Origin: a virus
Lineage: Duplodnaviria > Caudoviricetes
Reading direction: 5' to 3' (one strand)
Virus record (IMG/VR): IMGVR_UViG_2706796186_000001
Location: 128,001-192,000 of that record
DNA: 64,000 nucleotides
Part shown: piece by piece, positions 1 through 64,000 of the stretch
Position numbering within the stretch: position 1 is the first letter of the stretch
Layout of the letters: each line of letters opens with the position of its first letter
Notes under the pieces: generated by a model
The model's database searches: none
The model's input: only the letters and a program-made list of their open reading frames with translations
Told to the model about the DNA's origin: nothing
Made by a program: the position numbers and the translations under genes

Positions 1-2
1 AC

Positions 3-335
3 TGGCGGCCAGTGTTGGAACTGGTCGATGCAGCTGACTATTTGATGCCGATGCGTAACCTCCAGGCAAAATTGGAAGTACCGGTACGGAACTTTGGGTT
101 TATTCTCACGAGTATCATCGACTCGAGTACGTTGCAGGCGATGAAAAACATCTCGGCAACACTGGCACGCGGTGTACCGGCACCGGTGTTGTACCGCCCA
201 ACGGCGAACATCTTCAAAGCAGCGCAAGACTTCCGAGCGACGAATCCGGTACGGTCGTTTGCATTCCGGTTCACAGCGACGTATGACAGGCGGACTGATT
301 TAGCCACCACCAATGGCGAACTGAACGGCTTTTAA
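3..335 (+). CDS. 3' end of a virion structural protein (starts before the window); paralogue of 2267..3799
   Basis: Frame is open from nt 3. WRPVLELVD matches WRPMLELID of 2267..3799, and the C-terminus LATTNGELNGF matches LATANGELDGF. Confidence 0.8.
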   Translation, partial: WRPVLELVDAADYLMPMRNLQAKLEVPVRNFGFILTSIIDSSTLQAMKNISATLARGVPAPVLYRPTANIFKAAQDFRATNPVRSFAFRFTATYDRRTDLATTNGELNGF

Positions 336-346
336 AGGATACGATT

Positions 347-1363
347 ATGTCATTAAAACTTTCGTGGGCGAACCCGAACACGGCAGCCACCGCGATCCGT
401 ATCTATCGTAAAGATACGAACTTTGACTCCAGTTCCCTTCCCACGCCGCTGGCGGAGATTGGGCCATTGGAAACCAGTTACATCGACACCACGGCGGTCG
501 AAGGCAACAGTTACTACTACGCCATCGGTACCGTGAGTGCGGTGGACGAGGTCTTTACCGCGACGCAGAAAATCGTTGCCACAGATAACCGTGGCGCGGG
601 CCCGAACATCTTACTCGGTGGCGACACCATGCTTGGCTACTACGGTCAGATGTTAGTTGAAGACTTTGTCAACAACTCCACCATTCTGGCTGCGGCGGCA
701 ACGCTTGCGGGATTGCCAACGGCGTTGGTATCGCCGAACTGGCACAAGTTTATCCGTAACGGAAAAATCTTGTACTTACCGGACACCAACTTCGGTAATA
801 CTGATTACCGCTATCTGTACCAAGCGGGTTTTGTCCACGGTATTGATGCGAACGGACCGGCAGGCTTCGCGACGACGGGCCTGACACCAACGAAACAGTT
901 GCGCACTTTTGTGCTGAAAGGTCAGACGTATAAAATCCGACTGATGCGTGGTTGGAGCGATGGTCCAGAAACGGATATCTCGGCGTACAACGGCGCGGCG
1001 GCTAACCACGATAACGTGGCGAATACCAAAGACAACGAATTCAACGACTTGGTTTACGCGTTGAATAAGTTCACGCCGTTGAAACAACGTACCCCTAACT
1101 TCATCAATCTGGAGTGGGATAAATTTGTCGGTGCGCCTACTACCAACTGGAGCAGCTCCGAGGCCCTGAGTGCCATGATTGCACAGTTCCGCATTGTGAC
1201 TCAGGAGCGCTGGCCGGGCGGCAGTGTATTATCCCGTGGCCAACGTGAAGTGACTTGGGGTCAGTATGCCTCACCACATTCGCGTGCGCATGTGTCGAAC
1301 ATCAGTTCCTCCGGGGTCACGCAAACGCTGATCTGGTTGCCAGTTATCGAACTCGTGGATTAA
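347..1363 (+). CDS. phiKZ-like virion/tail paralogue family protein (FN3-like N-terminal domain + GPGP/GYYG domain)
   Basis: RBS aagga. N-terminal LKLSW..IRIYR..YIDT..YYY; GAGPNILLGGD..GYYG; WHKFIRNGKILYLP; C-terminal WLPVIELV. Paralogue of 3812..4807. Confidence 0.8.
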   Translation: MSLKLSWANPNTAATAIRIYRKDTNFDSSSLPTPLAEIGPLETSYIDTTAVEGNSYYYAIGTVSAVDEVFTATQKIVATDNRGAGPNILLGGDTMLGYYGQMLVEDFVNNSTILAAAATLAGLPTALVSPNWHKFIRNGKILYLPDTNFGNTDYRYLYQAGFVHGIDANGPAGFATTGLTPTKQLRTFVLKGQTYKIRLMRGWSDGPETDISAYNGAAANHDNVANTKDNEFNDLVYALNKFTPLKQRTPNFINLEWDKFVGAPTTNWSSSEALSAMIAQFRIVTQERWPGGSVLSRGQREVTWGQYASPHSRAHVSNISSSGVTQTLIWLPVIELVD

Positions 1364-1372
1364 GAGGTTACA

Positions 1373-2257
1373 ATGGGTATTAAATTAGATTGGGTGGATC
1401 AGTCTGCTCAACAACTCACCGCGATTGAGATTTATCGTAGCGCCACACCAATCTCTACGACTAACCCCGGTACACCGATTGTGACGTTGCCGGGTAACGC
1501 AACGAGTTATGAAGACAACACCGTCAAAAACAAATCGCGTTATTACTACCGTATTGCCGCAGTGAAGGGTAGTGATAAAAGCTTCTCGCCGAATCAACTC
1601 ACCGGCTACTTCGCGGAAACCGGACCCGGCCGTGCTACCCCGATGCGCGGGGACTGGAACGCGGGCTTTATGGATGTACTGCCGATGAACGATTTCGTCA
1701 GTATGTCATCGTTGTTTACTAAGCTCCCCGGTTTGGCGAAATACGGCGCGGTCGCAAACACTATCCCTAGCTGGTACAAGATGTGTTATCAAGGCAAAGT
1801 ATTATTTGTGCCCAGCGCGGCGATCACCAATATGTCTTGGAACGAACTGTACGCGGAGAAAGCCATCTTTGGGGAAGAAAGTACCGCGACGTTACCTAAC
1901 GGCACCTTAGCCAGCGGGAAGCTGACGGTGGAAATCGGCGGGTTGAACTATATCGTTCGCTGCCCGAAACTCTCGCCGGTGGCGTACAGCAACTACGTTA
2001 CCCTGCAAGAGCAAACGGTGGATAGCGAGTGGCGTGATACCGTCAGTCGTCTTGCGCAGCTGTCGCTTGAGCCACAGGCCGGGGCCAAAACCCGCTTGAT
2101 GGACTTGACAGGCGCTCCGTTTATCGCGGTAGGTGGACATCTTCAAAACGCCACCCAACACACTGCGATGCTGACCGCGGCCCCAGGGGCCTTGTCGTAC
2201 GGGGGTGTTAACAACCGTTATGCTATTGGGTTGATTCTTGAACTCGTCATGCCGTAA
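1373..2257 (+). CDS. phiKZ-like virion/tail paralogue family protein
   Basis: RBS gagg. IKLDW..IEIYRS..YEDNTVK..YYY; GPG..RGDW..G; WYK..YQGKVLFVP; ends ILELV. Paralogue of 4811..5713. Confidence 0.8.
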   Translation: MGIKLDWVDQSAQQLTAIEIYRSATPISTTNPGTPIVTLPGNATSYEDNTVKNKSRYYYRIAAVKGSDKSFSPNQLTGYFAETGPGRATPMRGDWNAGFMDVLPMNDFVSMSSLFTKLPGLAKYGAVANTIPSWYKMCYQGKVLFVPSAAITNMSWNELYAEKAIFGEESTATLPNGTLASGKLTVEIGGLNYIVRCPKLSPVAYSNYVTLQEQTVDSEWRDTVSRLAQLSLEPQAGAKTRLMDLTGAPFIAVGGHLQNATQHTAMLTAAPGALSYGGVNNRYAIGLILELVMP

Positions 2258-2266
2258 GGAGGGCAC

Positions 2267-3799
2267 ATGGGCTTATACGATCGTGATTCGCTGAGTTTAC
2301 TGTGTCGGCTCATCATGCGCGATAATCCCCAGCTTGCTGTAGCACTTGATCCGACCAAGGTGATGGTGCTCAGCGGACCCTTTACATCCGGTTTAGGTAC
2401 CAGCGGGCGTAATGCCCGCATTACCCTGAACGGACGGACTGGTTCAGGGATTGTTGGGAAAAAAGAATTCTTCTACGACCGCATCAACCTCGGTGCCTTA
2501 TTCAACGGCATTACCGTGGTGTTTATGGCGGCAGGCAGTGCCAAAACGTACGCCGATTTGTTACCGGCTCTCAATGAGCAGTATGGCATCACGTTGCAGG
2601 CTTCAGACCTCGCCAACGGTACCACCAAGCTGCCGCAAGCCTACACCCCTACACAGGTGACACTCACCATTGCCAGCACCTCACCGGCCTTTACAGGTAG
2701 CCTGACGGTCACCTGGACCCGAACGCCGGTAGGCACCTTCCCGGACTCGGGACCGGGCAGCAAGGTGATGTTGATTGGGGATATGAATGAAGGGTACTTC
2801 GGTTTAGTGTCCGAAGAGGAGCTGTTCAATGCCCCTGCATTGCATGCGAAGATAAACGAAGGCAATGCCAGCCCTGTCGGTACGGTTAATGCCATCCCAG
2901 CCACCCGCCACTGGTATAAGTTTGCCCGCGACGGCAAGATTGTTTATCTGGCCAGTTACAACCACATTAACATTCTCTGGCGGGATTTGTATACGCGTGG
3001 GGCAGTGTACGAAACCACCGTACCGCTCAACGATCATAAAGCCCCTGCCAGTTTGACACGCACGGTGCAGAAGTTAGCAATGCGGAAAGTGGAGAGCGGA
3101 CGGGAATGGTATTTGTCGCCATGTATGCCACGTCTGTCCGACCAGACCTCTTGGGACTATAGCGCCATTAACCAAACGCCCGACCCAACGGGTGACGTTG
3201 CCCGGCTGTTTATGAAAGTGGCAAATGCGGGAGGCTACGCTACCGGGGAATGGGACGTTCAGTCCATCGACGCCAACGGTTACTGGCAGTCCACGGCTTC
3301 TAAGTCTGACCCAGCAAAAGCCTTCGGCAGCAGCATGGTCGGTTGGAACCAGGGGATGTACGACATGCTCACCTTCACCGGGGGCTGGCGGCCGATGCTG
3401 GAGCTGATTGATCCGGCCGTTGTGGGTTTACCGTTAGAAAACTTCGTCGGTACCCCAGAGGGGGTTCTGCGTAAACCGTTGGTCACCATTAGTCCAGACA
3501 CCGGTGATATCCTGCTGCTGCTGTCGGACGTCGCGTGGGAAATCCAGGGGGCGTTGAAAAAGCCACAGGTCTCAATGTTACCCTCTCCACTGCTGAATGT
3601 CAGAGAGATAACGGCACGCGTAGCAGCAGAAACCGATCCGCTTGTGCTGGACTTTGTTACGGCACCTCTCCTGAGTGTACGGCAGACCAGCTGGCAAAAC
3701 GTATTGCGAGCACCGCAAGCACAACTTGTTGCGGAATACAAAGCATCGACAGTTGTTAATCTCGCGACTGCGAACGGTGAACTCGACGGCTTTAAATAA
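2267..3799 (+). CDS. virion structural protein (N-terminal domain shared with 6336/6944 genes, GPG domain, GELDGF tail)
   Basis: RBS aaggaggg. RNARITL..G.KEFFYDRINL domain; GPGSKVMLIGDMNEGYFG; WYKFARDGKIVYL; ends GELDGFK. Confidence 0.8.
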   Translation: MGLYDRDSLSLLCRLIMRDNPQLAVALDPTKVMVLSGPFTSGLGTSGRNARITLNGRTGSGIVGKKEFFYDRINLGALFNGITVVFMAAGSAKTYADLLPALNEQYGITLQASDLANGTTKLPQAYTPTQVTLTIASTSPAFTGSLTVTWTRTPVGTFPDSGPGSKVMLIGDMNEGYFGLVSEEELFNAPALHAKINEGNASPVGTVNAIPATRHWYKFARDGKIVYLASYNHINILWRDLYTRGAVYETTVPLNDHKAPASLTRTVQKLAMRKVESGREWYLSPCMPRLSDQTSWDYSAINQTPDPTGDVARLFMKVANAGGYATGEWDVQSIDANGYWQSTASKSDPAKAFGSSMVGWNQGMYDMLTFTGGWRPMLELIDPAVVGLPLENFVGTPEGVLRKPLVTISPDTGDILLLLSDVAWEIQGALKKPQVSMLPSPLLNVREITARVAAETDPLVLDFVTAPLLSVRQTSWQNVLRAPQAQLVAEYKASTVVNLATANGELDGFK

Positions 3800-3811
3800 G
3801 AGGATTTGTAA

Positions 3812-4807
3812 ATGGCCTTAAAACTAAAATGGAAGAACCCGAATGTCGGGGCGACCACCATTGACATTTATCGTGGCGATACGATTAACGTCAGTCTCAC
3901 CACACCACTGGTGACATTAACGAACGGCGAGCTGTCGTGGGTAGATACGACGGCATTGTTTGGAAAAACGTATTACTACGTCTGGGCCGTGAATACCGCA
4001 AACGACCGCGTAGTCAGTCGCCCACAGAAAATTGAGGTTAACGACCGTAAAGGCCCTGGACCCAACTTGCTGTTGCATGGTAACGAAGGCTACGGTTTCT
4101 TTGGGGTGGTTCCAGCCGCAGATTTTGTTAACAGCGGCGCTATCTTGGCCGTAGCGAAAAATCTCAGTGGTGTCCCACAAGCCACCGTGTATCCGACTTG
4201 GTATAAGTTCATTCGCAAAGGCAAGGTTCTGTTTGTACCAAACCAAAGCTTTGGCGATACCACTTGGCAAGCACTGTATAACGCGGGCTTTGTTTACGGG
4301 GTTAACAATACGGGACCGGGCGGTGCGGGAACCGTTAACCAATTAACAACGTTTGAACTGAACGGCGACCTGTTCTTAGTCCGGGCAACAAAAGCGTTTC
4401 CTGAGGAAGTGCCGTGGACGGACGGACTGGGTTCGTACGATCTTGATACCATGCCTGTGATGGCAAATGTGTACGCCGAATACGAAGACCTGCTGTATCC
4501 GATGGCCGCACACTCCCCGCTGCGTAAACGGATGGTAACGGTTGGAGATGAAAATCTCAACAGCGTCCTACCGCCCCTGTATAACACCGTCTCTCGTACT
4601 GTGATTGGGGTCTGCTGCCAGGACTACAACAACAACTTAGTGCTCCAGCGCGGGGTTGGCTATAACTCATACGGCCAATCCTCACACAACCGCAACACGC
4701 TGCGTGCCTGCAACCGTCGTACCAAGACCGATACCTGCGTCTGGTGGCCGGTGGTGGAATACATTGGGCGTGTAGGTGAAGTAGACTTGACAAAATTAGG
4801 AGTGTAA
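3812..4807 (+). CDS. phiKZ-like virion/tail paralogue family protein
   Basis: RBS gagga. LKLKW..IDIYR; GPGPNLLLHGNEGYGFFG; WYKFIRKGKVLFVP. Paralogue of 347..1363. Confidence 0.8.
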   Translation: MALKLKWKNPNVGATTIDIYRGDTINVSLTTPLVTLTNGELSWVDTTALFGKTYYYVWAVNTANDRVVSRPQKIEVNDRKGPGPNLLLHGNEGYGFFGVVPAADFVNSGAILAVAKNLSGVPQATVYPTWYKFIRKGKVLFVPNQSFGDTTWQALYNAGFVYGVNNTGPGGAGTVNQLTTFELNGDLFLVRATKAFPEEVPWTDGLGSYDLDTMPVMANVYAEYEDLLYPMAAHSPLRKRMVTVGDENLNSVLPPLYNTVSRTVIGVCCQDYNNNLVLQRGVGYNSYGQSSHNRNTLRACNRRTKTDTCVWWPVVEYIGRVGEVDLTKLGV

Positions 4808-4810
4808 GGG

Positions 4811-5713
4811 ATGGGAATCACGATTAACTGGGATGACCAGACCGACCAAGCGTTAGATGCCATCGAGGTGTATCGTTCAACATCACCGATTGACATTAAC
4901 AATCCTGGTACCCCGATTGCGACACTGGCAGGAACCGCCCGCTCGTACGAAGATACTGCGGTGAAAGTGGGGAACACGTATTACTACTGTGTGGCGGTAA
5001 AGAAGGGAGAGAACCGTTCTTTCGGTGCGGTGCAGACCCAAGGCTATTATGCTAACTTAGGTCCTGGACCACAGCGGTTGTTACGCGGAGATTGGGTACG
5101 CGGCTACTTCGGTGAAATGTCTCCAGCTGACTGGGTGACCCCGGCGGATGTGGCTAACAAAATCAAGGATGCGCTCAAGTCCACCACGGGGATCACTTTC
5201 ACAACCAGCACCGGCTCTATCTGGTTCAAGTTTATCTATAAAGGGAAGATTCTCTTTATTCCGAACCTGAACCTGTTGAACAGCAGCAACTGGACAACCG
5301 GCTACAATGCTGGGTTTATTTTCGGCACTGACGATTTTGGAAACTCACCAACGGGTGTCCCCGGTGCCGTTAACCAACGTTGTGTGATTGAAATCGCTGG
5401 ACTTCAGTACATCGCTCGTGCGATTCGTCTGTCAGAAAAACCGACTACCCAATACCTGACCGACCAGCTGGACTTTAATGACAGCGAATGGAAGTCTACC
5501 TATGCACGACTGCGGGCCGACGGGTTAGCCATTACCGACCCAACAGTACAACCGCGAGTGAATGACTTGAGCAGTCTTAACAGCACAGGCAGCGCGCATA
5601 TGGCCGACGCTAACAACAGCGCCGCGGTTATTAGCAGCGCTCCTGAAACCTTGGGCAAAACCCCGAAAACTTCGGGTATTGGCTGGATGGTTGTACTCGA
5701 ACTGTTGCAATAA
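4811..5713 (+). CDS. phiKZ-like virion/tail paralogue family protein
   Basis: ITINW..IEVYRS..YEDTAVK; GPGPQRLLRGDWVRGYFG; WFKFIYKGKILFIP; DSEWK. Paralogue of 1373..2257. Confidence 0.8.
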   Translation: MGITINWDDQTDQALDAIEVYRSTSPIDINNPGTPIATLAGTARSYEDTAVKVGNTYYYCVAVKKGENRSFGAVQTQGYYANLGPGPQRLLRGDWVRGYFGEMSPADWVTPADVANKIKDALKSTTGITFTTSTGSIWFKFIYKGKILFIPNLNLLNSSNWTTGYNAGFIFGTDDFGNSPTGVPGAVNQRCVIEIAGLQYIARAIRLSEKPTTQYLTDQLDFNDSEWKSTYARLRADGLAITDPTVQPRVNDLSSLNSTGSAHMADANNSAAVISSAPETLGKTPKTSGIGWMVVLELLQ

Positions 5714-5756
5714 AAAAAGATAACCTCTATACCCCGAAGGGTATAGAGGTCTTTTC
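5712..5756. terminator. bidirectional intrinsic terminator
   Basis: Stem acctctataccc-cgaa-gggtatagaggt (UUCG loop on the minus strand), flanked by an A tract and a T tract, between convergent genes. Confidence 0.85.
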
Positions 5757-6210
5757 ATTTCTCGTCAGGACTCGTGGCACACTGCAAGAACGTCATACCC
5801 TCGCCGTTACCGGTAGTCGGGTCAACCGTAGAGTACGAGTAGGTTGCGTTCTTACCTTGGCTGCCGTGTAAGCGGTAATAGCGGGTGCCGGTAAACAGAT
5901 CAACGCTACCGTCAATTTTACCGAGCAAGTCTTTATACAGTTGCGGCGTTTGAACATCACCGCCCGGATAACTGGCGTGCCATGTGGCCCCGTTGTCGAC
6001 CACGGTAACAGAGAAGGGCATCAATTCAAGCTTACCGAGTTGCGGTTGATACTTGACAAAAGTCTCTTTTGCAGCGCTACACTGATAGACCGTGAACTCG
6101 GTCGCTGCAACTGGAATGGTGCCAAATTGGTCCGTTGTGTTCGGTGCCATTGCACAGCCCGCGGCCAACATAATCAGCGCGACGAATAACATTTGAAGTT
6201 TACGCATCAT
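5755..6210 (-). CDS. predicted lipoprotein
   Basis: Start revised to ATG 6210 (RBS aggtagg). MMRKLQMLFVALIMLAAG-C gives a basic n-region, hydrophobic h-region and lipobox. Confidence 0.7.
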   Translation of the reverse strand: MMRKLQMLFVALIMLAAGCAMAPNTTDQFGTIPVAATEFTVYQCSAAKETFVKYQPQLGKLELMPFSVTVVDNGATWHASYPGGDVQTPQLYKDLLGKIDGSVDLFTGTRYYRLHGSQGKNATYSYSTVDPTTGNGEGMTFLQCATSPDEK

Positions 6211-6335
6211 TTCCCTACCTTTCACAGTTTCGATTTTATTAGTGACAAACGTCATATAACAAGCCATGTCTGTAAGAAAGCGCGACCCTGCGCTATTTTC
6301 TATGTACCACCTGTTAACACTAAGAGGAATACCCG

Positions 6336-6872
6336 ATGGCCATCATCACTCCACAGGCGCAACTGGTTGCCCTGTTCAATGCGAAAAACGCAAGTCTGCC
6401 ACAAGCGCTGGTTGTTGCTGACGTCACCTTCGGTGCCGTTGATGTCTACACACCGGGCGACGGTGGCGATACCCGCAACACCAAACTGACCATCACCGCA
6501 GTGGCCGACAACGCCCACTTCACCGGTGAGAAAGAACTGCACTACACCCGTCTGAGTTCAGGCATCGTCGGCCCGAAAGCGGTTACCGCGGATCTGGCAG
6601 ACTGGGATACCGACGCGGAAGTGCTGGCCATCCTGAATGCGGACGTTATTGCTGCGGGTAAAACCGAAGATGCGTTTGCACTGGCTGACCTGACCATTAC
6701 GCGCGAAGGTACCGGTACCAACGAAGACCCGATGGTAATTGACGTGTCCATTAATGCGGGCCACATCAAGTACCTGCCGGGGCAGGTTGCCACGTATACC
6801 GTGACTGAAGAAATTCAGAAAACGGATCTGAGCACCACCGATGGTGAGCTGGATGGTTTTACCGTCGCGTAA
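6336..6872 (+). CDS. virion structural protein (GELDGF-tail family)
   Basis: RBS gagga. RNTKLTIT..FTGEKELHYTRL domain shared with 2267 and 6944; ends DGELDGFTVA. Confidence 0.8.
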   Translation: MAIITPQAQLVALFNAKNASLPQALVVADVTFGAVDVYTPGDGGDTRNTKLTITAVADNAHFTGEKELHYTRLSSGIVGPKAVTADLADWDTDAEVLAILNADVIAAGKTEDAFALADLTITREGTGTNEDPMVIDVSINAGHIKYLPGQVATYTVTEEIQKTDLSTTDGELDGFTVA

Positions 6873-6897
6873 CGCCCTGACTATGGTTAGGTAATAT

Positions 6898-6929
6898 AGG
6901 GAGCTTCGGCTCCCTCTTTTATTTTTTTC
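6898..6929 (+). terminator. intrinsic terminator
   Basis: agggagc-ttcg-gctccct followed by a T-rich run. Confidence 0.8.
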
Positions 6930-6943
6930 TTCAAGGAGTGCAC

Positions 6944-7444
6944 ATGGCGAAGACATTGCAAGAAGAGTTCATTGATTTAGTGAACACCAAAAACGCAGGA
7001 TTAGGTTTAACGTTAGCGGACGTGGATTTCAGCGACCCGAGCGATTATGTCCCCGGCGCGGAAGGTGGTACGCGTAACAGCGTACTGACGTTAACAGCAA
7101 AAGCAAGCAGCGCGACCTTTAAAGGAAGCAAAGATTATCACTTTAACCGCTTTAACTTTACCCATCCAAATGGGGAAGATGCGGTGTCTGTGATGATAAG
7201 CGACCTAGACTTGTACTGGCAAGAGGACGATTATGCACTGGCGCAGTTTAACAAAGCCTTGCCTAACCATCCCGTTACCCTGTCAGAGGTCACCATCACC
7301 CGTAGTACGGTGGAAGGACACCTGCGTGTGAAGTTGAAAATCGTTCCAACCCATTTGAAATGGCAAGGTGCGTACGTATTCGAAATCTACGACGGTAAAA
7401 CGTTACTGGATAGCCGAGACGGCGAGTTAGACGGTTTCAATTAA
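6944..7444 (+). CDS. virion structural protein (GELDGF-tail family)
   Basis: RBS aaggag, ATG 6944. RNSVLTLT..FKGSKDYHFNRF; ends DGELDGFN. Paralogue of 6336..6872. Confidence 0.8.
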   Translation: MAKTLQEEFIDLVNTKNAGLGLTLADVDFSDPSDYVPGAEGGTRNSVLTLTAKASSATFKGSKDYHFNRFNFTHPNGEDAVSVMISDLDLYWQEDDYALAQFNKALPNHPVTLSEVTITRSTVEGHLRVKLKIVPTHLKWQGAYVFEIYDGKTLLDSRDGELDGFN

Positions 7445-7445
7445 T

Positions 7446-7490
7446 AAAAAGGTGTACCGCTACCCTTCGGGGTAGCGGTATCCTTATTTT
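7446..7490. terminator. bidirectional intrinsic terminator
   Basis: taccgctaccc-ttcg-gggtagcggta with A/T flanks, between convergent genes. Confidence 0.85.
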
Positions 7491-7510
7491 AAACGGCCTG
7501 TACGGCCTTC

Positions 7511-8221
7511 TCAGGCGTTTAACAGTGGAATCTGCGTAATCGGTTGACTTAACGGCTGCGGTTCCCAAGTGACCGTTACAGCGTTAAATGCACGCTTGAT
7601 GTTCTGGTAGCGCGCATTCACACAATGGGCGTGTTTCACATCCCAACGTTCATGCTCAGGAATCGCGTTTTCAATCTGTTCACGGAAGAACAGATAGTTG
7701 CGATTGTAGTTCAGCGTGACATCCGAAATTGACGGGTAGCTGTACTGATGCGGGTTATCGTTCTTATCGGCATACGACGGCCAGCCGAAGTTCTTCACCG
7801 CTTCGTAAAACGAGTTGGCGAGGAATGATTCGACCTTCATCATTTCCATAATCCGCAAGAACATCAAATCCGCAAACGGCTTGTCCGTTGCCCGTGACAG
7901 ATTGCCCGCCGGAGTATCCGGGTAGGGTACTGGGGACGGGGCTTTCTGATACAGCAGGTCGTGGATACAGGCAGCTGCCGCCCAAGGGCCATCAGGGTGC
8001 AGAATCGGCTGTAAGGCAGCTGGGATACTCGCCAAGTCCGTGACGAAGCCCGCGGGGGCGGTGACATACATCAGCGTGTCAGGATGAATACCAGAACGGT
8101 ACACCATGTCATCCAAGCCCGGATGGTCACGGTACAATGCCCTCAGCGTAAACGGTACCCGGAAGTCGTCTGTCAGAATGAACCACTGCTTATCTAACAC
8201 TTTATACTTCAACTCGTTCAT
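7511..8221 (-). CDS. DUF1353 family protein
   Basis: PAGFVTDLASIP...AAACIHDLLY...ADLMFLRIM...YEAVKNFG are the characteristic DUF1353 motifs. Confidence 0.8.
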   Translation of the reverse strand: MNELKYKVLDKQWFILTDDFRVPFTLRALYRDHPGLDDMVYRSGIHPDTLMYVTAPAGFVTDLASIPAALQPILHPDGPWAAAACIHDLLYQKAPSPVPYPDTPAGNLSRATDKPFADLMFLRIMEMMKVESFLANSFYEAVKNFGWPSYADKNDNPHQYSYPSISDVTLNYNRNYLFFREQIENAIPEHERWDVKHAHCVNARYQNIKRAFNAVTVTWEPQPLSQPITQIPLLNA

Positions 8222-8353
8222 GAAAGTGCCACCTTAACCATACTGAGCACCACCATGCCTATAATCGACCCCCACAACACATACGCAGGTGGATCATCCT
8301 CGGTAAAGAATTTTGTCGGTACAGAATTGTTCATGGTGATGCCCTTATGGTTA

Positions 8354-8953
8354 TTATTTAGAACATACCCCTACCTTGATAGCGTAGTCGCCCATTTCAC
8401 GGTAGACGCGGTCATACCAACCGTAAGTGAACTCTTCGTTCTGTACACGCTTCTCGGAAATCTCGGTGTAGTAAGACACCTGATGGGAAGTGAGCGCGAA
8501 CATCAAACGGTTGAAGCCATCCAGACCACGGGCTTTCAGGAAACCTTCCAGCGCAGTCATAGTTGCAGGGCCGATACCACCGTCAGCAGAGATGTCGGCA
8601 TACAGTTTACCCTGACGGTTCAACACGTTCAGAATACGCTGAAGCGATTTGATGCAGTTTGCACGACCGGCGTTAATGCCGAAGTCGAACATACGGTCAG
8701 CCAAGAGCGGATTCCATGCGAGAATACGGTCAAGGCGCATACGGTCCCACCACCCTTTCTTGTAGATGTCGAGTGCCATCTGACGCGTCAGGTTACGCAT
8801 GTCGCCGGTGTAGCCGTTTTCACGCGCGGTAGCTTGTGTGATGCCGAAGTTGGTTGGGCCACCCAAGTCGTTCGGGTTGTTAACATAACCGGCTTCAATG
8901 TTAACTTTGGCCGCAATGATACCTTCCATACTCCAACGGTCTACAGTTGTCAT
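8354..8953 (-). CDS. glycoside hydrolase family 108 lysozyme (endolysin-like) with C-terminal peptidoglycan-binding domain
   Basis: EAGYVNNPNDLGGPTNFGIT catalytic motif; FDFGINAG; LQRILN..DGGIGPAT; FTYGWYDR. ATG 8953 with RBS gagga. Confidence 0.9.
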   Translation of the reverse strand: MTTVDRWSMEGIIAAKVNIEAGYVNNPNDLGGPTNFGITQATARENGYTGDMRNLTRQMALDIYKKGWWDRMRLDRILAWNPLLADRMFDFGINAGRANCIKSLQRILNVLNRQGKLYADISADGGIGPATMTALEGFLKARGLDGFNRLMFALTSHQVSYYTEISEKRVQNEEFTYGWYDRVYREMGDYAIKVGVCSK

Positions 8954-8995
8954 AACATTTCCTCTAATAAAGAACAACAGTCATAACAACCGTAA

Positions 8996-9034
8996 GAAAA
9001 AAAAGAAAAGCGACCCACCCCCGAAGGAGTGGGT
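8996..9034 (-). terminator. intrinsic terminator closing the radical SAM/Cys-rich operon
   Basis: Minus strand acccactcc-ttcg-ggggtgggt followed by a long T tract, just after the 9040 stop. Confidence 0.85.
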
Positions 9035-9039
9035 ACGAC

Positions 9040-9696
9040 TTAGGCTACACCGTTATCCGCAGCAAGCTGCTTAACTGCGGTGAAGTCTTTTTGTTCCGTG
9101 AGGATACGGATGCGTTGTTTCAACACAGACATGACCATGTGCAGGTCATTGTCACGCGTGATGATTTCCGCATAGAGGGCTTTAACGTCCTCCACCGTCC
9201 ACGGCTCGATAGGCTCGTTGTTCAGCGTCATCCAGTACATCGGGTCAACCCCGGACTGCATGTAGCTTTGCATCGATTCGCGCGACTTCTCGTCAGCTTG
9301 GAACGTCTTGTCACGGAAGGTAATGGGTGCAAACCGTTCCGCGTTATACTTGTCGTTCAGTTTCGGATAAATCGCATTGACTTCCTGATAGAGGTAGTTC
9401 TCCGTCGAGGTCAGCGCGGTACGTACGTGGTCTAAATCAATCTCCAGCACGTCAGCAATAAACTCTTTGGTTTTCTTCATCAGGAATTCAATTTCAACCG
9501 GTGACAGGTCAAAGCCTTTGAGTTTCTCGCGGGCTTTCTTGTCACTCATACCGTTAATCAGATGGTAGTGCAGTAGCAGGCAGAACCCGATACGGTTTTC
9601 CATCTGGTCTTGGTATTCTTCCACGTAGTTACCGTAGCGGTCGATACGCGTGCCCCGTTCGAAATAACGGGCTTTTATTTCGTCGTTACTAAGCAT
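9040..9696 (-). CDS. DUF4376-like protein (putative tail-fibre assembly/accessory protein)
   Basis: C-terminal half ITFRDKTFQADEKSRESM...WMTLNNEPIEPWTVEDVKAL resembles the DUF4376 pattern (F-x-x-D-x-x-S ... W-x-T-x-x-N) common beside tail-fibre genes. Confidence 0.6.
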   Translation of the reverse strand: MLSNDEIKARYFERGTRIDRYGNYVEEYQDQMENRIGFCLLLHYHLINGMSDKKAREKLKGFDLSPVEIEFLMKKTKEFIADVLEIDLDHVRTALTSTENYLYQEVNAIYPKLNDKYNAERFAPITFRDKTFQADEKSRESMQSYMQSGVDPMYWMTLNNEPIEPWTVEDVKALYAEIITRDNDLHMVMSVLKQRIRILTEQKDFTAVKQLAADNGVA

Positions 9697-10232
9697 CCGG
9701 ATTCTCCTGCAATCCCAAGGTCAACCAGCAGACCGAAGTCAATGAACTGGAAATCATTTTCCAACTCTTCGCCCCAGAGCAGTTTGGCCTCTTCTGCTTC
9801 ATCACCCATCTCTTCCAGCGTCTTACGTGCCACTTCGAATTCGTGGTAGAACGCATCGGTCAGGTGTGTACCGCGTAATGCACGCACAGTCACACCAGGG
9901 AAGTTCAGGGCCAGTCCCACAACGTTGGTTGGGTCTGCATCACCGGTAGAACGGCGCAGTACCTGCAACTTGTGTTTTGGGAACGCCACCACACGTTTTT
10001 CGAAACCGGGATTACGTTTCTCGATTTCGACAACGGACTGGTGATCGTCTTCCACGCCCTGTAAAGGCAGGATGACATTCAGGCCATAACGGTTCAACAG
10101 ACGAATGGTGTCATCGTTGAAATCTTCACCCGGCACGATCGCATGGATGTTGTACAGCTTGTGTTTGCGAATGAACGCATCGACAAGGTGAACGTTACGC
10201 CGAGTAAAATTGTGAATCAGCAATGACTTCAT
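9675..10232 (-). CDS. hypothetical protein of the radical SAM operon
   Basis: 185-aa ORF overlapping both neighbours on the same strand; no family recognised. Confidence 0.7.
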   Translation of the reverse strand: MKSLLIHNFTRRNVHLVDAFIRKHKLYNIHAIVPGEDFNDDTIRLLNRYGLNVILPLQGVEDDHQSVVEIEKRNPGFEKRVVAFPKHKLQVLRRSTGDADPTNVVGLALNFPGVTVRALRGTHLTDAFYHEFEVARKTLEEMGDEAEEAKLLWGEELENDFQFIDFGLLVDLGIAGESGCLVTTK

Positions 10233-11541
10233 TCGAGGCTCCGAGTTCTAATTTAAGTTTATCTGCTTTCATGCGGTCACGCACGCAGCTCGCACAGTAG
10301 CACATGGATTTATCGTGCAGGTCGGCGACATTCGTGGTACCGGTTTTCTGATACCAGTATTCGGACACCAACAATTTCGCGGTCGTCCAACCACACTGGC
10401 GTCGCTCAGCATGGTACTCTTTACGCGCTTCCAGCTCGCCGTCACCGTTCTCGTAAGAAGCAGCCGCACAGCTACCGCACGAGTGTTTCATCGGGCAGCC
10501 TAAGCAGGTAGACGGGTAGTTGGTGTACTGCGTCTGAATTTCGTTCAGTAGTTTGTGACCGTCAATGTTCACAATCTCACGCCCACGCAGTTCTGCTACC
10601 GCTGAACGGGTGGTTACGGTTGACATGAAGCGGTTACAGCCGTAAATCTTACGGTCGAAGCCAAGACAGGTCATGTGGGTCAGCGTACCGCAGTAAGGAC
10701 GTACACGGTCTGGGTGCAGACGGGTTGCTTCATCGTCCAGCAACTTCTGACGCCAGTCCGGGTCCCATGTCGCCATGAAGTCCAGCCCATCAGGAATGAT
10801 GTGGGTCAGGATGTTACGTGGTGACTTGTGGTAGCCGTTGTCGACCCAGTAATCGATAACGTCAATCATCTGGTTTGCGATACCCAGAGCCATATCACGC
10901 GACAGAATGTCTTCGTACGTGACGTTACCGGAGATGGTACCACCGCCCGTTTCTTTAATCAGGTGAATCATGCTCTCGCCGTAACGAGGCAGGGTCTCAC
11001 CGGTAAAGGTGGCTTTGATACCGAGTTCTGCAATACCGACAGATTTCAGGTATTGGTAGCCGCGCATCGCCTGCTCGTACGAGCCTTCACGCGAAGTGGT
11101 GAAGATACGATAGCGGTCGTGTACTTCTGGCAGACCATCGATGGACACACCAATCGACAGACGGTCTTTCCAGCGTTCAATGATTTCTTTGCTGATAGGA
11201 CGGTCGAACAAGGTGCCGTTGGTAGAAATAGAGAATACGTACTGGCGGTTGTCGCGCGCCGCTAACTCTTCGGCTGTCTCAAAGACGGCTTTCAGAATCT
11301 TCGGCTGCATAAACGGCTCACCCCCGATGATGTCGATAATGATTTCGGCATCTTCGATGTGACGGTCGCGGTCAAAACACGCATGAATAAAATCGACAGC
11401 GTCATCCACTTTGTTGTTGCGCGGATACTTACGTTCGTAGCAATACGAACAGTCGAGATTACAAGACAGGTTAGTTACGACCTGATACGTGAGTGTGGGG
11501 CGCTGTTTACGCGTCTGCGATGAAGATCGTTCTTCACTCAT
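10195..11541 (-). CDS. radical SAM/SPASM-domain peptide maturase-like enzyme
   Basis: CNLDCSYC (CxxxCxxC), GGEP, STNG, SIDG, HDRYR. C-terminal SPASM-like Cys array (YCG..C..KIYGCNRF...CLGCPMKHSCGSC...C) plus an extra CYCASC. Confidence 0.92.
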   Translation of the reverse strand: MSEERSSSQTRKQRPTLTYQVVTNLSCNLDCSYCYERKYPRNNKVDDAVDFIHACFDRDRHIEDAEIIIDIIGGEPFMQPKILKAVFETAEELAARDNRQYVFSISTNGTLFDRPISKEIIERWKDRLSIGVSIDGLPEVHDRYRIFTTSREGSYEQAMRGYQYLKSVGIAELGIKATFTGETLPRYGESMIHLIKETGGGTISGNVTYEDILSRDMALGIANQMIDVIDYWVDNGYHKSPRNILTHIIPDGLDFMATWDPDWRQKLLDDEATRLHPDRVRPYCGTLTHMTCLGFDRKIYGCNRFMSTVTTRSAVAELRGREIVNIDGHKLLNEIQTQYTNYPSTCLGCPMKHSCGSCAAASYENGDGELEARKEYHAERRQCGWTTAKLLVSEYWYQKTGTTNVADLHDKSMCYCASCVRDRMKADKLKLELGASNEVIADSQFYSA

Positions 11542-12431
11542 TTGATTACCTCATTGCGATGTTTGCGAGCGTGGATCGTGCGATTGATGTAACGGTAGGC
11601 TTCTTGCCCAATGACTTTCGCCAGCATGTTACAACCGCTATCGATTTCCATCTCGACATCCATCGTGTAGCCGATAGACGCATCGGAGTCCAGACGAACC
11701 AGACCGCTGCACGCGTTGCACGACTGCTCAAAGAACTTGCTGATGGAGAACCCAGTTGAGCCATTGTTCATGACATTCAGGCGTTCAATCTGGTCTTCCA
11801 TTTTGTTGTAGCCGAACATGAAGTTCATCACCAAATCTTGGTTCAGAGGTTTCTTCATGCGGTTGTCCAACAGCAGCGTCATGTCTTTGAAGCCGTAGTG
11901 GTGGAGTGCGCGGTGTAAGTCCAGCAGGTCAGTGTGCCAATATTTATCAGCCAACTGCTCACGAGTCACCACGGCCCACGTATGGACGTTGTTCAGCGCA
12001 GCCATCACTTCGAAGGCTTCGAATGCACCATCTTCAACGACACGCCAGAGCGGACGTTCGCTCTTTTTGTATCCATCGAACGACACACAGATACGGTTAA
12101 ACTGTTGCAGCATCGGGAGATGTTCCAGACGCATTTTCAGACCGTTCGTGTACAGCTCGTGAGTGAGATGTGGATAACGGGCTTTGACTTCGGCCAGCAA
12201 TGGCTCAATCTTCCGGGTCGCCATTAATGGCTCACCACCCGTCCAGTTCATCCCTTGTAAAGTCGGGTACTTCTCCAGTTGTTCAAACAGCGCTTCACGC
12301 TGAATTTCCCGACCAACATCTTTTGTGTCCATGTAATACGCTCCGCCGCAGAAACTACAATCCAAATTACACTTGGACGTCGTCACTATCGACAGCTCGG
12401 TAGGGGGACGTATTTGTGGTGCATCGGTCAT
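11538..12431 (-). CDS. second radical SAM enzyme (short, with a truncated Cys-containing C-terminus)
   Basis: CNLDCSFC, TGGEP, YTNG, VSFDG; C-terminal CNAC...C. Stop overlaps the next start (ATGA). Confidence 0.9.
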   Translation of the reverse strand: MTDAPQIRPPTELSIVTTSKCNLDCSFCGGAYYMDTKDVGREIQREALFEQLEKYPTLQGMNWTGGEPLMATRKIEPLLAEVKARYPHLTHELYTNGLKMRLEHLPMLQQFNRICVSFDGYKKSERPLWRVVEDGAFEAFEVMAALNNVHTWAVVTREQLADKYWHTDLLDLHRALHHYGFKDMTLLLDNRMKKPLNQDLVMNFMFGYNKMEDQIERLNVMNNGSTGFSISKFFEQSCNACSGLVRLDSDASIGYTMDVEMEIDSGCNMLAKVIGQEAYRYINRTIHARKHRNEVIK

Positions 12432-12449
12432 TGCAGATTGCTCCAGTTT

Positions 12450-13328
12450 TTAATAGATCGCGAAAAGGGGGTCGTCCTCAAACTTCGCGCCCACATCCAG
12501 AAGGAAATCGGAGTGGTAGGCATCGAGTATTTGATTCAGAACAGCCTGACGGTCGTTAATCCGTTTAAGATCATCGAGTGTCACGCTTCGCGACTTGATG
12601 TTTGAAACTGCCTTTTCTTCGTCAGCTGTTAAGGAAACCTTCGACAGAAGGAAACTTACCAGCTTGCTCAGGTCAGCCTCGGTACCCGGTGCTTCACCGT
12701 AACGCAATTGAACCAAGAACTGCATCCACGGTTTGCGGATACGGCGACTGATTTCATGTGGATCGGTAATCGCTTCGAACTGCCCATCTACCGCATTCCA
12801 GCGAAACTTGTAGCTATACGCCAGTAAGTCAGCCAGACAATGGATACCGAGCGTTTCATAACCTAAGATGTGATGGTATTTTTCCACACCTTTATATTCT
12901 TCCGTGCCGGTCGGTACTACGGTGTACCAGAACGGATTAGAAGACGGGTAGTCCCAGCTCCACTCGCGACGAACCATGGGAATGACGTCCAAATCCGCAA
13001 ACGGCGTGAAGATCATTTCCAAATCCATCGAGTGGTTCAGGACTGCATCAGTAAAGAAATACTTACCGTCAATCAGTCGGCCACTGGCGTTCAGCTCGCC
13101 TTCATTAAACTTCACATGCTGAACAGTGTGCTTACCGATGGAGTAGGTATTCTCTTCGGTGTACTGCTTACGTGTAATATCCCGCCCACGTACCTTAGGC
13201 CATTCGCCTGGCAGCATCGAGATAAGGCGTACTTCGTCAGCGATGTGTGCTTTCACACTGTCGTACGACGAAATGTGTAACGGGAAATTTTGCGTCGTGC
13301 GGTACGCCAAATGGAGGTCGTTCTTCAT
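12450..13328 (-). CDS. hypothetical protein of the radical SAM operon
   Basis: 292-aa ORF with RBS aagga, between the Cys-rich genes and the radical SAM genes. Confidence 0.75.
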   Translation of the reverse strand: MKNDLHLAYRTTQNFPLHISSYDSVKAHIADEVRLISMLPGEWPKVRGRDITRKQYTEENTYSIGKHTVQHVKFNEGELNASGRLIDGKYFFTDAVLNHSMDLEMIFTPFADLDVIPMVRREWSWDYPSSNPFWYTVVPTGTEEYKGVEKYHHILGYETLGIHCLADLLAYSYKFRWNAVDGQFEAITDPHEISRRIRKPWMQFLVQLRYGEAPGTEADLSKLVSFLLSKVSLTADEEKAVSNIKSRSVTLDDLKRINDRQAVLNQILDAYHSDFLLDVGAKFEDDPLFAIY

Positions 13329-13346
13329 GGTTTCTTTATCCTTACT

Positions 13347-13556
13347 TTATCGGTTACCCGCGCCGTAACTGCACCCACCACTGCACGACCAGCTACAGCT
13401 ACCGTTGCAGTTATAATGCGAGAGTGGAAGCCCAGCAAGGTTGTTGGTCGAACTGACCGTGCCGCGTGTGGCGATATAGTTATTGGCCTGTGCGGTCGTG
13501 ATGTAGCCTTCGACGTTCTGCACCCGATCGCGAATGTTTTTCAATGAGATTGCCAT
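13347..13556 (-). CDS. short Cys-rich CXXX-repeat protein C (putative radical SAM substrate, 4 Cys)
   Basis: RBS gagga. Leader MAISLKNIRDRVQNVE; core CNGSCSWSCSGGCSYG. Confidence 0.85.
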   Translation of the reverse strand: MAISLKNIRDRVQNVEGYITTAQANNYIATRGTVSSTNNLAGLPLSHYNCNGSCSWSCSGGCSYGAGNR

Positions 13557-13577
13557 AGGTCCTCACTCGATAGAGTT

Positions 13578-13970
13578 CTATCGACTGCCTGAACAGCCAG
13601 AGCATCCCGTACAACTTGAACTACAGGAACCGGAACAGTTACCGGAGCATGTACCCGAACAACCGGAGCACCCACCCGAACACGAACCAGAACATCCTGA
13701 GCACCCACTGGTACACCCAGCAGTACAGCTCGACGAACATGAGGAACCGCAGCCCCCTGATGCCGAACCGGAACAGCCACCTGAACAGCTAGAGCAACCC
13801 CAGCTACAGGTTCCGCCGCAATCGTAATGAATACGTCCTTGGCCGCCGAATAAGTCGACGTTATTGGTTGCCTTATTACGGATGTAGGTTTGTACCCCAC
13901 CTTCCGTTTTTAAGGAGTTCGCTTCGATCACTGCAATGCGATCCGCGATGTTTCGTAAGTTGATAGCCAT
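13578..13970 (-). CDS. Cys-rich CXXX/CXX-repeat protein B (putative radical SAM substrate, 20 Cys)
   Basis: RBS gggag. Leader MAINLRNIADRIAVIE; core CGGTCSWGCSSCSGG...CSSSCTGCSGCSGSR. Confidence 0.88.
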   Translation of the reverse strand: MAINLRNIADRIAVIEANSLKTEGGVQTYIRNKATNNVDLFGGQGRIHYDCGGTCSWGCSSCSGGCSGSASGGCGSSCSSSCTAGCTSGCSGCSGSCSGGCSGCSGTCSGNCSGSCSSSCTGCSGCSGSR

Positions 13971-13979
13971 TGTTTCTCC

Positions 13980-14369
13980 CTACTGTGGACCAGAGCAACC
14001 AGAGCAACCGGTGCAGCTGGAAGAACACGACCCGGCGCAACCACCGCCACACTTACCACTGCACGAAGACGCACAGGTACCTGAGCAACCTGAACAACCC
14101 GAACACCCACCGCCGCAGTTAGAAGAACAGCTACCCACGCACGTAGAAGTACAGGTTCCTGCACAGCTAGTACAGCTTGCAGAACACCCGTTAGAACACG
14201 ACCAGCTACAACTGCCGCCACAATCCAGACGGGAGGGAGACCACCCACTGAACGAGTCCGCAGCGTTGTAAGCTTTCGATGCAACCTGCCCGTCTACACG
14301 AGCCCCGGTAGCATAGTTTGCTTCCACATTGTTAACGCGGTCGCGTATGTTTTTCATTGAAATCGCCAT
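13980..14369 (-). CDS. Cys-rich CXXX/CXX-repeat protein A (putative radical SAM substrate, 21 Cys)
   Basis: RBS aagga. Leader MAISMKNIRDRVNNVE; core CGGSCSWSCSNG...CSSSCTGCSGCSGPQ. Confidence 0.88.
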   Translation of the reverse strand: MAISMKNIRDRVNNVEANYATGARVDGQVASKAYNAADSFSGWSPSRLDCGGSCSWSCSNGCSASCTSCAGTCTSTCVGSCSSNCGGGCSGCSGCSGTCASSCSGKCGGGCAGSCSSSCTGCSGCSGPQ

Positions 14370-14385
14370 ACGTTTCCTTTGTCAA

Positions 14386-14424
14386 TAAAAAAATGAGGAC
14401 GCTGCCATAATGACAGCACCTCAT
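14386..14424 (-). terminator. intrinsic terminator-like hairpin between the fibre genes and the Cys-rich operon
   Basis: Minus strand atgagg-tgctgtca-tta-tggcagcg-t-cctcat followed by a T run; TATG lies at the loop. Confidence 0.6.
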
Positions 14425-14434
14425 GTAATAAGTG

Positions 14435-15634
14435 TTATCGTGAACCCGCTTCGGCTTGTACGTCGTCGCGAGAAGTCAGGCTGCTGTTGACGTGTACTGC
14501 CGCCTGAACCACACCGCCGTACTGCTTGTGGAGATAGTTCGGGTGTGGGTTATCTGCGTTAACGTGGTTCTGGAGATTCTGCGACAGGGTGTTAATGGAG
14601 TTCTGCAATCCAGCAACTTGCTGTTTCAGTGCATTCAGCTGACCAGAGAGATCCTGAATCTGCTGCTGCGTATCGGAACCGGCGGATTCCAAATCACTGA
14701 TGCGCTGCTTGAGCCCATTGATGACTTGGTTCTGGTCATTGATCATCTTCTGGAGTTGTAACACCAGAGAGTTCAGGTCGGCCTGTTGTAACGCCGCCTT
14801 TTGGTAGTTCAATGCCACCGAATTCAGTTGGTCATTCCACGAACCGAGTGCACTGACCACCGCATCGATACGCGCACCGAGTGCTGTGTCCGCTGCTTTC
14901 AAATTACCGATGTCAGCGAGGACAGCGTTAATGGCAGTCTGAACCGTTTGAATCAGCGCGCGAATTTCGGTTTCAGTGAGACCGTTCGCCTGATGAATAT
15001 CCAGTGCGTGAACATTACCTTTGGCATCGATGTGCGATTGTAGCGCCGCCATCATCTGGGTTTGCATGTCAGACATGGCTGCCAGAATCTGCTGGAGCTG
15101 AACTTCGTTACCGGAGTTAATCGCATCGGTCATCAACGCGAGTTGCGTAATGATGTATTCGAAACCAAACAGGTCGCCGAGGTCTTTAAAGGCCGGAGCC
15201 GCTGCAAAGGTATCCGGGACATTACGCAGGTCAGCGAAGTCAACTTTGCGGTCTTCAAGGTTGGCATCAGCCAACGCCTGTTTAATCGCAGAGATAACCG
15301 CCGACTGTGGGCCACCGACAACCTGTGCAAGACAGACGATATCGGTTGGGATAGCCGGGTTAGTGACGACCACACCCATACAGATTTCGCGGTTCTTAGC
15401 AAGCTTCATGTACGCCGGATGGATGTAAATCAGCTCGTAGTCGGTACCGCGTTTATAAATGGTGTTGGGTTGATTGGCAGGCCGCATACGGAACGTATCC
15501 GCAAAGAACGGCCCTGCTGGGAAAGCGAACGCACGGTTGACCTTCCCCCCACCTAACACAACCGGGACATTGACCGCGTTACTGGACGCAGCCCCTGTCA
15601 GGTCAAGTGGGTATTGAAATAGAATATCTGGCAT
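14435..15634 (-). CDS. short tail-fibre/baseplate-attachment-like coiled-coil protein
   Basis: N-terminal YPLDLTG..GPFF..GTDYEL domain shared with the three giant fibres; long heptad region; fibre-type HVNADNPHPNY motif. ATG 15634 with RBS gggag. Confidence 0.7.
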   Translation of the reverse strand: MPDILFQYPLDLTGAASSNAVNVPVVLGGGKVNRAFAFPAGPFFADTFRMRPANQPNTIYKRGTDYELIYIHPAYMKLAKNREICMGVVVTNPAIPTDIVCLAQVVGGPQSAVISAIKQALADANLEDRKVDFADLRNVPDTFAAAPAFKDLGDLFGFEYIITQLALMTDAINSGNEVQLQQILAAMSDMQTQMMAALQSHIDAKGNVHALDIHQANGLTETEIRALIQTVQTAINAVLADIGNLKAADTALGARIDAVVSALGSWNDQLNSVALNYQKAALQQADLNSLVLQLQKMINDQNQVINGLKQRISDLESAGSDTQQQIQDLSGQLNALKQQVAGLQNSINTLSQNLQNHVNADNPHPNYLHKQYGGVVQAAVHVNSSLTSRDDVQAEAGSR

Positions 15635-15681
15635 GGCCAAACTCCCTTAGTGAGACGTCCTTGTCTCGACGTGTTAGATGG

Positions 15682-18600
15682 TTACGGCAACTTAGGCATA
15701 AGATTGACCGTCAGTTTTGACGGGGTGACCGTTCCGCCGTAATAGTTGACCCCGTTGCCGATGTACAACGCGTTGTCGGCAATAAGCATGGGTATCGGTT
15801 GGCGGAAGATGACATCTCCATGAACAATCGGGAAATAATCATCGATGGAAACACCTGCTGGCATGGCGACTTTATAAACATCAAGCACACCACCAGTGAT
15901 ACGCCCCGCCGCACCCTGTACGTTCGTTATGGCACGAATGGCCACAGTAGCAGCATCGGAGATATAGAACACCGTCGCTGTGCCGTTATCCACGTTGGAG
16001 ACACTGAACGCAGCGAACGCGGTGGTCTGACCCCCGTTGATACCATTAAACACGAATGTGTTTTTGACCCCCACCTCGGCAGCAAGTGTGACCTCAGCCA
16101 GTGCAGAAGAAAACGTTGCAGAAACATCGAGGTTGGCGTTGGTACATCCAATGGTGCCGGAGCCCAAAGAGTAACCACTCTTCAATTTGATTTTCACCGT
16201 CGGGGTCGACGGGGTAATCTCCACAATCATTTTCCACGCAATCGAGATGACAGCCGACATCCCCGGAATACCCACCAAATACGCATTGTCTACATCAGAA
16301 GCCTGACCAAAGTTGGCACCCTTCATCGTGAACTTCTTGTAGTCTTTAGGCAAGGTAGCGACCGGCGCATCCCGCAGCAACTCGATAGGAACCTTGTGGC
16401 TTTGAGACGCGAAGACCGGGCCAATCTGCGACATATCCAGATACCCATCACCGGTAGCCGCCGGAGCAGAAAGGGGTTGCTTACGCAATAGCCCCAGTCG
16501 CGAAAGCCGCGCTTCACTGTCCACATTCACATCGTGGCTGTAGACCGTGGCGGTATGCTCCGCCAACTGTTTCAACTCGCCCAAGCGTTTCACTTTTGTG
16601 AACTCAGACGACAAGATACGCTGACTGTCGGTGACTACCGTCCCGATAAACAACCGGGTATCCGTATCGGGCATTTTCTGCGTCAAAAGCTGGTATTCCG
16701 GTTTGCCGTTCACCACCGCCGCGTGCATGTAGAACGTACGGTTTTGGTACGCACCGGGGAACAACGTCTTGAGGTTCTGGTTATACGCATCCAACGTGTA
16801 ATAGTCGGAACCAAACCGTAAGCTCTCAGACTCGGTGATGTACAGCTCCCACCCTTCTGCGGTTTTTACCCCAGCAACGATTGCAACATTCCCCGCAGGG
16901 GTGTAGTTTGTCACCCCTGCCGCAACAAAGTCGTTCGGTGGTGCGCTTGGGCCTGCGAAATAAGACGGTGAAATCACCTGCCCGTTTGACCGCAGCATTC
17001 GCTCCCCAACAAACGAAAGGATGGTAGCATAGTTGTAAAACGTGCTGCCGAGCACCCCCGCCTTCGTCGCCGTCAGCTTACCTCCGTTCAAACTGAAAAT
17101 CAGCTCAAGGTGGTACGCCGCGGATGACCCCACGACCTGCCGAATCATGAAGTTCGGCAAGTGCATGATGCCCGTACCGTCACCTTTCTCGTAGAAGATT
17201 GGTTGGCCCATTCTGCTGCTGTGCCCAGAATAGTTGGTATTCTGAATGAGTTGCAGGTTGCTGTACGTCGCGATGTTGGTGTATACAACGTCAGCTGTGG
17301 TCGTGACCAGCTGAACAACCCCGTTCACGACGCTCGGGTAGATTTGGAACGTAACATTCCCTAACCGCTTATTGCCGTTATAGAGTGCGTAGTACGACAT
17401 TTGTGCAATCCAAATCGGATTGGCATCAAGGGGTCGAATCGCCCACACGGAAAAGAGGAGGTTAATCGGGTTGGCAATGCTGTCCGCCACCTCACCTGCC
17501 GGTGCTGCCGCTTTTAAGGCCGCCGTTATCTTGTTCCATGTGTCGGAGGACAACGTAAGGGTATCGGCTTTTGGTACCGCACCCACGGCCTGGTACCGCT
17601 TCACACCGGGACCGTTCCAATACGCGCCGTTTAACTTACCCGACTGGAGCGTGGATGTCGCACACCACGTCATGTCTGCCAAAGCGTAGTAATCGTCAAC
17701 CGAGAAATTGCGGCGCACGTTACTCGGCCCTGCGCCCAAGTACGCGGGACCGTATGTTGTGTTTGGGTCTACCTCGACATACACCGCGCTGTTGGCGTTG
17801 GCGGGACTAAACAGATACGCATTATTGCCCAGATACACCGGATGGGATTGACCGACAGAATACACCGAGCCAATACCGCCCGTGAACTGCCAGTTCGCCA
17901 GAGAGGTGTAACCGCTTTTGTGGTCTCCTGCGATAAAGTCGTAGAAGTCCGCGTCCATTGTCGAGTGTGCTAACCCGTTGGGGAGGGTGTCCTGAGACTG
18001 ATCGTAAATAGACCATGCACGTTGGCCAACCCCTTGGAACACCCGCATGCGGTTATCAGCATTGCCGTACGGGAACCGAACTTTCCAGCCTGCCTCTTTG
18101 AGCTTTGTCCCAGTGGCAAGATACACATCGTCCGCATCGATTTTGAATGGGAAGATATCTGCATTATCCAGCGAGACCGTCAACGTATCCATGTCAATCT
18201 GGAACGAAGTCGCCCAAGTGAAACGGCCATACGAGTCATCAGGGCTCAACAATAACAGGGTGCTCAAAATACCTACCCTGGTCATGTTCTCGCGCTGCGC
18301 TACCGCATACGTCGCGATGTTGTGTGCGATGTTGCGCAGGTTACCCCAGCGTACTTTACCGGCCTCGGTCACATAGGTGGTGCCCTGTGTCGCAGGGTCG
18401 GTCGCATCGGTGTCTGTGTTAGCGCGCAGCAACACTGAGATACCGTTGACGCTGTTCCCCCCTTTGAGAGCAGCAGGGGTGTAAACCATCTTGTCCCCAC
18501 TGACTGACCCTACTAACGCATAGACACTGTACTGGGTATTGGTCAATTCCAGATGAAGAATGTAGACCTTCCCTTTATACACGATGGTTTGTTCGCGTGT

Positions 18601-20673
18601 CTGATCGCCGAGGTAGCCACTGACCGTGCCGTTCGCGTCGAACGAGGCAGGGAATTCACTCCGATACACCTGTTTGTGTTTGGTGTAGTTCAGTGTTCCT
18701 TCTAGCATGACTGTGTAGAAATATCCGTCGCTGCCTAAACAGACAAGTGCCGCATCGCCTGACGCAACCAGTGTGAGTAGCCGGACACCGGGATACTTAC
18801 TCATTCCCGCTGGGTGGTATGGGAACGACGTCTGCTGCTCCCCTGCAATTGACCCATCGTTGTTTACACGGGCATAGCCGTAGTAAATGCGATCGGTGTT
18901 CGGCAATCCGTCGTTTGCATTGCGTAACAGGTAAACGATGTCTCCTTCCTGCTTGACTGCCCCCAACCCTTTCCAGCTCAGCTGTTTCGCAAAACCGGCA
19001 AAATTCCCCACCGTTGGAATAGGCAGGAACCCACTGTTACCGTACGAGGCACCCCCAGTCGTCCACGACGGCAACAGACCGTCCAACACGTCTTTGTACG
19101 TATTAAGGCGCTGTTGTACGTTATAGCCCTGCTTTGACGTCACCACTTTGTTCGTGGTGGTATCAATCGCATCCCACAGTTGCAACAGACCTGCGTCCGT
19201 ATCAGACGCCGTTGGTACGCCCGTCAGGTCGGCAAACGTGTGCGTGTGGTTTGCCAGAGCCTTATTTGCCAACACCGCACGAATGGCGTTGGTCAACGGT
19301 TTCTCAGCAGGCGCGGTGTTGTTGATGTTACCCACACCTAAATCGGCGGTCGTTAAGGTAAGGGACTGTTTCGTACCGTCATCAATGAACTTCTTCCCGT
19401 TAATGGTGTACGTGTTGTCCACGTAATCATCCAGCGTCTTTTTCAGGACGTTAACAGCATACTGCGAAATCGCGGTACCCGAAGAAATATTTGCAGACAG
19501 GTTGGTGATAGCAAACAGCCCCGGCACTTTGTCAGTTGCCGTGGGCAGTTGCGCGTTCATGGTCAGTGGAGAAGACTGCTTCGCTGTACCGAATACCTTG
19601 ATGGTGTCGGTTGGAGAAAAGTAAGCGTTCCCCGGTAAGAGTTTTACTTCGGACAGGTACAACGAGACCATGTCCGGTGTGACCAGATATGCACCGTTAA
19701 AGATGGGTGCCACTGCGCCGTTGAGCACATAAGCCGTGTTCAGCCCCGAGCCCAACTCAACCCCCACACCCCGTTCGTTACTGTCTGCATCAGCAGTGAT
19801 GTTGATAGCACGGGTGGTGGTAATAAGGAACTTATCGCCTTGCAGGGTGATAACATGGCTCGAGTCGGCGGTACGGAATGTCAACGCACCGTTATTCAGC
19901 ACCTTGAGGCGACCACGCAGTTCACCAAGCACCACAGGCATCAGGGTATCGATGTGAGCTTGCTGAATGCCGTTTGCTTTCATGATAGCGACTAACTCAT
20001 CCAGCGTTTTACCGAATGCCTTCGTCGAGTCTACCGCTTTGGTCAGTACCTTTAACGCCCCAATCTCATCCGCAGTGTATTGGTGTGCGTTTTTGATACG
20101 ATGGTGGCTGTACATGTTGTCGTCGAAAATCTTTTTACCGTTGGCAAAAATCAAATCGGTGACCTCGGCGTACGCCACATCCATATCGCCTGCCCGCTTA
20201 ATCAAACCTTGACGGATATCATCCAGCGCTTTCACGACTTCATCGCGGAGCAGGGCTTCATCTAAGTTGGCAGGTGGGTCAATTGCAGGAACCACTGGTG
20301 CATAACGCATCAGTTCAGACCAGTCGGTGTTACGCGGGTCTTTGATGTCCTCTTTCACCAAGAACTTGCCAATCTCGGTCTGTGGTACGCGGTATTCGCG
20401 ACCAATCGAATAGATCGTGTAGTCAACAGAGGTGTCTCCGTTAATCAACATAATCCCGCCGTAGATTTGGTCTTTCATTGCGACAGCGGCTTCTTTATAA
20501 TAGTAGCCGAGGTAGTAATCCAGACCCTCAATGAGCTTCACGCCTGCGCTGTTTTTCAGCTCAAGCCCGGTACGGAAGAACGGCCCCTCAGGAGGGATGA
20601 CCACATTGTATTTGTTCGGATATGTGGTCGTCAGTAGCGTACCGGTAAATTTGGCTACGTTCGTGCTCGCCAT
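15682..20673 (-). CDS. giant tail fibre protein (1663 aa)
   Basis: GPFF..GLDY N-terminal domain; LPTAT..G, LGVGNINNT..KP and HTHTFADL fibre motifs; beta-rich distal domains. Confidence 0.8.
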   Translation of the reverse strand: MASTNVAKFTGTLLTTTYPNKYNVVIPPEGPFFRTGLELKNSAGVKLIEGLDYYLGYYYKEAAVAMKDQIYGGIMLINGDTSVDYTIYSIGREYRVPQTEIGKFLVKEDIKDPRNTDWSELMRYAPVVPAIDPPANLDEALLRDEVVKALDDIRQGLIKRAGDMDVAYAEVTDLIFANGKKIFDDNMYSHHRIKNAHQYTADEIGALKVLTKAVDSTKAFGKTLDELVAIMKANGIQQAHIDTLMPVVLGELRGRLKVLNNGALTFRTADSSHVITLQGDKFLITTTRAINITADADSNERGVGVELGSGLNTAYVLNGAVAPIFNGAYLVTPDMVSLYLSEVKLLPGNAYFSPTDTIKVFGTAKQSSPLTMNAQLPTATDKVPGLFAITNLSANISSGTAISQYAVNVLKKTLDDYVDNTYTINGKKFIDDGTKQSLTLTTADLGVGNINNTAPAEKPLTNAIRAVLANKALANHTHTFADLTGVPTASDTDAGLLQLWDAIDTTTNKVVTSKQGYNVQQRLNTYKDVLDGLLPSWTTGGASYGNSGFLPIPTVGNFAGFAKQLSWKGLGAVKQEGDIVYLLRNANDGLPNTDRIYYGYARVNNDGSIAGEQQTSFPYHPAGMSKYPGVRLLTLVASGDAALVCLGSDGYFYTVMLEGTLNYTKHKQVYRSEFPASFDANGTVSGYLGDQTREQTIVYKGKVYILHLELTNTQYSVYALVGSVSGDKMVYTPAALKGGNSVNGISVLLRANTDTDATDPATQGTTYVTEAGKVRWGNLRNIAHNIATYAVAQRENMTRVGILSTLLLLSPDDSYGRFTWATSFQIDMDTLTVSLDNADIFPFKIDADDVYLATGTKLKEAGWKVRFPYGNADNRMRVFQGVGQRAWSIYDQSQDTLPNGLAHSTMDADFYDFIAGDHKSGYTSLANWQFTGGIGSVYSVGQSHPVYLGNNAYLFSPANANSAVYVEVDPNTTYGPAYLGAGPSNVRRNFSVDDYYALADMTWCATSTLQSGKLNGAYWNGPGVKRYQAVGAVPKADTLTLSSDTWNKITAALKAAAPAGEVADSIANPINLLFSVWAIRPLDANPIWIAQMSYYALYNGNKRLGNVTFQIYPSVVNGVVQLVTTTADVVYTNIATYSNLQLIQNTNYSGHSSRMGQPIFYEKGDGTGIMHLPNFMIRQVVGSSAAYHLELIFSLNGGKLTATKAGVLGSTFYNYATILSFVGERMLRSNGQVISPSYFAGPSAPPNDFVAAGVTNYTPAGNVAIVAGVKTAEGWELYITESESLRFGSDYYTLDAYNQNLKTLFPGAYQNRTFYMHAAVVNGKPEYQLLTQKMPDTDTRLFIGTVVTDSQRILSSEFTKVKRLGELKQLAEHTATVYSHDVNVDSEARLSRLGLLRKQPLSAPAATGDGYLDMSQIGPVFASQSHKVPIELLRDAPVATLPKDYKKFTMKGANFGQASDVDNAYLVGIPGMSAVISIAWKMIVEITPSTPTVKIKLKSGYSLGSGTIGCTNANLDVSATFSSALAEVTLAAEVGVKNTFVFNGINGGQTTAFAAFSVSNVDNGTATVFYISDAATVAIRAITNVQGAAGRITGGVLDVYKVAMPAGVSIDDYFPIVHGDVIFRQPIPMLIADNALYIGNGVNYYGGTVTPSKLTVNLMPKLP

Positions 20674-20696
20674 GAAAAAACACTCCTACGTATTGA

Positions 20697-20749
20697 TAAA
20701 AGGTTACCGCCCTCTCGGGCGGTAGCTTGCGGGTATCACGCCCGCAAGC
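20697..20749 (-). terminator. tandem hairpins / attenuating terminator between fibre genes
   Basis: gcttgcggg..cccgcaagc immediately followed on the minus strand by taccgccc-gaga-gggcggta and a short T run. Confidence 0.6.
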
Positions 20750-20759
20750 GTGTACCCCT

Positions 20760-23700
20760 TTATACCCACTGACCGAAGTCAGTTCCATCTGTGGTGCGCT
20801 CAGCGTCCATCTTAGCCTGCAACACATTCCACAGCCTCGTGGTCATGTGTAGCGGGTTTATCCTTTTCGCTGTATAGCGGTCAGCGACAAACCACATCGC
20901 ATCCGCTACGGTATTTTCCGTTATCGTGGTGAGTAGTGTACCGCCCGCATCGTAGAGTTCGTACGTGAACTCCAGTTTCAACGGATCGGATGTGTACCCC
21001 GGAAGGTACGCCAGCTGAAGTTTCAAATCCCCACGACGGGCCGGTACCGGAACGCCGAGTTCACCGCCAAGGGATGAAGCGTAAGCCACATTTATCACCT
21101 GTCCACCAATGGCAAGCTGACGCACCGCATTGGCTTGTGTGCCTTTGACGATTTTCAGTTTGGCCACTTTGGAGGACTGCGGGAGATTGTACTCAACCAG
21201 CATGCCTGAGATAAGGAAGTTCGTGCCGTCAGAGCTGCCGGGTTTTCCGAACCAGTTGCCGTTCGTGTCGACAGAGTGAACCGACTGGAGCAGCGCATCC
21301 CGGTTAAACGCCAGTGGCAGGTAACCTGCGTGTGACGCATGGAAGGAACGACACCCCATCGGGACTAACTGGTATTCGGTATACCGCACGTCAGGTACGA
21401 ACACTCCCGCAGGTAACACCACGGTCGCATTCTTCACCGACGTGTTCGGCAGCACACCCGAATCGGCATACGACTCGAACAGCGAACGAAGGTACTGGTA
21501 GGCATCTTCAACAAACCCAATCCCGTCCAGCGGAGCCACAGACCCCAGAAGGCTACAGACACTCGTACCACCACCCAACGGTGGCAGTTCAAGTCCAACG
21601 AAGCCACCCATCAGTCCCCGGACATCAACATCGAACTGAATCTCCAGCTCATTAATGAGCAAAGAGCCATCGACGTCGTTTGGATTGCCCGCGAAGTACA
21701 CGCTGAACACCGACAGTTTCCGAAGCGTGACGTTGTACGAGTAACGCACCGCCAATCTCGGAGAGCCTGCTTTCAGTGTGGTCAAATCCATCACCCCCAA
21801 GACCGCTGACGCTTCATTCTTCCGAAGTGACGTCGTCTTGGAATACAGGATGTTGGATTCAAACGTTGGCAATGTCGTATTGACACCCGCATGGGTAGCG
21901 ATAGCGTTAACGTAGCCGTAATCCGGTTCAGTCACACCATCGAGTGGCACGCGCAGATAGCGGTTTCGGTAATCCGCAGGCACACTCCCAAGGGTTGGGC
22001 TGGCAAACAACAAGGCCGGTAACGGTTGTGCGAACAGTCCGTTGGTCTGGTATTCTTCGTACACTAACCCACCTTGGAACGTCGGTGCCCCATTCGCCTT
22101 CGGGTTGGATGGGGTGAACCACCATTGCGGTGTTTGCTCCGTCGTCTCCAGCAGCATGTACGCTTTTTTCGTGGTGCTGTTGCGTGACATCTGCGCCAGT
22201 CCGTACACCGTCTCGGCTCCGGCAGTGACTTCACCGTAGAGGGCCGATGGTGAATTGAACCGCAGTTTACCAATCGGCAACATCGCCAGATTATCCGTCA
22301 GTGTCCAATCACGGGCCGCTGGGATATGTTGTTGCAAACTGGCTATATGGTCGGACGCCTCGTTGGAAATCCCGTAATCGCGCATCATCGGGAAACTGAC
22401 GGTCGGGGTAGTGATGCCGCCCGCAGGGACATCAACCACACCAATCAAGGCGGTTTCCGGTGAAACCTCATTTGTCGGTTGCGGTTCAGCACGACTGTAC
22501 ATGGATTGAGTTACCATGTTCAGATACAGGAAGTGACGATTACCGAACGTTGGGGTCATGAACTCCCCAAGCTGGGTGATCGGCGTCCCGACGTCACTGC
22601 GGTAAATCGGCAGAGATTCGTCATAAACCTCAAAGGCCATCGCCGCAGCTTTCGTCGCGTCATTGCAGTCCGCACGAATCCCCAAGCAGGCAGATTGTTT
22701 TGCGGAGTCCACATCGACTTCCAAGAAGAACGGCGAGTTGCCCGTCCCCACTTCCTGACCATCCAGATAGACCGTCACCTTACCACCCGCCACGATATAC
22801 AGCCTCAGCGTTCCTGTGTACGATTTTAAGCGTAGTTTGGACAGCAGAGAGATAACGGACAGGTTACCCATCCCATTGGCACTCAAGCCGATAGGCGTCG
22901 CTTTTAAGGCGAAGTTGGGTTTGGAGGAAATGGCGGAGAAGTCAAAGTTCGCTGCGGTGTTCTTCACCGCAGGCGTCCAGTTACGCTCCATCGTGTTGTT
23001 CGGACTGAACCAGTTGAACATCGGGGTGGTTTCGAGGTTAATCGACCCACTTACCTTCCCCTCAGCCCGGTCATTCCCCCGCAGATAGAAATACTGGAGG
23101 TCTTTGACTTGAAGGATACGGCCAGATGCAACCGACCACGTTGAAGCATCGATGATGGAGAAATCTGTTGACACTCCGGTTTTCACCGACTTCAACGCAT
23201 CACTAATCGCATCCAAACGATCGCTCAAGCGCTTCATGACGTTCGGTGTCACACCTTTACTGCCGGACAGACCATCGTCCAAATCGGTGTACCGTCCCAG
23301 ACCCTCAGTGGCGTTCGTTGCCAGTGGCAAGTTTAAGGATGCAAATGTGTGCTTGTGTCCTTTATCACTCAACCCATCCATTGCGGTAGATTGGTCAGCA
23401 GAGACCGGTTTGTTGACGTCAGCAGTGTTATCTGCTTGGCTCAGACCAATATCTGACTTGGTCATCACACGCGCCCCGTCGTCCATTGGTTTGGAGTTGA
23501 GCATGGTGGTTTTCGCCACATAGCCCGACGCCTTACCTTCATACGGCTGCAACGAGTCTGGGGTCGAAGCAACACCACTGACTTCGTCGCCCACACCCGA
23601 CTTTAACACCGCGGTACCTTTTACGGTGGTGGTGGCAGACGGTAGCGTCAGTGAGGCTTTAACCGGGTCGGCTTTTGAACCTTTACCAGTGACTGAAATA

Positions 23701-24839
23701 CCACCACGCCCCTGAACGTAAATCTTCTGGTCGTCCGGGTCGCTGGTTTGTCCGCTCTCAGTCGGTTGGTATTTCATCAGTAACGTGGTCGTGAGCAACA
23801 CTTTCCCGTTCAGGGTCAGCTTGTCCATCCCGAGCGCATTACCTGATGACTCGATACGCAGGGTGTTCGTTCCCGACGTCCACTCCATGAAACGGGTAGT
23901 GGTATCGTTGGCGTCGTAACCTGCGGCCAGAATAACCGCCCCGTTGCTTTTAATCGTAAAGGCTGTATCGGTGAAGGTGATTTCCGATGTTCCGCTTTTC
24001 GACTTGAACAACGACCGGTTGGCAGCAAGTTGCTGAATAAAGACACCGGAGACATCTTTGCACGCCCACTTCTCGATATACTTATCGATATCGCTTTGCT
24101 GGAGCCCCAAGGCGCGGATTTCAGCCGTCAGGGTACGCAAGGTCTTCCCGTAAGCTAAGAACGTGTCTGGGGTCTTCAGGTTCGCAGGATGTGCGTTCGC
24201 TTGTGCGGACGTCGTCCCGTGGGGGTTGTGTGCCGCAATGTGTGCAGGGTAGTTAAAGGTGGTGATTTCCTTTGCTAATCCGGCAACGGTGACTTTCAGT
24301 GCCGCAAGCTTTGCCTTAACGGCATTGTTCGCGGCCTCAGAATCCAGCTCAACGTCATGCACGGCTGACGCCACGTATTTTTTATTCAGCAGGTCATGCC
24401 ATGAAGTGGCAGCCGGTTTAGGGGGGAAGAACGTCGGGCGATTATCAACCTTAAACCAATCTGCATCCACAGGGTTATTCAGGTATTTAATCAGTTCATC
24501 GAGGATGTCAATGAACGGCGAATAGAACGTATCCCCCAACGCTTGACCTACAAAGGTCAAAGACCCACCGATTTTCGGATTGATGAGTTGGATACCGCAC
24601 GCAACAGGTGTGGCCACCGACTCATTCAGTTCTGGCATCTGGTAGGTTATTTCATAATCGACCCCACGGGTAAGCGGGGTCGTACTGCCGGACGCAGTCA
24701 CCACTAAGCTGACTTCGAAGAACGGGCGGTTTTTCAGAATCACCACCCGGTCATCGGTCTTCTCGTTTGTGATGATGCGTTCTTCCTTGAACGCATTTGC
24801 GGGGCTAGTACCCTTCCAGTCGTAAGGATACGAAACCAT
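20760..24839 (-). CDS. giant tail fibre protein (1359 aa)
   Basis: YPYDWKG..RPFF..RGVDY; HIAAHNPH; IGLSQADNTADVNKPVS; HKHTFASL. Paralogous N-terminal half. Confidence 0.8.
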   Translation of the reverse strand: MVSYPYDWKGTSPANAFKEERIITNEKTDDRVVILKNRPFFEVSLVVTASGSTTPLTRGVDYEITYQMPELNESVATPVACGIQLINPKIGGSLTFVGQALGDTFYSPFIDILDELIKYLNNPVDADWFKVDNRPTFFPPKPAATSWHDLLNKKYVASAVHDVELDSEAANNAVKAKLAALKVTVAGLAKEITTFNYPAHIAAHNPHGTTSAQANAHPANLKTPDTFLAYGKTLRTLTAEIRALGLQQSDIDKYIEKWACKDVSGVFIQQLAANRSLFKSKSGTSEITFTDTAFTIKSNGAVILAAGYDANDTTTRFMEWTSGTNTLRIESSGNALGMDKLTLNGKVLLTTTLLMKYQPTESGQTSDPDDQKIYVQGRGGISVTGKGSKADPVKASLTLPSATTTVKGTAVLKSGVGDEVSGVASTPDSLQPYEGKASGYVAKTTMLNSKPMDDGARVMTKSDIGLSQADNTADVNKPVSADQSTAMDGLSDKGHKHTFASLNLPLATNATEGLGRYTDLDDGLSGSKGVTPNVMKRLSDRLDAISDALKSVKTGVSTDFSIIDASTWSVASGRILQVKDLQYFYLRGNDRAEGKVSGSINLETTPMFNWFSPNNTMERNWTPAVKNTAANFDFSAISSKPNFALKATPIGLSANGMGNLSVISLLSKLRLKSYTGTLRLYIVAGGKVTVYLDGQEVGTGNSPFFLEVDVDSAKQSACLGIRADCNDATKAAAMAFEVYDESLPIYRSDVGTPITQLGEFMTPTFGNRHFLYLNMVTQSMYSRAEPQPTNEVSPETALIGVVDVPAGGITTPTVSFPMMRDYGISNEASDHIASLQQHIPAARDWTLTDNLAMLPIGKLRFNSPSALYGEVTAGAETVYGLAQMSRNSTTKKAYMLLETTEQTPQWWFTPSNPKANGAPTFQGGLVYEEYQTNGLFAQPLPALLFASPTLGSVPADYRNRYLRVPLDGVTEPDYGYVNAIATHAGVNTTLPTFESNILYSKTTSLRKNEASAVLGVMDLTTLKAGSPRLAVRYSYNVTLRKLSVFSVYFAGNPNDVDGSLLINELEIQFDVDVRGLMGGFVGLELPPLGGGTSVCSLLGSVAPLDGIGFVEDAYQYLRSLFESYADSGVLPNTSVKNATVVLPAGVFVPDVRYTEYQLVPMGCRSFHASHAGYLPLAFNRDALLQSVHSVDTNGNWFGKPGSSDGTNFLISGMLVEYNLPQSSKVAKLKIVKGTQANAVRQLAIGGQVINVAYASSLGGELGVPVPARRGDLKLQLAYLPGYTSDPLKLEFTYELYDAGGTLLTTITENTVADAMWFVADRYTAKRINPLHMTTRLWNVLQAKMDAERTTDGTDFGQWV

Positions 24840-24849
24840 TTGCTTCTCC

Positions 24850-27800
24850 TTAATCTCTAAATACGATGGCCTTGTAGTTATTGCCTACGAGTTGCAAGTC
24901 CATCCCCACGTAGTTAATCGCGCTCGGTAGACCGTCACCCCATTTCGCGGCAGCGATGTTGTTGGCGATAACGGATTTCTTGAGGTCAATCGCTTGCGAG
25001 TTTCCGGCCAGCCCTTCGTAAACCCGTACCCGGCCCAACTCACTGTAGTTGTTCAGGTAATCGAGTGCCGTGACATACCGATGCTGTGCGTTGAACTGCC
25101 CGGCAGTATAACTCACCATGATTTTTACCGTCTTGTTCAGCGCAGCCCCAACACCGAAATAAATCGGCTTTTCAGGGGTACTGAGAAGCATGGCGACGTC
25201 GATGTCAGCGGCCGCTAAACGGCTTGTGATATCAGTCGTGCTTTTCTCCCCAGTCTCTACCCGTTCAATCACCATCGTTGACGCCACCGTGGAGAGCGTG
25301 ATCGTGTACTTGATGGTATAGTTGAGCAGCTTCACCGTACCGGTAATGACGATGCTAGGCCCGCGATTCAGGCCATACGTCAATCGTGGGTTGAGCCTGT
25401 CAAACGATGATGCTATCGCGTAACGCGACTCGTCGATACCTAACGTGAACGACGGGGTTGCGCCCGCTGCGCCCCAGTTGCCACACAATGCCAGATTGAC
25501 ACGGTTACCCGCAGGACTGTTGACACCTGAAGTGGTAACAGCCAAGGACAAGGTGCGGAAGGCGGCACCTTTCTTGTACGCCAAGAGGTGTAAGAGTCCA
25601 TCACCCGAAACGGTTGTCTCGTCCGGTGTGAAGTTAACACCCACACCATCAGCGTTTGAGATTGGTGTCAGGTTCACCCATCCAGCACGATAGGTCGTGG
25701 TGACTTGGAAACCACCATCAATGGGGTAGCCTGCCGCTAATGCGGTGAGACCATCGATAGCGAACTCTCGCCAATCACTCCCTACGGTGTTTACCGAGCC
25801 TGACCCACCGGCCCACGAAACACCTTCTTTTCCATAAGTGTACCCAAACGCTGCCTGTGTGATAGCGCGTGGCGTATGGGCACTGACGTTCTCCGCATGG
25901 TCAGACAACTCGCGGTAATCGCCCAAACGCGTTACGTTACGGACACTGGCAGAAATGACACTGTCTTCGTCAGTCACGATGTCGCCAATTCGTGTCATCG
26001 TTTCCGATTCGGCGAGATTGGTACTGTCCTTAATGACATAAACCGCAGCATTATCAACGATGTCTACAAAGATACCAAAGGTGGCATCTACATGGCTTGC
26101 CGGGAACAGTTCTGCGACGTTAAACGTGGTTAGGGGCACCGTGTAATCACGACCAACGAAATAGTTGTTCGCTTTGATGGACACCATCCAGCCCGTGATG
26201 GTTACAGCCGCTTGAATCGCACCGTTACCACTCTCACCATAACGCAAGATATCAATCACCGCATTCGGGTCACTGTTATCCTGCACCGCTTCGAGCTTCG
26301 CCACATCTTTCAGTTGTTGAAGCACGTAGGAACCGTCGAGCGCGAGTGTGGCGTCATTCACCAACCCACCGTAGCGAATAAGACCCGCTTTAGCTGTGGT
26401 AGCCGAACCAATACCAAACGCCGCAGCGTCGTGGGTATGGCCGACTTGGGCATACTTCGCAAACTCGGTAGCCTGTGCGGTCGAGACCGGCAGCGCATCA
26501 TCGCTGATGTTCTCCACACTACCCAGATTCAATGTGTACTTGTCGATGGTCACAGACGAAGCCAACGATACCCCGTTGATATACGCACGGGCCTTCTCCA
26601 GTTTCCCGGTAAAGGTTTGCGCCAGCTTCTTAATCAAAGCCGGGGTCGCAGCCAATGTTTGTGAGTCACCAAACTCACTGGTGAGCAGGCGCATGGCCAG
26701 CGTATTCACATCGGTATCAGACGGCGGGAGGAAAGTCAGGATAAACGGTTGGGTTTCAATCCCGTTACCAGTAATACTAACCGTTGGGGTATTGGCACCG
26801 TAATAGATACCGTCACCCCCACCGCTGTTCCCCGGTAGGTACTGACCGACTGTCGTTGGATCGAGTAAGATTTTGTTGTTCCACCGCAGACCACGCGAGT
26901 CGGGGTAGAGTACAAACGTATTCGCCCCGGCAGTAAACGTAATCGGTTGGTTACCGGCAGACACACGGATGTTGTCACGCGCTAACGCCCGAACCGCTTT
27001 ATCGTCAACCTGCAAATTCGTACCTACACCATTTGACTCAGCGTCTTTTGATGAGGTTACAGATGACAGACCCGGTAACATGGTAAAGGTACCGGTAATC
27101 GTCCGGTCAGCACCGGTACGCAACATCTTGTCTGTGAAGTCTGAGGCTTTCGCACTGAGGCCATTCACATACGTGGCTAATTGCGCCTGTGTACGCCCGT
27201 AGACGAGAGTTGCATCGTCAGCAATACCGTTCTTCTCAATCGCACGCATACGCCCGTAGGAATCGTCACCGTGCGGATTGTTCTTATCAGTGACGTGTGC
27301 AATCGCCGGAGAGGTGCGATACAGCTTATCGACCAACTCGTGATACTTTTTGAGGATGGTTAAGACATCGCTGCCGTCGGAATCGGTGGGGACTTGGGCA
27401 AGCTTTTTACCGATGGCCGCGATGGCGTTCATCAGTTCACGTTCGCCTTTCCAATTTTCCCAATCGAACTGGATATCCACTGGCGGGAAATACACATCCC
27501 CAATGACCATCTCCCACTGACACTCGGACGGGAACACATCTTTATTCCGGTCACGCTCGGCATTAACCTGCGCAGTGCTTCCGACACCGATACCTACCGC
27601 GTGGTAATCCAATGTGAAGTTCTGCGTGTAATTTGGGTTGATTATCCAAACCATGCCGTGGGTGGAACGCCCTGTCCGCTGCATAGAGGTCATATACGGA
27701 TGAGTGATGACGTAGTCCGAGGCCAGCTTTAAAACTTTACCAGCACTTTTGACGACCAACGAACCGGTGTAAAAAGGGCCATTCTTCGGGACCAGCATGC

Positions 27801-27885
27801 GGTACTTCGTACCAATGACGGTTCCCGGCTCACCGGTAATTTTATTACCCGGTAATTTTTGATGCGGGTCAAAGACGACAGCCAT
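24850..27885 (-). CDS. giant tail fibre protein (1011 aa)
   Basis: RBS aaggag. GPFY..SDY; HVTDKNNPH; LGSVENISDDALPVS; HTHD. Paralogue of the two downstream fibres. Confidence 0.8.
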   Translation of the reverse strand: MAVVFDPHQKLPGNKITGEPGTVIGTKYRMLVPKNGPFYTGSLVVKSAGKVLKLASDYVITHPYMTSMQRTGRSTHGMVWIINPNYTQNFTLDYHAVGIGVGSTAQVNAERDRNKDVFPSECQWEMVIGDVYFPPVDIQFDWENWKGERELMNAIAAIGKKLAQVPTDSDGSDVLTILKKYHELVDKLYRTSPAIAHVTDKNNPHGDDSYGRMRAIEKNGIADDATLVYGRTQAQLATYVNGLSAKASDFTDKMLRTGADRTITGTFTMLPGLSSVTSSKDAESNGVGTNLQVDDKAVRALARDNIRVSAGNQPITFTAGANTFVLYPDSRGLRWNNKILLDPTTVGQYLPGNSGGGDGIYYGANTPTVSITGNGIETQPFILTFLPPSDTDVNTLAMRLLTSEFGDSQTLAATPALIKKLAQTFTGKLEKARAYINGVSLASSVTIDKYTLNLGSVENISDDALPVSTAQATEFAKYAQVGHTHDAAAFGIGSATTAKAGLIRYGGLVNDATLALDGSYVLQQLKDVAKLEAVQDNSDPNAVIDILRYGESGNGAIQAAVTITGWMVSIKANNYFVGRDYTVPLTTFNVAELFPASHVDATFGIFVDIVDNAAVYVIKDSTNLAESETMTRIGDIVTDEDSVISASVRNVTRLGDYRELSDHAENVSAHTPRAITQAAFGYTYGKEGVSWAGGSGSVNTVGSDWREFAIDGLTALAAGYPIDGGFQVTTTYRAGWVNLTPISNADGVGVNFTPDETTVSGDGLLHLLAYKKGAAFRTLSLAVTTSGVNSPAGNRVNLALCGNWGAAGATPSFTLGIDESRYAIASSFDRLNPRLTYGLNRGPSIVITGTVKLLNYTIKYTITLSTVASTMVIERVETGEKSTTDITSRLAAADIDVAMLLSTPEKPIYFGVGAALNKTVKIMVSYTAGQFNAQHRYVTALDYLNNYSELGRVRVYEGLAGNSQAIDLKKSVIANNIAAAKWGDGLPSAINYVGMDLQLVGNNYKAIVFRD

Positions 27886-27916
27886 TTTCTACTCCTTAAT
27901 ATCCAAGTCGTCGAGT

Positions 27917-27927
27917 TCATACTATGA
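27917..27927. promoter_or_regulatory. putative back-to-back TATG late promoters
   Basis: Palindrome tcata-c-tatga in the 66-bp gap between divergent genes. TATG is the short phiKZ late-promoter motif. Confidence 0.45.
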
Positions 27928-27951
27928 CCTGAACCCTTAGAGGAATCGCTT

Positions 27952-29211
27952 GTGGATGCTATTTATCAAGTGCGGGGCGACTGTGCATTTGGCTTCTCCA
28001 GAGACACCCGGACTTGGGTTGCCATCGACGTTTCCCAGCCATTAAAAACACTCTGTGGGAATTACCACACCTTTGAAGTGGGGTTAGAATCCCTCGGACA
28101 CGAGTTTACCTTATTCAGTCTGTATTACTTAGGCGAACTCCAGCAGCGTTCTGATACGTTGCAAGACTGGTTAAACACCAAAGCAGGGGTAAGCTTAGCC
28201 TTGCTGAAAGATGGGCTGCCTAAGCTCGAATTCGTAGAAGGCCATTACCAGTGCCTGAATGCGCCTGTGGGGCCGGAAGCCTACTTGTGCCCACCGAACT
28301 ACCACTACAGTCAAGACTTTGCGTTAGACGACGCCAGCGACATGGTCGTGCTGGCAACCGGGGACGATCGTCAGACACTGGCTACCAATGCGTTGTTCAA
28401 CATAAACGGCCAATGGGTACCACACAAACAAGACAGTGTCGGTGTTCGCTTACCGGGCGCGGGTAATATTGTTCGTCGTAGTGGGCAGTCTGATATCGGC
28501 TGTTGGTTCTTTGATGATATTGGGTCTGTTGAAACCTACCCGATGAAAGACCTGACCCTTACTAAGTTGGATACGACACGCGACTACCACTCCACTCTGA
28601 TGGTGTCTCTCCCAACGAGCATTACTGGGAAAACCGTCGGGTATGTGATTGGTGGTATCCTGTACTGGTTGAAGCCAGAGTTCTATTTCAGTGACAAAGC
28701 CATTATGTTGAGTCTGCCGAACATGAGCCTGATTAAAACCATCATGGAAACCCGTGAGTATTACGACTGGGAGAAAATCGGCATCGGTGATTTGTCCACC
28801 CCGACCTCCGTGAATGCGCTCAAGAACCCAGAGAACTTCAAAGCGTTACTCCAGCACGAATCCAGTTTCATCGTGTTGGTCGATAACCCGTATTTGGAGT
28901 TTGAAGAACTTGGTCTCAATCACGGTGCGTCGTATGGTCGTTTCCACTTGCGTGACCCGAATGACATTGACAGCGAAAAGCCTCTTGGCCCGCTGTTCAA
29001 CCAATTCGGTAAATGCGTCGGTTACTGGCCAACGTGGGAAGACGGGGAGTGGACATTCCACACCGGGGAACTGACTCGACCTAATTGGCTGTTTAACCGC
29101 AGCAAGTGGCAGAACCAAAGTCTGGTAAATGATGCCATCCCGATTCACAGCTACCAGCCGTACCGCGTCATCAATGCGCACATGAAGCGCGTCAAGGCAC
29201 GAAAAAAATAA
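27952..29211 (+). CDS. conserved jumbo-phage protein, probably virion structural
   Basis: 419-aa ORF, GTG start with RBS gagga, located within the structural block. Confidence 0.65.
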   Translation: MDAIYQVRGDCAFGFSRDTRTWVAIDVSQPLKTLCGNYHTFEVGLESLGHEFTLFSLYYLGELQQRSDTLQDWLNTKAGVSLALLKDGLPKLEFVEGHYQCLNAPVGPEAYLCPPNYHYSQDFALDDASDMVVLATGDDRQTLATNALFNINGQWVPHKQDSVGVRLPGAGNIVRRSGQSDIGCWFFDDIGSVETYPMKDLTLTKLDTTRDYHSTLMVSLPTSITGKTVGYVIGGILYWLKPEFYFSDKAIMLSLPNMSLIKTIMETREYYDWEKIGIGDLSTPTSVNALKNPENFKALLQHESSFIVLVDNPYLEFEELGLNHGASYGRFHLRDPNDIDSEKPLGPLFNQFGKCVGYWPTWEDGEWTFHTGELTRPNWLFNRSKWQNQSLVNDAIPIHSYQPYRVINAHMKRVKARKK

Positions 29212-29216
29212 CCTGT

Positions 29217-29258
29217 CTACCTCTCCTTCACGGGAGAGGTAGTGGTTTTACTTTTTTT
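29217..29258. terminator. bidirectional intrinsic terminator
   Basis: ctacctctcc..ggagaggtag stem with T tracts, between convergent genes. Confidence 0.8.
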
Positions 29259-29260
29259 GC

Positions 29261-29470
29261 TTATTCAGCTTTGTAGACGATGGCGCTACCGTGCTGGGTG
29301 TTGTTGCCGGAGATACCGACCACCTTGAAGGCATCGCCGCCTGCTTCTTCGGCTTTCTTAGCCAGCGCGGCAGTTACGTCATCAACAGTCGAACCGGTAG
29401 CGCTGACGTTACCGATTTTCTTGTAGTTGGACGGAATGGTTTCTGCGCTTGCGAACTCTTTAATGCTCAT
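29261..29470 (-). CDS. YdgH/BhsA/McbA (DUF1471) family protein lacking a signal peptide
   Basis: IGNVSATGSTVDDVTAALAKKAEEAGGDAFKVVGISGNNTQHGSAIVYK follows the DUF1471 pattern; RBS gagga. Confidence 0.8.
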   Translation of the reverse strand: MSIKEFASAETIPSNYKKIGNVSATGSTVDDVTAALAKKAEEAGGDAFKVVGISGNNTQHGSAIVYKAE

Positions 29471-29531
29471 TACAAAATCCTCTTTCTGATTAAAGGCACA
29501 ATGCCATGTAGCATAATAACAGGCCAGAACG

Positions 29532-29568
29532 TAAAAAGAAAAGAACCCTACTCCGAAGAGTAGGGGTT
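29532..29568 (-). terminator. intrinsic terminator
   Basis: Minus strand ccctactc-ttcg-gagtaggg followed by a T-rich tract. Confidence 0.8.
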
Positions 29569-29722
29569 TCCCATGGCTTTAATTTAGACCGAGGTCTGCC
29601 ATGCCTATTGTGAACATCTTCAAATTAGCGCGGAAAAAAGTGGCTGCTTAACAAGACGGGGTTTAATGTCGTCGAGTATTCGACAGCTATGACGTTTGTC
29701 ATAATAGACAGGTGTCTTGTAA

Positions 29723-30670
29723 TTAATGTGGTTTAGACACATCTTTACCGTCACCTTGTTCGGTGTGCGTGTGGACAGAGAACGTGATGTTGGCAATCTT
29801 CGCATCACTCACAGTGAACATACCTACACCTTCACCCGTGCCGCCATACAGGAAGTCTTTCCCGACTTCGACATTGCCGGTGAATTTGGACTTCGGTGAG
29901 TCAACCAACCAGTCTTGCGTTTTGAACGTGGCCGACTTACCAGCGGTCACATCCCAGACATCACACTTCCCTTTAATGAGTTTCGATTCCATGTTTATCG
30001 ATTTCTTCGAGAACATGAAGATGTCTTCTTTGTTCATGTTGATTTTCGATAGCATGGCATTCTCAAACCCAAGGTCATACTCCAGTGAGTTCATGTAATA
30101 CTGGTTCCCGAGGTGGTCACGGCATATCCACGTACCGTCGCGGGTGTTGAACTGATGGATGTAAGCGGCCTTCTCTCCGTTCATCATCGAGGTGCGCAAG
30201 GTGATGTGTCCGTCCATCGGTGAATAGTTCACGACGTAGGCGTTCGACAGGTCATCTGCCATCATGTTGTTCGGGTCGGCCGAGAAGGCGAAGATAGCAT
30301 CCTCTAATCTCTTCACGTTTGCCGTGTTCAGGTCAACCCAAAAGAAGATGTCCGTTTCACCCAAACGGTAAATGAGCACTTGGTCTTCTTTGCGGACGTT
30401 CGGGGAGTTGACCCGGTTGGAGTTGAACCTCCACCACCGGGCGGTAATGGTGTTCCCCTCTTTAACTTTTAAGTTGTCAGTTGCGGTGCCCGTGGAGTGG
30501 GATTTTTCTGTTTCCATCTCTTGGACAGCAACCTTGGTCGGTTCCATGAAGCTGACTTCAATGGGAATGATTCTCACGATATCGGTTTTCCGAGCTTTGT
30601 CTTCGGCAACGATACCCAGAGAATAGAAATGGACTTGAGACTTTTCCACGTTTACCTCCTCGGTTCTCAT
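29723..30670 (-). CDS. baseplate central spike (gp5/gpV-like)
   Basis: OB-fold-like N-terminus, beta-helix-like repeats, and a C-terminal metal-binding HTH motif (VHTHTEQGDG) typical of contractile-tail spikes. Confidence 0.7.
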   Translation of the reverse strand: MRTEEVNVEKSQVHFYSLGIVAEDKARKTDIVRIIPIEVSFMEPTKVAVQEMETEKSHSTGTATDNLKVKEGNTITARWWRFNSNRVNSPNVRKEDQVLIYRLGETDIFFWVDLNTANVKRLEDAIFAFSADPNNMMADDLSNAYVVNYSPMDGHITLRTSMMNGEKAAYIHQFNTRDGTWICRDHLGNQYYMNSLEYDLGFENAMLSKINMNKEDIFMFSKKSINMESKLIKGKCDVWDVTAGKSATFKTQDWLVDSPKSKFTGNVEVGKDFLYGGTGEGVGMFTVSDAKIANITFSVHTHTEQGDGKDVSKPH

Positions 30671-30932
30671 ATTACCCCTTTTTTACGTCTGATCCGTTTG
30701 ATGTGTCGAAGGGAAACCGTCGGGGGAAAGGGGGGATCTGTGTGAGGATTGCATAGATCAACGGAGGTAGCGTCCCTGCTACCGACACCCTTTATTCTTT
30801 TTGTCTTGACCTTGCCCTATTCTTTTTTACACCAGTGGGCAGTCGTATGGCATTGAGCCATACGGATACCGTTTTCGTTTCCCGATTAGGGGTCGTCGGT
30901 TATCCTTTCTTCCTTTTTCAGAGGTATTAGAA

Positions 30933-31640
30933 ATGAGCAGAATCAATTACAACTTCGACTTTAAGCTGGGTGCTAAGTTATTAGAAGAGAACGTCCTTCG
31001 TGCCCCGAATTCCCACTGGCGGCTAAAGTTCGGTAAGCTCCTGTCCGAATCCGGGTTACGTGCGATTGCCTCACCGTACTACCAGATAGACGAACTTGTG
31101 TCGGTGGTGCCATGCGAAGACCGTGAGGGGGGTGCGCTAATTCTCGAACTCAACAACAACGAGTACCTCCGGCAGTTAGAGAACCACTACGCGAAAATGC
31201 TCATGACTGCGTACGATGTCACGGATAAGAAAGTCTCGGTTGGGAATATGCAATCCAAAGTCATTATCCGACAGCACGGCAACTCTAACACGGCTGTTGT
31301 GCTTGAGCTGTGGGTTAGCGGTAACATTAATGACGGGCACCCACAAGGCGTGAAGCCGTTTACGGAGTGCTTTGTGTTTGAAGCGTCTATGGAACGCGAT
31401 CCGTACCCGACCGGGACAACCGACTTTGGTACCGACGAAGAACGTATTCCTGATGTACAGGAGCGCAGCATCAACTCGCCGGTCTATCTGGTACAGGCCC
31501 AAAACGTGAAAACCATCTTTGGCGTGGGGGCAAAAGAAAACCCGGAACGCATTTACGTGATGGCCCGTTGGGCAGGTTGGAGTGAAGTGAAATTCTACGG
31601 CGGTCAGGTTCTCCTGATAGCGAAGCTGTCTATCGGTTAA
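30933..31640 (+). CDS. hypothetical protein, paralogue array member 1
   Basis: RBS gagg. C-terminal PYP..PVYLV..GW..GGQVLLI motif shared with the next two genes. Confidence 0.7.
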   Translation: MSRINYNFDFKLGAKLLEENVLRAPNSHWRLKFGKLLSESGLRAIASPYYQIDELVSVVPCEDREGGALILELNNNEYLRQLENHYAKMLMTAYDVTDKKVSVGNMQSKVIIRQHGNSNTAVVLELWVSGNINDGHPQGVKPFTECFVFEASMERDPYPTGTTDFGTDEERIPDVQERSINSPVYLVQAQNVKTIFGVGAKENPERIYVMARWAGWSEVKFYGGQVLLIAKLSIG

Positions 31641-31644
31641 CCTT

Positions 31645-31678
31645 GTGGGGCTTCGGCCCCACTCTGATTATATTTTTT
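31645..31678 (+). terminator. intrinsic terminator
   Basis: gtggggc-ttcg-gccccac followed by a T-rich tract. Confidence 0.7.
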
Positions 31679-31703
31679 CTCAGATATATATTACTTAGGT
31701 GAG
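31679..31703 (+). promoter_or_regulatory. putative virion-RNAP early promoter
   Basis: ctcagatatatattacttaggtgag contains the phiKZ early motif TATATTAC; near-identical copy at 34746. Confidence 0.75.
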
Positions 31704-31748
31704 ATTGCATTCGTAATCTTTAATCTATTGACTTTCGAGGAATTCATT

Positions 31749-32366
31749 ATGCCTAAAATTACCATGATGCACATCGCCCTTAATGCACTGCGCGGTACCC
31801 AGCGTATCGAGTCGTTAACTTATCCACTTTTGGACACCGCCGCTCGTATCTTCGGTACGGGAATGGTGTATCAACACGACTGGGTGGGTAACGACAAACG
31901 TGAAGAAGTGTACGACACCGACAGCGAACATTGCCGTCAACTTCGTGAACTACTTCGTACTGCCGCAGAAGAAACCGGACTGAATACGCTGCTGCCTAAC
32001 GGTAAGGTGACTGTCCATGTGTCAGATAGTAAGGACATGCCTGACTACGAACCCGTGATACATTTGGATTGTATTCGCGTCTCTGTAGTGGTTTATAACG
32101 ACACTGATACCGTGTCTTTTAATACCATCATGCGGCCTGCGGAAGGTGTTGAAGTGACAACACGCGAACTGGAATGGGATCGTAAACCGTTCCCTTGTCC
32201 GGGAGACGCCACCACTCAGCGCCCAGTTTTACTGTTAGAGCATCATGACCTCATCGCCATGACAACCACCGAAACCAGCTTTAATGAGTTCATCAAGACC
32301 GCCGTGGATAAAGGTTGGCAAAACATCCAACGCTACGGTCAGCAAATTGTATTAATCAAACACTAG
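31749..32366 (+). CDS. hypothetical protein, paralogue array member 2
   Basis: ATG 31749 with RBS gagga. PFP..RPVLLL..GW..GQQIVLI. Confidence 0.7.
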   Translation: MPKITMMHIALNALRGTQRIESLTYPLLDTAARIFGTGMVYQHDWVGNDKREEVYDTDSEHCRQLRELLRTAAEETGLNTLLPNGKVTVHVSDSKDMPDYEPVIHLDCIRVSVVVYNDTDTVSFNTIMRPAEGVEVTTRELEWDRKPFPCPGDATTQRPVLLLEHHDLIAMTTTETSFNEFIKTAVDKGWQNIQRYGQQIVLIKH

Positions 32367-32383
32367 ACTATCGAGGATTAACC

Positions 32384-32989
32384 ATGTGCCAATTTCCAGA
32401 TGTAAACGATATTCTCAACGACCTTGAACGGGGTGCGGATGAAGTAGAGTACGCGGAGATTGCCCGCCTGCTTCCGAATGACACTTCCGATTTGTACGAG
32501 GTGGTTGAGCCGCGTAACGTGTTGTCGGTGAAGATTATCCGTGCACAAAGCGCTGGGTTTTCAAAGAACCTGCTCGGTGGGTTGTACGAAGCGATAAGCC
32601 GTAACAAACTTATCAGCAGTGCGCAGCTCAAAGTCGAAGCCACGACGATGCGCATTCGCCGTTACCGTCGTACTGTGCGGGTGCCGGGGGTGTCACTGTA
32701 TTACAAACCCAACATCTTCCCGGATGATAAAGGGCCGATTGAGATTCACCTTGTGTTACGGGACGGGTGGGAAGATACGTGGTTGGCTGTGGAACATGAC
32801 AAGTTCCCTTGTGCCGACGACGTAACACCTAACGAGCCGATGCGTCTGCTGGGAGCCAATGAACTACGTGCCATTTGCAGTGCGTTGATTCCTCGTGAAC
32901 ACCACGCGAAAGTGGTGGCGGATTTAGCGGTACAGTACGGCTGGCGTCGCGGGGTTCCCGCGGGTAATCAAGTGTGCTTAATCGGATGA
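32384..32989 (+). CDS. hypothetical protein, paralogue array member 3
   Basis: ATG 32384 with RBS gagga. KFP..EPMRLL..GW..GNQVCLI. Confidence 0.7.
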   Translation: MCQFPDVNDILNDLERGADEVEYAEIARLLPNDTSDLYEVVEPRNVLSVKIIRAQSAGFSKNLLGGLYEAISRNKLISSAQLKVEATTMRIRRYRRTVRVPGVSLYYKPNIFPDDKGPIEIHLVLRDGWEDTWLAVEHDKFPCADDVTPNEPMRLLGANELRAICSALIPREHHAKVVADLAVQYGWRRGVPAGNQVCLIG

Positions 32990-33531
32990 AAAATAAAATG
33001 ATTGTAAAACAAATGAACAGCGGCGAAGTCATGTTCAATTACGGCAAAGAATTTCCAGCCGTGCAGAAGTTACCTATCGCCGGGGAATATATCGTCTTTG
33101 AGGACGACTATAAACCGGCTGTTATCTTCAAACATGCCACGATGGCCGCCTCGCGGGTTTTCCTGCTGGAGGCTATCTTCACCACCAAAAATGAATTGCC
33201 CGTTCGTGACCTGCATGCGTTTTGTCCCGGTGGGCCAAAGCAATTCGCGGTTATCTTTGTTCTTCCTCTTTCACTTACGGTCGTGGATAGAGAACCGTCG
33301 GGTTCTATTTGTGCCCCCGATGGCGAGAACGGATACAAAGGGATTAGCGATGCGTTGATTTTGACTGATGCGCACCACTTCTCGAATGACGATATTGACA
33401 AGATACTGAAAGGCGCGGACGGCCGTAATGTGGTGGTCTGCTATTCCAGTGACGTTTTACGTACAAAAGCGCTTCGCCATCTGGCGGAGCAACACAACTA
33501 TTGTGTAGCAAAACACATCTATTCATTCTAA
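32986..33531 (+). CDS. hypothetical protein (weak resemblance to a degenerate thymidine-kinase-like fold)
   Basis: ATGA coupling to the upstream gene. DALILTDAHHF..VVVCY resembles TK Walker B region, but there is no Walker A. Confidence 0.55.
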   Translation: MKNKMIVKQMNSGEVMFNYGKEFPAVQKLPIAGEYIVFEDDYKPAVIFKHATMAASRVFLLEAIFTTKNELPVRDLHAFCPGGPKQFAVIFVLPLSLTVVDREPSGSICAPDGENGYKGISDALILTDAHHFSNDDIDKILKGADGRNVVVCYSSDVLRTKALRHLAEQHNYCVAKHIYSF

Positions 33532-33541
33532 GGAGCAAGAC

Positions 33542-34105
33542 ATGCGCTATGAAGCGTTTCACATCTGCAAACCTTCTACCTTTATTGAGTCACTGAAAGC
33601 AATGGAGGGCACCACCCTCGTTGAGATGCGCCCGACGTTCTACACAGCGACTCGTGAAGGGGCGCAAAAGATTGCCAAGCAGTACGGCAGCGTGACAATC
33701 ATCCCGGTCACACTCGCTTTGTCACGTCCGTTCATTAATGCACCGGATGCGTCACGAATCACACTCGACTGGTTCTATGAGTTTCTGCCAGGTTATAAGG
33801 TGCTTGCGATCGCAGGTCGTTTTGAGCACCTTTTAGTCAACACCAGCCGCTGGCAGGAACTTGAAGCCAGTTATGGGACACCACTCACGCTGTCTTCCCT
33901 TTACGACCGAAGCCTTCAGGACTTCCTGACGTTACCTTTAGAAATCTGTGCATTAGCCGAAGACGGCGCGATACGGAACATGGTCTCGTCAATGGGGTAC
34001 GATGGTTTCATCTATGGCGGCAGTGGCGATGCAGAAGGGGAAGTGATTTACTATCCCCTGAACACCGCCGGGATTCGCTATGGCAGTGAAGAAATGGTGA
34101 GTTAA
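33542..34105 (+). CDS. putative ADP-ribosyltransferase-fold protein (ART-PolyVal-like)
   Basis: RBS aaggag. AFH...FYTAT..A...IPVTLAL.RPF...GYDGFIY...EVIYYPL pattern. Confidence 0.5.
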   Translation: MRYEAFHICKPSTFIESLKAMEGTTLVEMRPTFYTATREGAQKIAKQYGSVTIIPVTLALSRPFINAPDASRITLDWFYEFLPGYKVLAIAGRFEHLLVNTSRWQELEASYGTPLTLSSLYDRSLQDFLTLPLEICALAEDGAIRNMVSSMGYDGFIYGGSGDAEGEVIYYPLNTAGIRYGSEEMVS

Positions 34106-34109
34106 GTCG

Positions 34110-34133
34110 CGGGGACGTTGTCCCCGATTTTTT
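34110..34133 (+). terminator. intrinsic terminator
   Basis: cggggac-gtt-gtccccg followed by T6. Confidence 0.7.
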
Positions 34134-34165
34134 ACAACAGCAATCTATATTTTTAGGATAACATC

Positions 34166-34738
34166 ATGCTACAAATGCACAGCTATTTTGATACAGCTGA
34201 ATTGGAACGCCTGCAACGTGAGGGGAAGCTTCCCGTCGGGCTAACGCTGGGCAGTATTCAGAAATGCATGAGCAAAGGGGACGGGGTATTAATGTTATTC
34301 CGTTGTGCACGGTCATGGGACGTGAAAGCAGCCCTTGTCTCGTTGCCGATCGGTGAAACCAAAAATACCCGCAAGGTGTTGACTGCGTTTTGCTCTGTCA
34401 GTGAACTGCCTTCCGAGACGCTCTATTATCACCTCGAGTCCAACCACTTTGCCAGTGCCGAAGTCCATATTCCATCCTCAGCCTGTCTGTCAGATGACTT
34501 CCCGGATTGGGTGGTCTACCGTCATGTTCGTCAAGCGCCGGGTGTGCCTGATGAGATGCGGATTCTGGAACCGGGAATGGTTGATGTGGCGTTGGGGAAT
34601 CTTGACGACAACGAACGCCCCGAACGCATGGAAATCTTTGTGGCCCGTAAAGCCATTAAAGATGTCGGCAACAACATGCGTGGGTTAATTAAGCGCGGGT
34701 TCATCTCACGCAAGTTCATTTACCAGATCTCGCAGTAA
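34166..34738 (+). CDS. hypothetical protein
   Basis: 190-aa ORF with RBS agga. Confidence 0.65.
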   Translation: MLQMHSYFDTAELERLQREGKLPVGLTLGSIQKCMSKGDGVLMLFRCARSWDVKAALVSLPIGETKNTRKVLTAFCSVSELPSETLYYHLESNHFASAEVHIPSSACLSDDFPDWVVYRHVRQAPGVPDEMRILEPGMVDVALGNLDDNERPERMEIFVARKAIKDVGNNMRGLIKRGFISRKFIYQISQ

Positions 34739-34745
34739 AAATAAT

Positions 34746-34770
34746 CTCAGATATATATTACCTAGGTGAG
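34746..34770 (+). promoter_or_regulatory. putative virion-RNAP early promoter
   Basis: ctcagatatatattacctaggtgag, one mismatch to the 31679 copy. Confidence 0.75.
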
Positions 34771-34824
34771 AGTTAGCTATTAACTCTTGCCTTTCTTTCT
34801 TTTTATCACTTACAGGATAACATC

Positions 34825-35289
34825 ATGCACGATACAACGATCAACTCTACCCGTAAACTATTGGAACGCCGTAACGATATCGAGGCACATTTCAACAGCT
34901 TCAAAGACAAGCTGGGCGACCTGTGGAAAGTGGTACGTAGCGCAAACGGCGATGTGCGTAAGTATGACGAAACGTCCCCAGAAGTGGAGTTCGCGAGGAA
35001 CCTGCCAATGACGCTGCGTGTCCAATTCATGGACACCTTCGGCGACTGGGCAAACCGTTTCGCCGTTGATGTCATTGGCCAATTCAATTATGAAAAATTT
35101 GACATTGACATAGATGGCTGTATTCGTTCTGATGTGGGTCGTGTGGGTGATAGCGTGTACATTAACTTTACCGAAATCGCAAGCGGCATTTCGGTTCGCA
35201 TCGAACTGACCTACGTCGAAATCGCGGGCATGATCGCAGCCGGTTACAACTATAGCATCGAAGCTCCGCTGTTCTTTACTGTTTACTGA
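34825..35289 (+). CDS. hypothetical early protein
   Basis: 154-aa ORF with RBS agga, downstream of the early promoter. Confidence 0.65.
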   Translation: MHDTTINSTRKLLERRNDIEAHFNSFKDKLGDLWKVVRSANGDVRKYDETSPEVEFARNLPMTLRVQFMDTFGDWANRFAVDVIGQFNYEKFDIDIDGCIRSDVGRVGDSVYINFTEIASGISVRIELTYVEIAGMIAAGYNYSIEAPLFFTVY

Positions 35290-35347
35290 TTCCTTGTGGT
35301 GGCCCTCGCGGTCGCCGCATCCTTAACTTTTTTAAGAGAATGAAAAA

Positions 35348-35731
35348 ATGCGCAAGCTCCTCTCGACTATCGCGGTTGTATGTTTTGTACTGGCAGGTCT
35401 GTCTAAAGTAGTGGAAGCGAACGATACCACGTTCGACAAATTCAAGCCCGCGGATGATACCTATCCGATGGCTCCTGACGAACACGCGGAGTTGCTTCGA
35501 TTTCAAGGAAACATCTACGTGTACAAACTGGTGGGTGCAGATGGTAGCTGTCATGGAGTGGCCATTGCAAATGGTGATACCCGCTTCTACCAGCGTCTCG
35601 AAGATATCGGGTGTGACCCAGATGTCGACCATGTGTCCTTTGCCCCATCTGAACTAGATGGATACCAGATGTTGAACTTCTACAGTAAAACGGTCGCCGT
35701 AGGGCGGATCACAATTAAAGCTCAGGAGTAA
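35348..35731 (+). CDS. secreted/periplasmic Cys-pair protein 1
   Basis: Signal peptide MRKLLSTIAVVCFVLAGLSKVVEA; GADGSC..IAN..IGCDP. Confidence 0.7.
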   Translation: MRKLLSTIAVVCFVLAGLSKVVEANDTTFDKFKPADDTYPMAPDEHAELLRFQGNIYVYKLVGADGSCHGVAIANGDTRFYQRLEDIGCDPDVDHVSFAPSELDGYQMLNFYSKTVAVGRITIKAQE

Positions 35732-35735
35732 TATC

Positions 35736-36137
35736 ATGAAAGTTATCCTTACGCTGTTGGTTGCAACCCTGTTTAGTTTTGCCAATCTGTCTTACGCGAA
35801 CACCAAACCTCGGTACCCCGACCACATCACCTACGAAAAGACCAAGGTCTCCTTCTGGTGTCAGCGTGAGGATATCAAAGCCGGTGATTGCGACGTGGTC
35901 TCCATGACCCCGGACGAAGAGTGGGTGTCCGTCACCGGCACTCCGGGCACAGCGTGTGAAGATACCCCTATCGGTATCGTGAACCTGCGTACCGGCAAAG
36001 CACGCGATATCGATTACGACGGTGGGTGTAAAACTCAGACCCGTCCGCAGTTTGTACAGATGGCTGATGGCAAGATAGGCTTGCAGGTCGTCGATGTTAA
36101 AGCCAATTGGGCAATCACCACTGTTCCCCTGAACTAA
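35736..36137 (+). CDS. secreted/periplasmic Cys-pair protein 2
   Basis: Signal peptide MKVILTLLVATLFSFANLSYA; four Cys; GTAC..IVN..GGC. Confidence 0.7.
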   Translation: MKVILTLLVATLFSFANLSYANTKPRYPDHITYEKTKVSFWCQREDIKAGDCDVVSMTPDEEWVSVTGTPGTACEDTPIGIVNLRTGKARDIDYDGGCKTQTRPQFVQMADGKIGLQVVDVKANWAITTVPLN

Positions 36138-36147
36138 GGAAAGTCAC

Positions 36148-36537
36148 ATGCGCCACGCAGTTGCAGTCATCACCGGTTTCGTTTTCGCTTTAGCCGTTTC
36201 GTTTGTCCCTACCGCTTCCGCGTCAACGGATATCGGTGCTATCTTGCAGGAGATTCAGTATCAGTACAACCCGCCGGATTTCGGCGTGTGTGAAAATGGT
36301 ACCGTGGCGTGTAAAGAAGTCGGCAAAAAGGACGAGTTCATTCTCGTCCATGCTGACGGTGGCACCCAATGCCCTGCGGGATATTACTTCATCCTGAATT
36401 CCAAAGAAGGAATCATTGAGCCGGTCATTGCACCGACCTGTGACCCGTCTTTAAAGATTGGTTTCGCACACAGCAGTCGTGCCATCGAACTCGCCTTGTT
36501 TGGTAAAGTCTCAGGTACAGTTCCGCTTGACCGCTAA
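36148..36537 (+). CDS. secreted/periplasmic Cys-pair protein 3
   Basis: Signal peptide ending PTASA; four Cys; ADGGTQC..ILN..PTCDP. Confidence 0.7.
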   Translation: MRHAVAVITGFVFALAVSFVPTASASTDIGAILQEIQYQYNPPDFGVCENGTVACKEVGKKDEFILVHADGGTQCPAGYYFILNSKEGIIEPVIAPTCDPSLKIGFAHSSRAIELALFGKVSGTVPLDR

Positions 36538-36620
36538 CAGTTTGGCCCTGTAACGTTTTCCCCTAAGATGTTATCCTGGTTGCAGGGTCCTTTTTATTCT
36601 TGACTATCGAGGTTTATATC

Positions 36621-37166
36621 ATGATTACTTCTATTACCACAGCTGTCAATACCGCCCGTCGTTATTTCGAAGTGAAAACCGCGTACAACATTGATCGGTT
36701 CCGTTTCCAGTCAATGGTCTCCACTGCCCACAAACTGCTCACCCTGTCTGATGCGATTCGTCGTGACGGGGATGAGCAGGCGGTGGCGCTGGCAGAGAGT
36801 ATCAGCCATCACTGGTTTACCAAAACGCTGGGTTCTAGCCTGTTCGCCGAACACAAGGAAGCCTTCCTTGCAGTACAGTCGTGGATTTATGCGTCAGGCC
36901 ACCAGTTCGATGTGTCACAGAACCAGTACGCAACCGATGAGTATTGTCAACATATTCTGGTCTTACCACCTGCTACCTCGACGCCAAAGATTCTGAACAT
37001 GACCAATTCAGAAATGGCGTTACCGGATTTCGTGCGCTCGGAAATGCACAAAAAGGCAAACGGTGTGCTGCAAATTGGCAAGCGTCGTTTACCTATCTTC
37101 GATTTTACTCGCCGTGAGTGTGGACCGTCGTACAATATCGTGAGCGGATATTGGCCGACTGTCTAA
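36621..37166 (+). CDS. hypothetical protein
   Basis: ATG 36621 with RBS gagg. Confidence 0.65.
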   Translation: MITSITTAVNTARRYFEVKTAYNIDRFRFQSMVSTAHKLLTLSDAIRRDGDEQAVALAESISHHWFTKTLGSSLFAEHKEAFLAVQSWIYASGHQFDVSQNQYATDEYCQHILVLPPATSTPKILNMTNSEMALPDFVRSEMHKKANGVLQIGKRRLPIFDFTRRECGPSYNIVSGYWPTV

Positions 37167-37171
37167 GTCGC

Positions 37172-37205
37172 AGAGGGTGGGGGCTATTGCCCACCCTCTT
37201 TTTTT
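37172..37205 (+). terminator. intrinsic terminator
   Basis: agagggtggg..cccaccctct followed by a T run. Confidence 0.8.
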
Positions 37206-37224
37206 GCCCAAAAAAGGAACCATT

Positions 37225-37800
37225 ATGCTTGACCAACAACTGTTAACCGCTTTACGTGTACTGGAAATTCAAGAGTCCCTCAAGAACGGCACCAGTGCCT
37301 TTATGATGGGTTGTTCAAAAGAGACCTTTGATCTGTTCCGTCAACACCCGACGTTAGGTCCGTGGATGGAGCAGAAGTATCCGCATACGCTGGCCGCGAT
37401 TGATGCGTACTACGAAGAACCCGAAGACGAGCGGAACATACACGAAGACCCGTTCCGTTATCTGACCAATCAGGAAATGCCGGTGCGGGTGATGTTGGTG
37501 TCTAATACAGAGAACACCATCGAGTGTGAGTTCCCGGACTGGGGTAACGGTAAATCTCGTGTGGTGGTGATTCGTAATCCTGTCGGCCATCAGAAAGTCG
37601 GGGCACCGGGTACCCTTTATGATTTCCAAAATCCTTCCTCGCCGTATATCGTTCCGGTCTTCTTAGGCGATAAGGCACCGCTCTATACACACGACCTCGC
37701 CGTCATGATGACTCAGGTTACATTGGAACTATTACAGTCGGATGAAGGTGTTGCGTGGAGTAACATTTTGGCAACGCGTTCAAAAGACGTGAATGCCTGA
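37225..37800 (+). CDS. hypothetical protein
   Basis: ATG 37225 with RBS aagga. Confidence 0.65.
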   Translation: MLDQQLLTALRVLEIQESLKNGTSAFMMGCSKETFDLFRQHPTLGPWMEQKYPHTLAAIDAYYEEPEDERNIHEDPFRYLTNQEMPVRVMLVSNTENTIECEFPDWGNGKSRVVVIRNPVGHQKVGAPGTLYDFQNPSSPYIVPVFLGDKAPLYTHDLAVMMTQVTLELLQSDEGVAWSNILATRSKDVNA

Positions 37801-37803
37801 CGT

Positions 37804-37836
37804 GGTGGCCTTCGGGCCACCTCTCTTAATTTTTTT
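37804..37836 (+). terminator. intrinsic terminator
   Basis: ggtggcc-ttcg-ggccacc followed by a T-rich tract. Confidence 0.75.
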
Positions 37837-37890
37837 ACGTGAGTATTAATGATTATGAAATAACTACAACTAATTCATTAGGACCTCGCG

Positions 37891-40404
37891 ATGCTGAAGG
37901 TTGAGCGCATTATTCTAAAAGGTTTTACGGGCATGGGATTGCACGAAATCGAAACTTTTGATTTCACTCTCATGTCCGACGTGACCATTATCTTAGGGGG
38001 TAATGGTTGCGGGAAAACAAGTCTGTTGAATGTCTTCTTCCCGATAGCCCCACCGAAAACCGATTTTGTTGACGGGGGGATGTACACCAATATCGCCCTG
38101 TGTGGCGATGACCGTTACGAGTTCAAAGTGAAACGTGATGGGAACAGTCTGGTTTGCTTTATTAAGAACCTGAGCAAAGATTTAGTGGTGTTGGATCACG
38201 CCAATGCCAAAGTGTATAATTCCCGTGTGTACGAATTGACCGGCATTGATAAAGAAGTCAAAGAACTCATCAACGGCGAATCGTTATTAACGAACGGGAA
38301 TACCGAACAACGTCGTAAATGGTTCACCCGGATGTCCACCTCGGATCTGAACTACGCGCTGGACTTCTACAAGAAGCTGCGCAAGCAAGCCAGTCTGATG
38401 AACGGGGCCATTGACCACACGGCGAAAAAGATAGCGGATTTGCAAGTGCGTGTATTGCACGACGATGAAGAACGCAAACTGCTCAGTGCTCGCTTGGTCG
38501 AGATGGAGTCCGAACTCCGTCAGCTCGATGATGCCATTGCAATCCTTCCAAACTTTGACGGATCATCGAACAAAGAGAAAATCGTTGCGTTCCTGAAGAG
38601 TCTGGAAAGCCAAGTCGCCAAGGTGTTGAACGAACGCACCTTACCAACCGATTTGGAAATCAGCGTGGCTGAACAGACCCTCTCCGTGTGGAAAGAGTCT
38701 GCTGCATCAGCAGATGCCACGACCGATGCGTATAGCCGTGAGTTGTCTATTCTAATGGATGAGGCAACGCGTCAGGAATACCTGATGAAAAACCACAGCG
38801 GACTCAAGGAAACGATTGAAAACCAATCGGCGGCATTAAATGAAATGGTTAAGCATATCACCGCTTGGCCTGATTTGATTGCCGAAGGGTCTATCACTAC
38901 GCAAATGCTGTTAAACGCGCAGAACGACCTCTCTCAGTGGTCTTACTCTTTATCCGGGTCGTTGGATGAAATTATTCATCCGTCACGTTTACGTGAGGCT
39001 GAGGGCCGTTTAACGGAGCATGACGCCATCTCTGCGGATTTGCGTGAGCAACTCCAACGCGCGGAGAATGTGTTGCGTGGGTTAGAACACGATCGTACGC
39101 ATTTTCTTGATACGCAGGAAGTCGCCTGTCCCCGCTGCACGCACGTCTTTCGTCCCGGTGTCAATGACAGCTTAGAGAATATCGAAGCGGCCATTGGACG
39201 TGAAGTCAGTGTATGTAAAGCGCTACGGGAAAGGATTGCGACACACCAATCAACGCGCGGTGACATTGAAACGGATGTAATGGCAAAACGTCGTATCCGT
39301 GACATTATCATGACGTACACAAAAGACCCGGTCGTGGGGTTGTTCTTCAAGCGGTTGATTGAAGAAGAAGTCTTCACCGTGAACCGTGACCGTTATGCGA
39401 TGTTGTCCGTCCAGTTCTTTGACGAACTGAAACAGGCGATTGAATACCGACGGGTGTTTGAAGACTTGGTGAAGTCCAAGAAGGATTGGGATGAAGCGGT
39501 AAACGCGGTGGGGAACATCGACGGGGCACTGAACTCAAAGATTGACCGTATTCGTGCGCTCTTAGCAGAGTCCTCTCAGAAGCGCTCAGACGCGCAACGT
39601 GAGGTTGTGAAGTGGCGTGAAGAGTTACACCGTTTGAACGATGTACGCACGACAGTGGAGTTCCTGAGCCGCGCATTTACGGTTCTCGACACCATGATTG
39701 AAACCTCAACCACCAACGTGATGGTAAACTGCTTACAAACCAAACGACAATCGTTGCTGGACACGTACTCTGTGGCCCGTGATCGTTTCCGTCAGATGGA
39801 CAGTGAGCTGAACGTGCTGGCGGCGTTGGAGGCTGAGCAGAAAGAACTGCAACACCGACAGAAAAACATTCGTCTCATGATTACCGCGTGGTCACCAGAG
39901 AAGGGTGTGCTGAAAAAGTACATCTACAACTCGATCGTGCGCATCACGGAGATGATGAACCGTTATATCGGGGCAGTGTGGCAGTACCCGATGAACGTTC
40001 TGCCGTGTGATGTCAGTGAAGGCGATTTGGATTACACGTTCCCGTACACGCTAAAAAACAACCCGGACCCTGTGGTCGATGTCATTAAAGGCTCCAAGGC
40101 ACAGAAGAACATCTTTAACCTGAGCTACCGCTTGACCGCCTACAAAGGGCTGAACTTACGTCAGTATCCTTTGCTATTGGACGAGCCGTCAGAAGGGATG
40201 GATGAAGAACACAAGCAAGCACTCGTGGCCTTTATCAAGATGTTGGCTGAATCGGGGGAATTCTCTCAGGTGATTGTGGTCTCCCACGAGCCAGAGGTGC
40301 ATTCCAAGTTGAACGAAGCGACGTACTGTGTTGTTGAACCAACGGGTGTGACGTTACCCCCGGTTTACAACGTGGGCGTGAAAATCAAATACGCAGGCCA
40401 GTAA
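37891..40404 (+). CDS. sbcC: SbcC/Rad50-like SMC ATPase
   Basis: Walker A GGNGCGKTS, long coiled coils, zinc hook CPRC, signature GSKAQ, Walker B LLLDEP, H-loop VVSH. Confidence 0.9.
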   Translation: MLKVERIILKGFTGMGLHEIETFDFTLMSDVTIILGGNGCGKTSLLNVFFPIAPPKTDFVDGGMYTNIALCGDDRYEFKVKRDGNSLVCFIKNLSKDLVVLDHANAKVYNSRVYELTGIDKEVKELINGESLLTNGNTEQRRKWFTRMSTSDLNYALDFYKKLRKQASLMNGAIDHTAKKIADLQVRVLHDDEERKLLSARLVEMESELRQLDDAIAILPNFDGSSNKEKIVAFLKSLESQVAKVLNERTLPTDLEISVAEQTLSVWKESAASADATTDAYSRELSILMDEATRQEYLMKNHSGLKETIENQSAALNEMVKHITAWPDLIAEGSITTQMLLNAQNDLSQWSYSLSGSLDEIIHPSRLREAEGRLTEHDAISADLREQLQRAENVLRGLEHDRTHFLDTQEVACPRCTHVFRPGVNDSLENIEAAIGREVSVCKALRERIATHQSTRGDIETDVMAKRRIRDIIMTYTKDPVVGLFFKRLIEEEVFTVNRDRYAMLSVQFFDELKQAIEYRRVFEDLVKSKKDWDEAVNAVGNIDGALNSKIDRIRALLAESSQKRSDAQREVVKWREELHRLNDVRTTVEFLSRAFTVLDTMIETSTTNVMVNCLQTKRQSLLDTYSVARDRFRQMDSELNVLAALEAEQKELQHRQKNIRLMITAWSPEKGVLKKYIYNSIVRITEMMNRYIGAVWQYPMNVLPCDVSEGDLDYTFPYTLKNNPDPVVDVIKGSKAQKNIFNLSYRLTAYKGLNLRQYPLLLDEPSEGMDEEHKQALVAFIKMLAESGEFSQVIVVSHEPEVHSKLNEATYCVVEPTGVTLPPVYNVGVKIKYAGQ

Positions 40405-40577
40405 TGTACAATGCAGCGGTATCGATAGTAGGTTGGGTTCTGACGGTGTTATACATCGTCTTTGGGGCAGGGTGGGCGGTCGGTATCGCGACCGCTTCAC
40501 TGTTCATGATTGCATGGCCAATGCCGTTGCGGTTTGCTAAGCGGGTAAAAGCAAAGTACAAAGGGGGTAGGTCATGA
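40404..40577 (+). CDS. small membrane protein (57 aa; not in the ORF track)
   Basis: TAATG coupling to sbcC. MYNAAVSIVGWVLTVLYIVFGAGWAVGIATASLFMIAWPMPLRFAKRVKAKYKGGRS: hydrophobic with a basic tail. Confidence 0.55.
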   Translation: MYNAAVSIVGWVLTVLYIVFGAGWAVGIATASLFMIAWPMPLRFAKRVKAKYKGGRS

Positions 40578-40681
40578 TCTTCGATGTGTTGTTTACGTTA
40601 GGTTGTTTGTATCTTGTTGCACGTTCCCTGAACTGGGTGCTGAAACGTGCTAAATTTAAAGGAGCCTTTGATGAAATATAA
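40574..40681 (+). CDS. small membrane protein (35 aa; not in the ORF track)
   Basis: ATGA overlap and RBS-like aggggg. MIFDVLFTLGCLYLVARSLNWVLKRAKFKGAFDEI. Confidence 0.45.
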   Translation: MIFDVLFTLGCLYLVARSLNWVLKRAKFKGAFDEI

Positions 40682-40868
40682 AAAGCCGATGTGTGAACAC
40701 ACCATCACCTGGTGGGATGGTTTGTGCATCGCCGTGATGTTGTCGATAGTCCTTTTTTTGAAGTGGGACTGGTTTACGATATTTATCGTTGCCCTTGACA
40801 TGTTTGTGCTGGGCATGCGCTTTGGGCGCAACACGTCGTACTTTAAACCGCTTCTGTTCTGGCGGTAA
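40671..40868 (+). CDS. small membrane protein
   Basis: ATG 40671 with RBS aaggag; two hydrophobic segments. Confidence 0.6.
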   Translation: MKYKKPMCEHTITWWDGLCIAVMLSIVLFLKWDWFTIFIVALDMFVLGMRFGRNTSYFKPLLFWR

Positions 40869-40873
40869 CTATA

Positions 40874-40981
40874 ATGACTAAGATCTTCAAAGGTCTACTT
40901 TGCTCCATTCTTTACTTCGTTACTGGTACATGCGCATTCGCCTTTGGGGCGGTGTATTCCTTGTGCATGGGATTGTTCTGA
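40874..40981 (+). CDS. small membrane protein (35 aa; not in the ORF track)
   Basis: MTKIFKGLLCSILYFVTGTCAFAFGAVYSLCMGLF fills the gap exactly. Confidence 0.45.
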   Translation: MTKIFKGLLCSILYFVTGTCAFAFGAVYSLCMGLF

Positions 40982-40995
40982 TATAGGACCAATTC

Positions 40996-41247
40996 ATGAA
41001 AAAAGAAAATCCATCTGAGAATGATGACATCGAGGACAGAGTGCGGAAGATAGTAGTAATCGGTCTGGGGATGACCGGTATCTCTACTGCACGCTCTATC
41101 GACGATTTTGCTCAGGAAGTAAAATTAGAGAATGTGAAGTTGGAGCGGCGTTTCGGGGAAGACTGGCGGGGAAACCAGACGAGCCACGAACGGCATGTGG
41201 GGAAGCATGCCGCAAAAACGCGACTTTGGAAAAGTCAACGACGATAA
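40996..41247 (+). CDS. small hypothetical protein with a GxGxxG-type peptide
   Basis: RBS agga; KIVVIGLGMTGISTA. Confidence 0.6.
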   Translation: MKKENPSENDDIEDRVRKIVVIGLGMTGISTARSIDDFAQEVKLENVKLERRFGEDWRGNQTSHERHVGKHAAKTRLWKSQRR

Positions 41248-41322
41248 TAGCAACCATGCTATGCGTACTACGCAACCGATTTCACTAACCGTCTTTTAGG
41301 CGGTCTCACTCAGGATAATAAG

Positions 41323-41808
41323 ATGATTGAAGCAGCGATTCTTAAAGACTCGACTGAGCTGACAACAGATCAGCAGAAACAGTTGTTAGGTTTACATTAT
41401 GCTTTTTTGAATTACCAACGTAGCGTTTTAGGCGTCAAGATTGACGTGCCTGAGCTGGCCGTTGCCACACTGTTCCGCGGTAACCGCATTGCGGTTGCAC
41501 TCGAAGCAGGTCGTGTGGTGGGCTACTGCATTTACCGGGTTATTTCCGGGGTGCTAAAACTGCGTACGCTCTTTGTGGCTGAAGAACACCGTCGTTCCGG
41601 TAAGATGTCTGCCCTCATTGAGTTGATTAGCGCGCGTGAGGTCTATGCCAATGCACAACTGACCGTGCATCAAAAATGCCGACCTGCGTACAATTTCTTT
41701 ACACGTCTGGGGTACGTGGCCAGTGAGTTAGATGGCTGGTTAAACCTGTTCTTTGATAGACACACCAGTTTGGCCAATAACAAGACCACACAATCAGCCG
41801 TTGTTTAA
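41323..41808 (+). CDS. GNAT family acetyltransferase
   Basis: VVGYC; LFVAEEHRRSG (motif A); AYNFFTRLGY (motif B). Confidence 0.8.
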   Translation: MIEAAILKDSTELTTDQQKQLLGLHYAFLNYQRSVLGVKIDVPELAVATLFRGNRIAVALEAGRVVGYCIYRVISGVLKLRTLFVAEEHRRSGKMSALIELISAREVYANAQLTVHQKCRPAYNFFTRLGYVASELDGWLNLFFDRHTSLANNKTTQSAVV

Positions 41809-41813
41809 AACTG

Positions 41814-41871
41814 TAGCTCTCCTTACGATTCACCTCACTATGAGTGAAGTGTTTTTACGTGAGGAGAGCTA
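41814..41871 (+). promoter_or_regulatory. RBS-sequestering stem-loop upstream of 41875
   Basis: tagctctcct (41814-41823) pairs with aggagagcta (41862-41871), which contains the RBS; inner stem with TATG at the apex. Confidence 0.6.
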
Positions 41872-41874
41872 TTT

Positions 41875-42207
41875 ATGTTAAACCCTAAAATTTCGTTTAT
41901 CCCGGAAATCGTCTGTGCGCAAGAATACGCACGGGTGATACCGTTCTTAAAGGACACACTGATGGCTGAGCCAAAGCATGTGAATGTGGGGACGATTGGT
42001 CACGTTGATCATTCCCGTTCCGGTATCTCGGCGTGTATTTCTGGCGCACTGGGTACCTTACCAAAGACCACGACCCACTGGGATGTGATCGGTGTTAAAC
42101 CGCAGCAACCGTTGAACGCAATGAATGCGAGCATGGTGGAGCTGATTGAAGACGCGGTGCTTAACGGCCGAGACGTTTACGTTGCGCACGTTCACCCGAA
42201 GGTGTAG
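41875..42207 (+). CDS. small protein carrying an EF-Tu N-terminal peptide ([12 protein letters not shown])
   Basis: RBS gaggag; second in-frame ATG at 41962 with RBS aagga; the motif is followed by SRS instead of GKT. Confidence 0.7.
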   Translation: [110 protein letters not shown]

Positions 42208-42209
42208 CA

Positions 42210-42722
42210 ATGAGTCAGGTAGACATCTACGGTGAGGAGCACACGGTAGATGAGCGCAATCGGGTGGAATGGGCAATACTCGATAACCATCGTCGTAAGC
42301 CTTACCAGTTCCTGCTGTGCGAAGAACTGGGGCCGTATGCTTGGCATACCCCTAAAGAAATCGCACAGGCTATCAAAGACCGGATGTGGAGCATTTCACC
42401 ACGCGGGTTGGAACTGGCCTTAAAGCTCAAGATACCGGCCATCGGTATCGACCTTTGGGATGACGATGTTTATGCCAAAGACATCAAAGATAAAAACGGC
42501 TTTGCGGTCAATGTAAGCCGGAGTTTCTTCTTACGTGAAACCAAGATGGTAGACACGATAGAGGAGTACCGACAGAAAGGTCGGTTGGCCGTCATGTTAG
42601 GTGACGCGCATTTACGTACCGTTGCGACAAAAGAGCTGGGTGAACCTTCTTTGCTGTGGCAGCGGTTTCGAAAAGACAAACAAGTGGTTATTTACCGTAG
42701 CCCTTGTAAAGAAATTGACTAA
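42210..42722 (+). CDS. ChaN/EreA/TraB(Tiki)-superfamily-like protein
   Basis: IYGEEH...LLCEE...IGID...LRETKM...VMLGDAHL pattern. Confidence 0.5.
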   Translation: MSQVDIYGEEHTVDERNRVEWAILDNHRRKPYQFLLCEELGPYAWHTPKEIAQAIKDRMWSISPRGLELALKLKIPAIGIDLWDDDVYAKDIKDKNGFAVNVSRSFFLRETKMVDTIEEYRQKGRLAVMLGDAHLRTVATKELGEPSLLWQRFRKDKQVVIYRSPCKEID

Positions 42723-42734
42723 GGATAACAGGCC

Positions 42735-43127
42735 ATGACTTTTAGACCCGCCATTCAAACTGTTTACGAAGACGAAGCGAAAGTGCTACAAATTACACAA
42801 CTGGCGCACGAAATGATGCTGCGTTGGAAGTGCACCCAAATCGGCAACACCATGTTGACCCGCCTTAATTTCCTGCTGCGCATGGAGCCGGAGATTGAAA
42901 TGGCCAACATCACACCGAAGTACCTTCGTCCGTCTCTGTTCCGTGAAGTCAAAATGTTGACCCACATTGGTGTCGATGTGCGGAAGGTCTGGCCTGCTAT
43001 GATGAACCCGCAGAAATGCGAACAAATTACATCAACCATCAATCTTGTGTCTTGCCTTCGCCGTAGTGGAATCCACCACGAAGGGTTGGAAGCCGCATTT
43101 GCTTCCTGGGTAAGGAAAAATAAATGA
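42735..43127 (+). CDS. hypothetical protein
   Basis: 130-aa ORF with RBS aagga. Confidence 0.6.
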   Translation: MTFRPAIQTVYEDEAKVLQITQLAHEMMLRWKCTQIGNTMLTRLNFLLRMEPEIEMANITPKYLRPSLFREVKMLTHIGVDVRKVWPAMMNPQKCEQITSTINLVSCLRRSGIHHEGLEAAFASWVRKNK

Positions 43128-43390
43128 CCAAAGTTATACCGGAGCATGTCTCCGAAGCCTTAAAAGAGTTGTCGGGTGTTCACCGACCGCTCATCAGTAG
43201 CTGTACCGAGGCGGAGCGCACATACCTCCACTCGACGTTAGCCATTGCATTACGGTGGTACGAAAAGGATACCCGGCCGGTAGCGGAGGGTTACAAACGT
43301 ACCTTCTACTACACCCGTAAAGACGAGTTCCCCCACACCTACGTCTTTACGCATTCCGATGAGATTATCAACCATGCTCATCTTCCGTGA
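43124..43390 (+). CDS. hypothetical protein
   Basis: ATGA overlap; RBS aagga. Confidence 0.6.
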   Translation: MTKVIPEHVSEALKELSGVHRPLISSCTEAERTYLHSTLAIALRWYEKDTRPVAEGYKRTFYYTRKDEFPHTYVFTHSDEIINHAHLP

Positions 43391-43859
43391 TGAACGCCAC
43401 GTTGAGGGCGATTTGTTTAATGCTCCAGAAACGTACAAAGTCATCACGATAAACTGCGTCGGAGCAATGGGCAAGGGTATTGCGCTTGCCTGTCGCGAAC
43501 GTTATCCCGATTTGTATGAAAACTATCGCACGCGTTGTCGTGCTGGTGAAATTACAATCGGGCACGTTTACCTCTACGAAGAGGAGAAGATTATTCTGCT
43601 GCCAACCAAGACCCACTTTAAGATGCGGTCTGAGTTGTCATTCGTCACGACAGGGATTGATGCGTTAGCCGACCTTGGGCGTGACCTGAACGAGTCCATT
43701 GCTATCCCGCCTTTGGGGATGGTAAATGGGTGGATGAAATGGAAAGAACGTGTAGAGGTTTATCATCACCTCTACAACCGGCTACAACCTGGAGAAACGA
43801 ACTATCGCGTATACTTGCCTTTAGCGTTAATCACAGAGGCAAAGAAAGCCTTAATCTAA
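43374..43859 (+). CDS. macrodomain protein (DarG-like ADP-ribose hydrolase)
   Basis: EGDLF...INCVGAMGKGIAL...YPDLYENYR..C...LPTKTH...SIAIPPLG. Start could be 43359 or 43374. Confidence 0.8.
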   Translation: MLIFRDERHVEGDLFNAPETYKVITINCVGAMGKGIALACRERYPDLYENYRTRCRAGEITIGHVYLYEEEKIILLPTKTHFKMRSELSFVTTGIDALADLGRDLNESIAIPPLGMVNGWMKWKERVEVYHHLYNRLQPGETNYRVYLPLALITEAKKALI

Positions 43860-43864
43860 ACTTT

Positions 43865-43888
43865 CTTAAATAGATATTATCACATGGG
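43865..43888 (+). promoter_or_regulatory. putative early-type promoter (divergent copy)
   Basis: aaatagatattatcac shares the AGATATTATC core with the 53398 and 62137 copies. Confidence 0.5.
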
Positions 43889-43974
43889 CACGTACCAAGG
43901 AGTCATTGCTGTCCGCGCCGTTATTCATGTCGAGTAACGGAAAAGTATAAAGAACACCAACGGAGTATACGACG

Positions 43975-44739
43975 ATGTTACGTTTCATTCTTATTTGCTT
44001 GGCAACATTGCTGTCGTTTAACGCGGCTGCCATCACTTCGAGTCCAAAGAAGGACTACGCAACAGAGTTCAAGATGATTGAGGGCCGGTTTGAAAAGGTT
44101 CGCCCCCTCATCGTGAAAATCAGTAATGAGCAAGGCGTCCACAGTGGACTCATGACGACACTGATTTATAAGGAATCCACATTCAACCGCATGGCGGTGA
44201 ATAAACAGGGCAGTACGGCAAAAGGGCTCGTCGGTATGACTGACCCCACCAAGCGAGCGATGCTCAAAATGTACGGTAAGCAGCTTGGACTTGCCCGCAA
44301 TGCAGACATTCATAATTCGCGCGTGGCCATTAAATTAGCCTCGGCCTATCTTAACCATGTCGAAAACGCCATGACCAAACGCTTGAAGCGTCCTGTGTCT
44401 AACGGAGAAATTTATCTGGGCTACAAATTCGGCCCTGCGGGTGCTATCGCTATGCTCAAGAAGAAACCGTCTAAGGCGGCTCGTGAGCTTCGCTCCTATA
44501 AACGGGATGCGGCCTTTTATGGCGCGTTGGTTAAGCCTATCGATGCATCTGAACCAGTAAAACAAACTGCCGCAGTCAAACCTGACGACAGTGAGAAAGT
44601 CGCCGAACTCCAAGAGATTTGGCACACCTTGTACGGCACATATGCGCCGGTAACTCGCACCACGTTACTGGCCTCTACATTGACTATAGGAGCACCGCTT
44701 GAACATCGTCCAACAACCATGGTATCCCGCTTTATGTAA
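43975..44739 (+). CDS. secreted lytic transglycosylase (SLT, phiKZ gp144-like catalytic domain)
   Basis: Signal peptide ending NAAA; catalytic ES motif (YKESTFN), AKGL, EIYLGYKFGP. Confidence 0.75.
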   Translation: MLRFILICLATLLSFNAAAITSSPKKDYATEFKMIEGRFEKVRPLIVKISNEQGVHSGLMTTLIYKESTFNRMAVNKQGSTAKGLVGMTDPTKRAMLKMYGKQLGLARNADIHNSRVAIKLASAYLNHVENAMTKRLKRPVSNGEIYLGYKFGPAGAIAMLKKKPSKAARELRSYKRDAAFYGALVKPIDASEPVKQTAAVKPDDSEKVAELQEIWHTLYGTYAPVTRTTLLASTLTIGAPLEHRPTTMVSRFM

Positions 44740-45211
44740 AGCGGCACAATTGACAGCCGGTGACATTCTGTCAATTGCGTTAGGGGCGGACACTATCGAC
44801 CCTGAAAAACCATTTACCCGAGAAGAGTTCTCGGAGCGCCACAACTTCTGGGATGCGTTTGAAAATGCGTTCGGTGATACCGAAGATGCAGAATTCGACT
44901 GGAACGCAAACCAAGCGGTCATGTGGATATGTGGCATGCGCCCGTATGTTGACGAAACCGAAGTCGGCCATGTCCTGACGTGGCGTCAAAGCCAAGCGTA
45001 CAATCGCGACCTGAGCTTCACCGAAGCGTATATGGAAGCGTCTGTTGCGTTGCAGAACATTTTCTGGGGTGAGTCAGCGTACGTTCAACGTTCGTTCCTG
45101 ACCATTCTGGAAAAGCTCAAGCAGACGCACAAAATCTGGCGCAGTGAAACGGCCCCAGAGCATCTGTTTGTGCTGGAGTACCAAGTGGTGCCTAACCAGC
45201 CGTTAGTGTAA
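44699..45211 (+). CDS. hypothetical protein
   Basis: TTG start with RBS aggag; overlaps the SLT 3' end. Confidence 0.6.
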   Translation: MNIVQQPWYPALCKAAQLTAGDILSIALGADTIDPEKPFTREEFSERHNFWDAFENAFGDTEDAEFDWNANQAVMWICGMRPYVDETEVGHVLTWRQSQAYNRDLSFTEAYMEASVALQNIFWGESAYVQRSFLTILEKLKQTHKIWRSETAPEHLFVLEYQVVPNQPLV

Positions 45212-45220
45212 CCGAAAACA

Positions 45221-45255
45221 CCAGACCTTTCGGGGTCTGGTTGTTTTAATTTATT
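45221..45255 (+). terminator. intrinsic terminator
   Basis: ccagacc..ttcg..ggtctgg followed by a T-rich tract. Confidence 0.75.
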
Positions 45256-45279
45256 TTGCCCCCTACAAGGAGATTCTTT

Positions 45280-45768
45280 ATGTTTGCACGTTATCAACGC
45301 TGGGGACACAACGATCCCTATGCCTACTTCATGTTAAACGCACTGGTTGTCTGCACCCTCTTTTACGCTTACGGGGTGTTCGTGCTCAATCAAGACCCGG
45401 CAGGAGCTTTTCTGTTTGTCTACATCGGCATGTGGGTATTTTGTTGCAGCATCATGGCAATCCTCTACCGACTGACCATGGTCGAATACTGGGTAGACCA
45501 CTCTGGTTACACGCTTGAAGAGTTGAACTGGCTGCAACGTCTTGCGGCAGAGGAAGTGCGTGGGTTGTACAAGACCGCTGATTGGATGGACTTGCGCAAT
45601 GCGGCAAAACGCGTTCAGCGTGAGTTGCCAAACTTTGACATGGATTACGCGATCATGGCCATTATTTGGGCGCAAGGCAAACGGAACAAACCGGTCAGGG
45701 TCTGTGAGGACGCCACCGATTTCATCGCGTTCAACCCAAAGATATGGCACATCGTCAATTACGTTTAA
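45280..45768 (+). CDS. membrane protein (2 TM)
   Basis: ATG 45280 with RBS aaggag; two hydrophobic helices. Confidence 0.65.
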   Translation: MFARYQRWGHNDPYAYFMLNALVVCTLFYAYGVFVLNQDPAGAFLFVYIGMWVFCCSIMAILYRLTMVEYWVDHSGYTLEELNWLQRLAAEEVRGLYKTADWMDLRNAAKRVQRELPNFDMDYAIMAIIWAQGKRNKPVRVCEDATDFIAFNPKIWHIVNYV

Positions 45769-45780
45769 GGAAAAATATTG

Positions 45781-46344
45781 ATGGCTAATACATCGCTCAT
45801 TAAGTTGGCAGAAATCAGAAAGCCGGTTCATCCGTTCCGGCTATACATTCTCACCCGTTGGCGTTTCCTCTCCACGTACTTGGTACTGGTGATGTTGTGT
45901 CTCATCTCCTCGGTCATTCTCTCACTGCTGACCAACTGGAGTGCGTTTGATCTGTTGGTGTTTGAATCCTTTGTCATTCCGGTACTCATCACACTCAGCG
46001 TGACGGGATACCTGAAACGACGTTGGATACAGAAATCTACACTGACCACGGATGATGTTTACGAACTGGTCGGCTATGGGAAGTGGCTGGTGCGCAAATA
46101 CGGCAAAAGGATGGAGTGGCCAACGATTTGCGCGGCCGCATCTAATCCTGAACCCAAAGTAGGGTCGCAGGCAGGATACTCAAGCCCGCCACGTTTCGAC
46201 CGTGAGTTTCCACAGGAGGCTGTGCTTGGTGGTATTCTTTGTGCCATGGTGAAAGAAGGCGGTTGGGATTCTTTACCGCAAGAAGCCATCAACGCCATGT
46301 TCTATTACCCGAACATCTACAAGCCGTTCTACGGCCACTATTAA
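45781..46344 (+). CDS. membrane protein (2 TM), likely paralogue of 45280..45768
   Basis: RBS aagga; 2 TM then W...S..T.(E/D)...W..(I/L)..AA pattern similar to the upstream gene. Confidence 0.65.
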   Translation: MANTSLIKLAEIRKPVHPFRLYILTRWRFLSTYLVLVMLCLISSVILSLLTNWSAFDLLVFESFVIPVLITLSVTGYLKRRWIQKSTLTTDDVYELVGYGKWLVRKYGKRMEWPTICAAASNPEPKVGSQAGYSSPPRFDREFPQEAVLGGILCAMVKEGGWDSLPQEAINAMFYYPNIYKPFYGHY

Positions 46345-46396
46345 TTTTACGTAATCCACCCTTTTAATGACTATCTAAAACACAAGGAATAACAAC

Positions 46397-47278
46397 ATGT
46401 TTCATGCTTCCGTAATCAAAGCCCTCGTAGCCCGTATCCAATCTCGTGACTTCTCTTATCCGCTGAATGCACTGAATGCGCTCAGTAACCTCATCGTCAT
46501 GCGCAACGCCGGTCTGAACACGGTTACGGTTTCTGAACTCGAAACGCTGCTCGGGTGTGAGCTGGAAAAGGCATTCCCGCTGCCTGCCATTCAAATCGTC
46601 GTTGACGGCGTTGAAAACACCGTGGCCATCAACGGTCACAAATTCCACACGCCGGATGAAGAAGCGGCGAAGCTGACGTGGCGTCCACACCCAGCATGGG
46701 GCATTGTGGTCAAAGACGAAGCGGGTGTTTACCAGCTTATCGCCTCCGCTGACCCGTACCGTATTCCGCGTGGTGAACTGTCTATTCCGTTTGACTATGC
46801 CGAGTACGAAGAATCCCTCGGTGCTATCAAGCAGGACAACATGCTGATGTCCCGCGGCCAGGTTATCTGGGAAATCCGTAATTGGTCTGACGTGTCGAAG
46901 ATTCTCAACTCCTGCGAATATTTCGAAATGGGTATTCAGCGTCGTCATCCACAGTTTAAGGATGAAATCCCCACCCTACTCGGCAACGAAGACGATCTGA
47001 AAACCACCTTCGTTGATATCAACCTGCTGGAAGAACGTGGTCTGGAAATCGGGGCTTACGGCAACTCCGTGCTGGAACTGGTTGACCGTCTGATTAAAGT
47101 CGAAGGTGAAACCGTGAAGGTGGACATCGATGAAGAACAGATGGCTATCGTAGCGAAGATTCACAAAGAGCTGGGCATCGATGCAATCGTCGAGCAGCTC
47201 CAGCGTGTCCCGGCCAAGAAGCGTACCCGCAAAGAAGTGCGCGGTATTATGGCTGCGTTCCTCGCTCAAGACAAATAA
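46397..47278 (+). CDS. hypothetical protein
   Basis: 293-aa ORF with RBS aagga; codon usage looks strongly biased (ctg/ggt/cgt). Confidence 0.75.
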   Translation: MFHASVIKALVARIQSRDFSYPLNALNALSNLIVMRNAGLNTVTVSELETLLGCELEKAFPLPAIQIVVDGVENTVAINGHKFHTPDEEAAKLTWRPHPAWGIVVKDEAGVYQLIASADPYRIPRGELSIPFDYAEYEESLGAIKQDNMLMSRGQVIWEIRNWSDVSKILNSCEYFEMGIQRRHPQFKDEIPTLLGNEDDLKTTFVDINLLEERGLEIGAYGNSVLELVDRLIKVEGETVKVDIDEEQMAIVAKIHKELGIDAIVEQLQRVPAKKRTRKEVRGIMAAFLAQDK

Positions 47279-47324
47279 ATAAAAAGCCTACCTACCCCGT
47301 CGGGGTAGGTAGCTTTATTTTTTT
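47276..47324. terminator. bidirectional terminator (repeat copy 1)
   Basis: ctacctacccc-gtc-ggggtaggtag with A/T tracts; near-identical to 57301..57350. Confidence 0.85.
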
Positions 47325-47940
47325 AATTTGTTAAGCCAGCATCTTTGATGATTTTCAACATGTTGTCGTTCATCACCTGCAACTCATTCGCACGCTGCGT
47401 TGCTGCTGCCAATTGCTCAGTCAGCGGAGCCGATTGACGAATGTTCGCTTTGCGTCGTGCTTCCATCTTGATATGGTCTTCCTCGGTGACAGTCCCCTCG
47501 TATTGCATGACGGTCAACTCACCGGTGGTTTCCACACCCACTTGCGATTTAATCAGCGCAATGATGTCATCATTCAGCTTACCCGCATCCACATAACTCG
47601 GCGTCAACCCCAAATCGAACACATACACATTACGGGTATACGAAATCGAGTTTTGTCCGGGGTAATCTGCCAAGAACGTGTTGGGCACATAACGGACTTC
47701 CCCATCGGTCGATTTGAACGTTAAGATTGCAGCCTTAACATCCGCATCGTCGAGATAGTCCTGCCGTGATAGCCCTTTTGGTTCGTAATACTTGAGATAA
47801 ACATCCTCACCATCACGTACCAGTTCGGGGAACGTACGAATGGCCTCGAGTTTGAAGACCACGTTGCTCGGAAACTCGTAGGGGTTATTCGCGGTGAACA
47901 ACCCGGCTAAGTTTACCTCTGGCGTTAAAGGTATCCGCAT
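47323..47940 (-). CDS. conserved phiKZ-like protein, probably virion structural
   Basis: 205 aa; RBS aaggag; co-oriented with 47951..49309. Confidence 0.65.
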   Translation of the reverse strand: MRIPLTPEVNLAGLFTANNPYEFPSNVVFKLEAIRTFPELVRDGEDVYLKYYEPKGLSRQDYLDDADVKAAILTFKSTDGEVRYVPNTFLADYPGQNSISYTRNVYVFDLGLTPSYVDAGKLNDDIIALIKSQVGVETTGELTVMQYEGTVTEEDHIKMEARRKANIRQSAPLTEQLAAATQRANELQVMNDNMLKIIKDAGLTN

Positions 47941-47950
47941 TTACGACTCC

Positions 47951-49309
47951 TTATTGCCAAACAGCGCTACGTGCCAGAACACGGAACTCCACGTTCTCGA
48001 ACTCAAAGACCCAGAAGGTTAACCCGTCGTGATCTTCATCTTCCATTTTCACCACGTTCAGGGATGAGTTATATGGATGGTACTCCTCGGCCGCAATCAA
48101 TGCTTCGAGGTATAAGCTCAACCATTCTGTGGTCGGTTTTGAAACACGGGAGATGTCCGGGTTGCTGCTGCCAATCAACGCGTAGTCTGGAATGATGTCC
48201 ATCAAGGACGCTTTCTTCTTATCATTCTCAGGGCCAGCGATTGCGATAGCATTGAGCGACTTATAAATGCTCGGCAAGTCAGAAACTTCCGTGGTCGGTA
48301 ACGGGATAGTACCGTTATTTTTCTCAGCAGCGGTGAGCGCGCGCCATTCGCCGAATTTGGAAATGGCTTTTACCTGGAGATCATATGGGAACAGGGGCAA
48401 ATATAATGCTGCGACGTCTTCTTGGTTTGGAATCCCTCGGATAGACCAGCCAGGAATGATGGTGAATTTGGTAGTGGTGAAGATTTCCGGGAAGACCGGC
48501 ACCCAATCCTTATTCCCATAATCCGAGTTCGCCAGAATGTAATCGCGTAATGCTTGTTTCTGGCGAGTTGGGTTCAAACCTGCCCGACCGTAGATTATGA
48601 GGGTCATCGGAATGACCAATGTAGCCTCGTAGTCCTCGCGGTCGTGCCAGGTGTAGTTGTGCGTTAAACGCGCCGTAAATGGATAACCGTCAGCGAGCAC
48701 GTTGACTTTATCGTCGTGGTCGGGTAAGTTGAAAGATTCCATCGCTTTTGCGACAACCGTTTTGACAGCCTGGAAGGTGTCAACCGGCATGATGGGCATC
48801 TGCACTTCAATTTCCCAGCCAAGATAATCTTGATCAAAATCAGCGTCTGAGAACCAAACCATAATTTGGTTATCAACATCGGATGGACTTTCTACTTTGT
48901 CCACCGTGGTTTCGAATTTCCAGCTCACCCAGCGTGGGAACCAGTTACCGTTTGCCTGAATCATGGCACCCGTCTGCACATTGCTGATTGTGGTTTGGAA
49001 TTGTCCCACTAACAAACGCTGAAACTCTGACTCGTCATTTTTCGTGTTGCCCAGAATCGCTTGGTTGTAAATCCACTGGGTCAGCGCGAGGACATGGTCA
49101 GTAAAGAGTGCCGGTACTTTTATCTTCGTCTCATCGCGAAGATACGTGAACGCCACTAATTCAACCTGAAGGTTAGCCTTAGCGAATTTTTGTTTATTCT
49201 TCGCAAAAGACCAACTTTGATCGGATAACTCACCTACTGGAGCAACTGCACCTTCAGGAGCGTTATCGATTAGTGCCGGTATTTCGATGAAGCCTTGTAA
49301 ATTGAACAT
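47951..49309 (-). CDS. conserved phiKZ-like virion structural protein
   Basis: Start revised to ATG 49309 (MFNLQGF, RBS ggag), which removes the overlap with the divergent gene. Confidence 0.65.
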   Translation of the reverse strand: MFNLQGFIEIPALIDNAPEGAVAPVGELSDQSWSFAKNKQKFAKANLQVELVAFTYLRDETKIKVPALFTDHVLALTQWIYNQAILGNTKNDESEFQRLLVGQFQTTISNVQTGAMIQANGNWFPRWVSWKFETTVDKVESPSDVDNQIMVWFSDADFDQDYLGWEIEVQMPIMPVDTFQAVKTVVAKAMESFNLPDHDDKVNVLADGYPFTARLTHNYTWHDREDYEATLVIPMTLIIYGRAGLNPTRQKQALRDYILANSDYGNKDWVPVFPEIFTTTKFTIIPGWSIRGIPNQEDVAALYLPLFPYDLQVKAISKFGEWRALTAAEKNNGTIPLPTTEVSDLPSIYKSLNAIAIAGPENDKKKASLMDIIPDYALIGSSNPDISRVSKPTTEWLSLYLEALIAAEEYHPYNSSLNVVKMEDEDHDGLTFWVFEFENVEFRVLARSAVWQ

Positions 49310-49331
49310 AAAAATAAACTCCGAGGTGAGC

Positions 49332-49820
49332 ATGATAGCTGCAATTATTAAACTGCTTCCTTTTCTCCAGTTGCTTCTAGAAGCATTCAAGCCGGGGGAT
49401 GGAGAAAAGGTAACCCGAGCCAATAAAATCACAGCACTCGCAATCGTTTTACTTCTGACGTATTCACTCTTTGTGTCGTACGCCTACGTTGACCAGTTTC
49501 ATAAATTGGTTCAGATTCGAGAACACGACCAGTACGTCGCTCGCCAGAACGACGAGCGTGGAGAGACCATCAAAACGCAGGCGGATGAGTTAAGAACGCT
49601 CTACAGCCGCATTTTCGAATGCTTGAGCAATCGACCATATGATGGCGCGAAGGGCGCAGCAAGTGTACCACCTCCTGCTCCAGTGGCGGTACCGCAAACA
49701 CCGGTTCACACCGAAACCAAAACCGCCGACAACAAGCGCGAGGCTGCTGCTAAGCCGGTAGGTGTAGTAGATATGAGTCAGTTCCGTCAAGAACTGCTCA
49801 AGAACTTAAACGAGGAGTGA
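49332..49820 (+). CDS. putative i-spanin (Rz-like)
   Basis: ATG 49332 with RBS gaggtg; TM helix, then coiled coil, a single Cys and a Pro-rich linker; directly followed by a lipoprotein gene. Confidence 0.5.
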   Translation: MIAAIIKLLPFLQLLLEAFKPGDGEKVTRANKITALAIVLLLTYSLFVSYAYVDQFHKLVQIREHDQYVARQNDERGETIKTQADELRTLYSRIFECLSNRPYDGAKGAASVPPPAPVAVPQTPVHTETKTADNKREAAAKPVGVVDMSQFRQELLKNLNEE

Positions 49821-50287
49821 AAATGAGGGTCATGCTAATTTGCTTATCGCTGTTGCTCACAGCGTGTAGCAGCTGGGCACCCGTCAAGACGACCACTGCA
49901 AACACTGAGTGGTCGGTTCGTGAACTTGGACCACCCCCTGTTTATCCACAAGGGGTAGTAAATCTGGATGACCCGCGATACCGTTCGTGGGTGGCAGATG
50001 TTAATGCGTATGCGTACTACGTGTTCGTGTACGCCCGTAATCTTAACGATTACGCCAGAGTTCATGGATGGCGGCCACCGCAAGTTGCACCCATTTGTGA
50101 GAAGTTTGATTTGTGGGTGGTTCATCCCATTCCACAACGCATTACCTTGGACGAACGTGCTCGCCGTCCTGAGGACATCTCACGCGATTTGGCAACGCAA
50201 CTCAAGCGCATTCTACTGAACTACCGTGAAGATCGTAAGTCTTTCCAGAAAGCATACGAAGCCCACCTTAGCACATGCCTTAACTAA
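49817..50287 (+). CDS. lipoprotein, putative o-spanin (Rz1-like)
   Basis: Lipobox LLTA-C; Pro-rich; GTGA overlap with the upstream gene. Confidence 0.55.
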   Translation: MKMRVMLICLSLLLTACSSWAPVKTTTANTEWSVRELGPPPVYPQGVVNLDDPRYRSWVADVNAYAYYVFVYARNLNDYARVHGWRPPQVAPICEKFDLWVVHPIPQRITLDERARRPEDISRDLATQLKRILLNYREDRKSFQKAYEAHLSTCLN

Positions 50288-50291
50288 AACA

Positions 50292-50331
50292 CGACACCTA
50301 TTCCTTCGGGGGTAGGTGTCGCTTTATTTTT
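50292..50331 (+). terminator. intrinsic terminator
   Basis: cgacacctattcc-ttcg-ggggtaggtgtcg followed by a T tract. Confidence 0.8.
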
Positions 50332-50375
50332 ACACAACCAACCCATCTAATGTATACCCACAGGAGAGTTTAATC

Positions 50376-51131
50376 ATGACCGAAGTCACCCCAACCAAAC
50401 GCACGCCGAATATCTTCGATGCACCCGATATCCATATCCCAACCATCGTCATCGGTATCGACGCCGAGACTAAGTCAACCCGCGCCGATGCGTATCCGGT
50501 TGCCATTGGGGCAGGGGCATGGGACATCGCCACAATGCGTCTTATCGCGACGCATTACCAGACCATCGACCCGAACGATGAGAAGGCCAAAGCCATCTTC
50601 CATGAAGACCCATACACCATGGCGTGGTGGCGTGGGGAAGGGGATAACCCAGACTATGCTCCATCGCGTGAAGCGTATGCCGAAGCATTCTCCGGCACCA
50701 TGCCGATGCCAGAAGCGTTGTGGGGGATGTACAACTTCCTTGAGAAGTTCAAATCTCACAAGGTTGCACTGACTATGCGTGGCCCAGAGTTCGATCAACC
50801 GATTCTGATGAACGCCTTTGCCCAGTGTGATGTCCCGACGAGTCTCCTGAAACGTTTCTCAATGCTGGACTCTGACCGGACGGCTGAGCGTATTATGCAC
50901 GCTTTCAACCTGACGCCGGACTACCGTGCGGAATCACATAACTGGACGCGCGGTAAAGACGCTTATCTGCACCATGCCTGTTTTGATGCAGCGCGTGAAG
51001 GTTACATTACTGCCCGTATTTATCACTTAGCGCTGGTTGCGCGGTTGCACGGCTTTGACCGTATGCTTGAAGCGCACAACCAACTGATGACCGGTGAATA
51101 TACGGCTATGGATTATCTGAGAGAGGAATAA
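50376..51131 (+). CDS. DEDDh 3'-5' exonuclease/exoribonuclease
   Basis: GIDAET (ExoI), RGPEFDQPIL (ExoII), HHACFDA (ExoIII); ATG 50376 with RBS aggag. Confidence 0.8.
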   Translation: MTEVTPTKRTPNIFDAPDIHIPTIVIGIDAETKSTRADAYPVAIGAGAWDIATMRLIATHYQTIDPNDEKAKAIFHEDPYTMAWWRGEGDNPDYAPSREAYAEAFSGTMPMPEALWGMYNFLEKFKSHKVALTMRGPEFDQPILMNAFAQCDVPTSLLKRFSMLDSDRTAERIMHAFNLTPDYRAESHNWTRGKDAYLHHACFDAAREGYITARIYHLALVARLHGFDRMLEAHNQLMTGEYTAMDYLREE

Positions 51132-52651
51132 TGGACGTTAAAGAGTACGATCATGTCGTCGTCTATACGGACGGTAGTCGTGTAGGCCCTCCAAATGGTA
51201 CGGGGGGCGGTATCCACGGGTACGCTTTCAACAGTGGGGTGTTAAATGAAAACACCCCGTACAGCCTGCCGGACGTAGAGGAGTGTGTCACGACCAACGG
51301 GTACAAGAAGTTCCCGAAGGACATTAAGAAGCCCACGGTACCTGAAACAGTTGATTTCTTCGACTGTGTAATTCCCGTTCCGGCGGAGTTCTGGTCGGAC
51401 GTGGCAGAACTGATGGCATTTATCAGTCTCTTTGAAAACTCACCTATCCTTGCCAAGAACTACACCATCTATATCGATGCGTCTTACGTGGTCAACGCGT
51501 GGAACGATTGGATGGACGGATGGCGTAAGCGCGGTTGGACGAAGGCAGACGGTACCCCGATTGCTAACGTCAACCTTATCAAGAAGATTGATGAGATTAA
51601 GACCCGTTTGCGTCAAGAAGGCCGTTCTATCCGCGTGATCAAAATCAAAGGCCACGCAGGGTTCTACGGTAACGAGCGTGCAGACATGATGGCGCGTAAA
51701 GCCTCATCAATGGTTGCTGCGGGTCAAGGGGTTGAGTACCGTCCGTTGTGGAGCGTCTCCGGTGAGCTGCCTGTGGAACCCGAAGCTGAGGTCATGGGTA
51801 GCGACGGCAGTTTACTCAACATGCCAAAAATCACCAACACGAAGTTCTGCTATCCGTTAGTGAATGAGGAACACCCAACCTTGTCCATTAACGGTGAAAG
51901 CTGGAAATACATGTTCGGTGGGAACCACGCAAAGAACAAGGAAGATATCGTGTTCATCGGTAAGATGATACCCGATGCGCAGTTTGCGGTGTTCCTGAGT
52001 AAAGACGGTTGGGATAACATTTACCAGTTGGTCAACAAGCACAACGAATTGGCGTGGGATAATATCCCGCCGATGAAACGTTATGACCCAATTGCCATTG
52101 TGTACAACACGATGATTAAGCGCAAGAAGTTCCAAGACGCTGCGAAAGAAGGGTTGCCGGTTAATCTGATGAAATTCAGTGAAGACGGGAACCTGTGGAT
52201 GTACGATGACCTTGCAATTACGCGTGTCGTGCGCCCAGCGCTGCTCTCTTACCGTGCGTTGGAAATCCGTGATGAACTGGCTGCCTTTTTACGCGACGGC
52301 GTAGAAGACCGCTCAAGCGTTGTGCTGAACGATATCACCCATCTGCTATTTGATGAGAAAGACAAGCCGGTGAAGACCTTCTACCGTAATGTCGATGTCA
52401 GCTTCAACGTGAAGGTCAACTACCCTGAAAGTGACAAGCAGATTCCGATTATCCTGACCCGTAATATCGACATGCCGGATCGTACCGACATGAACCGTAT
52501 CATGGAGCCAGGCGGTAAATGGTACGTGGCTTGTCGTCGTCCCCAGAAACGTTGCGTGGAGTTTGCTGTAGTCTACATTGGTAAGGAATACCATGGACTG
52601 TGGTGTGGCTATTATGCCAACAAACGCATCCTGAGAGAAGAGGAAGTGTAA
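51131..52651 (+). CDS. rnh: ribonuclease HI with C-terminal extension
   Basis: VYTDGS, AELMA, IDASYV, W..GW.KADG.P..N, KGHAG..GNERAD. Confidence 0.9.
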   Translation: MDVKEYDHVVVYTDGSRVGPPNGTGGGIHGYAFNSGVLNENTPYSLPDVEECVTTNGYKKFPKDIKKPTVPETVDFFDCVIPVPAEFWSDVAELMAFISLFENSPILAKNYTIYIDASYVVNAWNDWMDGWRKRGWTKADGTPIANVNLIKKIDEIKTRLRQEGRSIRVIKIKGHAGFYGNERADMMARKASSMVAAGQGVEYRPLWSVSGELPVEPEAEVMGSDGSLLNMPKITNTKFCYPLVNEEHPTLSINGESWKYMFGGNHAKNKEDIVFIGKMIPDAQFAVFLSKDGWDNIYQLVNKHNELAWDNIPPMKRYDPIAIVYNTMIKRKKFQDAAKEGLPVNLMKFSEDGNLWMYDDLAITRVVRPALLSYRALEIRDELAAFLRDGVEDRSSVVLNDITHLLFDEKDKPVKTFYRNVDVSFNVKVNYPESDKQIPIILTRNIDMPDRTDMNRIMEPGGKWYVACRRPQKRCVEFAVVYIGKEYHGLWCGYYANKRILREEEV

Positions 52652-53403
52652 TGCAGAAGTTGCACAGCCAAACGCTTGTGATGCACACCGCGCAGTTGGT
52701 GGAGTCGATGGCGGACTACGCGTTTCTCACGTATGTGAAAGACCGTGCACGGTGTCAGGTGGAAGGGATTCCACCGTTTGATTGTCGTGAGATTGGGAAG
52801 CAGGCCATGGCGGAAGTCGTGGCTGAACTCCTGCTCGATGCGATCATGGGAATTAACGCCAACACCGGTTTCAGTTATCGCGGCGTCGTGAAGATGCCGG
52901 TTATCCACACTGAGAAGTATCAGAACTGGCGTGATTCAGGTAATTGTGGGATGTTCACCATCGAAGAGATGTTTGACGCCCATTGTCGCGAGTTACCACT
53001 GGGGCCACTCATCGAAGGCGCTATCCGCTGGTACACCAGTGAGTTTGTCAACGAGATCATGGCACTGATCAACAACGATTGGTACTGTGACCGAGAAAAT
53101 GAACTCGTTATCTTTACCAATCGTGAGTTGCTCGTGAAGCAGATTCTCAACGGGACGGTGGTGTTGCCATTGCTGGCGAAGGAAGATTACGAATTTGCCG
53201 CTGAGGCGGACAGCTTCGAAGCAATTCGTGACGAAGTCTTCCAATGGCCATACTCGTTTGTCACCCAAAACGAGATGAAGGTGTTGCACGAACGTATTCC
53301 GTCTTTCATCCTCTCGCCAGAAGACCAAGATTCCGATGAAGATCCTACGGTCGAACTCTACGTCTTGAAGCCAGAAGTGATTGATAGAATCAAAAAACTC
53401 TGA
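52651..53403 (+). CDS. hypothetical acidic protein
   Basis: TAATG coupling to RNase H; RBS gagga. Confidence 0.65.
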   Translation: MQKLHSQTLVMHTAQLVESMADYAFLTYVKDRARCQVEGIPPFDCREIGKQAMAEVVAELLLDAIMGINANTGFSYRGVVKMPVIHTEKYQNWRDSGNCGMFTIEEMFDAHCRELPLGPLIEGAIRWYTSEFVNEIMALINNDWYCDRENELVIFTNRELLVKQILNGTVVLPLLAKEDYEFAAEADSFEAIRDEVFQWPYSFVTQNEMKVLHERIPSFILSPEDQDSDEDPTVELYVLKPEVIDRIKKL

Positions 53404-53424
53404 GATAGATATTATCTTGGTGAG
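53398..53424 (+). promoter_or_regulatory. putative early promoter
   Basis: ctctgagatagatattatcttggtgag, a variant of the 31679/34746/62137 motif. Confidence 0.65.
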
Positions 53425-53445
53425 CAGTCTATAAGGAGTATCAAA

Positions 53446-54180
53446 ATGCTTCGTGTCAACACCCCCGAACTCCTTCTCTTTAACCCCTCGCTTGTCGAGG
53501 GGTTGTTCGACAAGATGTGGGAGCGATACTTTAGAGAGGAGATGAATTCTGACCCGTGGTGGGAACGCTACCGTGGTGACTTCTTTCTGGACTCTTCGCA
53601 GATTACGCTGGATGTGTTCAGCCGCTGTGTCGAAGAAGTAGTACAAGCTGCAAACCTGCGTCGTCCGATGGACTTCAATTACATCACGTTTGATTTTTCA
53701 TGGTACATGGACAATTACAACTACGAATGTGATTTGGGGATAGACGACCAAGAGAAGATTGAAAACAAGATGTTTGATTTCTTCCACTTTGCAATTAACC
53801 AATTGGTTTCACAGGAGTTCTTAGATGCGGCATGCAAACGACTAACCCCGACATGGGAATCCTTAACGGAACTCGTGGGGCAGCGTGGCATTGTGGGCTT
53901 CTGGTACGAACCCTGTCAAGGCCAGATGCACATGGACTCAGGACGTGACCACGTCTGGGCGGTGCAAGAAGGGGATTATGACGCTGAGCTGTATGCTGAG
54001 TGGCAAGGTGCGGTTGCAGGCACACTCTTTTACCACGCCACCATTGGCGATGGTAATGAGTTTTATTTATTTAATGGGTCGCTTATCCAAGACGGACAAA
54101 CACTTGACCACATCCCACTTGGGGAGATGGTGACACTGTGTCGTCTGACTGAACAAGCACAAACTATCATTGACCTTTAA
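53446..54180 (+). CDS. hypothetical acidic protein
   Basis: RBS aaggag; first gene after the promoter. Confidence 0.7.
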   Translation: MLRVNTPELLLFNPSLVEGLFDKMWERYFREEMNSDPWWERYRGDFFLDSSQITLDVFSRCVEEVVQAANLRRPMDFNYITFDFSWYMDNYNYECDLGIDDQEKIENKMFDFFHFAINQLVSQEFLDAACKRLTPTWESLTELVGQRGIVGFWYEPCQGQMHMDSGRDHVWAVQEGDYDAELYAEWQGAVAGTLFYHATIGDGNEFYLFNGSLIQDGQTLDHIPLGEMVTLCRLTEQAQTIIDL

Positions 54181-54192
54181 GGAGTATCTACC

Positions 54193-54561
54193 ATGAAACT
54201 TGATCAAGCTATCCAACAGTATGTTACCCAATTCGACCGACACGGCCTGTTCCTGCTGCGCTTCACTAACGAAACCCAACTGCTGGAGCACAACCCAAAA
54301 ACGTTTGCCGTGGTGTATGAAAACGACGGCATCGGTGAACCAGAGCGTATGACGCTGCGTAAGCTGCGTCAAGATGCCATTGAAGCCAAGGTCGTTCATG
54401 TTCAACCTGTCGTCTGTGCCCAAGGCTGGCCGGGTAAGCTCGATGTCGAAGCAGACGTGGTGTTAACTGTCGTGCAGGACGGTGACGTGCGTCGACTGGT
54501 GCCTGTAAAATGGCGTACCCTTGACACCCTGCCAGACGGCGTTGAATTCACGGAGTTGTAA
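54193..54561 (+). CDS. hypothetical protein
   Basis: RBS aaggag. Confidence 0.7.
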   Translation: MKLDQAIQQYVTQFDRHGLFLLRFTNETQLLEHNPKTFAVVYENDGIGEPERMTLRKLRQDAIEAKVVHVQPVVCAQGWPGKLDVEADVVLTVVQDGDVRRLVPVKWRTLDTLPDGVEFTEL

Positions 54562-54563
54562 GT

Positions 54564-55301
54564 ATGGATATGCGTCCCGTCAGGTTATACCTGCTGACGG
54601 CGCTTCACGATCATTTGATGCGTCTCGGTGAGGCGCGTCATATCGCGAAGACAGCGTATCTGATGATTGCGCGAGAAATCGCGCGGTCTGACTTACGTGA
54701 CCGTCACAAATGGCTGTTAACGGATGTGTGCGAGCGTTTGAAAGCACGCGTCTATTCGGATGAACTTACCCGTGCCCTTTCCTACGTCTGGGTCTATGAT
54801 GACATTCGGGACGAATCCTTTCTCGACAACAGCGCACGGGTGGTTAAGTTAATCGAACGGGTGACCAACGATTACTACGCAACCACGGGTGGCCTCACAA
54901 CCGAAGTGAATATCCAAAGCTCCATCTTGGATTCGCTTCGTGAGACTGCCAATCATCTCGATGCGCCCATTCTTTTTTCTACCGACTATGACCTGTTGCG
55001 TTTTCGCATCTGGTTTACTGGGGAAATGGATGACGTCGACATGCACGAGCTGTGGTGTCATGACGTGCACAGCATGGATGAATGGACGTCCCTGCTTACG
55101 ACCTACCCATCGGAGAAATACTTGTGGCGTCAAGATCACGAGCCGCTGCTTCCAGAGAGATTAGATGAAGAAGGTTACGACATCGAAGCGTTCTGGAAAA
55201 ACATCACGATTCTCAGTTTGGACAAGCTCTACGTCGAAGCGAAGGAGCGTCTGTGCTCCGAGGATGAAGACCGATGCGAACTGTACACAGCTATGCACTG
55301 A
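54564..55301 (+). CDS. hypothetical protein
   Basis: Tightly packed operon; RBS ggag. Confidence 0.65.
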   Translation: MDMRPVRLYLLTALHDHLMRLGEARHIAKTAYLMIAREIARSDLRDRHKWLLTDVCERLKARVYSDELTRALSYVWVYDDIRDESFLDNSARVVKLIERVTNDYYATTGGLTTEVNIQSSILDSLRETANHLDAPILFSTDYDLLRFRIWFTGEMDDVDMHELWCHDVHSMDEWTSLLTTYPSEKYLWRQDHEPLLPERLDEEGYDIEAFWKNITILSLDKLYVEAKERLCSEDEDRCELYTAMH

Positions 55302-55690
55302 TGATGTTCCAAGCGTGGTGGCCAAAGCTCACGGAAGGGATTATTGGCGTGTCGGGGTGGGAATATGTGCTGGTGACCTCGTACCTGATAGAGTGTGCGA
55401 AGAACGGCCTTATCCTGCCCAGTGAACGTCGTCAGGCGATGCTGATGGAGAAACTTGACTCCATGTATCCCGCGGCGATGTTCCAACACCGTAAGCATTT
55501 GTTCCATGCTGCGCTTGTTGAGTTAGGTGATGAACGTACTGCGATTATCGTGAAGAAAATACGCGATGAGATGGTTAATGTGTCACGCGAACTTAATCTG
55601 GTTTGGGTCGGTGTGTCGTACACACCGTTAGATGTTGTTCGTTGTCGTTACCAAGTTAATTTCGCAGCCACAACCCGAGGTGTTGCATGA
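55301..55690 (+). CDS. hypothetical protein
   Basis: TGATG coupling at 55299-55303. Confidence 0.6.
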   Translation: MMFQAWWPKLTEGIIGVSGWEYVLVTSYLIECAKNGLILPSERRQAMLMEKLDSMYPAAMFQHRKHLFHAALVELGDERTAIIVKKIRDEMVNVSRELNLVWVGVSYTPLDVVRCRYQVNFAATTRGVA

Positions 55691-56226
55691 AAGTATTATT
55701 AGACTTCTCGTTATCAGAATCGCGGGCAAAGCTCGATGCGGTTTTGCTGGCGATGAAGAAGTCATTGGAGTTCGAAGTCCACAACGCGCTCGCGGAGTAT
55801 GAGCGTACGTTAAAAGTGGAAACGGGCGATACCTATTGTCTGGTCGATGCCGAGGGGATTGTCAAAACCACGGTCGATGGGATGATTGATAAAGTCCGTA
55901 ACGTCCTCAGTACCCCACTGCCAGTTATGGTGGCACACTGGGACGATGGGGCCGATGTACTTGACCTGATTCGCGATGCCTTTGAGAAAGGTGCAGCGAA
56001 CATGGAAAGTATGGCACTGGGTGATGCTACCGAAGTGTACGTGACCGTCCCGATGAAAGAGGGCGGTAACAACTTTGAGATGGTGTCTCTGCACGAGGTG
56101 CTGAACACGGCCAATTCGCAGGCGATTGATAAGATACTGAACGACGCGTGTGTTAAAGTGCGCGACATCTGTATCAAAGAGATTGTCTACATTCAGGAAA
56201 AACTCTTGAAGGGAGCTACCTGGTGA
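55687..56226 (+). CDS. hypothetical protein
   Basis: ATGA overlap; RBS gaggt. Confidence 0.65.
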   Translation: MKVLLDFSLSESRAKLDAVLLAMKKSLEFEVHNALAEYERTLKVETGDTYCLVDAEGIVKTTVDGMIDKVRNVLSTPLPVMVAHWDDGADVLDLIRDAFEKGAANMESMALGDATEVYVTVPMKEGGNNFEMVSLHEVLNTANSQAIDKILNDACVKVRDICIKEIVYIQEKLLKGATW

Positions 56227-56825
56227 AACTCCACATTAACCTGACCCCCAGTAACTTTGAAAAGCACTGGCCGGAAATGATGATGCAAATCCGTGAGTCG
56301 ATGGATGCGTTCATGCATGAGTTTACCGGCTTGGCGGTAGAAGACAACAAACTTCTCACGCTGCCACTCTGGTCTGTTTTGTTTGATCCGATATCGCGGT
56401 TGTCTAACTCCATGCTGACGTTTGAATTTGACAAGACAGACATCGAAGATAAACGTATTGAGAAGAACATCGAGATTATCACCCTCGATACGAAACTCGA
56501 CAGCGTGCTGGAAGACATTCGCGATGCGGTGAACTACGAGTTGAATGAGTTCAAGACATCCACCACTGCGAATGAAGCACTCAACGAATGGTTAAAAGAG
56601 ATGTCTGACGAAACCCGTGGTAAGTTACGGGATGAGTTGGTTGGGTTGGTTCATCGACACATCTCGACACTACTCGATATCCTGTTCGCGCAACTGACAG
56701 CGGAAATCATCGAAATCTCGTTCCGCTTTCGCCCGCGTCCGGTGTTAGTGTCAACGGATGGTGGTACGAAGATGGTAGGACGTATATCGGATATGATTCA
56801 GGACGTCCCTGACGAACCGGCTTAA
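56223..56825 (+). CDS. hypothetical acidic protein
   Basis: GTGA overlap; RBS gggag. Confidence 0.65.
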   Translation: MKLHINLTPSNFEKHWPEMMMQIRESMDAFMHEFTGLAVEDNKLLTLPLWSVLFDPISRLSNSMLTFEFDKTDIEDKRIEKNIEIITLDTKLDSVLEDIRDAVNYELNEFKTSTTANEALNEWLKEMSDETRGKLRDELVGLVHRHISTLLDILFAQLTAEIIEISFRFRPRPVLVSTDGGTKMVGRISDMIQDVPDEPA

Positions 56826-56827
56826 CC

Positions 56828-57307
56828 ATGAACGTGTATTTCGATTACGATGACTCGCATATCCGGCAGTTGTGGGTTGATGCGTTTGACAGTATTCGTA
56901 TCGATTTGCAAGAGTATCTGCGAAATCAGATGCGTGAGTGCTCGCACACGGAATCGGTTGTTCTGGCGCAAACGTTGTTACAGCCCACCTATCAGGTGTT
57001 TTACAAACAACACGACACTGTGTTTCGGACGGTCGTGGAAAAGGAAGACTTAGACGCATCGGAGTATTCGTTTGAGCTTGACGATGAAGCATACCGGAAA
57101 CTCATCACCCAGAGTATCGAGGTGTCGGTTGTGGCAACGAAGAAGACGTGGAATGTCAGGACGTTGCCGGTGTTATTCGACCGGGATATCGTCTGCCAAA
57201 AAATCGAGGCCATTCTCTTCGAGCATTTGGATGAGTTTGTCATTGAGTTGGTTGGGTACATGGAAGCCTTTGTCAACGAACTGATAGAGCAACGTCGAAA
57301 TAAATAA
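56828..57307 (+). CDS. hypothetical acidic protein
   Basis: Last gene of the operon before the terminator. Confidence 0.65.
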   Translation: MNVYFDYDDSHIRQLWVDAFDSIRIDLQEYLRNQMRECSHTESVVLAQTLLQPTYQVFYKQHDTVFRTVVEKEDLDASEYSFELDDEAYRKLITQSIEVSVVATKKTWNVRTLPVLFDRDIVCQKIEAILFEHLDEFVIELVGYMEAFVNELIEQRRNK

Positions 57308-57350
57308 AAAGCCTACCTACTCCATCGGGAGTAGGTAGCTTTATTTTTTT
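57301..57350. terminator. bidirectional terminator (repeat copy 2)
   Basis: ctacctactcc-atcg-ggagtaggtag with A/T tracts. Confidence 0.85.
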
Positions 57351-58111
57351 TATTTTGAATTGGCCTTTAAGGCTTTCAGTCTATCCCCGGTCTGGCTTAA
57401 TGCTTGAATCAGCTCGTTGTTCTGTTTCATGAACAGACCAAACAGCTCAACCCAATCGGATGCCATGTCCAGCATCTTGACGATTTCAGCAGCGCACTGC
57501 GGATGTACCGGCGTTTCTGCTAACTCATCTGTGCTGGCACCGATGCTGGCAATCAGCTTATCGATATTGCGCTTGAGCTTTTCAGTAACCTCTTTGCTCA
57601 GTGCTTTGCTGCGGTTGAACGCCACATCAATCTCACCGGCATTGTGGAAGACCTTCTCAATCGGACGTTGGTCGACCGACGTTGTGGTGTAAGACGCAGC
57701 CAATTTCTTGACGAGGTCTTTCGGGTCAACGTTTTTGAGCGGGTATTTCAAATCTTTGAAGCGGAAACCGACAGGAACGGTAAGCATTCCTTTGTCATGG
57801 GTAAACGCAGCCAGTTGGCGGTTCACCGGTTCCAGCACGCCATCAATCAGGTTGTCCAGTACAGACCACACCGATTCCAGACGCTGGATATGGTCAATCA
57901 TGTACACGTTCAGACCCGGTGGTACGGTGACAAGCATCCCGGAGAAATGCAGGAACTTCTCTTGCTGCATCCATTTGGACATTGCCGACATGTCATCGTA
58001 GTTTGCCGGTTTGATTTCTTGTTCGCTTCCGTTGAACGTCTTAGGAAGCACAGCCGACACTTTCGAGGCAAAAGTAGAAAGCGCGGCAATCGGGTTCAGG
58101 TTCATTTTCAC
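57350..58111 (-). CDS. conserved phiKZ-like protein, probably virion (head) associated
   Basis: 253-aa helical ORF divergent from the UvsX operon; start is GTG 58111 or ATG 58105. Confidence 0.6.
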   Translation of the reverse strand: MKMNLNPIAALSTFASKVSAVLPKTFNGSEQEIKPANYDDMSAMSKWMQQEKFLHFSGMLVTVPPGLNVYMIDHIQRLESVWSVLDNLIDGVLEPVNRQLAAFTHDKGMLTVPVGFRFKDLKYPLKNVDPKDLVKKLAASYTTTSVDQRPIEKVFHNAGEIDVAFNRSKALSKEVTEKLKRNIDKLIASIGASTDELAETPVHPQCAAEIVKMLDMASDWVELFGLFMKQNNELIQALSQTGDRLKALKANSK

Positions 58112-58196
58112 CTCGGTGGAAGGGTAGGCTACATACTAAGTCTTTTTACGGTTAAGCCCTGTGTTATGTAGACGACTAACCCCTGAGGAATTGAAG

Positions 58197-58472
58197 ATGC
58201 AAATCAAAATGTTTACGCGTGCCTTGTCCGCGAAATTCGAACCTGAAATCTATTTCACCCCGCTGCGTAAGGATAATGAAGGCAATCGTGTTGTGGTTGG
58301 TCGTATCCTGAAATCAGAAACGCTGGCTGATGGTAAGCGTCAGTTGACCATCGAAATCGACGATCGTAACAAAAACCGTTTCAAAGACTTGGGCGAAGAA
58401 GCCTGGGTTGAGCAACACTTCGAACTGAATAACAAGCGTCGCCTGATGCTGCCTACCAAAAAACGCGCTTAA
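58197..58472 (+). CDS. small hypothetical protein
   Basis: ATG 58197 with RBS gagga. Confidence 0.65.
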   Translation: MQIKMFTRALSAKFEPEIYFTPLRKDNEGNRVVVGRILKSETLADGKRQLTIEIDDRNKNRFKDLGEEAWVEQHFELNNKRRLMLPTKKRA

Positions 58473-58484
58473 CGGAGTTACGAC

Positions 58485-59984
58485 ATGGCAGGTCCAGCAA
58501 AACAAGTCATGGGTGAGGTGATTCGCCCACGCTTTAACGTCTACACCATTATGGATCATGCGCTTGGTACGTATGTGAAAGGTGAAGACGGCCTCTACTA
58601 CCTGAACGGTGGTTTTGCCCACATCATGGGCTTTGCGGGTCGCGGTAACACCTTTAAGTCGACGCTGATGGATTTCTGCATCTTCCAGATGCTTATCCGT
58701 TATCGTGCTGCGTGGGGGTCGAAGTTCGATACCGAAGTCTCAGCAGCACTCGACCGTCTGGAGCAGGGCTATATCTCTGCACAGAACGCCAACGGTATCC
58801 ACGATGGGTCTTCTGTACTGAGCCTCATTGAAGAAGAACGTTATAACCTCGTGGGTTCTGACGTCATGCCGGGCGAAGAGTATTACGCCAACTACATCCG
58901 TGATGAAGTGGAAGGCCGCTTTAAAGCGTACATGGGCGGCAAGGGTGTGCGTGAAACGCCGTTCCCTGATCCGGTACGCAAACGCAATAAGACCATGAAC
59001 GACCCATGGTATTACTCCATCGACTCCCTGTCTGAGTGGCACTCGTCTAAAATTGAAGACAAGCACTCTGAAACCAAAGTCGGTGATTCAGAGCAGAACG
59101 CCCTGAACATGCGTGACTCACTGGAGAAATCCAACATGATGTCACGTTGGCCGTCAGCGCTGGCTCGTGGTGGCTTCTTCTTAGCCTTCGTTGCGCAGCT
59201 GGCTGATGACTCCGGTAAAGCAATGTCGCAGGGCGGCAAAGGCGCGAAGCCTGCTAACGCCAAACTGCTGGATGATGCGGGCGATGATCTGAAATTCGCG
59301 GGCATCCCACGTCGTCAAATTTCCTTCCTGACCAACTCCCTGCTGGTTGCGACCAAGTCGGGTGAGCTGAAACATGAAGGTAGCTACGACGCGAAGACCG
59401 GCGTCAACGAAGAGTTGTACCCGACCAAACGTTCGAAGGCGATGAACGCCTCGGTGAACGACCTGAAAGAAATCGTCTTCACACAGTATCGTGCGAAGGG
59501 CGGCCATACCGGTGTGAAATTCCGTATGGTGTTCTCTCAGGAGATGGGTCTGCTGTATCACCTCTCACTGTGGCATTACCTCGATAAGGTACTGAAAACC
59601 GAATACGGTTACACCAGTGCTGGTTCAGGTGGCGCTATCAAAGAGCTGGCGATTCTGCCGGGTCTCAAGTTCGGCCGTACGACGATTCGTGACCTCTGCG
59701 ATGAGAACGTGCGTCTGCGTCGTGCACTGGAAATTACCGCTGCGCTGGCGTACATGCAGAACAACTACCACCGTCTGGAAATGAAGTATCACATCTCTCC
59801 TCAGGAATTGTATGAGAAGATCAACGAAAAGTGGGACTGGGACGAGATTCTGGATAACACCGTTGAGTATTGGATGTTCAAAGACCAGGAAGTCAAAGGT
59901 GGTAAACGCACACTGACAGCAATGAGTCTGCTGGCAATGGCGGTGGATGGTCTGGAACCGAAGTTCTTAACCAAGAAAAAGTAA
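58485..59984 (+). CDS. uvsX: UvsX/RecA-like recombinase (phiKZ-type)
   Basis: Walker A GRGNTFKST, DTE, Walker B SIDSLS, AFVAQL; context beside the vRNAP subunit gene. Confidence 0.75.
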   Translation: MAGPAKQVMGEVIRPRFNVYTIMDHALGTYVKGEDGLYYLNGGFAHIMGFAGRGNTFKSTLMDFCIFQMLIRYRAAWGSKFDTEVSAALDRLEQGYISAQNANGIHDGSSVLSLIEEERYNLVGSDVMPGEEYYANYIRDEVEGRFKAYMGGKGVRETPFPDPVRKRNKTMNDPWYYSIDSLSEWHSSKIEDKHSETKVGDSEQNALNMRDSLEKSNMMSRWPSALARGGFFLAFVAQLADDSGKAMSQGGKGAKPANAKLLDDAGDDLKFAGIPRRQISFLTNSLLVATKSGELKHEGSYDAKTGVNEELYPTKRSKAMNASVNDLKEIVFTQYRAKGGHTGVKFRMVFSQEMGLLYHLSLWHYLDKVLKTEYGYTSAGSGGAIKELAILPGLKFGRTTIRDLCDENVRLRRALEITAALAYMQNNYHRLEMKYHISPQELYEKINEKWDWDEILDNTVEYWMFKDQEVKGGKRTLTAMSLLAMAVDGLEPKFLTKKK

Positions 59985-59990
59985 TCTGTT

Positions 59991-60010
59991 GTGGCGGGGC
60001 AACCCGCCAC
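59991..60010 (+). promoter_or_regulatory. GNRA-loop hairpin without a U tract, just before an RBS
   Basis: gtggcggg-gcaa-cccgccac, then gaggag and ATG 60025. Confidence 0.5.
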
Positions 60011-60024
60011 TTGAGGAGCAACCC

Positions 60025-60306
60025 ATGCGTTATCAAAATGATATTGTCGAGCGGTTGCGTCAAGGTATTGCAGCAGTAAATCGTGAGGTGAGTGATCAGC
60101 TGGTTGTTGAGCTGAGTAAACCCCACCACAACCTCTCCGATTTTGCACAGTGTACGAATCAATTCTACACCAAGCTGCTCGGTACAAACGGCGCTAACCA
60201 AAACACGTTCAGTATTCCTGAGAATACGGATGCTATCCCTTTCTGGATTGAAGATCTGGAATCCGCAGTCTTGCCTGTCCTGCGTGTCGCGGGGGCAATG
60301 CAATGA
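60025..60306 (+). CDS. hypothetical protein
   Basis: ATG 60025 with RBS gaggag. Confidence 0.65.
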   Translation: MRYQNDIVERLRQGIAAVNREVSDQLVVELSKPHHNLSDFAQCTNQFYTKLLGTNGANQNTFSIPENTDAIPFWIEDLESAVLPVLRVAGAMQ

Positions 60307-60971
60307 AATTAGATCCTGCGCGCCGCAAGAAAGCCGAAGCGTTTATCTATCAGCTGTTAACACTCATCGACCCGTCAGGGATTAACACCGAAGCCGCGAA
60401 AGCGTCCCTACCGGGGTTAAGCGACGAAGACTTTAACAAGCTACGCCACGGCATTCCGATTTATAACCCGGCGGGCAGTAAGGTGCAAATCGACCACATG
60501 CGCAACGTAGAAATCTGTCGTGCGTTGGGGTTAGAGTTGTGCCAGCGTCTGTACTTTACGGAACCGAAGACGGGCTTAGTGCACCGAACTCGTTGGCCGC
60601 ATATTGTCGTACCCTTACCGGTGCGCCGACAGACGCAGATGCGAGAAAAGAAAATTGCTGTTGCGAAGAACGACCGTGTTCGCGACAAACTCTCTGGCCA
60701 AGTGGTCGGCCCATCCAAAGCGTCTGGGGTATCCTTCCCTGAGTCGTACATTATGTTCTCGGATGGTCTGGACAATAGCTTGGAAGAGTTCTTGCATGCG
60801 CGTGGAGGGAATGAAGCACTACAACGTGCGTTCTACCAATCCATCCGACAAACTGGCCAAGGCCGTATCAAGATACCCGGTGCCGAACGCACCTCCAGTA
60901 AAGCCACTCGTACGTGGAGTGCCTATTACAAAGCCATGGGTATCGGTAACAACATAGGTTCCCCGCAATGA
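60303..60971 (+). CDS. virion RNA polymerase beta-subunit C-terminal fragment (phiKZ gp149-like)
   Basis: RRQTQMREKK..RDKLSGQVVGPSKASGVSFPE...LEEFLHARGG aligns in pattern with the RpoB C-terminal QP-x-G-K...GEME...L-x-E-x-L region. Confidence 0.7.
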   Translation: MKLDPARRKKAEAFIYQLLTLIDPSGINTEAAKASLPGLSDEDFNKLRHGIPIYNPAGSKVQIDHMRNVEICRALGLELCQRLYFTEPKTGLVHRTRWPHIVVPLPVRRQTQMREKKIAVAKNDRVRDKLSGQVVGPSKASGVSFPESYIMFSDGLDNSLEEFLHARGGNEALQRAFYQSIRQTGQGRIKIPGAERTSSKATRTWSAYYKAMGIGNNIGSPQ

Positions 60972-61696
60972 GAACAGGACGTCGCTATCTGGTAGATATA
61001 GATACACTTTTCGACACCCGCTTAGGTTGGGCGAAGGTCATTGCACCCGAGGCGTTAGAGAAGCTCGAGTTAGATGCTTTTCGTAAACGTCACACCGATA
61101 TCTGGGCAGAAGCGATTGGTATCCAAAACTGGTCCGAACAACTCAAACAACGTGACAAGCGCGCGTTGTTCCTGTCAGACCCGACAGAGTTTCTGTTAGG
61201 TTTGAAGAATCAGGTGCTCGTTGACTTGACCACATTAGTAATGTCGTCGCCTATTGACCGACCGACTGTTACGATTAACATGTGGCCTTACACCGACCTC
61301 ACGGCTGAACAATCGGATGCGTTCTTGCAGAACTTCCGTCAGCTGTACAACGAGGTTAAGGTGGACATGGTCTATATCGATCACAAAGATCTTTCACCTG
61401 GACGTCTCGACAGCATGTGGGACATCTGGTACATGTTCGACTGGTTTAATTGGGTCACTGTCCACGCGGGAAATTTTGCGAAAAAAATACCCCAGTTTAA
61501 AATCCACCCGCCAGCGTTGCTGACGGACGGACTTACGACTGAGGCGATTGAAGCGATAGAGCGCGACGGGGTCAATCCGTTCAGTGCCTTGACACGGTTC
61601 ATGGAAGAACTGGTCACTATCGATCCGGTGGATGCCCGGCTGTATTCTATTCTTCGTCCCCTGAATTCCCCGGACGAGCAAACGCCACAGCCATAA
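60968..61696 (+). CDS. conserved jumbo-phage protein (N-terminal DxD, HAD-like)
   Basis: ATGA overlap; YLVDIDTLFDTRLG. Confidence 0.6.
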   Translation: MRTGRRYLVDIDTLFDTRLGWAKVIAPEALEKLELDAFRKRHTDIWAEAIGIQNWSEQLKQRDKRALFLSDPTEFLLGLKNQVLVDLTTLVMSSPIDRPTVTINMWPYTDLTAEQSDAFLQNFRQLYNEVKVDMVYIDHKDLSPGRLDSMWDIWYMFDWFNWVTVHAGNFAKKIPQFKIHPPALLTDGLTTEAIEAIERDGVNPFSALTRFMEELVTIDPVDARLYSILRPLNSPDEQTPQP

Positions 61697-62111
61697 TGGC
61701 ATTCACGTCAATCTTTTCGCCAACGGGTGCCAGCTCGCCTTCTTTGTGTTCCTGTTTGGGGACGTTAGGAAGCGCGGGTTGGTACCCGGTGTTTTCTTCG
61801 CTGTTATCGTCGTGACGTTGGATACGCACACCCGGACGACCAAGCACGACCGAGTTCAGTGCATTGGCCACGTCTTGTGCAGCTCCGGCTGTTTTCTGGG
61901 CAGCGTCGGCACGACGTTTACCGAGGATTTGTCTGTCGACACCCGACAGCATTTTCTCAAGGGAGTTGACGAGGTCTTTGTCCTTGTGGACACTCTCGTC
62001 TTCCATGATGAGGTTAGCCACGCGAATACGGGCTTGACGGGTTTGGCGGAGAAGCGACTCTTCGTCATCAACATCTCCGTCGAAGGCTTGGTACTTCACT
62101 TCTTCGCTCAT
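61647..62111 (-). CDS. hypothetical protein
   Basis: RBS gagga; convergent 50-nt overlap with 60968..61696. Confidence 0.65.
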   Translation of the reverse strand: MSEEVKYQAFDGDVDDEESLLRQTRQARIRVANLIMEDESVHKDKDLVNSLEKMLSGVDRQILGKRRADAAQKTAGAAQDVANALNSVVLGRPGVRIQRHDDNSEENTGYQPALPNVPKQEHKEGELAPVGEKIDVNAIMAVAFARPGNSGDEE

Positions 62112-62136
62112 GGGTATTCCTCTTTTTAAAAAAGAA

Positions 62137-62161
62137 CTCAGACAGATATTATCTTGATGAG
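62137..62161 (+). promoter_or_regulatory. putative early promoter
   Basis: ctcagacagatattatcttgatgag preceded by an A tract. Confidence 0.65.
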
Positions 62162-62185
62162 ATTATCTCAACTAAGGATCAACTT

Positions 62186-62719
62186 ATGTTGTTCGAATGG
62201 CTCACGTTTCCTTTAAAGCGATACGCCCATAAGCGGCGTAGAAGCTATTTAGAGGCCGAGTTCCATAAGAATACCCAGAATACTTATCAGAGGGTCCTAA
62301 TAGGCTTAGCGTTGCTTACAGAACCTCTGGAGTATAACGGTAATACTTACCGTAGTATTGACCTGATGGGTAATCTGGAACTCCGGTGTAAAAGCTTCGA
62401 TATTGTTCATCAGCGGTTTGCCTTTCTGCTGCGTGAATACGATCGGGTGCTAAACACCACTGGACGCAATCCAGACTGGAGTCCCTATCCTGCGGTGATT
62501 GACACCCAACAGGATAAACCGATGTTGCGTTGGTTCGATGAGTATTTCGGAACAAGCAGCACGGATGTCGTACGGCAGAAGTTACGTCGAACGTACGAAT
62601 TGTTAGAGACTTATCGAGACGTATACAGCAGTAAAACCAATCCAGAACAAGATGTGCTGTTTAACCTGACGCGCCATCTCGTTCGTGAGTTAGAGACCAT
62701 AGTGGAACACTACCTCTAA
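62186..62719 (+). CDS. hypothetical protein
   Basis: RBS aagga. Confidence 0.65.
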   Translation: MLFEWLTFPLKRYAHKRRRSYLEAEFHKNTQNTYQRVLIGLALLTEPLEYNGNTYRSIDLMGNLELRCKSFDIVHQRFAFLLREYDRVLNTTGRNPDWSPYPAVIDTQQDKPMLRWFDEYFGTSSTDVVRQKLRRTYELLETYRDVYSSKTNPEQDVLFNLTRHLVRELETIVEHYL

Positions 62720-62750
62720 TCCGTTCATCTCCTTGGAACAAGGGCGAACT

Positions 62751-63593
62751 ATGAGTAAGAAAAATAGCAAGTTGAAAAAGTTGCTGGCAGAAGGCGTCCC
62801 AGACGATACCCCCATTGGGATATACCTTCGTACAGCATACTGGAATCTCGTGAAACACGAAATGCGTTTAGCTCCGGTGGACTGGATGGTGTTGTTGAAA
62901 GCGTACGTGGCGGATGAACGCTTCGTGGGTCGTTCAACAGCAGAGCCAAAGGAGCGTGAAAGTCGGCTGATTAACGCCTTAACCGGTGGCTCGGTAAGGG
63001 GTGTCAGTGTGGACTTCACTTGGGTGCGGTTCATTGAAAGTTTGGTGATGTTGCGCATCGAAACGTTAACGTTAACTGCGAAAGCAACCCGTGGTAAGTT
63101 TGGGGCAGCGAAGATCGTGCACGCTTCCTGTAATCCCAAACAAGAACTGCTGCGGATTGTGGACGGGGAAATGGACGAAGACCTGAAAGGGTCGGCGAGT
63201 CAAACGTTAAACGCGTTCTTCAAAGACCGGCAGCGTACAGCGTCGCAGGTCATGGAGCACATCTTACTCAAAGTCTTATGGAGCTTCTTTGTTGAATACA
63301 ACATCGACTCTGAGATGTGGCGCAAACTGTCAACGGCTTATGTTAATAACCCGAAGAACTGTCCGGCGCTGTCTAACCGGCGCAACGACAAACGACACAA
63401 TCTGCAATCGGCTATTCGTTACACGAAGAAGATTTCTTGGAAGAAGTTCCTTGAAGCGCTGAAAGCGATTGATGTTCGTGAGTTTCGTTGTGCGTTCTTG
63501 TGTACCAACGACAAGAACCAGTCCTTCGAGACAGAAATCGTCGTTGACCTAACCCAACTCGTTTTCTGGAGTAACCGCAATGAGTCTGAATAA
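62751..63593 (+). CDS. conserved protein with an internal two-domain duplication
   Basis: Repeated W..L..AYV...R..L..A....(T/S)W..F.E.L pattern in both halves; basic. Confidence 0.65.
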   Translation: MSKKNSKLKKLLAEGVPDDTPIGIYLRTAYWNLVKHEMRLAPVDWMVLLKAYVADERFVGRSTAEPKERESRLINALTGGSVRGVSVDFTWVRFIESLVMLRIETLTLTAKATRGKFGAAKIVHASCNPKQELLRIVDGEMDEDLKGSASQTLNAFFKDRQRTASQVMEHILLKVLWSFFVEYNIDSEMWRKLSTAYVNNPKNCPALSNRRNDKRHNLQSAIRYTKKISWKKFLEALKAIDVREFRCAFLCTNDKNQSFETEIVVDLTQLVFWSNRNESE

Positions 63594-64000
63594 ACTGGGC
63601 GGGTTTTCTAACTCGCTTGAAAGCAAAGCGAGCGGTGCGATCGACCGGGTCAACAATGTCCAAAACGCGGCGGTGAATACTGTCAATAATGTACAGAACG
63701 GGGTGAACAACGCCGTTAACACTGTACAGAACACCGTAGACAGTGCAGAGCGGGGGATTCAATCCGCTCAGAACCTCTACAACGACAGTGTGGAAAAAGC
63801 CGGGAAAGCCTACGACAGTCTGACCAGTGGGGCCAGCACTATCAAGGAGAAACTCGGCAACCTGTTTGGAGGTAGCGACTTAGCCACTTCTAACGCGGTC
63901 AAGGCACCGGGATCGGCAGCATCGGGGACATCGCCCGGTAGCCGTATCGCAGGCTTTTCAACCGATCCGAAAGAAACGCTTCCGAGCATCAACCCATTAA
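63580..64000 (+). CDS. 5' part of a protein running off the window (low-complexity VNNVQN repeats)
   Basis: ATG 63580 with RBS ggag; open to the window end. MSLNKLGGFSNSLESKASGAIDRVNNVQNAAVNTVNNVQNGVNNAVNTVQN... Confidence 0.7.
   Translation, partial: MSLNKLGGFSNSLESKASGAIDRVNNVQNAAVNTVNNVQNGVNNAVNTVQNTVDSAERGIQSAQNLYNDSVEKAGKAYDSLTSGASTIKEKLGNLFGGSDLATSNAVKAPGSAASGTSPGSRIAGFSTDPKETLPSINPL

Follow-up and report, generated by a model that had tools for sequence, protein, structure and literature searches.

A candidate radical SAM maturation cassette for Cys-repeat proteins of the tail-fibre apparatus in SPN3US-like jumbo phages

The window, the whole stretch of 64,000 nucleotides that was analysed, belongs to an SPN3US-like jumbo phage of the giant Salmonella/Erwinia type and contains an eight-gene cassette, which we take, with somewhat better than even confidence, to be a phage radical SAM maturation system, the substrates of which would be small structural proteins of the tail-fibre apparatus rather than secreted peptides. 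In many unrelated phages, true tail fibres end distally in the same type of Cys repeat, and therefore the probable target of cross-linking by the enzymes is a fibre part of the virion, not a secreted peptide. This interpretation, advanced in the earlier note, is the best supported one, with strong comparative, sequence-based support from the CXXX cores on tail fibres and from a second, rearranged cassette in a different phage. A search of the literature found no paper on such a phage radical SAM/Cys-repeat cassette.

Gene order and genomic setting

An ORF check confirmed that the eight genes are co-oriented, on the minus strand, and tightly packed at positions 9040–14369, as previously described, with gaps of 9–21 nt or, otherwise, overlaps of 4, 38 and 22 nt. 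Ahead of each of the three small ORFs, and also ahead of the gene of the 292-aa protein, there is a Shine-Dalgarno-like site. Two terminator-like hairpins flank the cassette. The first (14398..14420, minus strand; a 10-pair stem followed by TTTTTT) separates the gp167-like fibre gene from the first precursor gene, while the second (9013..9034, minus strand; 9 pairs, 6 of them G-C, with a T-rich tail) marks the operon end and is followed downstream by a GH108 endolysin gene. Directly upstream of the cassette, four co-oriented fibre/baseplate paralogs of 401, 1663, 1359 and 1011 aa (14435..27885, minus strand) have one N-terminal domain in common, that of phrog_2163. Their SPN3US orthologs, gp167–170, are virion proteins and baseplate/tail-fibre candidates (PMC5694885), and gp168 is similar to phiKZ gp131 (PMC5105663).

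The synteny check over jumbo phages proposed in the earlier note showed that position and order of the cassette are constant in all related loci examined. The cassette comes after fibre/baseplate paralogs in 25 of the 25 related loci read closely, and after the gp167 homolog, with gene order kept, in 17 of 17 IMG/VR loci and in seven GenBank phages of five genera, all three precursor genes being kept at every locus. The neighbour beyond the cassette end varies, being the endolysin here and head-protein genes in SPN3US; the adjacency to fibre genes is conserved and that to the endolysin gene is not.

The Cys-repeat precursors

Precursors A (13980..14369, minus strand; 129 aa, 21 Cys), B (13578..13970, minus strand; 130 aa, 20 Cys) and C (13347..13556, minus strand; 69 aa, 4 Cys) are Cys/Ser/Gly CXXX-repeat proteins, which match phrog_6085 at 1e-48, 1e-50 and 4e-29, respectively. 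Their common N-terminal region of 47–51 aa is found in these three ORFs only in the whole 240,761-bp genome. In precursor A it consists of 49 aa followed by a CXXX/CXX repeat core, and in precursor B of 50 aa that end with NNxDxFGG....HYD before the core, while precursor C, which gives a faint TIGR04118 match in NCBIfam (E 0.09), has the same region and only the opening motif C-N-G-S-C-S-W-S-C-S-G-G-C. Cys residues make up approximately 25% of the core and have small residues as neighbours; Lys/Arg number 0–1, and Asp and Glu are absent. The opening motif C-[GN]-G-[ST]-C-S-[WF]-x-C is invariant, and its aromatic residue is always kept. The N-terminal part, of only about 50 aa here, could be a cleaved leader, as in RiPPs.

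The claimed frame of these repetitive ORFs is real, and the Cys pattern is under purifying selection. The Cys count is 21 in the type A precursor of every phage and 20–23 in type B; over five phage genera, conservation reaches 90% or more in 21 Cys columns of A and 19 of B. Obtained from few usable pairs with synonymous sites near saturation, core dN/dS in the claimed frame is 0.05 for type A and 0.013 for type B, compared with 1.6–2.9 in four other frames and approximately 0.3 in the codon-aligned antisense frame.

The layout of a leader-like N-region and a Cys-rich core beside a SPASM enzyme was upheld, with TIGR04115 and PapB as the nearest families, and is also that of a classical RiPP, in which the leader would be cut by a host protease or by an unrecognised phage protease, and the cross-linked peptides, freed at lysis, would act extracellularly in a bacteriocin-like, signalling or anti-competitor role. 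The position of the operon directly upstream of the endolysin gene in this phage would fit, lysis making an exporter unneeded, as would the Gly-Gly-like site (FGG or FSG) present approximately 8 residues ahead of the core in some N-regions. However, conservation of this site does not extend to type C or to the type A precursors of Derbicusvirus and Wellingtonvirus, and the adjacency that is conserved is the one to the fibre genes. Furthermore, no protease, exporter, immunity gene, RRE or signal feature is recognisable in the cassette with Pfam, NCBIfam and PHROG profiles or structure searches, as the earlier note had stated for the first three, and homologous cores elsewhere are covalently part of tail fibres (see below), an ill fit for a diffusible peptide. 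We consider a freed peptide quite improbable.

A different alternative is that the precursors are non-structural, namely metal- or Fe-S-binding (metallothionein-like) factors or transient scaffolds or chaperones of fibre assembly that are absent from the particle, with the radical SAM enzymes modifying such Cys-rich proteins or drawing sulfur or clusters from them. The Cys content of the core and its small neighbours indeed recall metal-binding proteins, a metal-related role has been proposed for the Cys-repeat protein CrpA (PMC13692751), and the radical SAM fold, dependent on Fe-S supply, is found or predicted in three of the eight proteins. Mass spectrometry of the SPN3US virion detected gp167–173 and not gp161–166, which leaves gp161, the ortholog of the DUF4376 protein, outside the virion proteome. 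For the Cys proteins, the non-detection is explained by their absence from the deposited SPN3US annotation, where the true ORFs are mis-annotated, and by the 0–1 Lys/Arg of the core; because the real Cys ORFs are unannotated, it is weak evidence either way. The strict co-occurrence of CXXX runs with SPASM enzymes of the maturase type, described below, indicates that the run is a substrate, and its fixed C-terminal place on tail fibres would be difficult to explain for a factor that acts transiently, so that a non-structural function appears rather unlikely.

The radical SAM enzymes and their partners

Pfam Radical_SAM matches both proteins that had been identified as radical SAM enzymes, one of them with a SPASM domain. 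The latter, of 448 aa (10195..11541, minus strand), is the product of the most conserved cassette gene (59–81% identity across genera). As judged from the alignment, its cluster-binding Cys set is full, with invariant C27/C31/C34 in the radical SAM set, C284, C302, C346, C349, C355, C358 and C383 (plus C292) in the SPASM domain, and C414/C416/C419 towards the C-terminus; there is no N-terminal RRE. The best NCBIfam matches are TIGR04115 (CXXX-repeat maturase; 126.6 bits against a cut-off of 350) and PapB (NF047865; 125 bits against 340), while TIGR04463 gives only 57 bits (cut-off, 525) and TIGR04114 gives no match at E ≤ 0.1 in the NCBIfam profile search. Thus, of the likeness to TIGR04115/TIGR04114 systems initially proposed, TIGR04115 stands as the best match, albeit far below its cut-off, and TIGR04114 does not. 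A true TIGR04115 enzyme (467 bits), which adjoins a CXXX protein in locus L008, is 26% identical to the 448-aa enzyme (E 3e-23), and the latter belongs to a sister clade that has no model of its own and comprises about 48 clusters (50% identity). The best PDB match is CteB (5wgg; E 2.8e-15, profile positions 11–179), and solved relatives include anSME along with the thioether-forming CteB.

The 297-aa enzyme (11538..12431, minus strand; Pfam Radical_SAM at 2e-11) is related to the radical SAM core of the 448-aa enzyme (hhalign, 96%). The alignment shows CxxxCxxC at C21/C25/C28, GGEP and three more invariant residues, C238, C241 and C267, which may bind an auxiliary cluster. Its best solved relatives are the peptide-modifying radical SAM enzymes TigE, CteB, SkfB, ChlB and YydG; YydG is an epimerase and TigE a cyclopropyl synthase.

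The presence of anSME beside CteB and of YydG and TigE among these nearest relatives, the invariant aromatic residue of the opening motif and the lack of an Asp/Glu acceptor would also be consistent with a structural role coupled to a chemistry other than thioether formation, for which the candidates are epimerisation, C-methylation, conversion of Cys or Ser into formylglycine (as by anSME) and, within the opening motif, a cross-link centred on Trp/Phe, with the Cys residues forming disulfides or binding metals in the mature part. On the other hand, the families that best match the SPASM enzyme (TIGR04115, PapB, SCIFF, CcpM and QhpD) are all thioether-forming or Cys-rich-peptide maturases, and Cys number and spacing are the most constrained features, as expected if every Cys reacts. 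A different chemistry is judged rather unlikely, and thioether formation is suggested only by the resemblance of the enzyme to these families.

The gene of the 185-aa protein (9675..10232, minus strand; phrog_7988) overlaps the SPASM gene by 38 nt. With VIA, its AF2 model (pLDDT 89.1) matches the PFL-AE domain 3can (Z 9.5), SuiB (Z 8.6), CteB (Z 8.0) and many other radical SAM enzymes, and the protein is predicted to be a radical-SAM-type partial (beta/alpha) barrel lacking the cluster cysteines, with no sequence-profile link to the 297-aa and 448-aa enzymes and a homolog in locus L026 at 98.4%. The 292-aa protein (12450..13328, minus strand; phrog_8030; AF2 pLDDT 87.7) has no recognisable fold and is limited to the SPN3US-like phage lineage: Foldseek gave no PDB match, the best VIA Z was 4.2, BFVD returned its ortholog only and Atlas nothing. 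Its homologs occur only on contigs of jumbo-phage size, and its C-terminal half is homologous to a 322-aa protein of L026 (93.6%). The 218-aa product of the last operon gene (9040..9696, minus strand; phrog_8169) contains a C-terminal DUF4376 domain, correctly recognised from the start (PF14301, 39.8 bits against a cut-off of 25), and gives weak tail-fibre and tail PHROG matches (E 3e-4 and 6e-4). The link of DUF4376 with fibre assembly is weak (PHROG tail families, E approx. 3e-4).

CXXX runs on tail fibres and related systems

Relatives of the 448-aa enzyme are found on approximately 196 viral contigs, and of the 97 loci examined, 85 have a co-oriented ORF with a CXXX run (6–92 Cys) no more than about 6 kb away from the enzyme gene. 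In L034, L036 and L037 the N-terminal part of the CXXX protein matches tail-fibre PHROGs (1e-54, 2e-40 and 3e-32, respectively), with weaker matches in L038 (2e-9), and the run is at the C-terminus in all four. A homologous pre-core segment and CXXX core form the C-terminus of PHROGs-scored tail fibres of 250–480 aa in other phages, each encoded upstream of a related radical SAM gene on the same strand. In L028, a protein of 268 aa has both a match to a tail-fibre PHROG and a phrog_6085 core, and the 288-aa protein P0225 matches phrog_6085 only. The phage precursor profile matches P0225 with a probability of 98.5%, the profile match to fibre-fused cores being partly inflated by Cys-repeat composition; the alignment includes N-region columns 20–50, which align with the fibre-type segment (...DADTLNSQHVTYYTC) directly before the core of P0225. 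The precursor 'leader' therefore seems to resemble a fibre segment, although a tblastn search using the N-region returned no tail fibres from beyond the SPN3US-like lineage. The rearranged full cassette of L026 lies amid tail-fibre genes with Peptidase_S74 domains and a phrog_2163 paralog, and in L055, an unrelated contig of myovirus type, the CXXX protein is encoded downstream of baseplate-wedge and baseplate-like genes, in the usual slot of myovirus fibre genes.

According to the maturation scheme that we favour, three paralogous precursors (two long and one short) would be produced late in infection with the fibre genes, and their N-terminal region and opening motif would guide them to the 448-aa enzyme. 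The latter would travel along the CXXX repeats converting Cys residues into intramolecular thioethers (sactionine- or ranthionine-type) to nearby Ser, Thr and Gly, and the resulting ladder of rings would make a rigid rod or knob, resistant to reduction and proteolysis. The 297-aa enzyme may introduce a second modification, or act on only some of the sites or precursors; the proteins of 292 and 185 aa may serve as helpers outside the virion, holding the substrate or acting as partners of the enzyme, and the DUF4376 protein a fibre-chaperone-like assembly factor. The matured products would then enter the fibre/baseplate periphery made of the gp167–170 paralogs. We infer the cross-link chemistry and this division of labour, and likewise that the N-terminal region is retained and that the products become part of the virion.

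To our knowledge, the CXXX-repeat system catalogued in NCBIfam (TIGR04115, with targets TIGR04117/04118 and PF27846) has no biochemical characterisation. As in the phage, a SPASM enzyme lacking an N-terminal RRE is encoded beside proteins with long Cys-X3 repeats, in which Ser, Gly and Thr abound and the opening motif has a hydrophobic residue in its second unit (C...C-[ST]-G-L-C, compared with C.G[ST]CSW.C); unlike it, the phage has three short precursors with a lineage-specific N-region and adds a second radical SAM enzyme, a cluster-less protein of predicted radical SAM fold, a protein without fold matches and a DUF4376 protein. With PapB/PapA (freyrasin), the phage system would share a SPASM enzyme working repeatedly on CX3-type repeats to form small thioether macrocycles, the PapA product being a small peptide and that of the phage, as proposed, a fibre-associated protein. 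PapB joins Cys to Asp or Glu (PMC9413430, PMC10739248), a type of link excluded for the phage cores, which lack both residues. No other chemistry has been characterised for PapB, the nearest named family. CrpC introduces ranthionine links into the 29-kDa Cys-repeat protein CrpA of Methanococcus voltae, which has its first 47 residues in common with CrpB (PMC13692751, 2026). A SPASM enzyme, protein-sized Cys-repeat substrates that are paralogs with a common N-terminus and the lack of an identified protease or exporter are found in both cases, but CrpC (TIGR04463) has an RRE and acts on repeats with a C-X-X-Q/D motif, in an archaeal, chromosomal system with a suspected metal-related role (PMC13692751). 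The sactipeptide thioether synthase CteB (5WGG), the closest solved structure by profile, contains three [4Fe-4S] clusters and a SPASM domain; it differs in its N-terminal RRE and short SCIFF-type peptide substrate, and its match to the phage enzyme covers only the radical SAM core. Covalent hardening of a virion protein is known from the isopeptide chainmail of the HK97 capsid, where cross-links form autocatalytically; the phage cassette would similarly reinforce a virion protein, but in a fibre part and by means of non-virion radical SAM enzymes.

Operon layout and conservation in SPN3US-like phages

The region shares 97% identity with Salmonella phage pSal-SNUABM-04, the figure for the Erwinia phages pEa_SNUABM_42 and _43 (Machinavirus) being 96%, and the relatives of the window are the SPN3US-like jumbo myophages of approximately 240 kb (240,761 bp for the window's own genome). 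The eight minus-strand open reading frames described in the earlier note at 9040-14369 were recovered with exactly the same boundaries. They encode three small CXXX-repeat proteins rich in Cys, Ser and Gly, here called precursors A (129 residues), B (130 residues) and C (69 residues), followed by a 292-residue protein, a 297-residue radical SAM (rSAM) enzyme, a 448-residue rSAM/SPASM enzyme, a 185-residue protein and a 218-residue DUF4376 protein. Adjacent genes are 9-21 nt apart or share 4, 38 or 22 nt, Shine-Dalgarno-like sites are found 5' of the three small genes and of that for the 292-residue protein, and the hairpins previously noticed at the two ends are indeed terminator-like (14420-14398 and 9034-9013).

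The operon is preceded by four consecutive fibre/baseplate genes on the same strand (14435-27885, minus; 401, 1663, 1359 and 1011 residues), the products of which have in common one N-terminal domain of approximately 200 residues (phrog_2163) and very different C-terminal parts. The 401-residue protein contains a long heptad-like Gln/Leu-rich stretch with the terminal segment '...NPHPNYLHKQYGG...'. Their counterparts are SPN3US gp167-170, which are virion proteins and candidates for baseplate or tail-fibre components (PMC5694885; PMC5105663). On the other side of the operon, a 243-residue open reading frame (8255-8986, plus) lies antisense to the gene for the GH108 endolysin (8354-8977, minus) and is probably no gene, and two adjacent paralogs of phrog_4862 (6336-6872 and 6938-7444, both plus) give weak matches to virion structural protein families; the pair may correspond to the abundant family of SPN3US head-protein paralogs that includes gp160.

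The cassette is found directly after the gp167 homolog, with the gene order kept, in 17 of 17 IMG/VR loci and in the seven named phages SPN3US, phiEaH2-like Stratton, CR5, Kwan, Caitlin, pEa_SNUABM_29 and pSal-SNUABM-04. The 448-residue enzyme, which is present in approximately 62 phage records, is the best conserved product of the cassette (59-81% identity across genera). A related phage with the rSAM genes and no Cys-rich gene, which would have spoken against the initial proposal, was not seen at any locus.

The cysteine-repeat precursors

All three precursors belong to one PHROGs family of unknown function, phrog_6085. Several reading frames stay open across their repetitive DNA. When orthologs from five genera were compared, the dN/dS value of the core (the Cys-rich part that follows the N-region, namely the shared first 47-51 residues) was 0.05 for type A and 0.013 for type B in the claimed frame, with values of 1.6-2.9 in four other frames and of approximately 0.3 when the codon-aligned antisense frame was read. 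Few pairs were usable because synonymous sites are near saturation. The small precursor genes are real. The antisense 'PEQPEQ' open reading frames (13534-13827 and 13936-14271, plus) were rejected as true genes because their dN/dS is well above that of the claimed frame. In public records, artefact open reading frames of this opposite-strand type, or out of frame on the same strand, often lie over the precursor genes, and one or more of the true genes are missing. Such wrong-frame or wrong-strand entries include SPN3US gp166 (6606-6941 of its locus, L003, in a shifted same-strand frame), pSal-SNUABM-04_165 and _166 (16610-16753 and 16897-17232 of locus L001), CR5_157 and KWAN_183. Only three relatives of precursor A were retrieved from a set of 5.8 billion proteins because such genes are rarely called. 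This should serve as a warning on annotation: gene callers routinely overlook the precursors or predict artefacts that are out of frame or antisense to them, so that the proteome databases searched with virion mass spectra do not contain the precursors.

The first Cys is found at residue 47-51, and the number of Cys residues is 21 in type A of every phage, 20-23 in type B and 4 in type C. The cores are composed of 29% Ser, 26% Gly, 25% Cys and 9% Thr, with 0-1 Lys/Arg and with no Asp or Glu in any of the 38 distinct cores. Consecutive Cys residues are spaced by 4 positions in 623 cases, by 3 in 119 and by 8 in 12, Ser or Thr occupies position +1 in 78-97% of the repeat units, and all cores open with the motif C-[GN]-G-[ST]-C-S-[WF]-x-C.

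In the genome the N-region is carried by these three open reading frames only, and a tblastn search of 50,697 phage records (E <= 10) detected no copy outside the SPN3US-like lineage. With matches confined to this lineage, the fibre-like nature of the N-region therefore rests on a profile alignment and on the resemblance of a motif. The phage precursor profile aligns with P0225, a 288-residue protein of locus L028, with 98.5% probability, a score that is inflated by repeat composition; the alignment takes in N-region columns 20-50, matching '...DADTLNSQHVTYYTC' immediately before the core, and this pre-core part is specific (compare NNADLFGG....HYDC of the phage). P0225 and a 268-residue protein lie just upstream of an enzyme of the same clade as the phage SPASM enzyme. 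For the 268-residue protein, hits were obtained to a tail-fibre PHROG as well as to phrog_6085; P0225 matches phrog_6085 only, has an N-terminal part that appears fibre-like by eye and carries a weak precomputed PF27846 hit. The precursors themselves gave no match to PF27846 in the Pfam copy searched, which also missed proteins with a precomputed hit.

The radical SAM enzymes and their helpers

Profile searches bore out the assignments proposed for the operon proteins, with Pfam Radical_SAM found in the 297- and 448-residue enzymes and DUF4376 in the product of the last gene (PF14301, residues 113-202, 39.8 bits with a gathering score of 25). In the 448-residue enzyme, the cluster-binding triad C27/C31/C34 (CxxxCxxC) and the full set of seven SPASM cysteines (C284, C302, C346, C349, C355, C358 and C383) are invariant among 12 orthologs and 22 clade members, and an additional CxCxxC is found at the C-terminus. 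By sequence its closest solved relative is CteB, a sactipeptide synthase.

The earlier note had also pointed to a likeness to the CXXX-repeat systems defined by TIGR04114 and TIGR04115, which was sustained only in part. TIGR04115 ranks first among 70 NCBIfam matches to the enzyme, and three CXXX targets lie within 3 kb of its gene on the same strand, an adjacency of the TIGR04115 type; however, the score of 126.6 bits is far under the cut-off of 350, and among the curated target models TIGR04114 and TIGR04117 do not match the precursors, TIGR04118 giving a faint hit to precursor C (E 0.09, 12.8 bits, cut-off 35). The PapB model NF047865 comes second (125 bits, cut-off 340), and the Cys-X3-Asp/Glu substrate motif of that family is also missing; TIGR04463, the CrpC-type model, gives 57.1 bits with a cut-off of 525. 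The nearest cellular and viral relatives score only 125-195 bits with TIGR04115, and an exhaustive phmmer search gathered relatives in approximately 48 clusters (E < 1e-30), for all of which TIGR04115 or PapB is the best model, always below cut-off. Judged from these profile scores, the relatives of the 448-residue enzyme form an unmodelled sister clade.

In the 297-residue enzyme the CxxxCxxC triad is accompanied by a GGEP motif and by three other Cys residues that are invariant, and the solved structures nearest to it are those of rSAM enzymes that modify peptides. The protein is annotated with 264 residues in pSal-SNUABM-04 (pSal-SNUABM-04_162, L001 14499-15293), with a start that falls after the CxxxCxxC motif; the alignment places the true start 33 codons upstream, giving 297 residues with the cluster motif at residues 21-28 (window 11538-12431, minus). 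The Seoulvirus-like IMG/VR contigs L017 and L018 have three rSAM genes each, an extra 303-residue paralog of the short enzyme being encoded between precursors A and B (L017 4392-5303; same place in L018), which hints at a pairing of enzymes and precursors. P0081 (L027 3834-5840) and P0090, of 634-668 residues, combine an N-terminal MoaA-like rSAM domain with a SPASM enzyme of the phage clade in their C-terminal part, suggesting that they are candidate fusions of the two enzyme types.

The 185-residue protein (9675-10232, minus), the gene of which shares 38 nt with the end of the SPASM gene, lacks the cluster cysteines and is predicted to form an rSAM-type partial beta/alpha barrel (pLDDT 89). 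The model is closest to rSAM cores, namely a PFL-AE domain (Z 9.5), SuiB (8.6) and CteB (8.0), all middling values. Because profile-profile comparison gave no link to either of the two rSAM enzymes of the phage, the predicted rSAM-like fold is a structural lead. The protein may have degenerated from an enzyme and serve as a partner subunit. The 292-residue protein has a confidently predicted fold (pLDDT 88), for which no relative was found in the PDB by Foldseek (VIA-wide best, Z 4.2 over approximately 50 residues); its own ortholog was the only match in BFVD, and the ESM Atlas returned none. Homologs of these two proteins occur only on jumbo-phage contigs. By tblastn over 160 related loci, they and the DUF4376 protein were detected in SPN3US-like phages only, the helper homologs in the L026 contig discussed below being found only by profile comparison.

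Cysteine repeats in tail-fibre modules

A scan of IMG/VR returned 196 relatives of the SPASM enzyme, and in 85 of 97 loci, viral and cellular, a co-oriented open reading frame with a CXXX run (6-92 Cys) lies within approximately 6 kb of the enzyme gene. The whole cassette, rearranged, is present in L026, a 27-kb phage contig, in the order SPASM enzyme, homolog of the 185-residue protein, three precursors, homolog of the 292-residue protein and second rSAM enzyme, flanked by tail-fibre genes with Peptidase_S74 domains and by another phrog_2163 paralog. The L026 precursors (8809-9789) are again two long proteins and a short one, all with the N-region found in the window phage. The recurrence of this two-long-one-short set in two distant lineages, L026 and the window (13347-14369), suggests that the three proteins have distinct roles and are all needed together, acting jointly perhaps as a heterotrimer.

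In other phages the run stands at the C-terminus of proteins with tail-fibre PHROG matches (L034, 1e-54; L036, 2e-40; L037, 3e-32; L038, weaker, 2e-9) or behind an SGNH lipase/esterase domain (L056), and in L055 the CXXX protein is encoded downstream of baseplate-wedge and baseplate-like genes, the usual slot of myovirus fibre genes. Through P0225, L028, L034 and L036-L038 the precursors are linked by homology to tail-fibre domains, with a match that is partly compositional. The recurring unit is a CXXX run with a SPASM enzyme within a tail-fibre module: run and fibre often form one polypeptide, and in SPN3US-like phages the fibre-like part has shrunk to approximately 50 residues, the module being present as three small proteins.

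A shared leader-like N-region and a Cys core beside an rSAM/SPASM maturase is the layout of a sactipeptide/ranthipeptide RiPP cluster and could point to a diffusible peptide. As previously remarked for protease, exporter and immunity functions, Pfam, NCBIfam and PHROGs searches disclosed no leader protease, exporter or immunity gene, nor any RiPP recognition element (RRE). The 448-residue enzyme is without an N-terminal RRE because its cluster motif begins at residue 27, and the structure models of the 292- and 185-residue proteins do not match RRE or protease folds; a divergent element may nevertheless have escaped these searches. A diffusible product is unlikely because the module sits among tail-fibre genes, with the run often fused to a fibre protein. 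The interpretation of the earlier note is partly supported, and its inference that the precursors may be virion or fibre parts was strengthened by the fibre-fused CXXX cores and by the conserved position after gp167.

Among experimental precedents the closest is the CrpC/CrpA pair of Methanococcus voltae, in which a SPASM enzyme puts ranthionine links into a 29-kDa cysteine-repeat protein, the CrpA-type paralogs having their first 47 residues in common (PMC13692751). PapB-type links between Cys and Asp/Glu are excluded in the phage cores because the acceptor residues are absent, which leaves Ser, Thr and Gly as the sole plausible cross-link partners. Mass spectrometry of SPN3US virions identified 86 proteins, including gp167-173 and none of gp161-166, the counterparts of the operon region (PMC5694885). 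The absence of enzymes and helpers fits with non-virion maturation factors. For the precursors the list says little because their three true open reading frames (L003 6130-6522, 6533-6937 and 6953-7159) are unannotated and the gp166 frame is wrong, tryptic sites are nearly lacking from the cores, and any cross-linked peptide would escape a standard search. The N-regions do have Lys and Arg residues and are expected to yield tryptic peptides.

Taking all this into account, the best explanation, to which we give slightly better than an even chance, is a phage rSAM maturation cassette that acts on small structural proteins of the tail-fibre apparatus and installs thioether cross-links. More tentatively, and with odds that we place somewhat short of even, in many tailed phages, the present one among them, a dedicated non-virion rSAM/SPASM enzyme would staple a CXXX module into a ladder of thioether rings that hardens or shapes the distal part of the host-contacting fibres, SPN3US-like phages using three separate small proteins, two long and one short. 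In this wider reading the three proteins may attach to the gp167-170 fibre/baseplate complex, possibly as a heterotrimer, by means of the N-terminal helix and the fibre-type segment that they have in common, and the case would be the first enzyme-installed covalent cross-linking of RiPP type in a virus structural protein. The rSAM/SPASM-dependent maturation of cysteine-repeat substrates is known; what would be new is its placement in a phage tail-fibre module. Among the papers covered, full-text searches found none on the operon or on SPN3US gp161-166, and none that ties rSAM/SPASM enzymes to tail fibres.

If the structural reading is correct, rSAM peptide chemistry, hitherto a matter of natural products and a few cellular proteins, would also be widespread in virus morphogenesis, the enzyme relatives, present on about 200 viral contigs, being typically near a cysteine-repeat protein and, in the lineages examined, among tail-fibre/baseplate genes. 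It would also give a biological role to a catalogued and uncharacterized CXXX-repeat family and imply a fibre-tip material resisting reduction and proteolysis, with consequences for the stability of phages, for the recognition of hosts and for engineered proteins that bind receptors. The proposal is directly testable in SPN3US, for which amber mutants exist, virions and infected cells have been studied by proteomics and cryo-EM has been carried out.

At some related loci extreme CXXX proteins are encoded, namely a 480-residue protein with 92 Cys residues in one run on a viral contig (L039 3831-5273), and 660-residue CXXX proteins with approximately 60-70 Cys residues in 'Candidatus Termititenax' and Margulisiibacteriota assemblies (L110 3405-5408 and L079 7297-10251).

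Follow-up and report, generated by a model that had tools for sequence, protein, structure and literature searches.

Radical SAM (rSAM) peptide chemistry has been described in natural-product pathways of bacteria and archaea and, from 2026 on, for two protein substrates as well. On sequence grounds, the closest known kind to the phage locus described here is the CXXX-repeat rSAM-target system (TIGR04114/TIGR04115), which was defined bioinformatically through comparative genomics and consists of a maturase (TIGR04115) and its targets (TIGR04114, corresponding to Pfam PF27846, TIGR04117 and TIGR04118). A literature search returned no paper on the chemistry of the CXXX-repeat system, and a search for SPN3US or jumbo phages with radical SAM, CXXX repeat and TIGR04115 returned no relevant paper. 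In 2026 the SPASM rSAM enzyme CrpC (TIGR04463) of Methanococcus voltae was shown to modify the Cys-rich protein CrpA with ranthionine thioethers (PMC13692751). PapB and CteB (CteB structure 5WGG) are thioether-forming SPASM rSAM enzymes and the best characterised sequence relatives of the larger phage enzyme. In the HXS antiphage system, HxsB (a SPASM rSAM) and HxsC (a short rSAM) mature the repeat-bearing effector HxsA (PMC13128918).

The phage locus comes from a giant phage of the SPN3US type and lies in a 64,000-nucleotide stretch of IMG/VR virus record IMGVR_UViG_2706796186_000001 (positions 128,001 to 192,000), hereafter the window. Three small Cys-rich paralogues (A, B and C) are followed by two rSAM genes and two accessory genes, and this operon is preceded by three tail proteins. 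In the order of transcription, the features are:

14435..15640, minus strand: coiled-coil tail protein, orthologue of SPN3US gp167 (phrog_2163, virion structural protein); upstream neighbour of A
14398..14420, minus strand: terminator-like hairpin just upstream of A, at the end of the preceding fibre gene
13980..14369, minus strand: paralogue A, 129 aa, with an N-terminal segment of ~49 aa and an 80-aa Cys ladder, 21 Cys (ORF call)
14193..14222, minus strand: CxGxCSWxCS entry motif of A, residues 50-59
13578..13970, minus strand: paralogue B, 130 aa and 20 Cys, in which Ala takes the place of one ladder Cys in an ASGG unit (ORF call)
13791-13820, minus strand: CxGxCSWxCS entry motif of B (sequence reading)
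13347..13556, minus strand: paralogue C, 69 aa, the N-terminal segment with little beyond CxGxCSW, 4 Cys (ORF call)
13380-13409, minus strand: CxGxCSWxCS entry motif of C (sequence reading)
12450..13328, minus strand: 292-aa accessory protein (phrog_8030), always directly after C; system-specific family
11538..12431, minus strand: short radical SAM enzyme, 297 aa (Pfam PF04055, E 2e-11)
10195..11541, minus strand: SPASM-like radical SAM enzyme, 448 aa (PF04055, E 5e-15)
9675..10232, minus strand: 185-aa accessory protein of family phrog_7988, included in the minimal module
9040..9696, minus strand: DUF4376 protein (PF14301, E 7e-10), last operon gene in SPN3US-like phages; outside the minimal module
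9013..9034, minus strand: terminator-like hairpin that closes the operon

The phage module shares with the CXXX-repeat system a Cys at about every fourth residue of a Ser/Gly/Thr-rich repeat, and targets that adjoin an rSAM gene with C-terminal auxiliary-cluster cysteines. It differs in being phage-borne, in its fixed long/long/short triplet with a conserved 50-residue N-terminal segment and CxGxCSW motif, and in the addition of a second, short rSAM and of two accessory families exclusive to the module. Against the TIGR04114 repeat HMM (cut-off 20 bits), A scores 8.7 bits and B 11.5 bits and C has no match, so that all three window proteins fail, whereas the cut-off is passed by relatives in loci L018 (A', 23.2 bits), L021 (B'', 21.8 bits) and L040 (a 568-aa protein, 20.7 bits).

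The Crp system resembles the phage module in having a three-cluster SPASM rSAM that acts on a protein rather than on a short peptide, and in having paralogous substrates with a common N-terminus of ~47 residues followed by C-terminal Cys repeats (PMC13692751). However, it is archaeal rather than viral, CrpC has an RRE domain that the phage enzyme lacks, and each CrpA repeat spans 17 residues with C-x-x-Q/D, in contrast to the Ser/Gly CXXX ladders of the phage. PapB and CteB likewise act on Cys-rich substrates, but their products are short leader-cleaved peptides; the phage enzyme lies far under their cut-offs (340 and 425 bits) and has no N-terminal RRE, and the CX3D/E (CX3[DE]) motifs used by PapB are absent from the phage ladders. 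In HXS, as in the phage, a large SPASM-type rSAM is paired with an rSAM of ~290 residues, and the HXS pair acts on a protein with short repeats together with a small accessory protein. The HXS target, however, bears His-Xaa-Ser repeats in place of Cys ladders, the system defends bacteria rather than belonging to a phage, and HxsA is exported and processed.

Make-up and conservation of A, B and C

The preliminary description of this DNA had placed the first Cys at residues 50, 51 and 50 of A, B and C, with 21, 20 and 4 Cys in all; the ORF calls return the same values (the first Cys being C50 in the alignment). The C-x-G-x-C-S-W-x-C-S start that it ascribed to the cores is likewise seen in all three, and C50, G52, C54 and S55 are invariant in 24 orthologues and paralogues, with W56 present in at least 90% of them. 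The core Trp had been put forward as a putative second modification site; the residue is aromatic but not Trp throughout, being Phe in Seoulvirus B. Within the C family, 15 relatives share invariant T33, Y48, C50, C54, S55, W56, S59 and G60.

The ladders of A and B are built of CXXX and CXX units composed almost only of Cys, Ser, Gly and Thr. In A the units are mostly CXXX, and 5 of the 20 spacers are CXX; almost no Asp or Glu, which serve PapB as acceptors, is found in the ladders of A, B and C, and CC and CXC motifs are absent from A and B (all by sequence reading). The N-terminal segment of about 50 residues consists of a short amphipathic helix followed by an N-x-x-x-L-x-G ... Y-x-C junction. 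All three proteins matched the phrog_6085 profile of phage proteins with unassigned function (A, E 1e-48; B, E 1e-50; C, E 4e-29). None has a match even at E <= 10 in a Pfam set without PF27846, metallothionein family HMMs included, or a significant NCBIfam match, and a profile of the C family found nothing better than chance among PDB sequences (best E 0.38). Atlas searches gave sub-threshold leads only, and A comes out unfolded in its ESM and Atlas models (pLDDT 0.44).

A, B and C are real genes under strong purifying selection. Compared with phage pEa_SNUABM_6, which is 89% identical, they carry 126 nucleotide differences, distributed over codon positions 1, 2 and 3 as 17/5/104 (A, 8/3/42; B, 6/1/36; C, 3/1/26). 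No Cys is replaced, although six Cys codons of A have swapped TGT and TGC. Cys numbers and codon-position differences were counted by hand from the alignments and sequence output. A Shine-Dalgarno-like site (AGGA, GGGAG and GAGG) is found 4-6 nt upstream of the three ATGs by sequence reading. Tandem arrays in the DNA are short and weak, with two or three copies and TRF scores of 39-63. The third-position bias, the retention of every Cys against pEa_SNUABM_6 and the weakness of the DNA repeats together place selection at the level of the protein, as first proposed, and DNA slippage is rejected as the source of the repeats.

It had also been noticed that A and B end in identical tails although 10 of the 13 shared last codons differ synonymously. 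A recount agrees, one of these differences being a change between the serine codons TCT and AGT. Within a phage the A and B tails have the same amino-acid sequence, which changes from phage to phage, with synonymously differing codons ranging from 7 of 11 to 12 of 15. Recent gene conversion as the origin of the identical tails is rejected for the window, SPN3US and CR5, since most codons differ; this rejection does not extend to L021.

Repeat number, which had been called variable, does vary between the paralogues but not between orthologues: A has 21 Cys in all six SPN3US-like lineages counted, although its CXX/CXXX spacing differs. In Derbicusvirus the B protein carries 21 Cys and in Wellingtonvirus 23, and both have a Cys where the window B has its ASGG unit, in line with the earlier view that a Cys was lost there with the register kept. 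In the same two genera C has almost no core, yet no piece of the family is better conserved than its N-terminal part.

Radical SAM enzymes, accessory proteins and distribution of the module

Both window rSAM enzymes lie far under every curated NCBIfam cut-off (TIGR04115, 350 bits; PapB, 340; TIGR03974, 425; HxsB, 370; HxsC, 268; TIGR04463, 525). The top matches of the 448-aa enzyme are TIGR04115 (126.6 bits, E 1.6e-36) and PapB (125 bits); it scores 82 bits with HxsB, 61.3 bits with TIGR03974 (SCIFF) and 57 bits with TIGR04463. Its closest PDB sequence is CteB 5WGG (E 1.9e-12), in an alignment that starts with CteB residue 104 against phage residue 24, from which the absence of an N-terminal RRE was deduced. 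Read by eye, its C-terminal cysteines are C-x8-C-x9-C, CX2CX5CX2C and a later Cys, all kept in IMG/VR locus L017, while the Pfam SPASM model is unmatched at E <= 0.01. The short rSAM has a CxxxCxxC motif and three conserved C-terminal Cys but no SPASM domain, and its NCBIfam matches to HxsC (32.9 bits) and PapB are weak. The targets contain no HxS repeats.

The 292-aa and 185-aa families occur only with the Cys-ladder system, the former having 22 representatives among 1.84 billion proteins, and neither has a significant match in Pfam or NCBIfam. The AF2 model of the 292-aa protein (pLDDT 91) has no clear PDB analogue: the best E was 0.12 with Foldseek against the PDB, and the best Z was 5.6 with VIA-align wide, for the helical C-terminal part only. 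The 185-aa protein (AF2 pLDDT 89) has a generic alpha/beta fold, with weak TIM- or Rossmann-like matches only (TM 0.35-0.49). Fold searches with the two models gave no wHTH/RRE match.

The complete module comprises seven genes, namely A, B, C, the 292-aa protein, the short rSAM, the SPASM-like rSAM and the 185-aa protein. It is present in at least 17 of the phage loci read, covering five named genera (Seoulvirus, Machinavirus, Erskinevirus, Derbicusvirus and Wellingtonvirus) and metagenomic lineages that include IMG/VR L016/L017 and the distant metagenomic phages L018/L019. Locus L017 has an extra copy of the short rSAM between A and B, and in L021 the contig breaks off after the triplet, the 292-aa homologue and the short rSAM. 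A 185-aa homologue is also found in the distant locus L018, from which DUF4376 is absent. The link between the Cys-rich proteins and the two rSAM genes, proposed for the window in the preliminary description, thus holds across deep divergence. About 60 sequenced giant phages carry this conserved module, among them SPN3US, a genetic model with amber mutants and virion proteomics.

In SPN3US, purified virions yielded 0 PSM for gp162 (the 185-aa orthologue), gp164 and gp165 (the 292-aa orthologue), crude preparations of non-permissive infections yielded 2-7 PSM for them, and gp167, labelled 'Tail', gave 85 PSM in wild-type virions (PMC7411985 Table S2). The helper proteins are thus made but are not parts of the virion, and a helper role outside the virion is proposed for the short rSAM and for the 292-aa and 185-aa proteins. 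In most GenBank records the substrate genes are missing or in the wrong frame (SPN3US gp166, for example, is an alternative frame), and the SPN3US protein database behind the virion proteomics does not contain A, B or C, so that existing proteomics could not detect them. The corrected SPN3US ORFs map to the complement of JN641803.1 at about 143828-144220, 143413-143817 and 143191-143397.

Ladder-ended proteins and the possible fate of the products

In locus L040, the same junction and ladder form the C-terminal end of the 568-aa protein (phrog_6085 E 2.7e-14, profile positions 35-121). The middle of this protein matches a virion structural phrog, and rSAM genes follow it. Its N-terminal part is taken as fibre-like from one weak phrog match (E 1e-6) and from repeats read by eye; Pfam found nothing there. 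In L042, a 37-kb phage, the gene order is baseplate wedge, structural protein, a 344-aa protein, a 370-aa phrog_6085 protein, a 204-aa protein and a phrog_1802 rSAM. Synteny with tail or baseplate genes recurs in unrelated phages (the window, L021, L040 and L042). This linkage is not universal, because the module in L018 lies among non-structural genes: its neighbours are a nucleotidyltransferase, an Acb2-like (Acb2/Tad1-hairpin-like) gene, GIY-YIG and GroEL, with no fibre gene.

We give an even chance to the reading that A, B and C are translated substrates of the adjacent rSAM pair, that they are thioether-modified with the N-terminus kept, and that the products belong to the tail-fibre or baseplate apparatus. 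Thioether chemistry is proposed because the SPASM-like enzyme is closest to the thioether-forming maturases CteB and PapB and to the CXXX-repeat family. This enzyme would most likely join ladder Cys to nearby backbone or side-chain carbons, generating a string of small thioether rings. The finished products would most likely be small, covalently stiffened parts of the tail-fibre or baseplate apparatus.

The preliminary description had called the N-terminal segment a leader. This fared less well: the last ~15 residues ahead of the first Cys and the ladder have their homologue in the C-terminus of the 568-aa virion-like protein of L040, and no peptidase, exporter, RRE domain or cleavage motif was detected by Pfam, NCBIfam and PHROGs, by the CteB alignment or by fold searches with the 292-aa and 185-aa models. 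Since the junction and ladder end the L040 protein and the 370-aa protein of L042 stands behind baseplate genes, the N-terminal segment is more likely to be a retained docking or shaft piece. Judged from these comparisons, A, B and C probably keep their N-terminal ~50 aa, which are unlikely to be a disposable leader. A possible tail-fibre motif, N-A-x-x-L-G-G, was not confirmed by Pfam or PDB searches and has the L040 fusion as its only backing.

The same observations bear on a classical RiPP, in which the ~50-residue segment would be a true leader that is bound and cut off, and three modified cores would be freed at lysis, for example as antimicrobials or signals. The layout is leader/core-like, several paralogous precursors stand beside rSAM enzymes as in many RiPP clusters, the L018 module lies outside any structural module, and a feature-based Atlas search gave a weak lead (score 0.77) to a family of Cys-rich RiPPs modified by an rSAM enzyme. 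We nevertheless regard this as unlikely, given the lack of detected processing functions, the ladder-ended proteins of L040 and L042, and the nearly coreless C of Derbicusvirus and Wellingtonvirus with its best-conserved N-terminal part. A place in the tail-fibre apparatus is more likely for the products than a release as antibiotic-like peptides.

Alternatively, the proteins could be rSAM-modified but act outside the virion, in the infected cell or after lysis, for instance in counter-defence, as a redox or metal buffer, or as an assembly aid. The L018 neighbourhood, with its Acb2/Tad1-hairpin-like gene and no structural genes, would suit such a role, and HXS provides a protein effector matured by paired rSAM enzymes in phage-bacterium conflict (PMC13128918). 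The recurrent tail/baseplate synteny and the fusion of the ladder to a virion-like protein in L040 speak against it, and we consider it doubtful.

A further alternative is that the ladders stay unmodified and bind metal or Fe-S through free thiolates, as a metallothionein-like protein or a metal-stapled rod, with the rSAM enzymes acting elsewhere or assisting in cluster loading. A fixed ligand count would explain why A keeps 21 Cys in six lineages while its CXX/CXXX spacing drifts; the ladders offer no Asp/Glu acceptors, and the unfolded models of A would fit folding only around a cofactor. However, the ladders are strictly co-inherited with the two rSAM genes, including the extra copy between A and B in L017, the enzymes are closest to thioether-forming peptide maturases, and A and B have neither the CC/CXC motifs typical of metallothioneins nor a Pfam match. 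We therefore give metal binding only a slim chance. Finally, the idea that the ORFs arise artefactually, from low-complexity DNA of biased composition with several open frames, is effectively refuted: ORFs of 97-119 aa do exist in alternative frames and on the opposite strand over the same DNA, and GenBank annotators chose such frames, but only the claimed frames show the third-position bias, each ATG has its Shine-Dalgarno-like site, every Cys is kept over five genera, and the phrog_6085 profile matches.

Within the reading of A, B and C as thioether-modified parts of the tail apparatus, we consider a more specific arrangement rather improbable, in which A, B and C form a heterotrimeric mini-fibre through their equal-length N-terminal segments, with the CxGxCSW motifs abreast and the A and B ladders thioether-stapled into a rigid, protease-proof rod at the periphery of the tail fibre or baseplate. 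If it were true, the A and B tails would co-vary at the protein level because A and B pair, and the structure would be an enzymatically cross-linked virion fibre, of which the literature search found no published description. Nor was a published description of radical SAM chemistry in virion assembly found. With corrected ORFs for A, B and C the question can be tested straight away, and the module suggests that the phage directs the covalent maturation of small Cys-ladder proteins, which probably belong to its host-recognition apparatus.

Operon layout and annotation

Because the operon is 96–97% identical to those of Salmonella phage pSal-SNUABM-04 and Erwinia phages pEa_SNUABM_42 and pEa_SNUABM_43, its source is, judging from sequence, a giant phage of the SPN3US/phiEaH2 group, near phages classed as Machinavirus. 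The paralogues A, B and C, each an N-terminal segment of ~50 residues followed by a ladder of CXXX and CXX units, are co-oriented, and each has a Shine-Dalgarno-like site 4–6 nt 5′ of its ATG. No further family member is present in the 240,761-bp virus record (three in all). Terminator-like hairpins border the eight-gene operon.

14398–14420, terminator-like hairpin, one operon border
13980–14369, minus strand, paralogue A (ORF call, 129 aa)
13578–13970, minus strand, paralogue B (ORF call, 130 aa)
13347–13556, minus strand, paralogue C (ORF call, 69 aa)
9013–9034, terminator-like hairpin, other operon border

Directly beyond the operon terminator lies a 207-aa gene (8354–8977), whose pSal-SNUABM-04 orthologue carries the annotation of GH108 muramidase with peptidoglycan-binding domain.

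Across the ladder DNA (13534–14284, both strands), other frames and the plus strand also hold ORFs of 97–119 aa, with translations rich in Pro/Glu/Gln or Val/Ala. Such long ORFs arise from the composition and mislead gene callers, which accounts for the annotators' wrong calls. In SPN3US (JN641803.1; positions 7001–8030 of locus L001), A and C have no annotation, and gp166 (7477–7812) is a wrong-frame call over B. The calls in Caitlin, Asesino, phiEaH2, pEa_SNUABM_6 and _29, Proteus phage 7 and SEGD1 are opposite-strand, wrong-frame or missing, and several records besides that of SPN3US have opposite-strand or fragmentary ones; among the GenBank records read, only EC001 has A, B and C all annotated correctly. 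The A orthologue of SEGD1 (locus L010, about 6001–6400) matched as two pieces and its start was not found, which could be due to a frameshift or a sequencing error.

Selection on the Cys ladder

The preliminary description placed the first Cys at residue 50 (A), 51 (B) and 50 (C), counted 21, 20 and 4 Cys, and noted the C-x-G-x-C-S-W-x-C-S opening of all three cores and an ASGG unit at an expected Cys site in B; all of this was reproduced. In an alignment of 24 sequences, C50, G52, C54 and S55 never vary, and at least 90% have Trp56, which is replaced by Phe in Seoulvirus B. The long paralogues of metagenomic phages L018 and L021 have the entry motif shortened to C-x-x-C-S-W.

Cys per paralogue across lineages, counted by hand
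A: 21 in all six SPN3US-like lineages (CXX/CXXX spacing and core length vary)
B: 20 in Seoulvirus, Machinavirus, Erskinevirus and jumbo phage L017; 21 in Derbicusvirus; 23 in Wellingtonvirus
C: 4 in Seoulvirus, Machinavirus, Erskinevirus and L017; 2 in the others
A-like/B-like: 15/16 in L018; 19/21 in L021

Orthologues were aligned with those of pEa_SNUABM_6 (operon identity 89%) and differences were binned by codon position. Positions 1/2/3 differ 8/3/42 times in A, 6/1/36 in B and 3/1/26 in C, totalling 17/5/104 against 42 each if evenly split, and the encoded residue differs at only 18 of 328 codons. Ladder substitutions exchange only Ser, Gly, Thr, Ala and Asn with one another; every Cys is retained, six of those in A with a TGT/TGC codon switch. 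Tandem repeats in the ladder DNA are short and weak (2–3 copies) and dispersed copies share 60–83% similarity; the repeat is therefore upheld at the protein level. The earlier inference that selection acts on the protein is borne out by the third-position bias, the retained Cys and these weak DNA repeats.

The C-terminal 11–15 residues of A equal those of B in the same phage and vary from phage to phage, Cys spacing included (3,2,2 vs 3,3,3). The 13-residue tail of the window was confirmed as identical in A and B, with 10 of 13 codons differing, all synonymously (one a TCT/AGT serine switch). The differences are likewise all synonymous in SPN3US (7/11) and CR5 (12/15); only 4/12 codons differ in L021. 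Since most tail codons differ synonymously, recent gene conversion was rejected for the window, SPN3US and CR5. The tails reflect either co-evolution under a shared constraint, whether a common recognition site or pairing with each other, or conversions long ago with very strong purifying selection since then.

The module and its enzymes

The gene order is A-B-C, a 292-aa protein, a short rSAM enzyme, a SPASM-like rSAM enzyme, a 185-aa protein and a DUF4376 protein. This full arrangement occurs in nine GenBank phages of Seoulvirus, Machinavirus and Erskinevirus and in four of Derbicusvirus and Wellingtonvirus; by tblastn, the SPASM-like rSAM is found in about 57 jumbo-phage records. The IMG/VR loci L016 and L017 have an additional short rSAM copy between A and B (L017, a 225-kb contig, carries copies at 2393–3304 and 4896–5834). 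Distant versions were found via the 292-aa family in L018/L019 and L021, and every locus read keeps the "long, long, short" triplet. At minimum, the module comprises the A-B-C triplet, both rSAMs and the 292-aa and 185-aa proteins; in L018, neither DUF4376 nor a fibre neighbour is present.

In the 448-aa SPASM-like rSAM, CxxxCxxC occupies residues 28–35. Its Cys set was judged SPASM-like by eye, with no match to the Pfam SPASM model. The enzyme's best NCBIfam matches, TIGR04115 (a CXXX-repeat-target maturase; 126.6 bits) and PapB (125 bits), are both far under cut-off, and its best PDB sequence match is the thioether-forming CteB (E 1.9e-12). That alignment begins past the RRE domain of CteB, so the phage enzyme is without an RRE of its own. 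The 297-aa rSAM has three conserved C-terminal Cys and matches generic rSAM profiles only. The 292-aa protein (12450–13328), whose family is represented only 22 times among 1.84 billion proteins, gave a confident AF2 model (pLDDT 91), beta-rich in its N-terminal half and helical in its C-terminal half; fold searches found no clear analogue among solved structures. The 185-aa protein is predicted to have a generic alpha/beta fold.

The system belongs, as a variant, to the CXXX-repeat rSAM-target kind, itself defined by genomics only. The nearest experimental precedent is CrpA/CrpC (PMC13692751) and, for paired enzymes, HXS (PMC13128918); literature searches found no published description of the phage A/B/C-rSAM system.

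N-terminal segment and probable role

The N-terminal segment had been read as a leader, a reading that is now less likely than that of a retained structural piece. In viral contig L040 (213 kb), a 568-aa protein ends in N-x-x-x-L-G-G-Q-x-x-x-x-Y-x-C-G-G-S-C-S-W-S-C and then a long ladder. Its residues 443–531 match phrog_6085, the profile of A, B and C, over positions 35–121 (E 2.7e-14), which take in the end of the "leader" and the ladder. The middle of this protein has a weak hit to a virion structural phrog, and rSAM genes lie downstream. The short rSAM there (4385–5100) is broken into two ORFs (71 and 157 aa), perhaps through a frameshift, a misassembly or gene decay. On a 37-kb contig (L042), a baseplate wedge gene and then a structural-protein gene are followed by a 370-aa phrog_6085 protein (E 1.5e-23) with unknowns on either side, one of 344 aa before it and one of 204 aa after it; a phrog_1802 rSAM comes last. 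In L021, a 129-aa ORF 5′ of the triplet (3318–3707) shares its C-terminal motif (H-P-x-Y-L ... G-G-x-V ... L-T-S-x-x-D-V) with the gp167-like tail protein of the window; fibre-protein synteny therefore reaches a distant lineage, L018 being a counter-example. Owing to these ladder contexts and the tail-gene neighbours in the window and in L021, a retained, structural segment is more likely than a cleaved leader, and a classical RiPP seems unlikely.

A generic ladder pattern matched >588 stretches in IMG/VR, 115 of them confirmed, some joined to galactose-binding-like or glycine-rich domains. Ladders are joined to differing domains at L053 3995–6478 and L063 3272–4654: one has an N-terminal ladder and then two ALK/LTK-type glycine-rich domains (PF12810, E 5e-97), the other an F5/8-type-C-like domain and then a C-terminal ladder. 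Four matches (L045, L061, L062, L064) lie on GVMAG-labelled contigs (giant-virus metagenome-assembled genomes), and CXXX ladders may reach beyond phages.

SPN3US gp162, gp164 and gp165 gave 0 PSM in purified wild-type and tailed virions and 2–7 PSM in crude preparations of non-permissive infections (PMC7411985, Table S2); these helpers are thus expressed and not virion parts. The "Tail" protein gp167, upstream of the module, gave 85 PSM (PMC7411985, Table S2). A, B and C were undetectable because they are missing from the search database. That they too are non-virion factors, albeit rSAM-modified, is a rather improbable reading beside their tail-gene neighbours, and an unmodified, metal-binding ladder, given the co-inherited pair of rSAM genes, is less probable still. 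We tentatively favour, at about even confidence, A, B and C as rSAM-matured Cys-ladder proteins, most likely with multiple thioether rings and probably associated with the tail-fibre apparatus.

Follow-up and report, generated by a model that had tools for sequence, protein, structure and literature searches.

Candidate tail-fibre components with cysteine ladders encoded beside two radical SAM enzymes in an SPN3US-like jumbo phage

Three adjacent small genes, denoted A, B and C, were analysed in a 64,000-nucleotide stretch of an SPN3US-like jumbo phage genome (the window, positions 128,001 to 192,000 of IMG/VR record IMGVR_UViG_2706796186_000001). On balance, the explanation that we favour is that their products are enzyme-modified structural proteins of the tail-fibre type that form a trimer on the tip of a neighbouring 399-aa fibre, and not precursors of a released peptide. 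The proteins are probably fibre parts because their N-terminus matches the attachment end of fibre-tip proteins in other phages. If this is correct, radical SAM cross-linking, a chemistry familiar from peptide natural products and from a small number of enzyme subunits, would also build part of a virus particle, and a fibre that is assembled in the cytoplasm would gain covalent staples without disulfide formation.

All of the features described here are on the minus strand. Genes A (13980..14369), B (13578..13970) and C (13347..13556) are part of an eight-gene cassette that is bounded on either side by terminator-like hairpins. They are followed by genes for a 292-aa accessory protein of unassigned fold (12450..13328; phrog_8030), a short radical SAM enzyme of 297 aa (11538..12431; PF04055, E 2e-11, with further NCBIfam matches), a radical SAM/SPASM enzyme of 448 aa (10195..11541; PF04055, E 4.9e-15, with NCBIfam matches below cut-off), a 185-aa accessory protein (9675..10232; phrog_7988) whose SPN3US counterpart is gp162, and lastly a DUF4376 protein of 218 aa (9040..9696; PF14301, E 7e-10, with weak matches to tail-fibre PHROGs). 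The cassette lies within the fibre module with the DUF4376 gene at its end, and the module includes a giant fibre gene (15682..20673, 1663 aa) that is homologous to SPN3US gp168 (PMC5694885). The A/B/C triad and the entire cassette are kept in every relative examined, gene A orthologues are present in each of these, the gene order fibre-A-B-C is invariant among them, and the genome holds exactly three copies of the A/B/C type. Protease, RRE and transporter domains were not detected in the cassette proteins with Pfam, PHROG and NCBIfam profiles. The AlphaFold2 model of the 292-aa protein (pLDDT 79.8) matched no fold in the PDB, with a best Foldseek E of 0.04 and a VIA Z no higher than 4.6, and its sequence produced no match to PDB sequences. 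One hairpin, identified by hairpin prediction, closes the cassette (9013..9034). The other, with ten pairs and a T-run (14398..14420; tail CTCATTTTTT), lies between the 399-aa fibre gene and gene A, a position that counts against reading the two as a shared docking unit.

The A, B and C proteins are co-oriented members of phrog_6085 (E 1e-48 for A, whose open reading frame has a ribosome-binding site). Protein A (129 aa) opens with a fibre-type segment of 49 aa and continues as an 80-aa Cys ladder; B (130 aa) likewise has a 50-aa N-terminal segment and an 80-aa ladder, and in C (69 aa) a 49-aa segment leads into a CxGxCSW motif and a short tail. In the alignment the three leaders are equal in length and end at the aligned CxGxCSW motif. 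Cysteine occurs at every third or fourth residue of the A ladder; A and B each possess ~20 Cys residues at a spacing that is mostly four and partly three, in ladders composed of Cys, Ser, Gly and Thr from which acidic residues are almost absent. Residues Y47, C49, C53, S54 and W55 are invariant across 20 C-type proteins. A, B and C carry a ~50-aa fibre-like segment only, with no recognised shaft in the same polypeptide, so that any shaft would have to be supplied by another protein, and the Cys ladder replaces a recognised fibre-tip domain such as Gp53-like_C or Collar. Comparison of the three proteins with target models gave no NCBIfam match at E ≤ 0.01 and no Pfam match at E ≤ 10, to which low-complexity filtering may contribute. 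A search of IMG/VR with a DNA pattern of seven Cys codons at a spacing of four recovered low-complexity junk, with radical SAM neighbours at 0 of 80 loci.

The leaders of A (14223..14369), B (13821..13970) and C (13410..13556) were delimited in a profile alignment, A3, and by profile searches. Each opens with MAIS or MAIN followed by the heptad-like stretch that had been described from the sequence alone, within which an R-h-x-x-h-E motif occupies residues 11–16 (RVNNVE, RIAVIE and RVQNVE, respectively). The latter is a published trimerisation motif (PMC6173795, citing Kammerer 2005). In the AlphaFold2 model of a C-type protein, helices were predicted at residues 4–15 and 20–29, with block-mean pLDDT values of 76–87 over residues 1–30 and 80–87 over residues 1–20; the motif is in heptad register and overlaps the first of these helices. 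The Arg and Glu of the motif are substituted in the two most distant relatives (L004 and L006). The strings KAYNAADSFSG, KATNNVDLFGG and VSSTNNLAG, which the sequence-only reading had likened to a fibre motif, were located at residues 33–43 of A, 33–43 of B and 34–42 of C, respectively. However, when A-x-(N/D)-(A/S)-x-x-(L/F)-x-G was applied as a regular expression, B was the sole match. The similar strings cited from the giant fibres of the window also are in place (KAVDSTKAFG at residue 212 of the 1663-aa protein and IADDATLVYG at residue 221 of a 1011-aa protein), but the leader profile matched only A, B and C among the window's own ORFs, and neither the giant fibres nor the 399-aa fibre. 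The link to the giant fibres therefore is a short-motif resemblance only, and homology of the leader with these proteins or with the 399-aa fibre was rejected. The prediction that no double-Gly cleavage site precedes the cores was borne out: Gly-Gly upstream of the first Cys is not conserved, and the GG that lies eight residues before the first Cys in B is not kept in its orthologues.

The leader profile (49 columns) was searched against 1.84 billion proteins. Matches outside the family were to fibrous phage proteins and to tip proteins. One match, P0037, is encoded on L023, a 250-kb contig with a GC content of 33% from an unrelated AT-rich jumbo phage that specifies at least 15 small tail-fibre-tip proteins, each starting MAISL..x..R..x..LE. 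The profile matched 15 of 55 ORFs on this contig. The C-terminal domains of the L023 proteins are those of tail-fibre tips (Pfam Gp53-like_C and Collar, and C-termini of tail-fibre PHROGs). In the reciprocal search, a profile built from the L023 tip proteins retrieved only C, A and B among the 409 ORFs of the window (E 2.6e-6, 9.7e-6 and 6e-3, respectively). The shared 17-residue head (invariant M1, A2, I3, S4, R11, h15 and E16) forms the extreme N-terminus both of A, B and C and of the L023 proteins, which also resemble A/B/C in being small, in occurring as multiple paralogues and in belonging to a fibre module. In contrast to A/B/C, their distal part is a globular tip domain instead of a Cys ladder. 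No radical SAM genes were seen within the 15 kb of L023 that was examined. The rest of the leader resembles repeats in fibrous structural proteins of phages: the profile matched ten units in P0025 (E 6e-13) and five in P0035 (E 6e-5), the gene for which adjoins a Peptidase_S74 fibre, with weak scores per repeat (6–17 bits) and a large compositional bias in both cases. P0035 produced no match in the PDB, and the leader profile produced only chance-level matches to PDB sequences. A further match, to the Fn3 repeats of P0033, was judged to be compositional or due to chance, and P0031, in which an A-type head is joined to unrelated-looking sequence, was left out as, by eye, a probable assembly chimera.

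Two arrangements in other phages place the leader or the ladder in larger polypeptides. In a sister lineage, L018, C runs in frame into a ~140-aa β-rich domain to give a protein of 210 aa. The fusion was seen in four sequence variants from different samples, and the extension lacks a start codon of its own. The AlphaFold2 model of this protein had a pLDDT of 51, and searches for homologues of the extra domain among 5.8 billion proteins, isolate phages and the ESM Atlas retrieved none. The second arrangement is found in L162, a P2-like phage in which a 384-aa tail fibre (PF12571, E 1.8e-40) ends in a CNGCSGSCSG... ladder. The gene order is Baseplate_J, Tail_P2_I, the 384-aa fibre and a 250-aa protein, then a radical SAM/SPASM and a short radical SAM enzyme, and finally DUF1353 and tail sheath. 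The radical SAM/SPASM enzyme of L162 is 31% identical to the 448-aa enzyme of the window over its full length, with an alignment that covers residues 5–396, and in both genomes the Cys ladder is C-terminal and encoded upstream of a homologous pair of radical SAM genes. A comparison of the 250-aa protein with the 292-aa protein of the window using hhalign was not significant, and no self-cleaving domain, Peptidase_S74 or other, was detected in the L162 fibre. The shaft of the latter has no homology with the 399-aa fibre, and therefore the comparison between a fused and a split arrangement is by analogy only. Based on the L023 head, the fibrous-repeat matches, the L018 fusion and the ladder-ended fibre of L162, the leader most likely is a fibre-type trimerising or attachment piece that is kept on the protein. 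The earlier proposal of a retained trimer segment of the tail-fibre type thus gains support from these sequence relationships as regards its fibre character, and trimer formation and retention in the virion would be consistent with them.

The 448-aa enzyme possesses a CX3CX2C motif (CNLDCSYC, residues 27–34) and a SPASM-type Cys cluster (CLGCPMKHSCGSC) near the C-terminus. Its best NCBIfam match was the CXXX-repeat maturase TIGR04115 (E 1.6e-36), followed by PapB (E 3.6e-36); both were under cut-off, with 126.6 bits compared to a cut-off of 350 for TIGR04115. As in the window, the radical SAM/SPASM enzyme of the CXXX-repeat system adjoins small proteins with Cys at about every fourth residue, whereas the window differs in specifying two radical SAM enzymes within a phage tail-fibre module and in the fibre-type N-terminus of the substrate. 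The PapA/PapB (freyrasin) ranthipeptide system also involves repeated Cys-x3 units, which in both systems are presumed to be the thioether sites. PapA contains CX3D/E units, its leader is cleaved and a free peptide is the product. In contrast, the A and B ladders are nearly devoid of acidic residues. A third precedent is the QhpC/QhpD pair of quinohemoprotein amine dehydrogenase in which a radical SAM/SPASM enzyme introduces thioether cross-links in a small Cys-containing subunit of a larger complex; the corresponding model, TIGR03906, matched the 448-aa enzyme at 3.4e-18. However, QhpC belongs to an enzyme and not to a virion, the number of its cross-links is small compared to a 20-Cys ladder and its leader is removed. 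Among fibres, the split or capped forms of T-even and P2-like phages (T4 gp36/gp37, gp38-type adhesins and P2 H/G) employ a separate distal protein that docks by its N-terminus on the C-terminus of the shaft, with chaperone genes adjacent. It is a P2-type fibre (PF12571) that bears the ladder itself in L162. Sequence comparison revealed no resemblance to gp36, gp37 or gp38. To our knowledge, radical SAM maturation is not known for fibres of this kind, and a literature search that combined radical SAM with phage fibre, virion or RiPP retrieved no relevant paper.

The mechanism that is proposed assigns a role to each part of the proteins. Residues 1–17 (MAIS-x6-R-h-x-x-h-E) would form a short three-stranded coiled coil, a piece that in other phages provides the shared N-terminus of interchangeable fibre-tip proteins; residues 18–49 would be akin to one fibrous-repeat unit, and the Cys ladder would stand in for the globular domain of a tip. 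Both radical SAM enzymes are envisaged to modify the ladder in the cytoplasm, aided by the 292-aa, 185-aa and DUF4376 proteins, with thioether cross-links as the most likely product and with the enzymes and helper proteins remaining outside the virion. The three paralogues probably would trimerise, either as a 1:1:1 heterotrimer or as three homotrimers, and the trimer most likely would be seated on the 399-aa fibre at its conserved C-terminus.

A different outcome would be expected if A, B and C were classical RiPP precursors whose ~50-aa leader is a recognition sequence that is cut off, such that cross-linked Cys-rich cores with bioactive or metal-binding properties are freed at lysis. The layout of leader plus core beside two radical SAM enzymes is that of a RiPP, the best named relatives of the enzymes are peptide maturases (TIGR04115, PapB, SCIFF and CcpM), the leader is conserved and helical as a recognition sequence could be, and the two accessory proteins, including the 292-aa protein without a recognisable fold, could provide a protease or leader-binding factor. 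We nevertheless consider this explanation improbable: the cassette proteins yielded no detectable match to a protease, an RRE or a transporter, no cleavage motif is conserved ahead of the first Cys, and the cassette is situated within a fibre module and terminates in a DUF4376 gene. Furthermore, conservation extends to the very first residues (MAIS), which are common to tail-fibre tip proteins, one lineage has C joined to a further domain of 140 aa, and the same ladder terminates a true tail fibre of 384 aa in L162. The last two observations also weigh against A/B/C acting as transient assembly devices, in which the heads and linked ladders would register or nucleate fibre trimerisation and then be discarded, leaving the mature virion without them. 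It is common for phage fibres to require C-terminal registration elements or chaperones (T4 foldon, Peptidase_S74 domains), the cassette fills the slot that a fibre chaperone occupies in the related Vibrio phage pVa-21 and in P2-like phages, and the remaining products of the cassette are not among the proteins of SPN3US virions, all of which this explanation would accommodate. Yet the L162 ladder is within the fibre polypeptide with no self-cleaving domain detected, the L023 proteins with the same head bear bona fide receptor-binding-type tip domains, and a domain added behind C is hard to reconcile with a scaffold that is later thrown away; transient action is judged the least probable of the explanations.

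The site of attachment of the preferred structural trimer was considered separately. The gene upstream of A (14435..15634; 399 aa when read from an ATG, with an alternative TTG start at 15640; phrog_2163, E 1.5e-110) encodes the homologue of SPN3US gp167, and its description as a short fibre was confirmed: it has a phiKZ-type virion/fibre N-terminal domain, coiled-coil matches over residues ~200–376 and an H..ADNPHPNY motif near the end. Its relatives are uniformly 399–400 aa. The last ~40 residues (14438..14560), a candidate docking surface, are the most conserved stretch with a mean pairwise identity of 0.69 compared to 0.34–0.62 elsewhere, and the C-terminal tip (residues 340–401) is found only in the fibres of this clade. 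By comparison, the distal part of the 1663-aa giant fibre is its least conserved, with an identity of 0.14–0.28. The homologous fibre of pVa-21 has its own C-terminal head and a Phage_tail_APC chaperone, and A/B/C and radical SAM genes were not found in this phage. Docking of A/B/C on the 399-aa fibre thus is suggested by circumstantial evidence, namely the fixed synteny, the conserved tip and the contrast with pVa-21, with the detection of gp167 but not of gp161-166 in SPN3US virions as a further point in favour. The first three points argue against the alternative that A/B/C are structural and retain the trimerising head but are attached elsewhere, whether to the baseplate, to a giant fibre of the gp168-170 type or as an independent short appendage. 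The evidence for a fibre-type head (L023, the reciprocal profile and L162) fits this alternative equally well, the hairpin parts the fibre gene from gene A, the leader profile has neither similarity to nor an obvious complement in the 399-aa fibre, and the L023 tip proteins adjoin Peptidase_S74 fibres with no gp167-like fibre next door. Attachment elsewhere is regarded as unlikely, if less so than the release or discard of the proteins.

A more specific form of the docking explanation, advanced tentatively, is that A, B and C form a 1:1:1 heterotrimer that is thioether-stapled by the radical SAM enzymes and caps the gp167-type fibre, with MAIS...R-h-x-x-h-E as a portable docking tag of unrelated jumbo phages. 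Such a cap would be the first appendage of a virion to be matured by chemistry of the RiPP type. The 17-residue tag, in turn, would identify pieces for fibre attachment in widely differing jumbo phages and would aid the annotation of many unexplained small genes in fibre modules. In the annotation of the model phage SPN3US and of most relatives, A/B/C are either absent or placed in the wrong frame, and existing virion proteomics (PMC5105663, PMC5694885) therefore is blind to them; in SPN3US itself A and C are unannotated and the reading frame of B is wrong (gp166). The correct SPN3US frames are on the minus strand of NC_027402, at 143828-144220 for A, 143413-143817 for B and 143191-143397 for C. 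For the annotated proteins, gp161-166, including the 185-aa protein homologue gp162, were not detected in SPN3US virions and the fibre gp167 was detected (PMC5694885 supplement).

The window region shares 96–97% identity with Salmonella phage pSal-SNUABM-04 and Erwinia phage pEa_SNUABM_43 (Machinavirus), and the whole genome record is 240,761 bp. By sequence its source is an SPN3US-like jumbo phage, as are these two phages. Three giant fiber paralogues, homologues of SPN3US gp170, gp169 and gp168, are followed in the listed order by the 399-aa coiled-coil fiber (14435–15634; gp167 homologue), the small genes A (13980–14369), B (13578–13970) and C (13347–13556), an uncharacterized 292-aa protein (12450–13328), a short radical SAM enzyme, a radical SAM/SPASM enzyme, an uncharacterized 185-aa protein and a DUF4376 protein, all on the minus strand. 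The stretch from A to the DUF4376 gene is flanked by terminator-like hairpins at 14420–14398, between the 399-aa fiber gene and A, and at 9034–9013, beyond the DUF4376 gene. The leaders of A, B and C comprise 49, 50 and 49 residues, respectively, each closed by an aligned CxGxCSW motif, and orthologues of each type are kept in SPN3US, Stratton, CR5 and metagenomic relatives.

The sequence-only reading proposed that these leaders are retained tail fiber trimer segments, and its observation was largely right: all the strings that it quoted are present in the window where it placed them, and no conserved double-glycine precedes the cores. Its weak point is the tie to the giant fibers, as the fiber motif as written matches B alone and a profile of 19 leaders (49 columns) gave no score in any other window ORF, including the 399-aa and giant fibers. 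When this profile was searched in 1.84 billion proteins, the family members matched always had the leader at the N-terminus and non-family matches were few. Two of the matched proteins, P0025 and P0035, are fibrous phage structural proteins whose repeat units align to leader residues 5–30 and 18–48, respectively, at 6–17 bits per unit with high compositional bias, and with significance in the summed scores only. The most informative match was P0037, encoded on contig L023 of a jumbo phage (250 kb, 33% GC). At least 15 adjacent small proteins (108–172 aa) of this phage all begin with MAISL followed by R11, a hydrophobic residue 15 and E16, positions that also are kept in the window leaders, and the remainder of these proteins consists of tail fiber tips (Pfam Gp53-like_C, Collar and C-terminal ends of tail fiber PHROGs). 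A reciprocal profile from their first 22 columns matched solely C, A and B among 409 window ORFs. R-h-x-x-h-E is a published trimerization motif of short coiled coils (PMC6173795), and a helix was predicted by AlphaFold2 at residues 4–15 of a C-type protein. The tandem genes at 4131–12594 of L023, with a common 17-residue N-terminus and varied fiber-tip domains behind it, resemble a repertoire of exchangeable receptor-binding tips in this AT-rich phage; no isolate phage among those searched matched one of the array proteins.

Two further arrangements favor a leader that is kept. In the sister lineage L018 (222-kb contig), gene C encodes 210 aa, in which the usual leader and CSW motif are followed by a beta-rich domain of ~140 aa with lower GC. 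Four sequence variants that come from different samples keep the two parts in one frame, the parts join at a poly-G run, and the extension lacks its own start codon. An 11-G run at the 3′ end of this gene (8190–8215, within 8001–8633) sets whether C ends after 68 aa or is extended by the 140-aa domain; the run length varies among assemblies of the lineage, either through sequencing noise or because the site is truly slippery or phase-variable. A search of IMG/VR for relatives of the window's radical SAM enzyme recovered L162, L164 and L168. L162 encodes, in order, Baseplate_J, Tail_P2_I, a 384-aa PF12571 tail fiber, a 250-aa protein, a radical SAM/SPASM enzyme (31% identical to that of the window over the full length), a short radical SAM enzyme, DUF1353 and tail sheath, and the tail fiber ends in a CNGCSGSCSG... 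ladder. A fiber shaft of 340 aa cannot serve as a leader to be discarded, so the part that precedes the ladder has a structural role, at least in this phage. Cys-rich C-terminal stretches also occur near radical SAM relatives in L168 (1376 aa) and L164 (448 aa), although neither protein was identified as a fiber. No paper on radical-SAM-matured virion fibers was found in literature searches. The main point of the earlier interpretation holds, in that the L023 module, the L018 fusion and the L162 fiber suggest that the leader is a fiber-type, trimerizing head that probably is retained.

We infer that A, B and C may dock, as a putative homo- or heterotrimer, on the 399-aa fiber, as also was proposed. 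The gene order fiber-A-B-C, constant in every relative examined, counts for docking. The last 40 residues of the fiber are its most conserved stretch (mean pairwise identity 0.69 versus 0.34–0.62 elsewhere) and the distal end of the giant fiber is its least conserved part (0.14–0.28), a pattern more in keeping with a protein-protein interface than with a receptor-binding tip at the C-terminal end of the 399-aa fiber. The contrast with Vibrio phage pVa-21 also counts for docking: its homologous fiber (31% identity over residues 8–334) runs on into its own C-terminal head and is followed by a Phage_tail_APC chaperone, and the phage has neither A, B and C nor a radical SAM gene. Against docking, the terminator-like hairpin separates the fiber gene from A, and the leader profile provides no sequence signal that ties the leader to this fiber. 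The gp167-type fiber (14435–15640 in the window) is 399–400 aa in nearly all relatives listed, with two exceptions of 379 and 395 aa, and its coiled-coil sequence is just 34–55% identical; strong constraint seems to act on the length of this fiber.

Among named families, the larger radical SAM enzyme best matches the CXXX-repeat maturase TIGR04115 and PapB, in each case with a score below the family cut-off. The 292-aa protein yielded a confident model (pLDDT 79.8, pTM 0.74), matched no PDB entry by fold (best VIA Z 4.6) or by sequence, and may represent a new fold; it may act as a chaperone, a leader-binding protein or a protease. Close to the radical SAM cassette of the jumbo phages (window 7511–8221, minus strand; L004, L006 and L018), a DUF1353 protein is encoded, and in the unrelated P2-like contig L162 (8065–8430) one directly follows the radical SAM genes, which suggests that it is part of the radical SAM system. 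In the IMG/VR relatives L015 and L016, a ~1 kb insert (2365–3365) is present between A and B.

Virion proteomics of SPN3US list gp167 together with gp168-170, and gp161-166 are missing (PMC5694885 supplement), an absence that fits enzymes and helpers remaining outside the particle. These data are uninformative on A, B and C because the SPN3US annotation (NC_027402 143191–144220; L003 6501–7530) lacks A and C and places gp166, an ORF in the wrong frame, over B. In pEa_SNUABM_43 (L001 15748–16770), the annotation has two ORFs on the opposite strand where A and B lie, and most isolate records have 'none' under the three genes. Elsewhere in the window, ~12 co-oriented plus-strand ORFs of 127–235 aa (30933–37800) possibly are SPN3US 'paralog family B' virion proteins.
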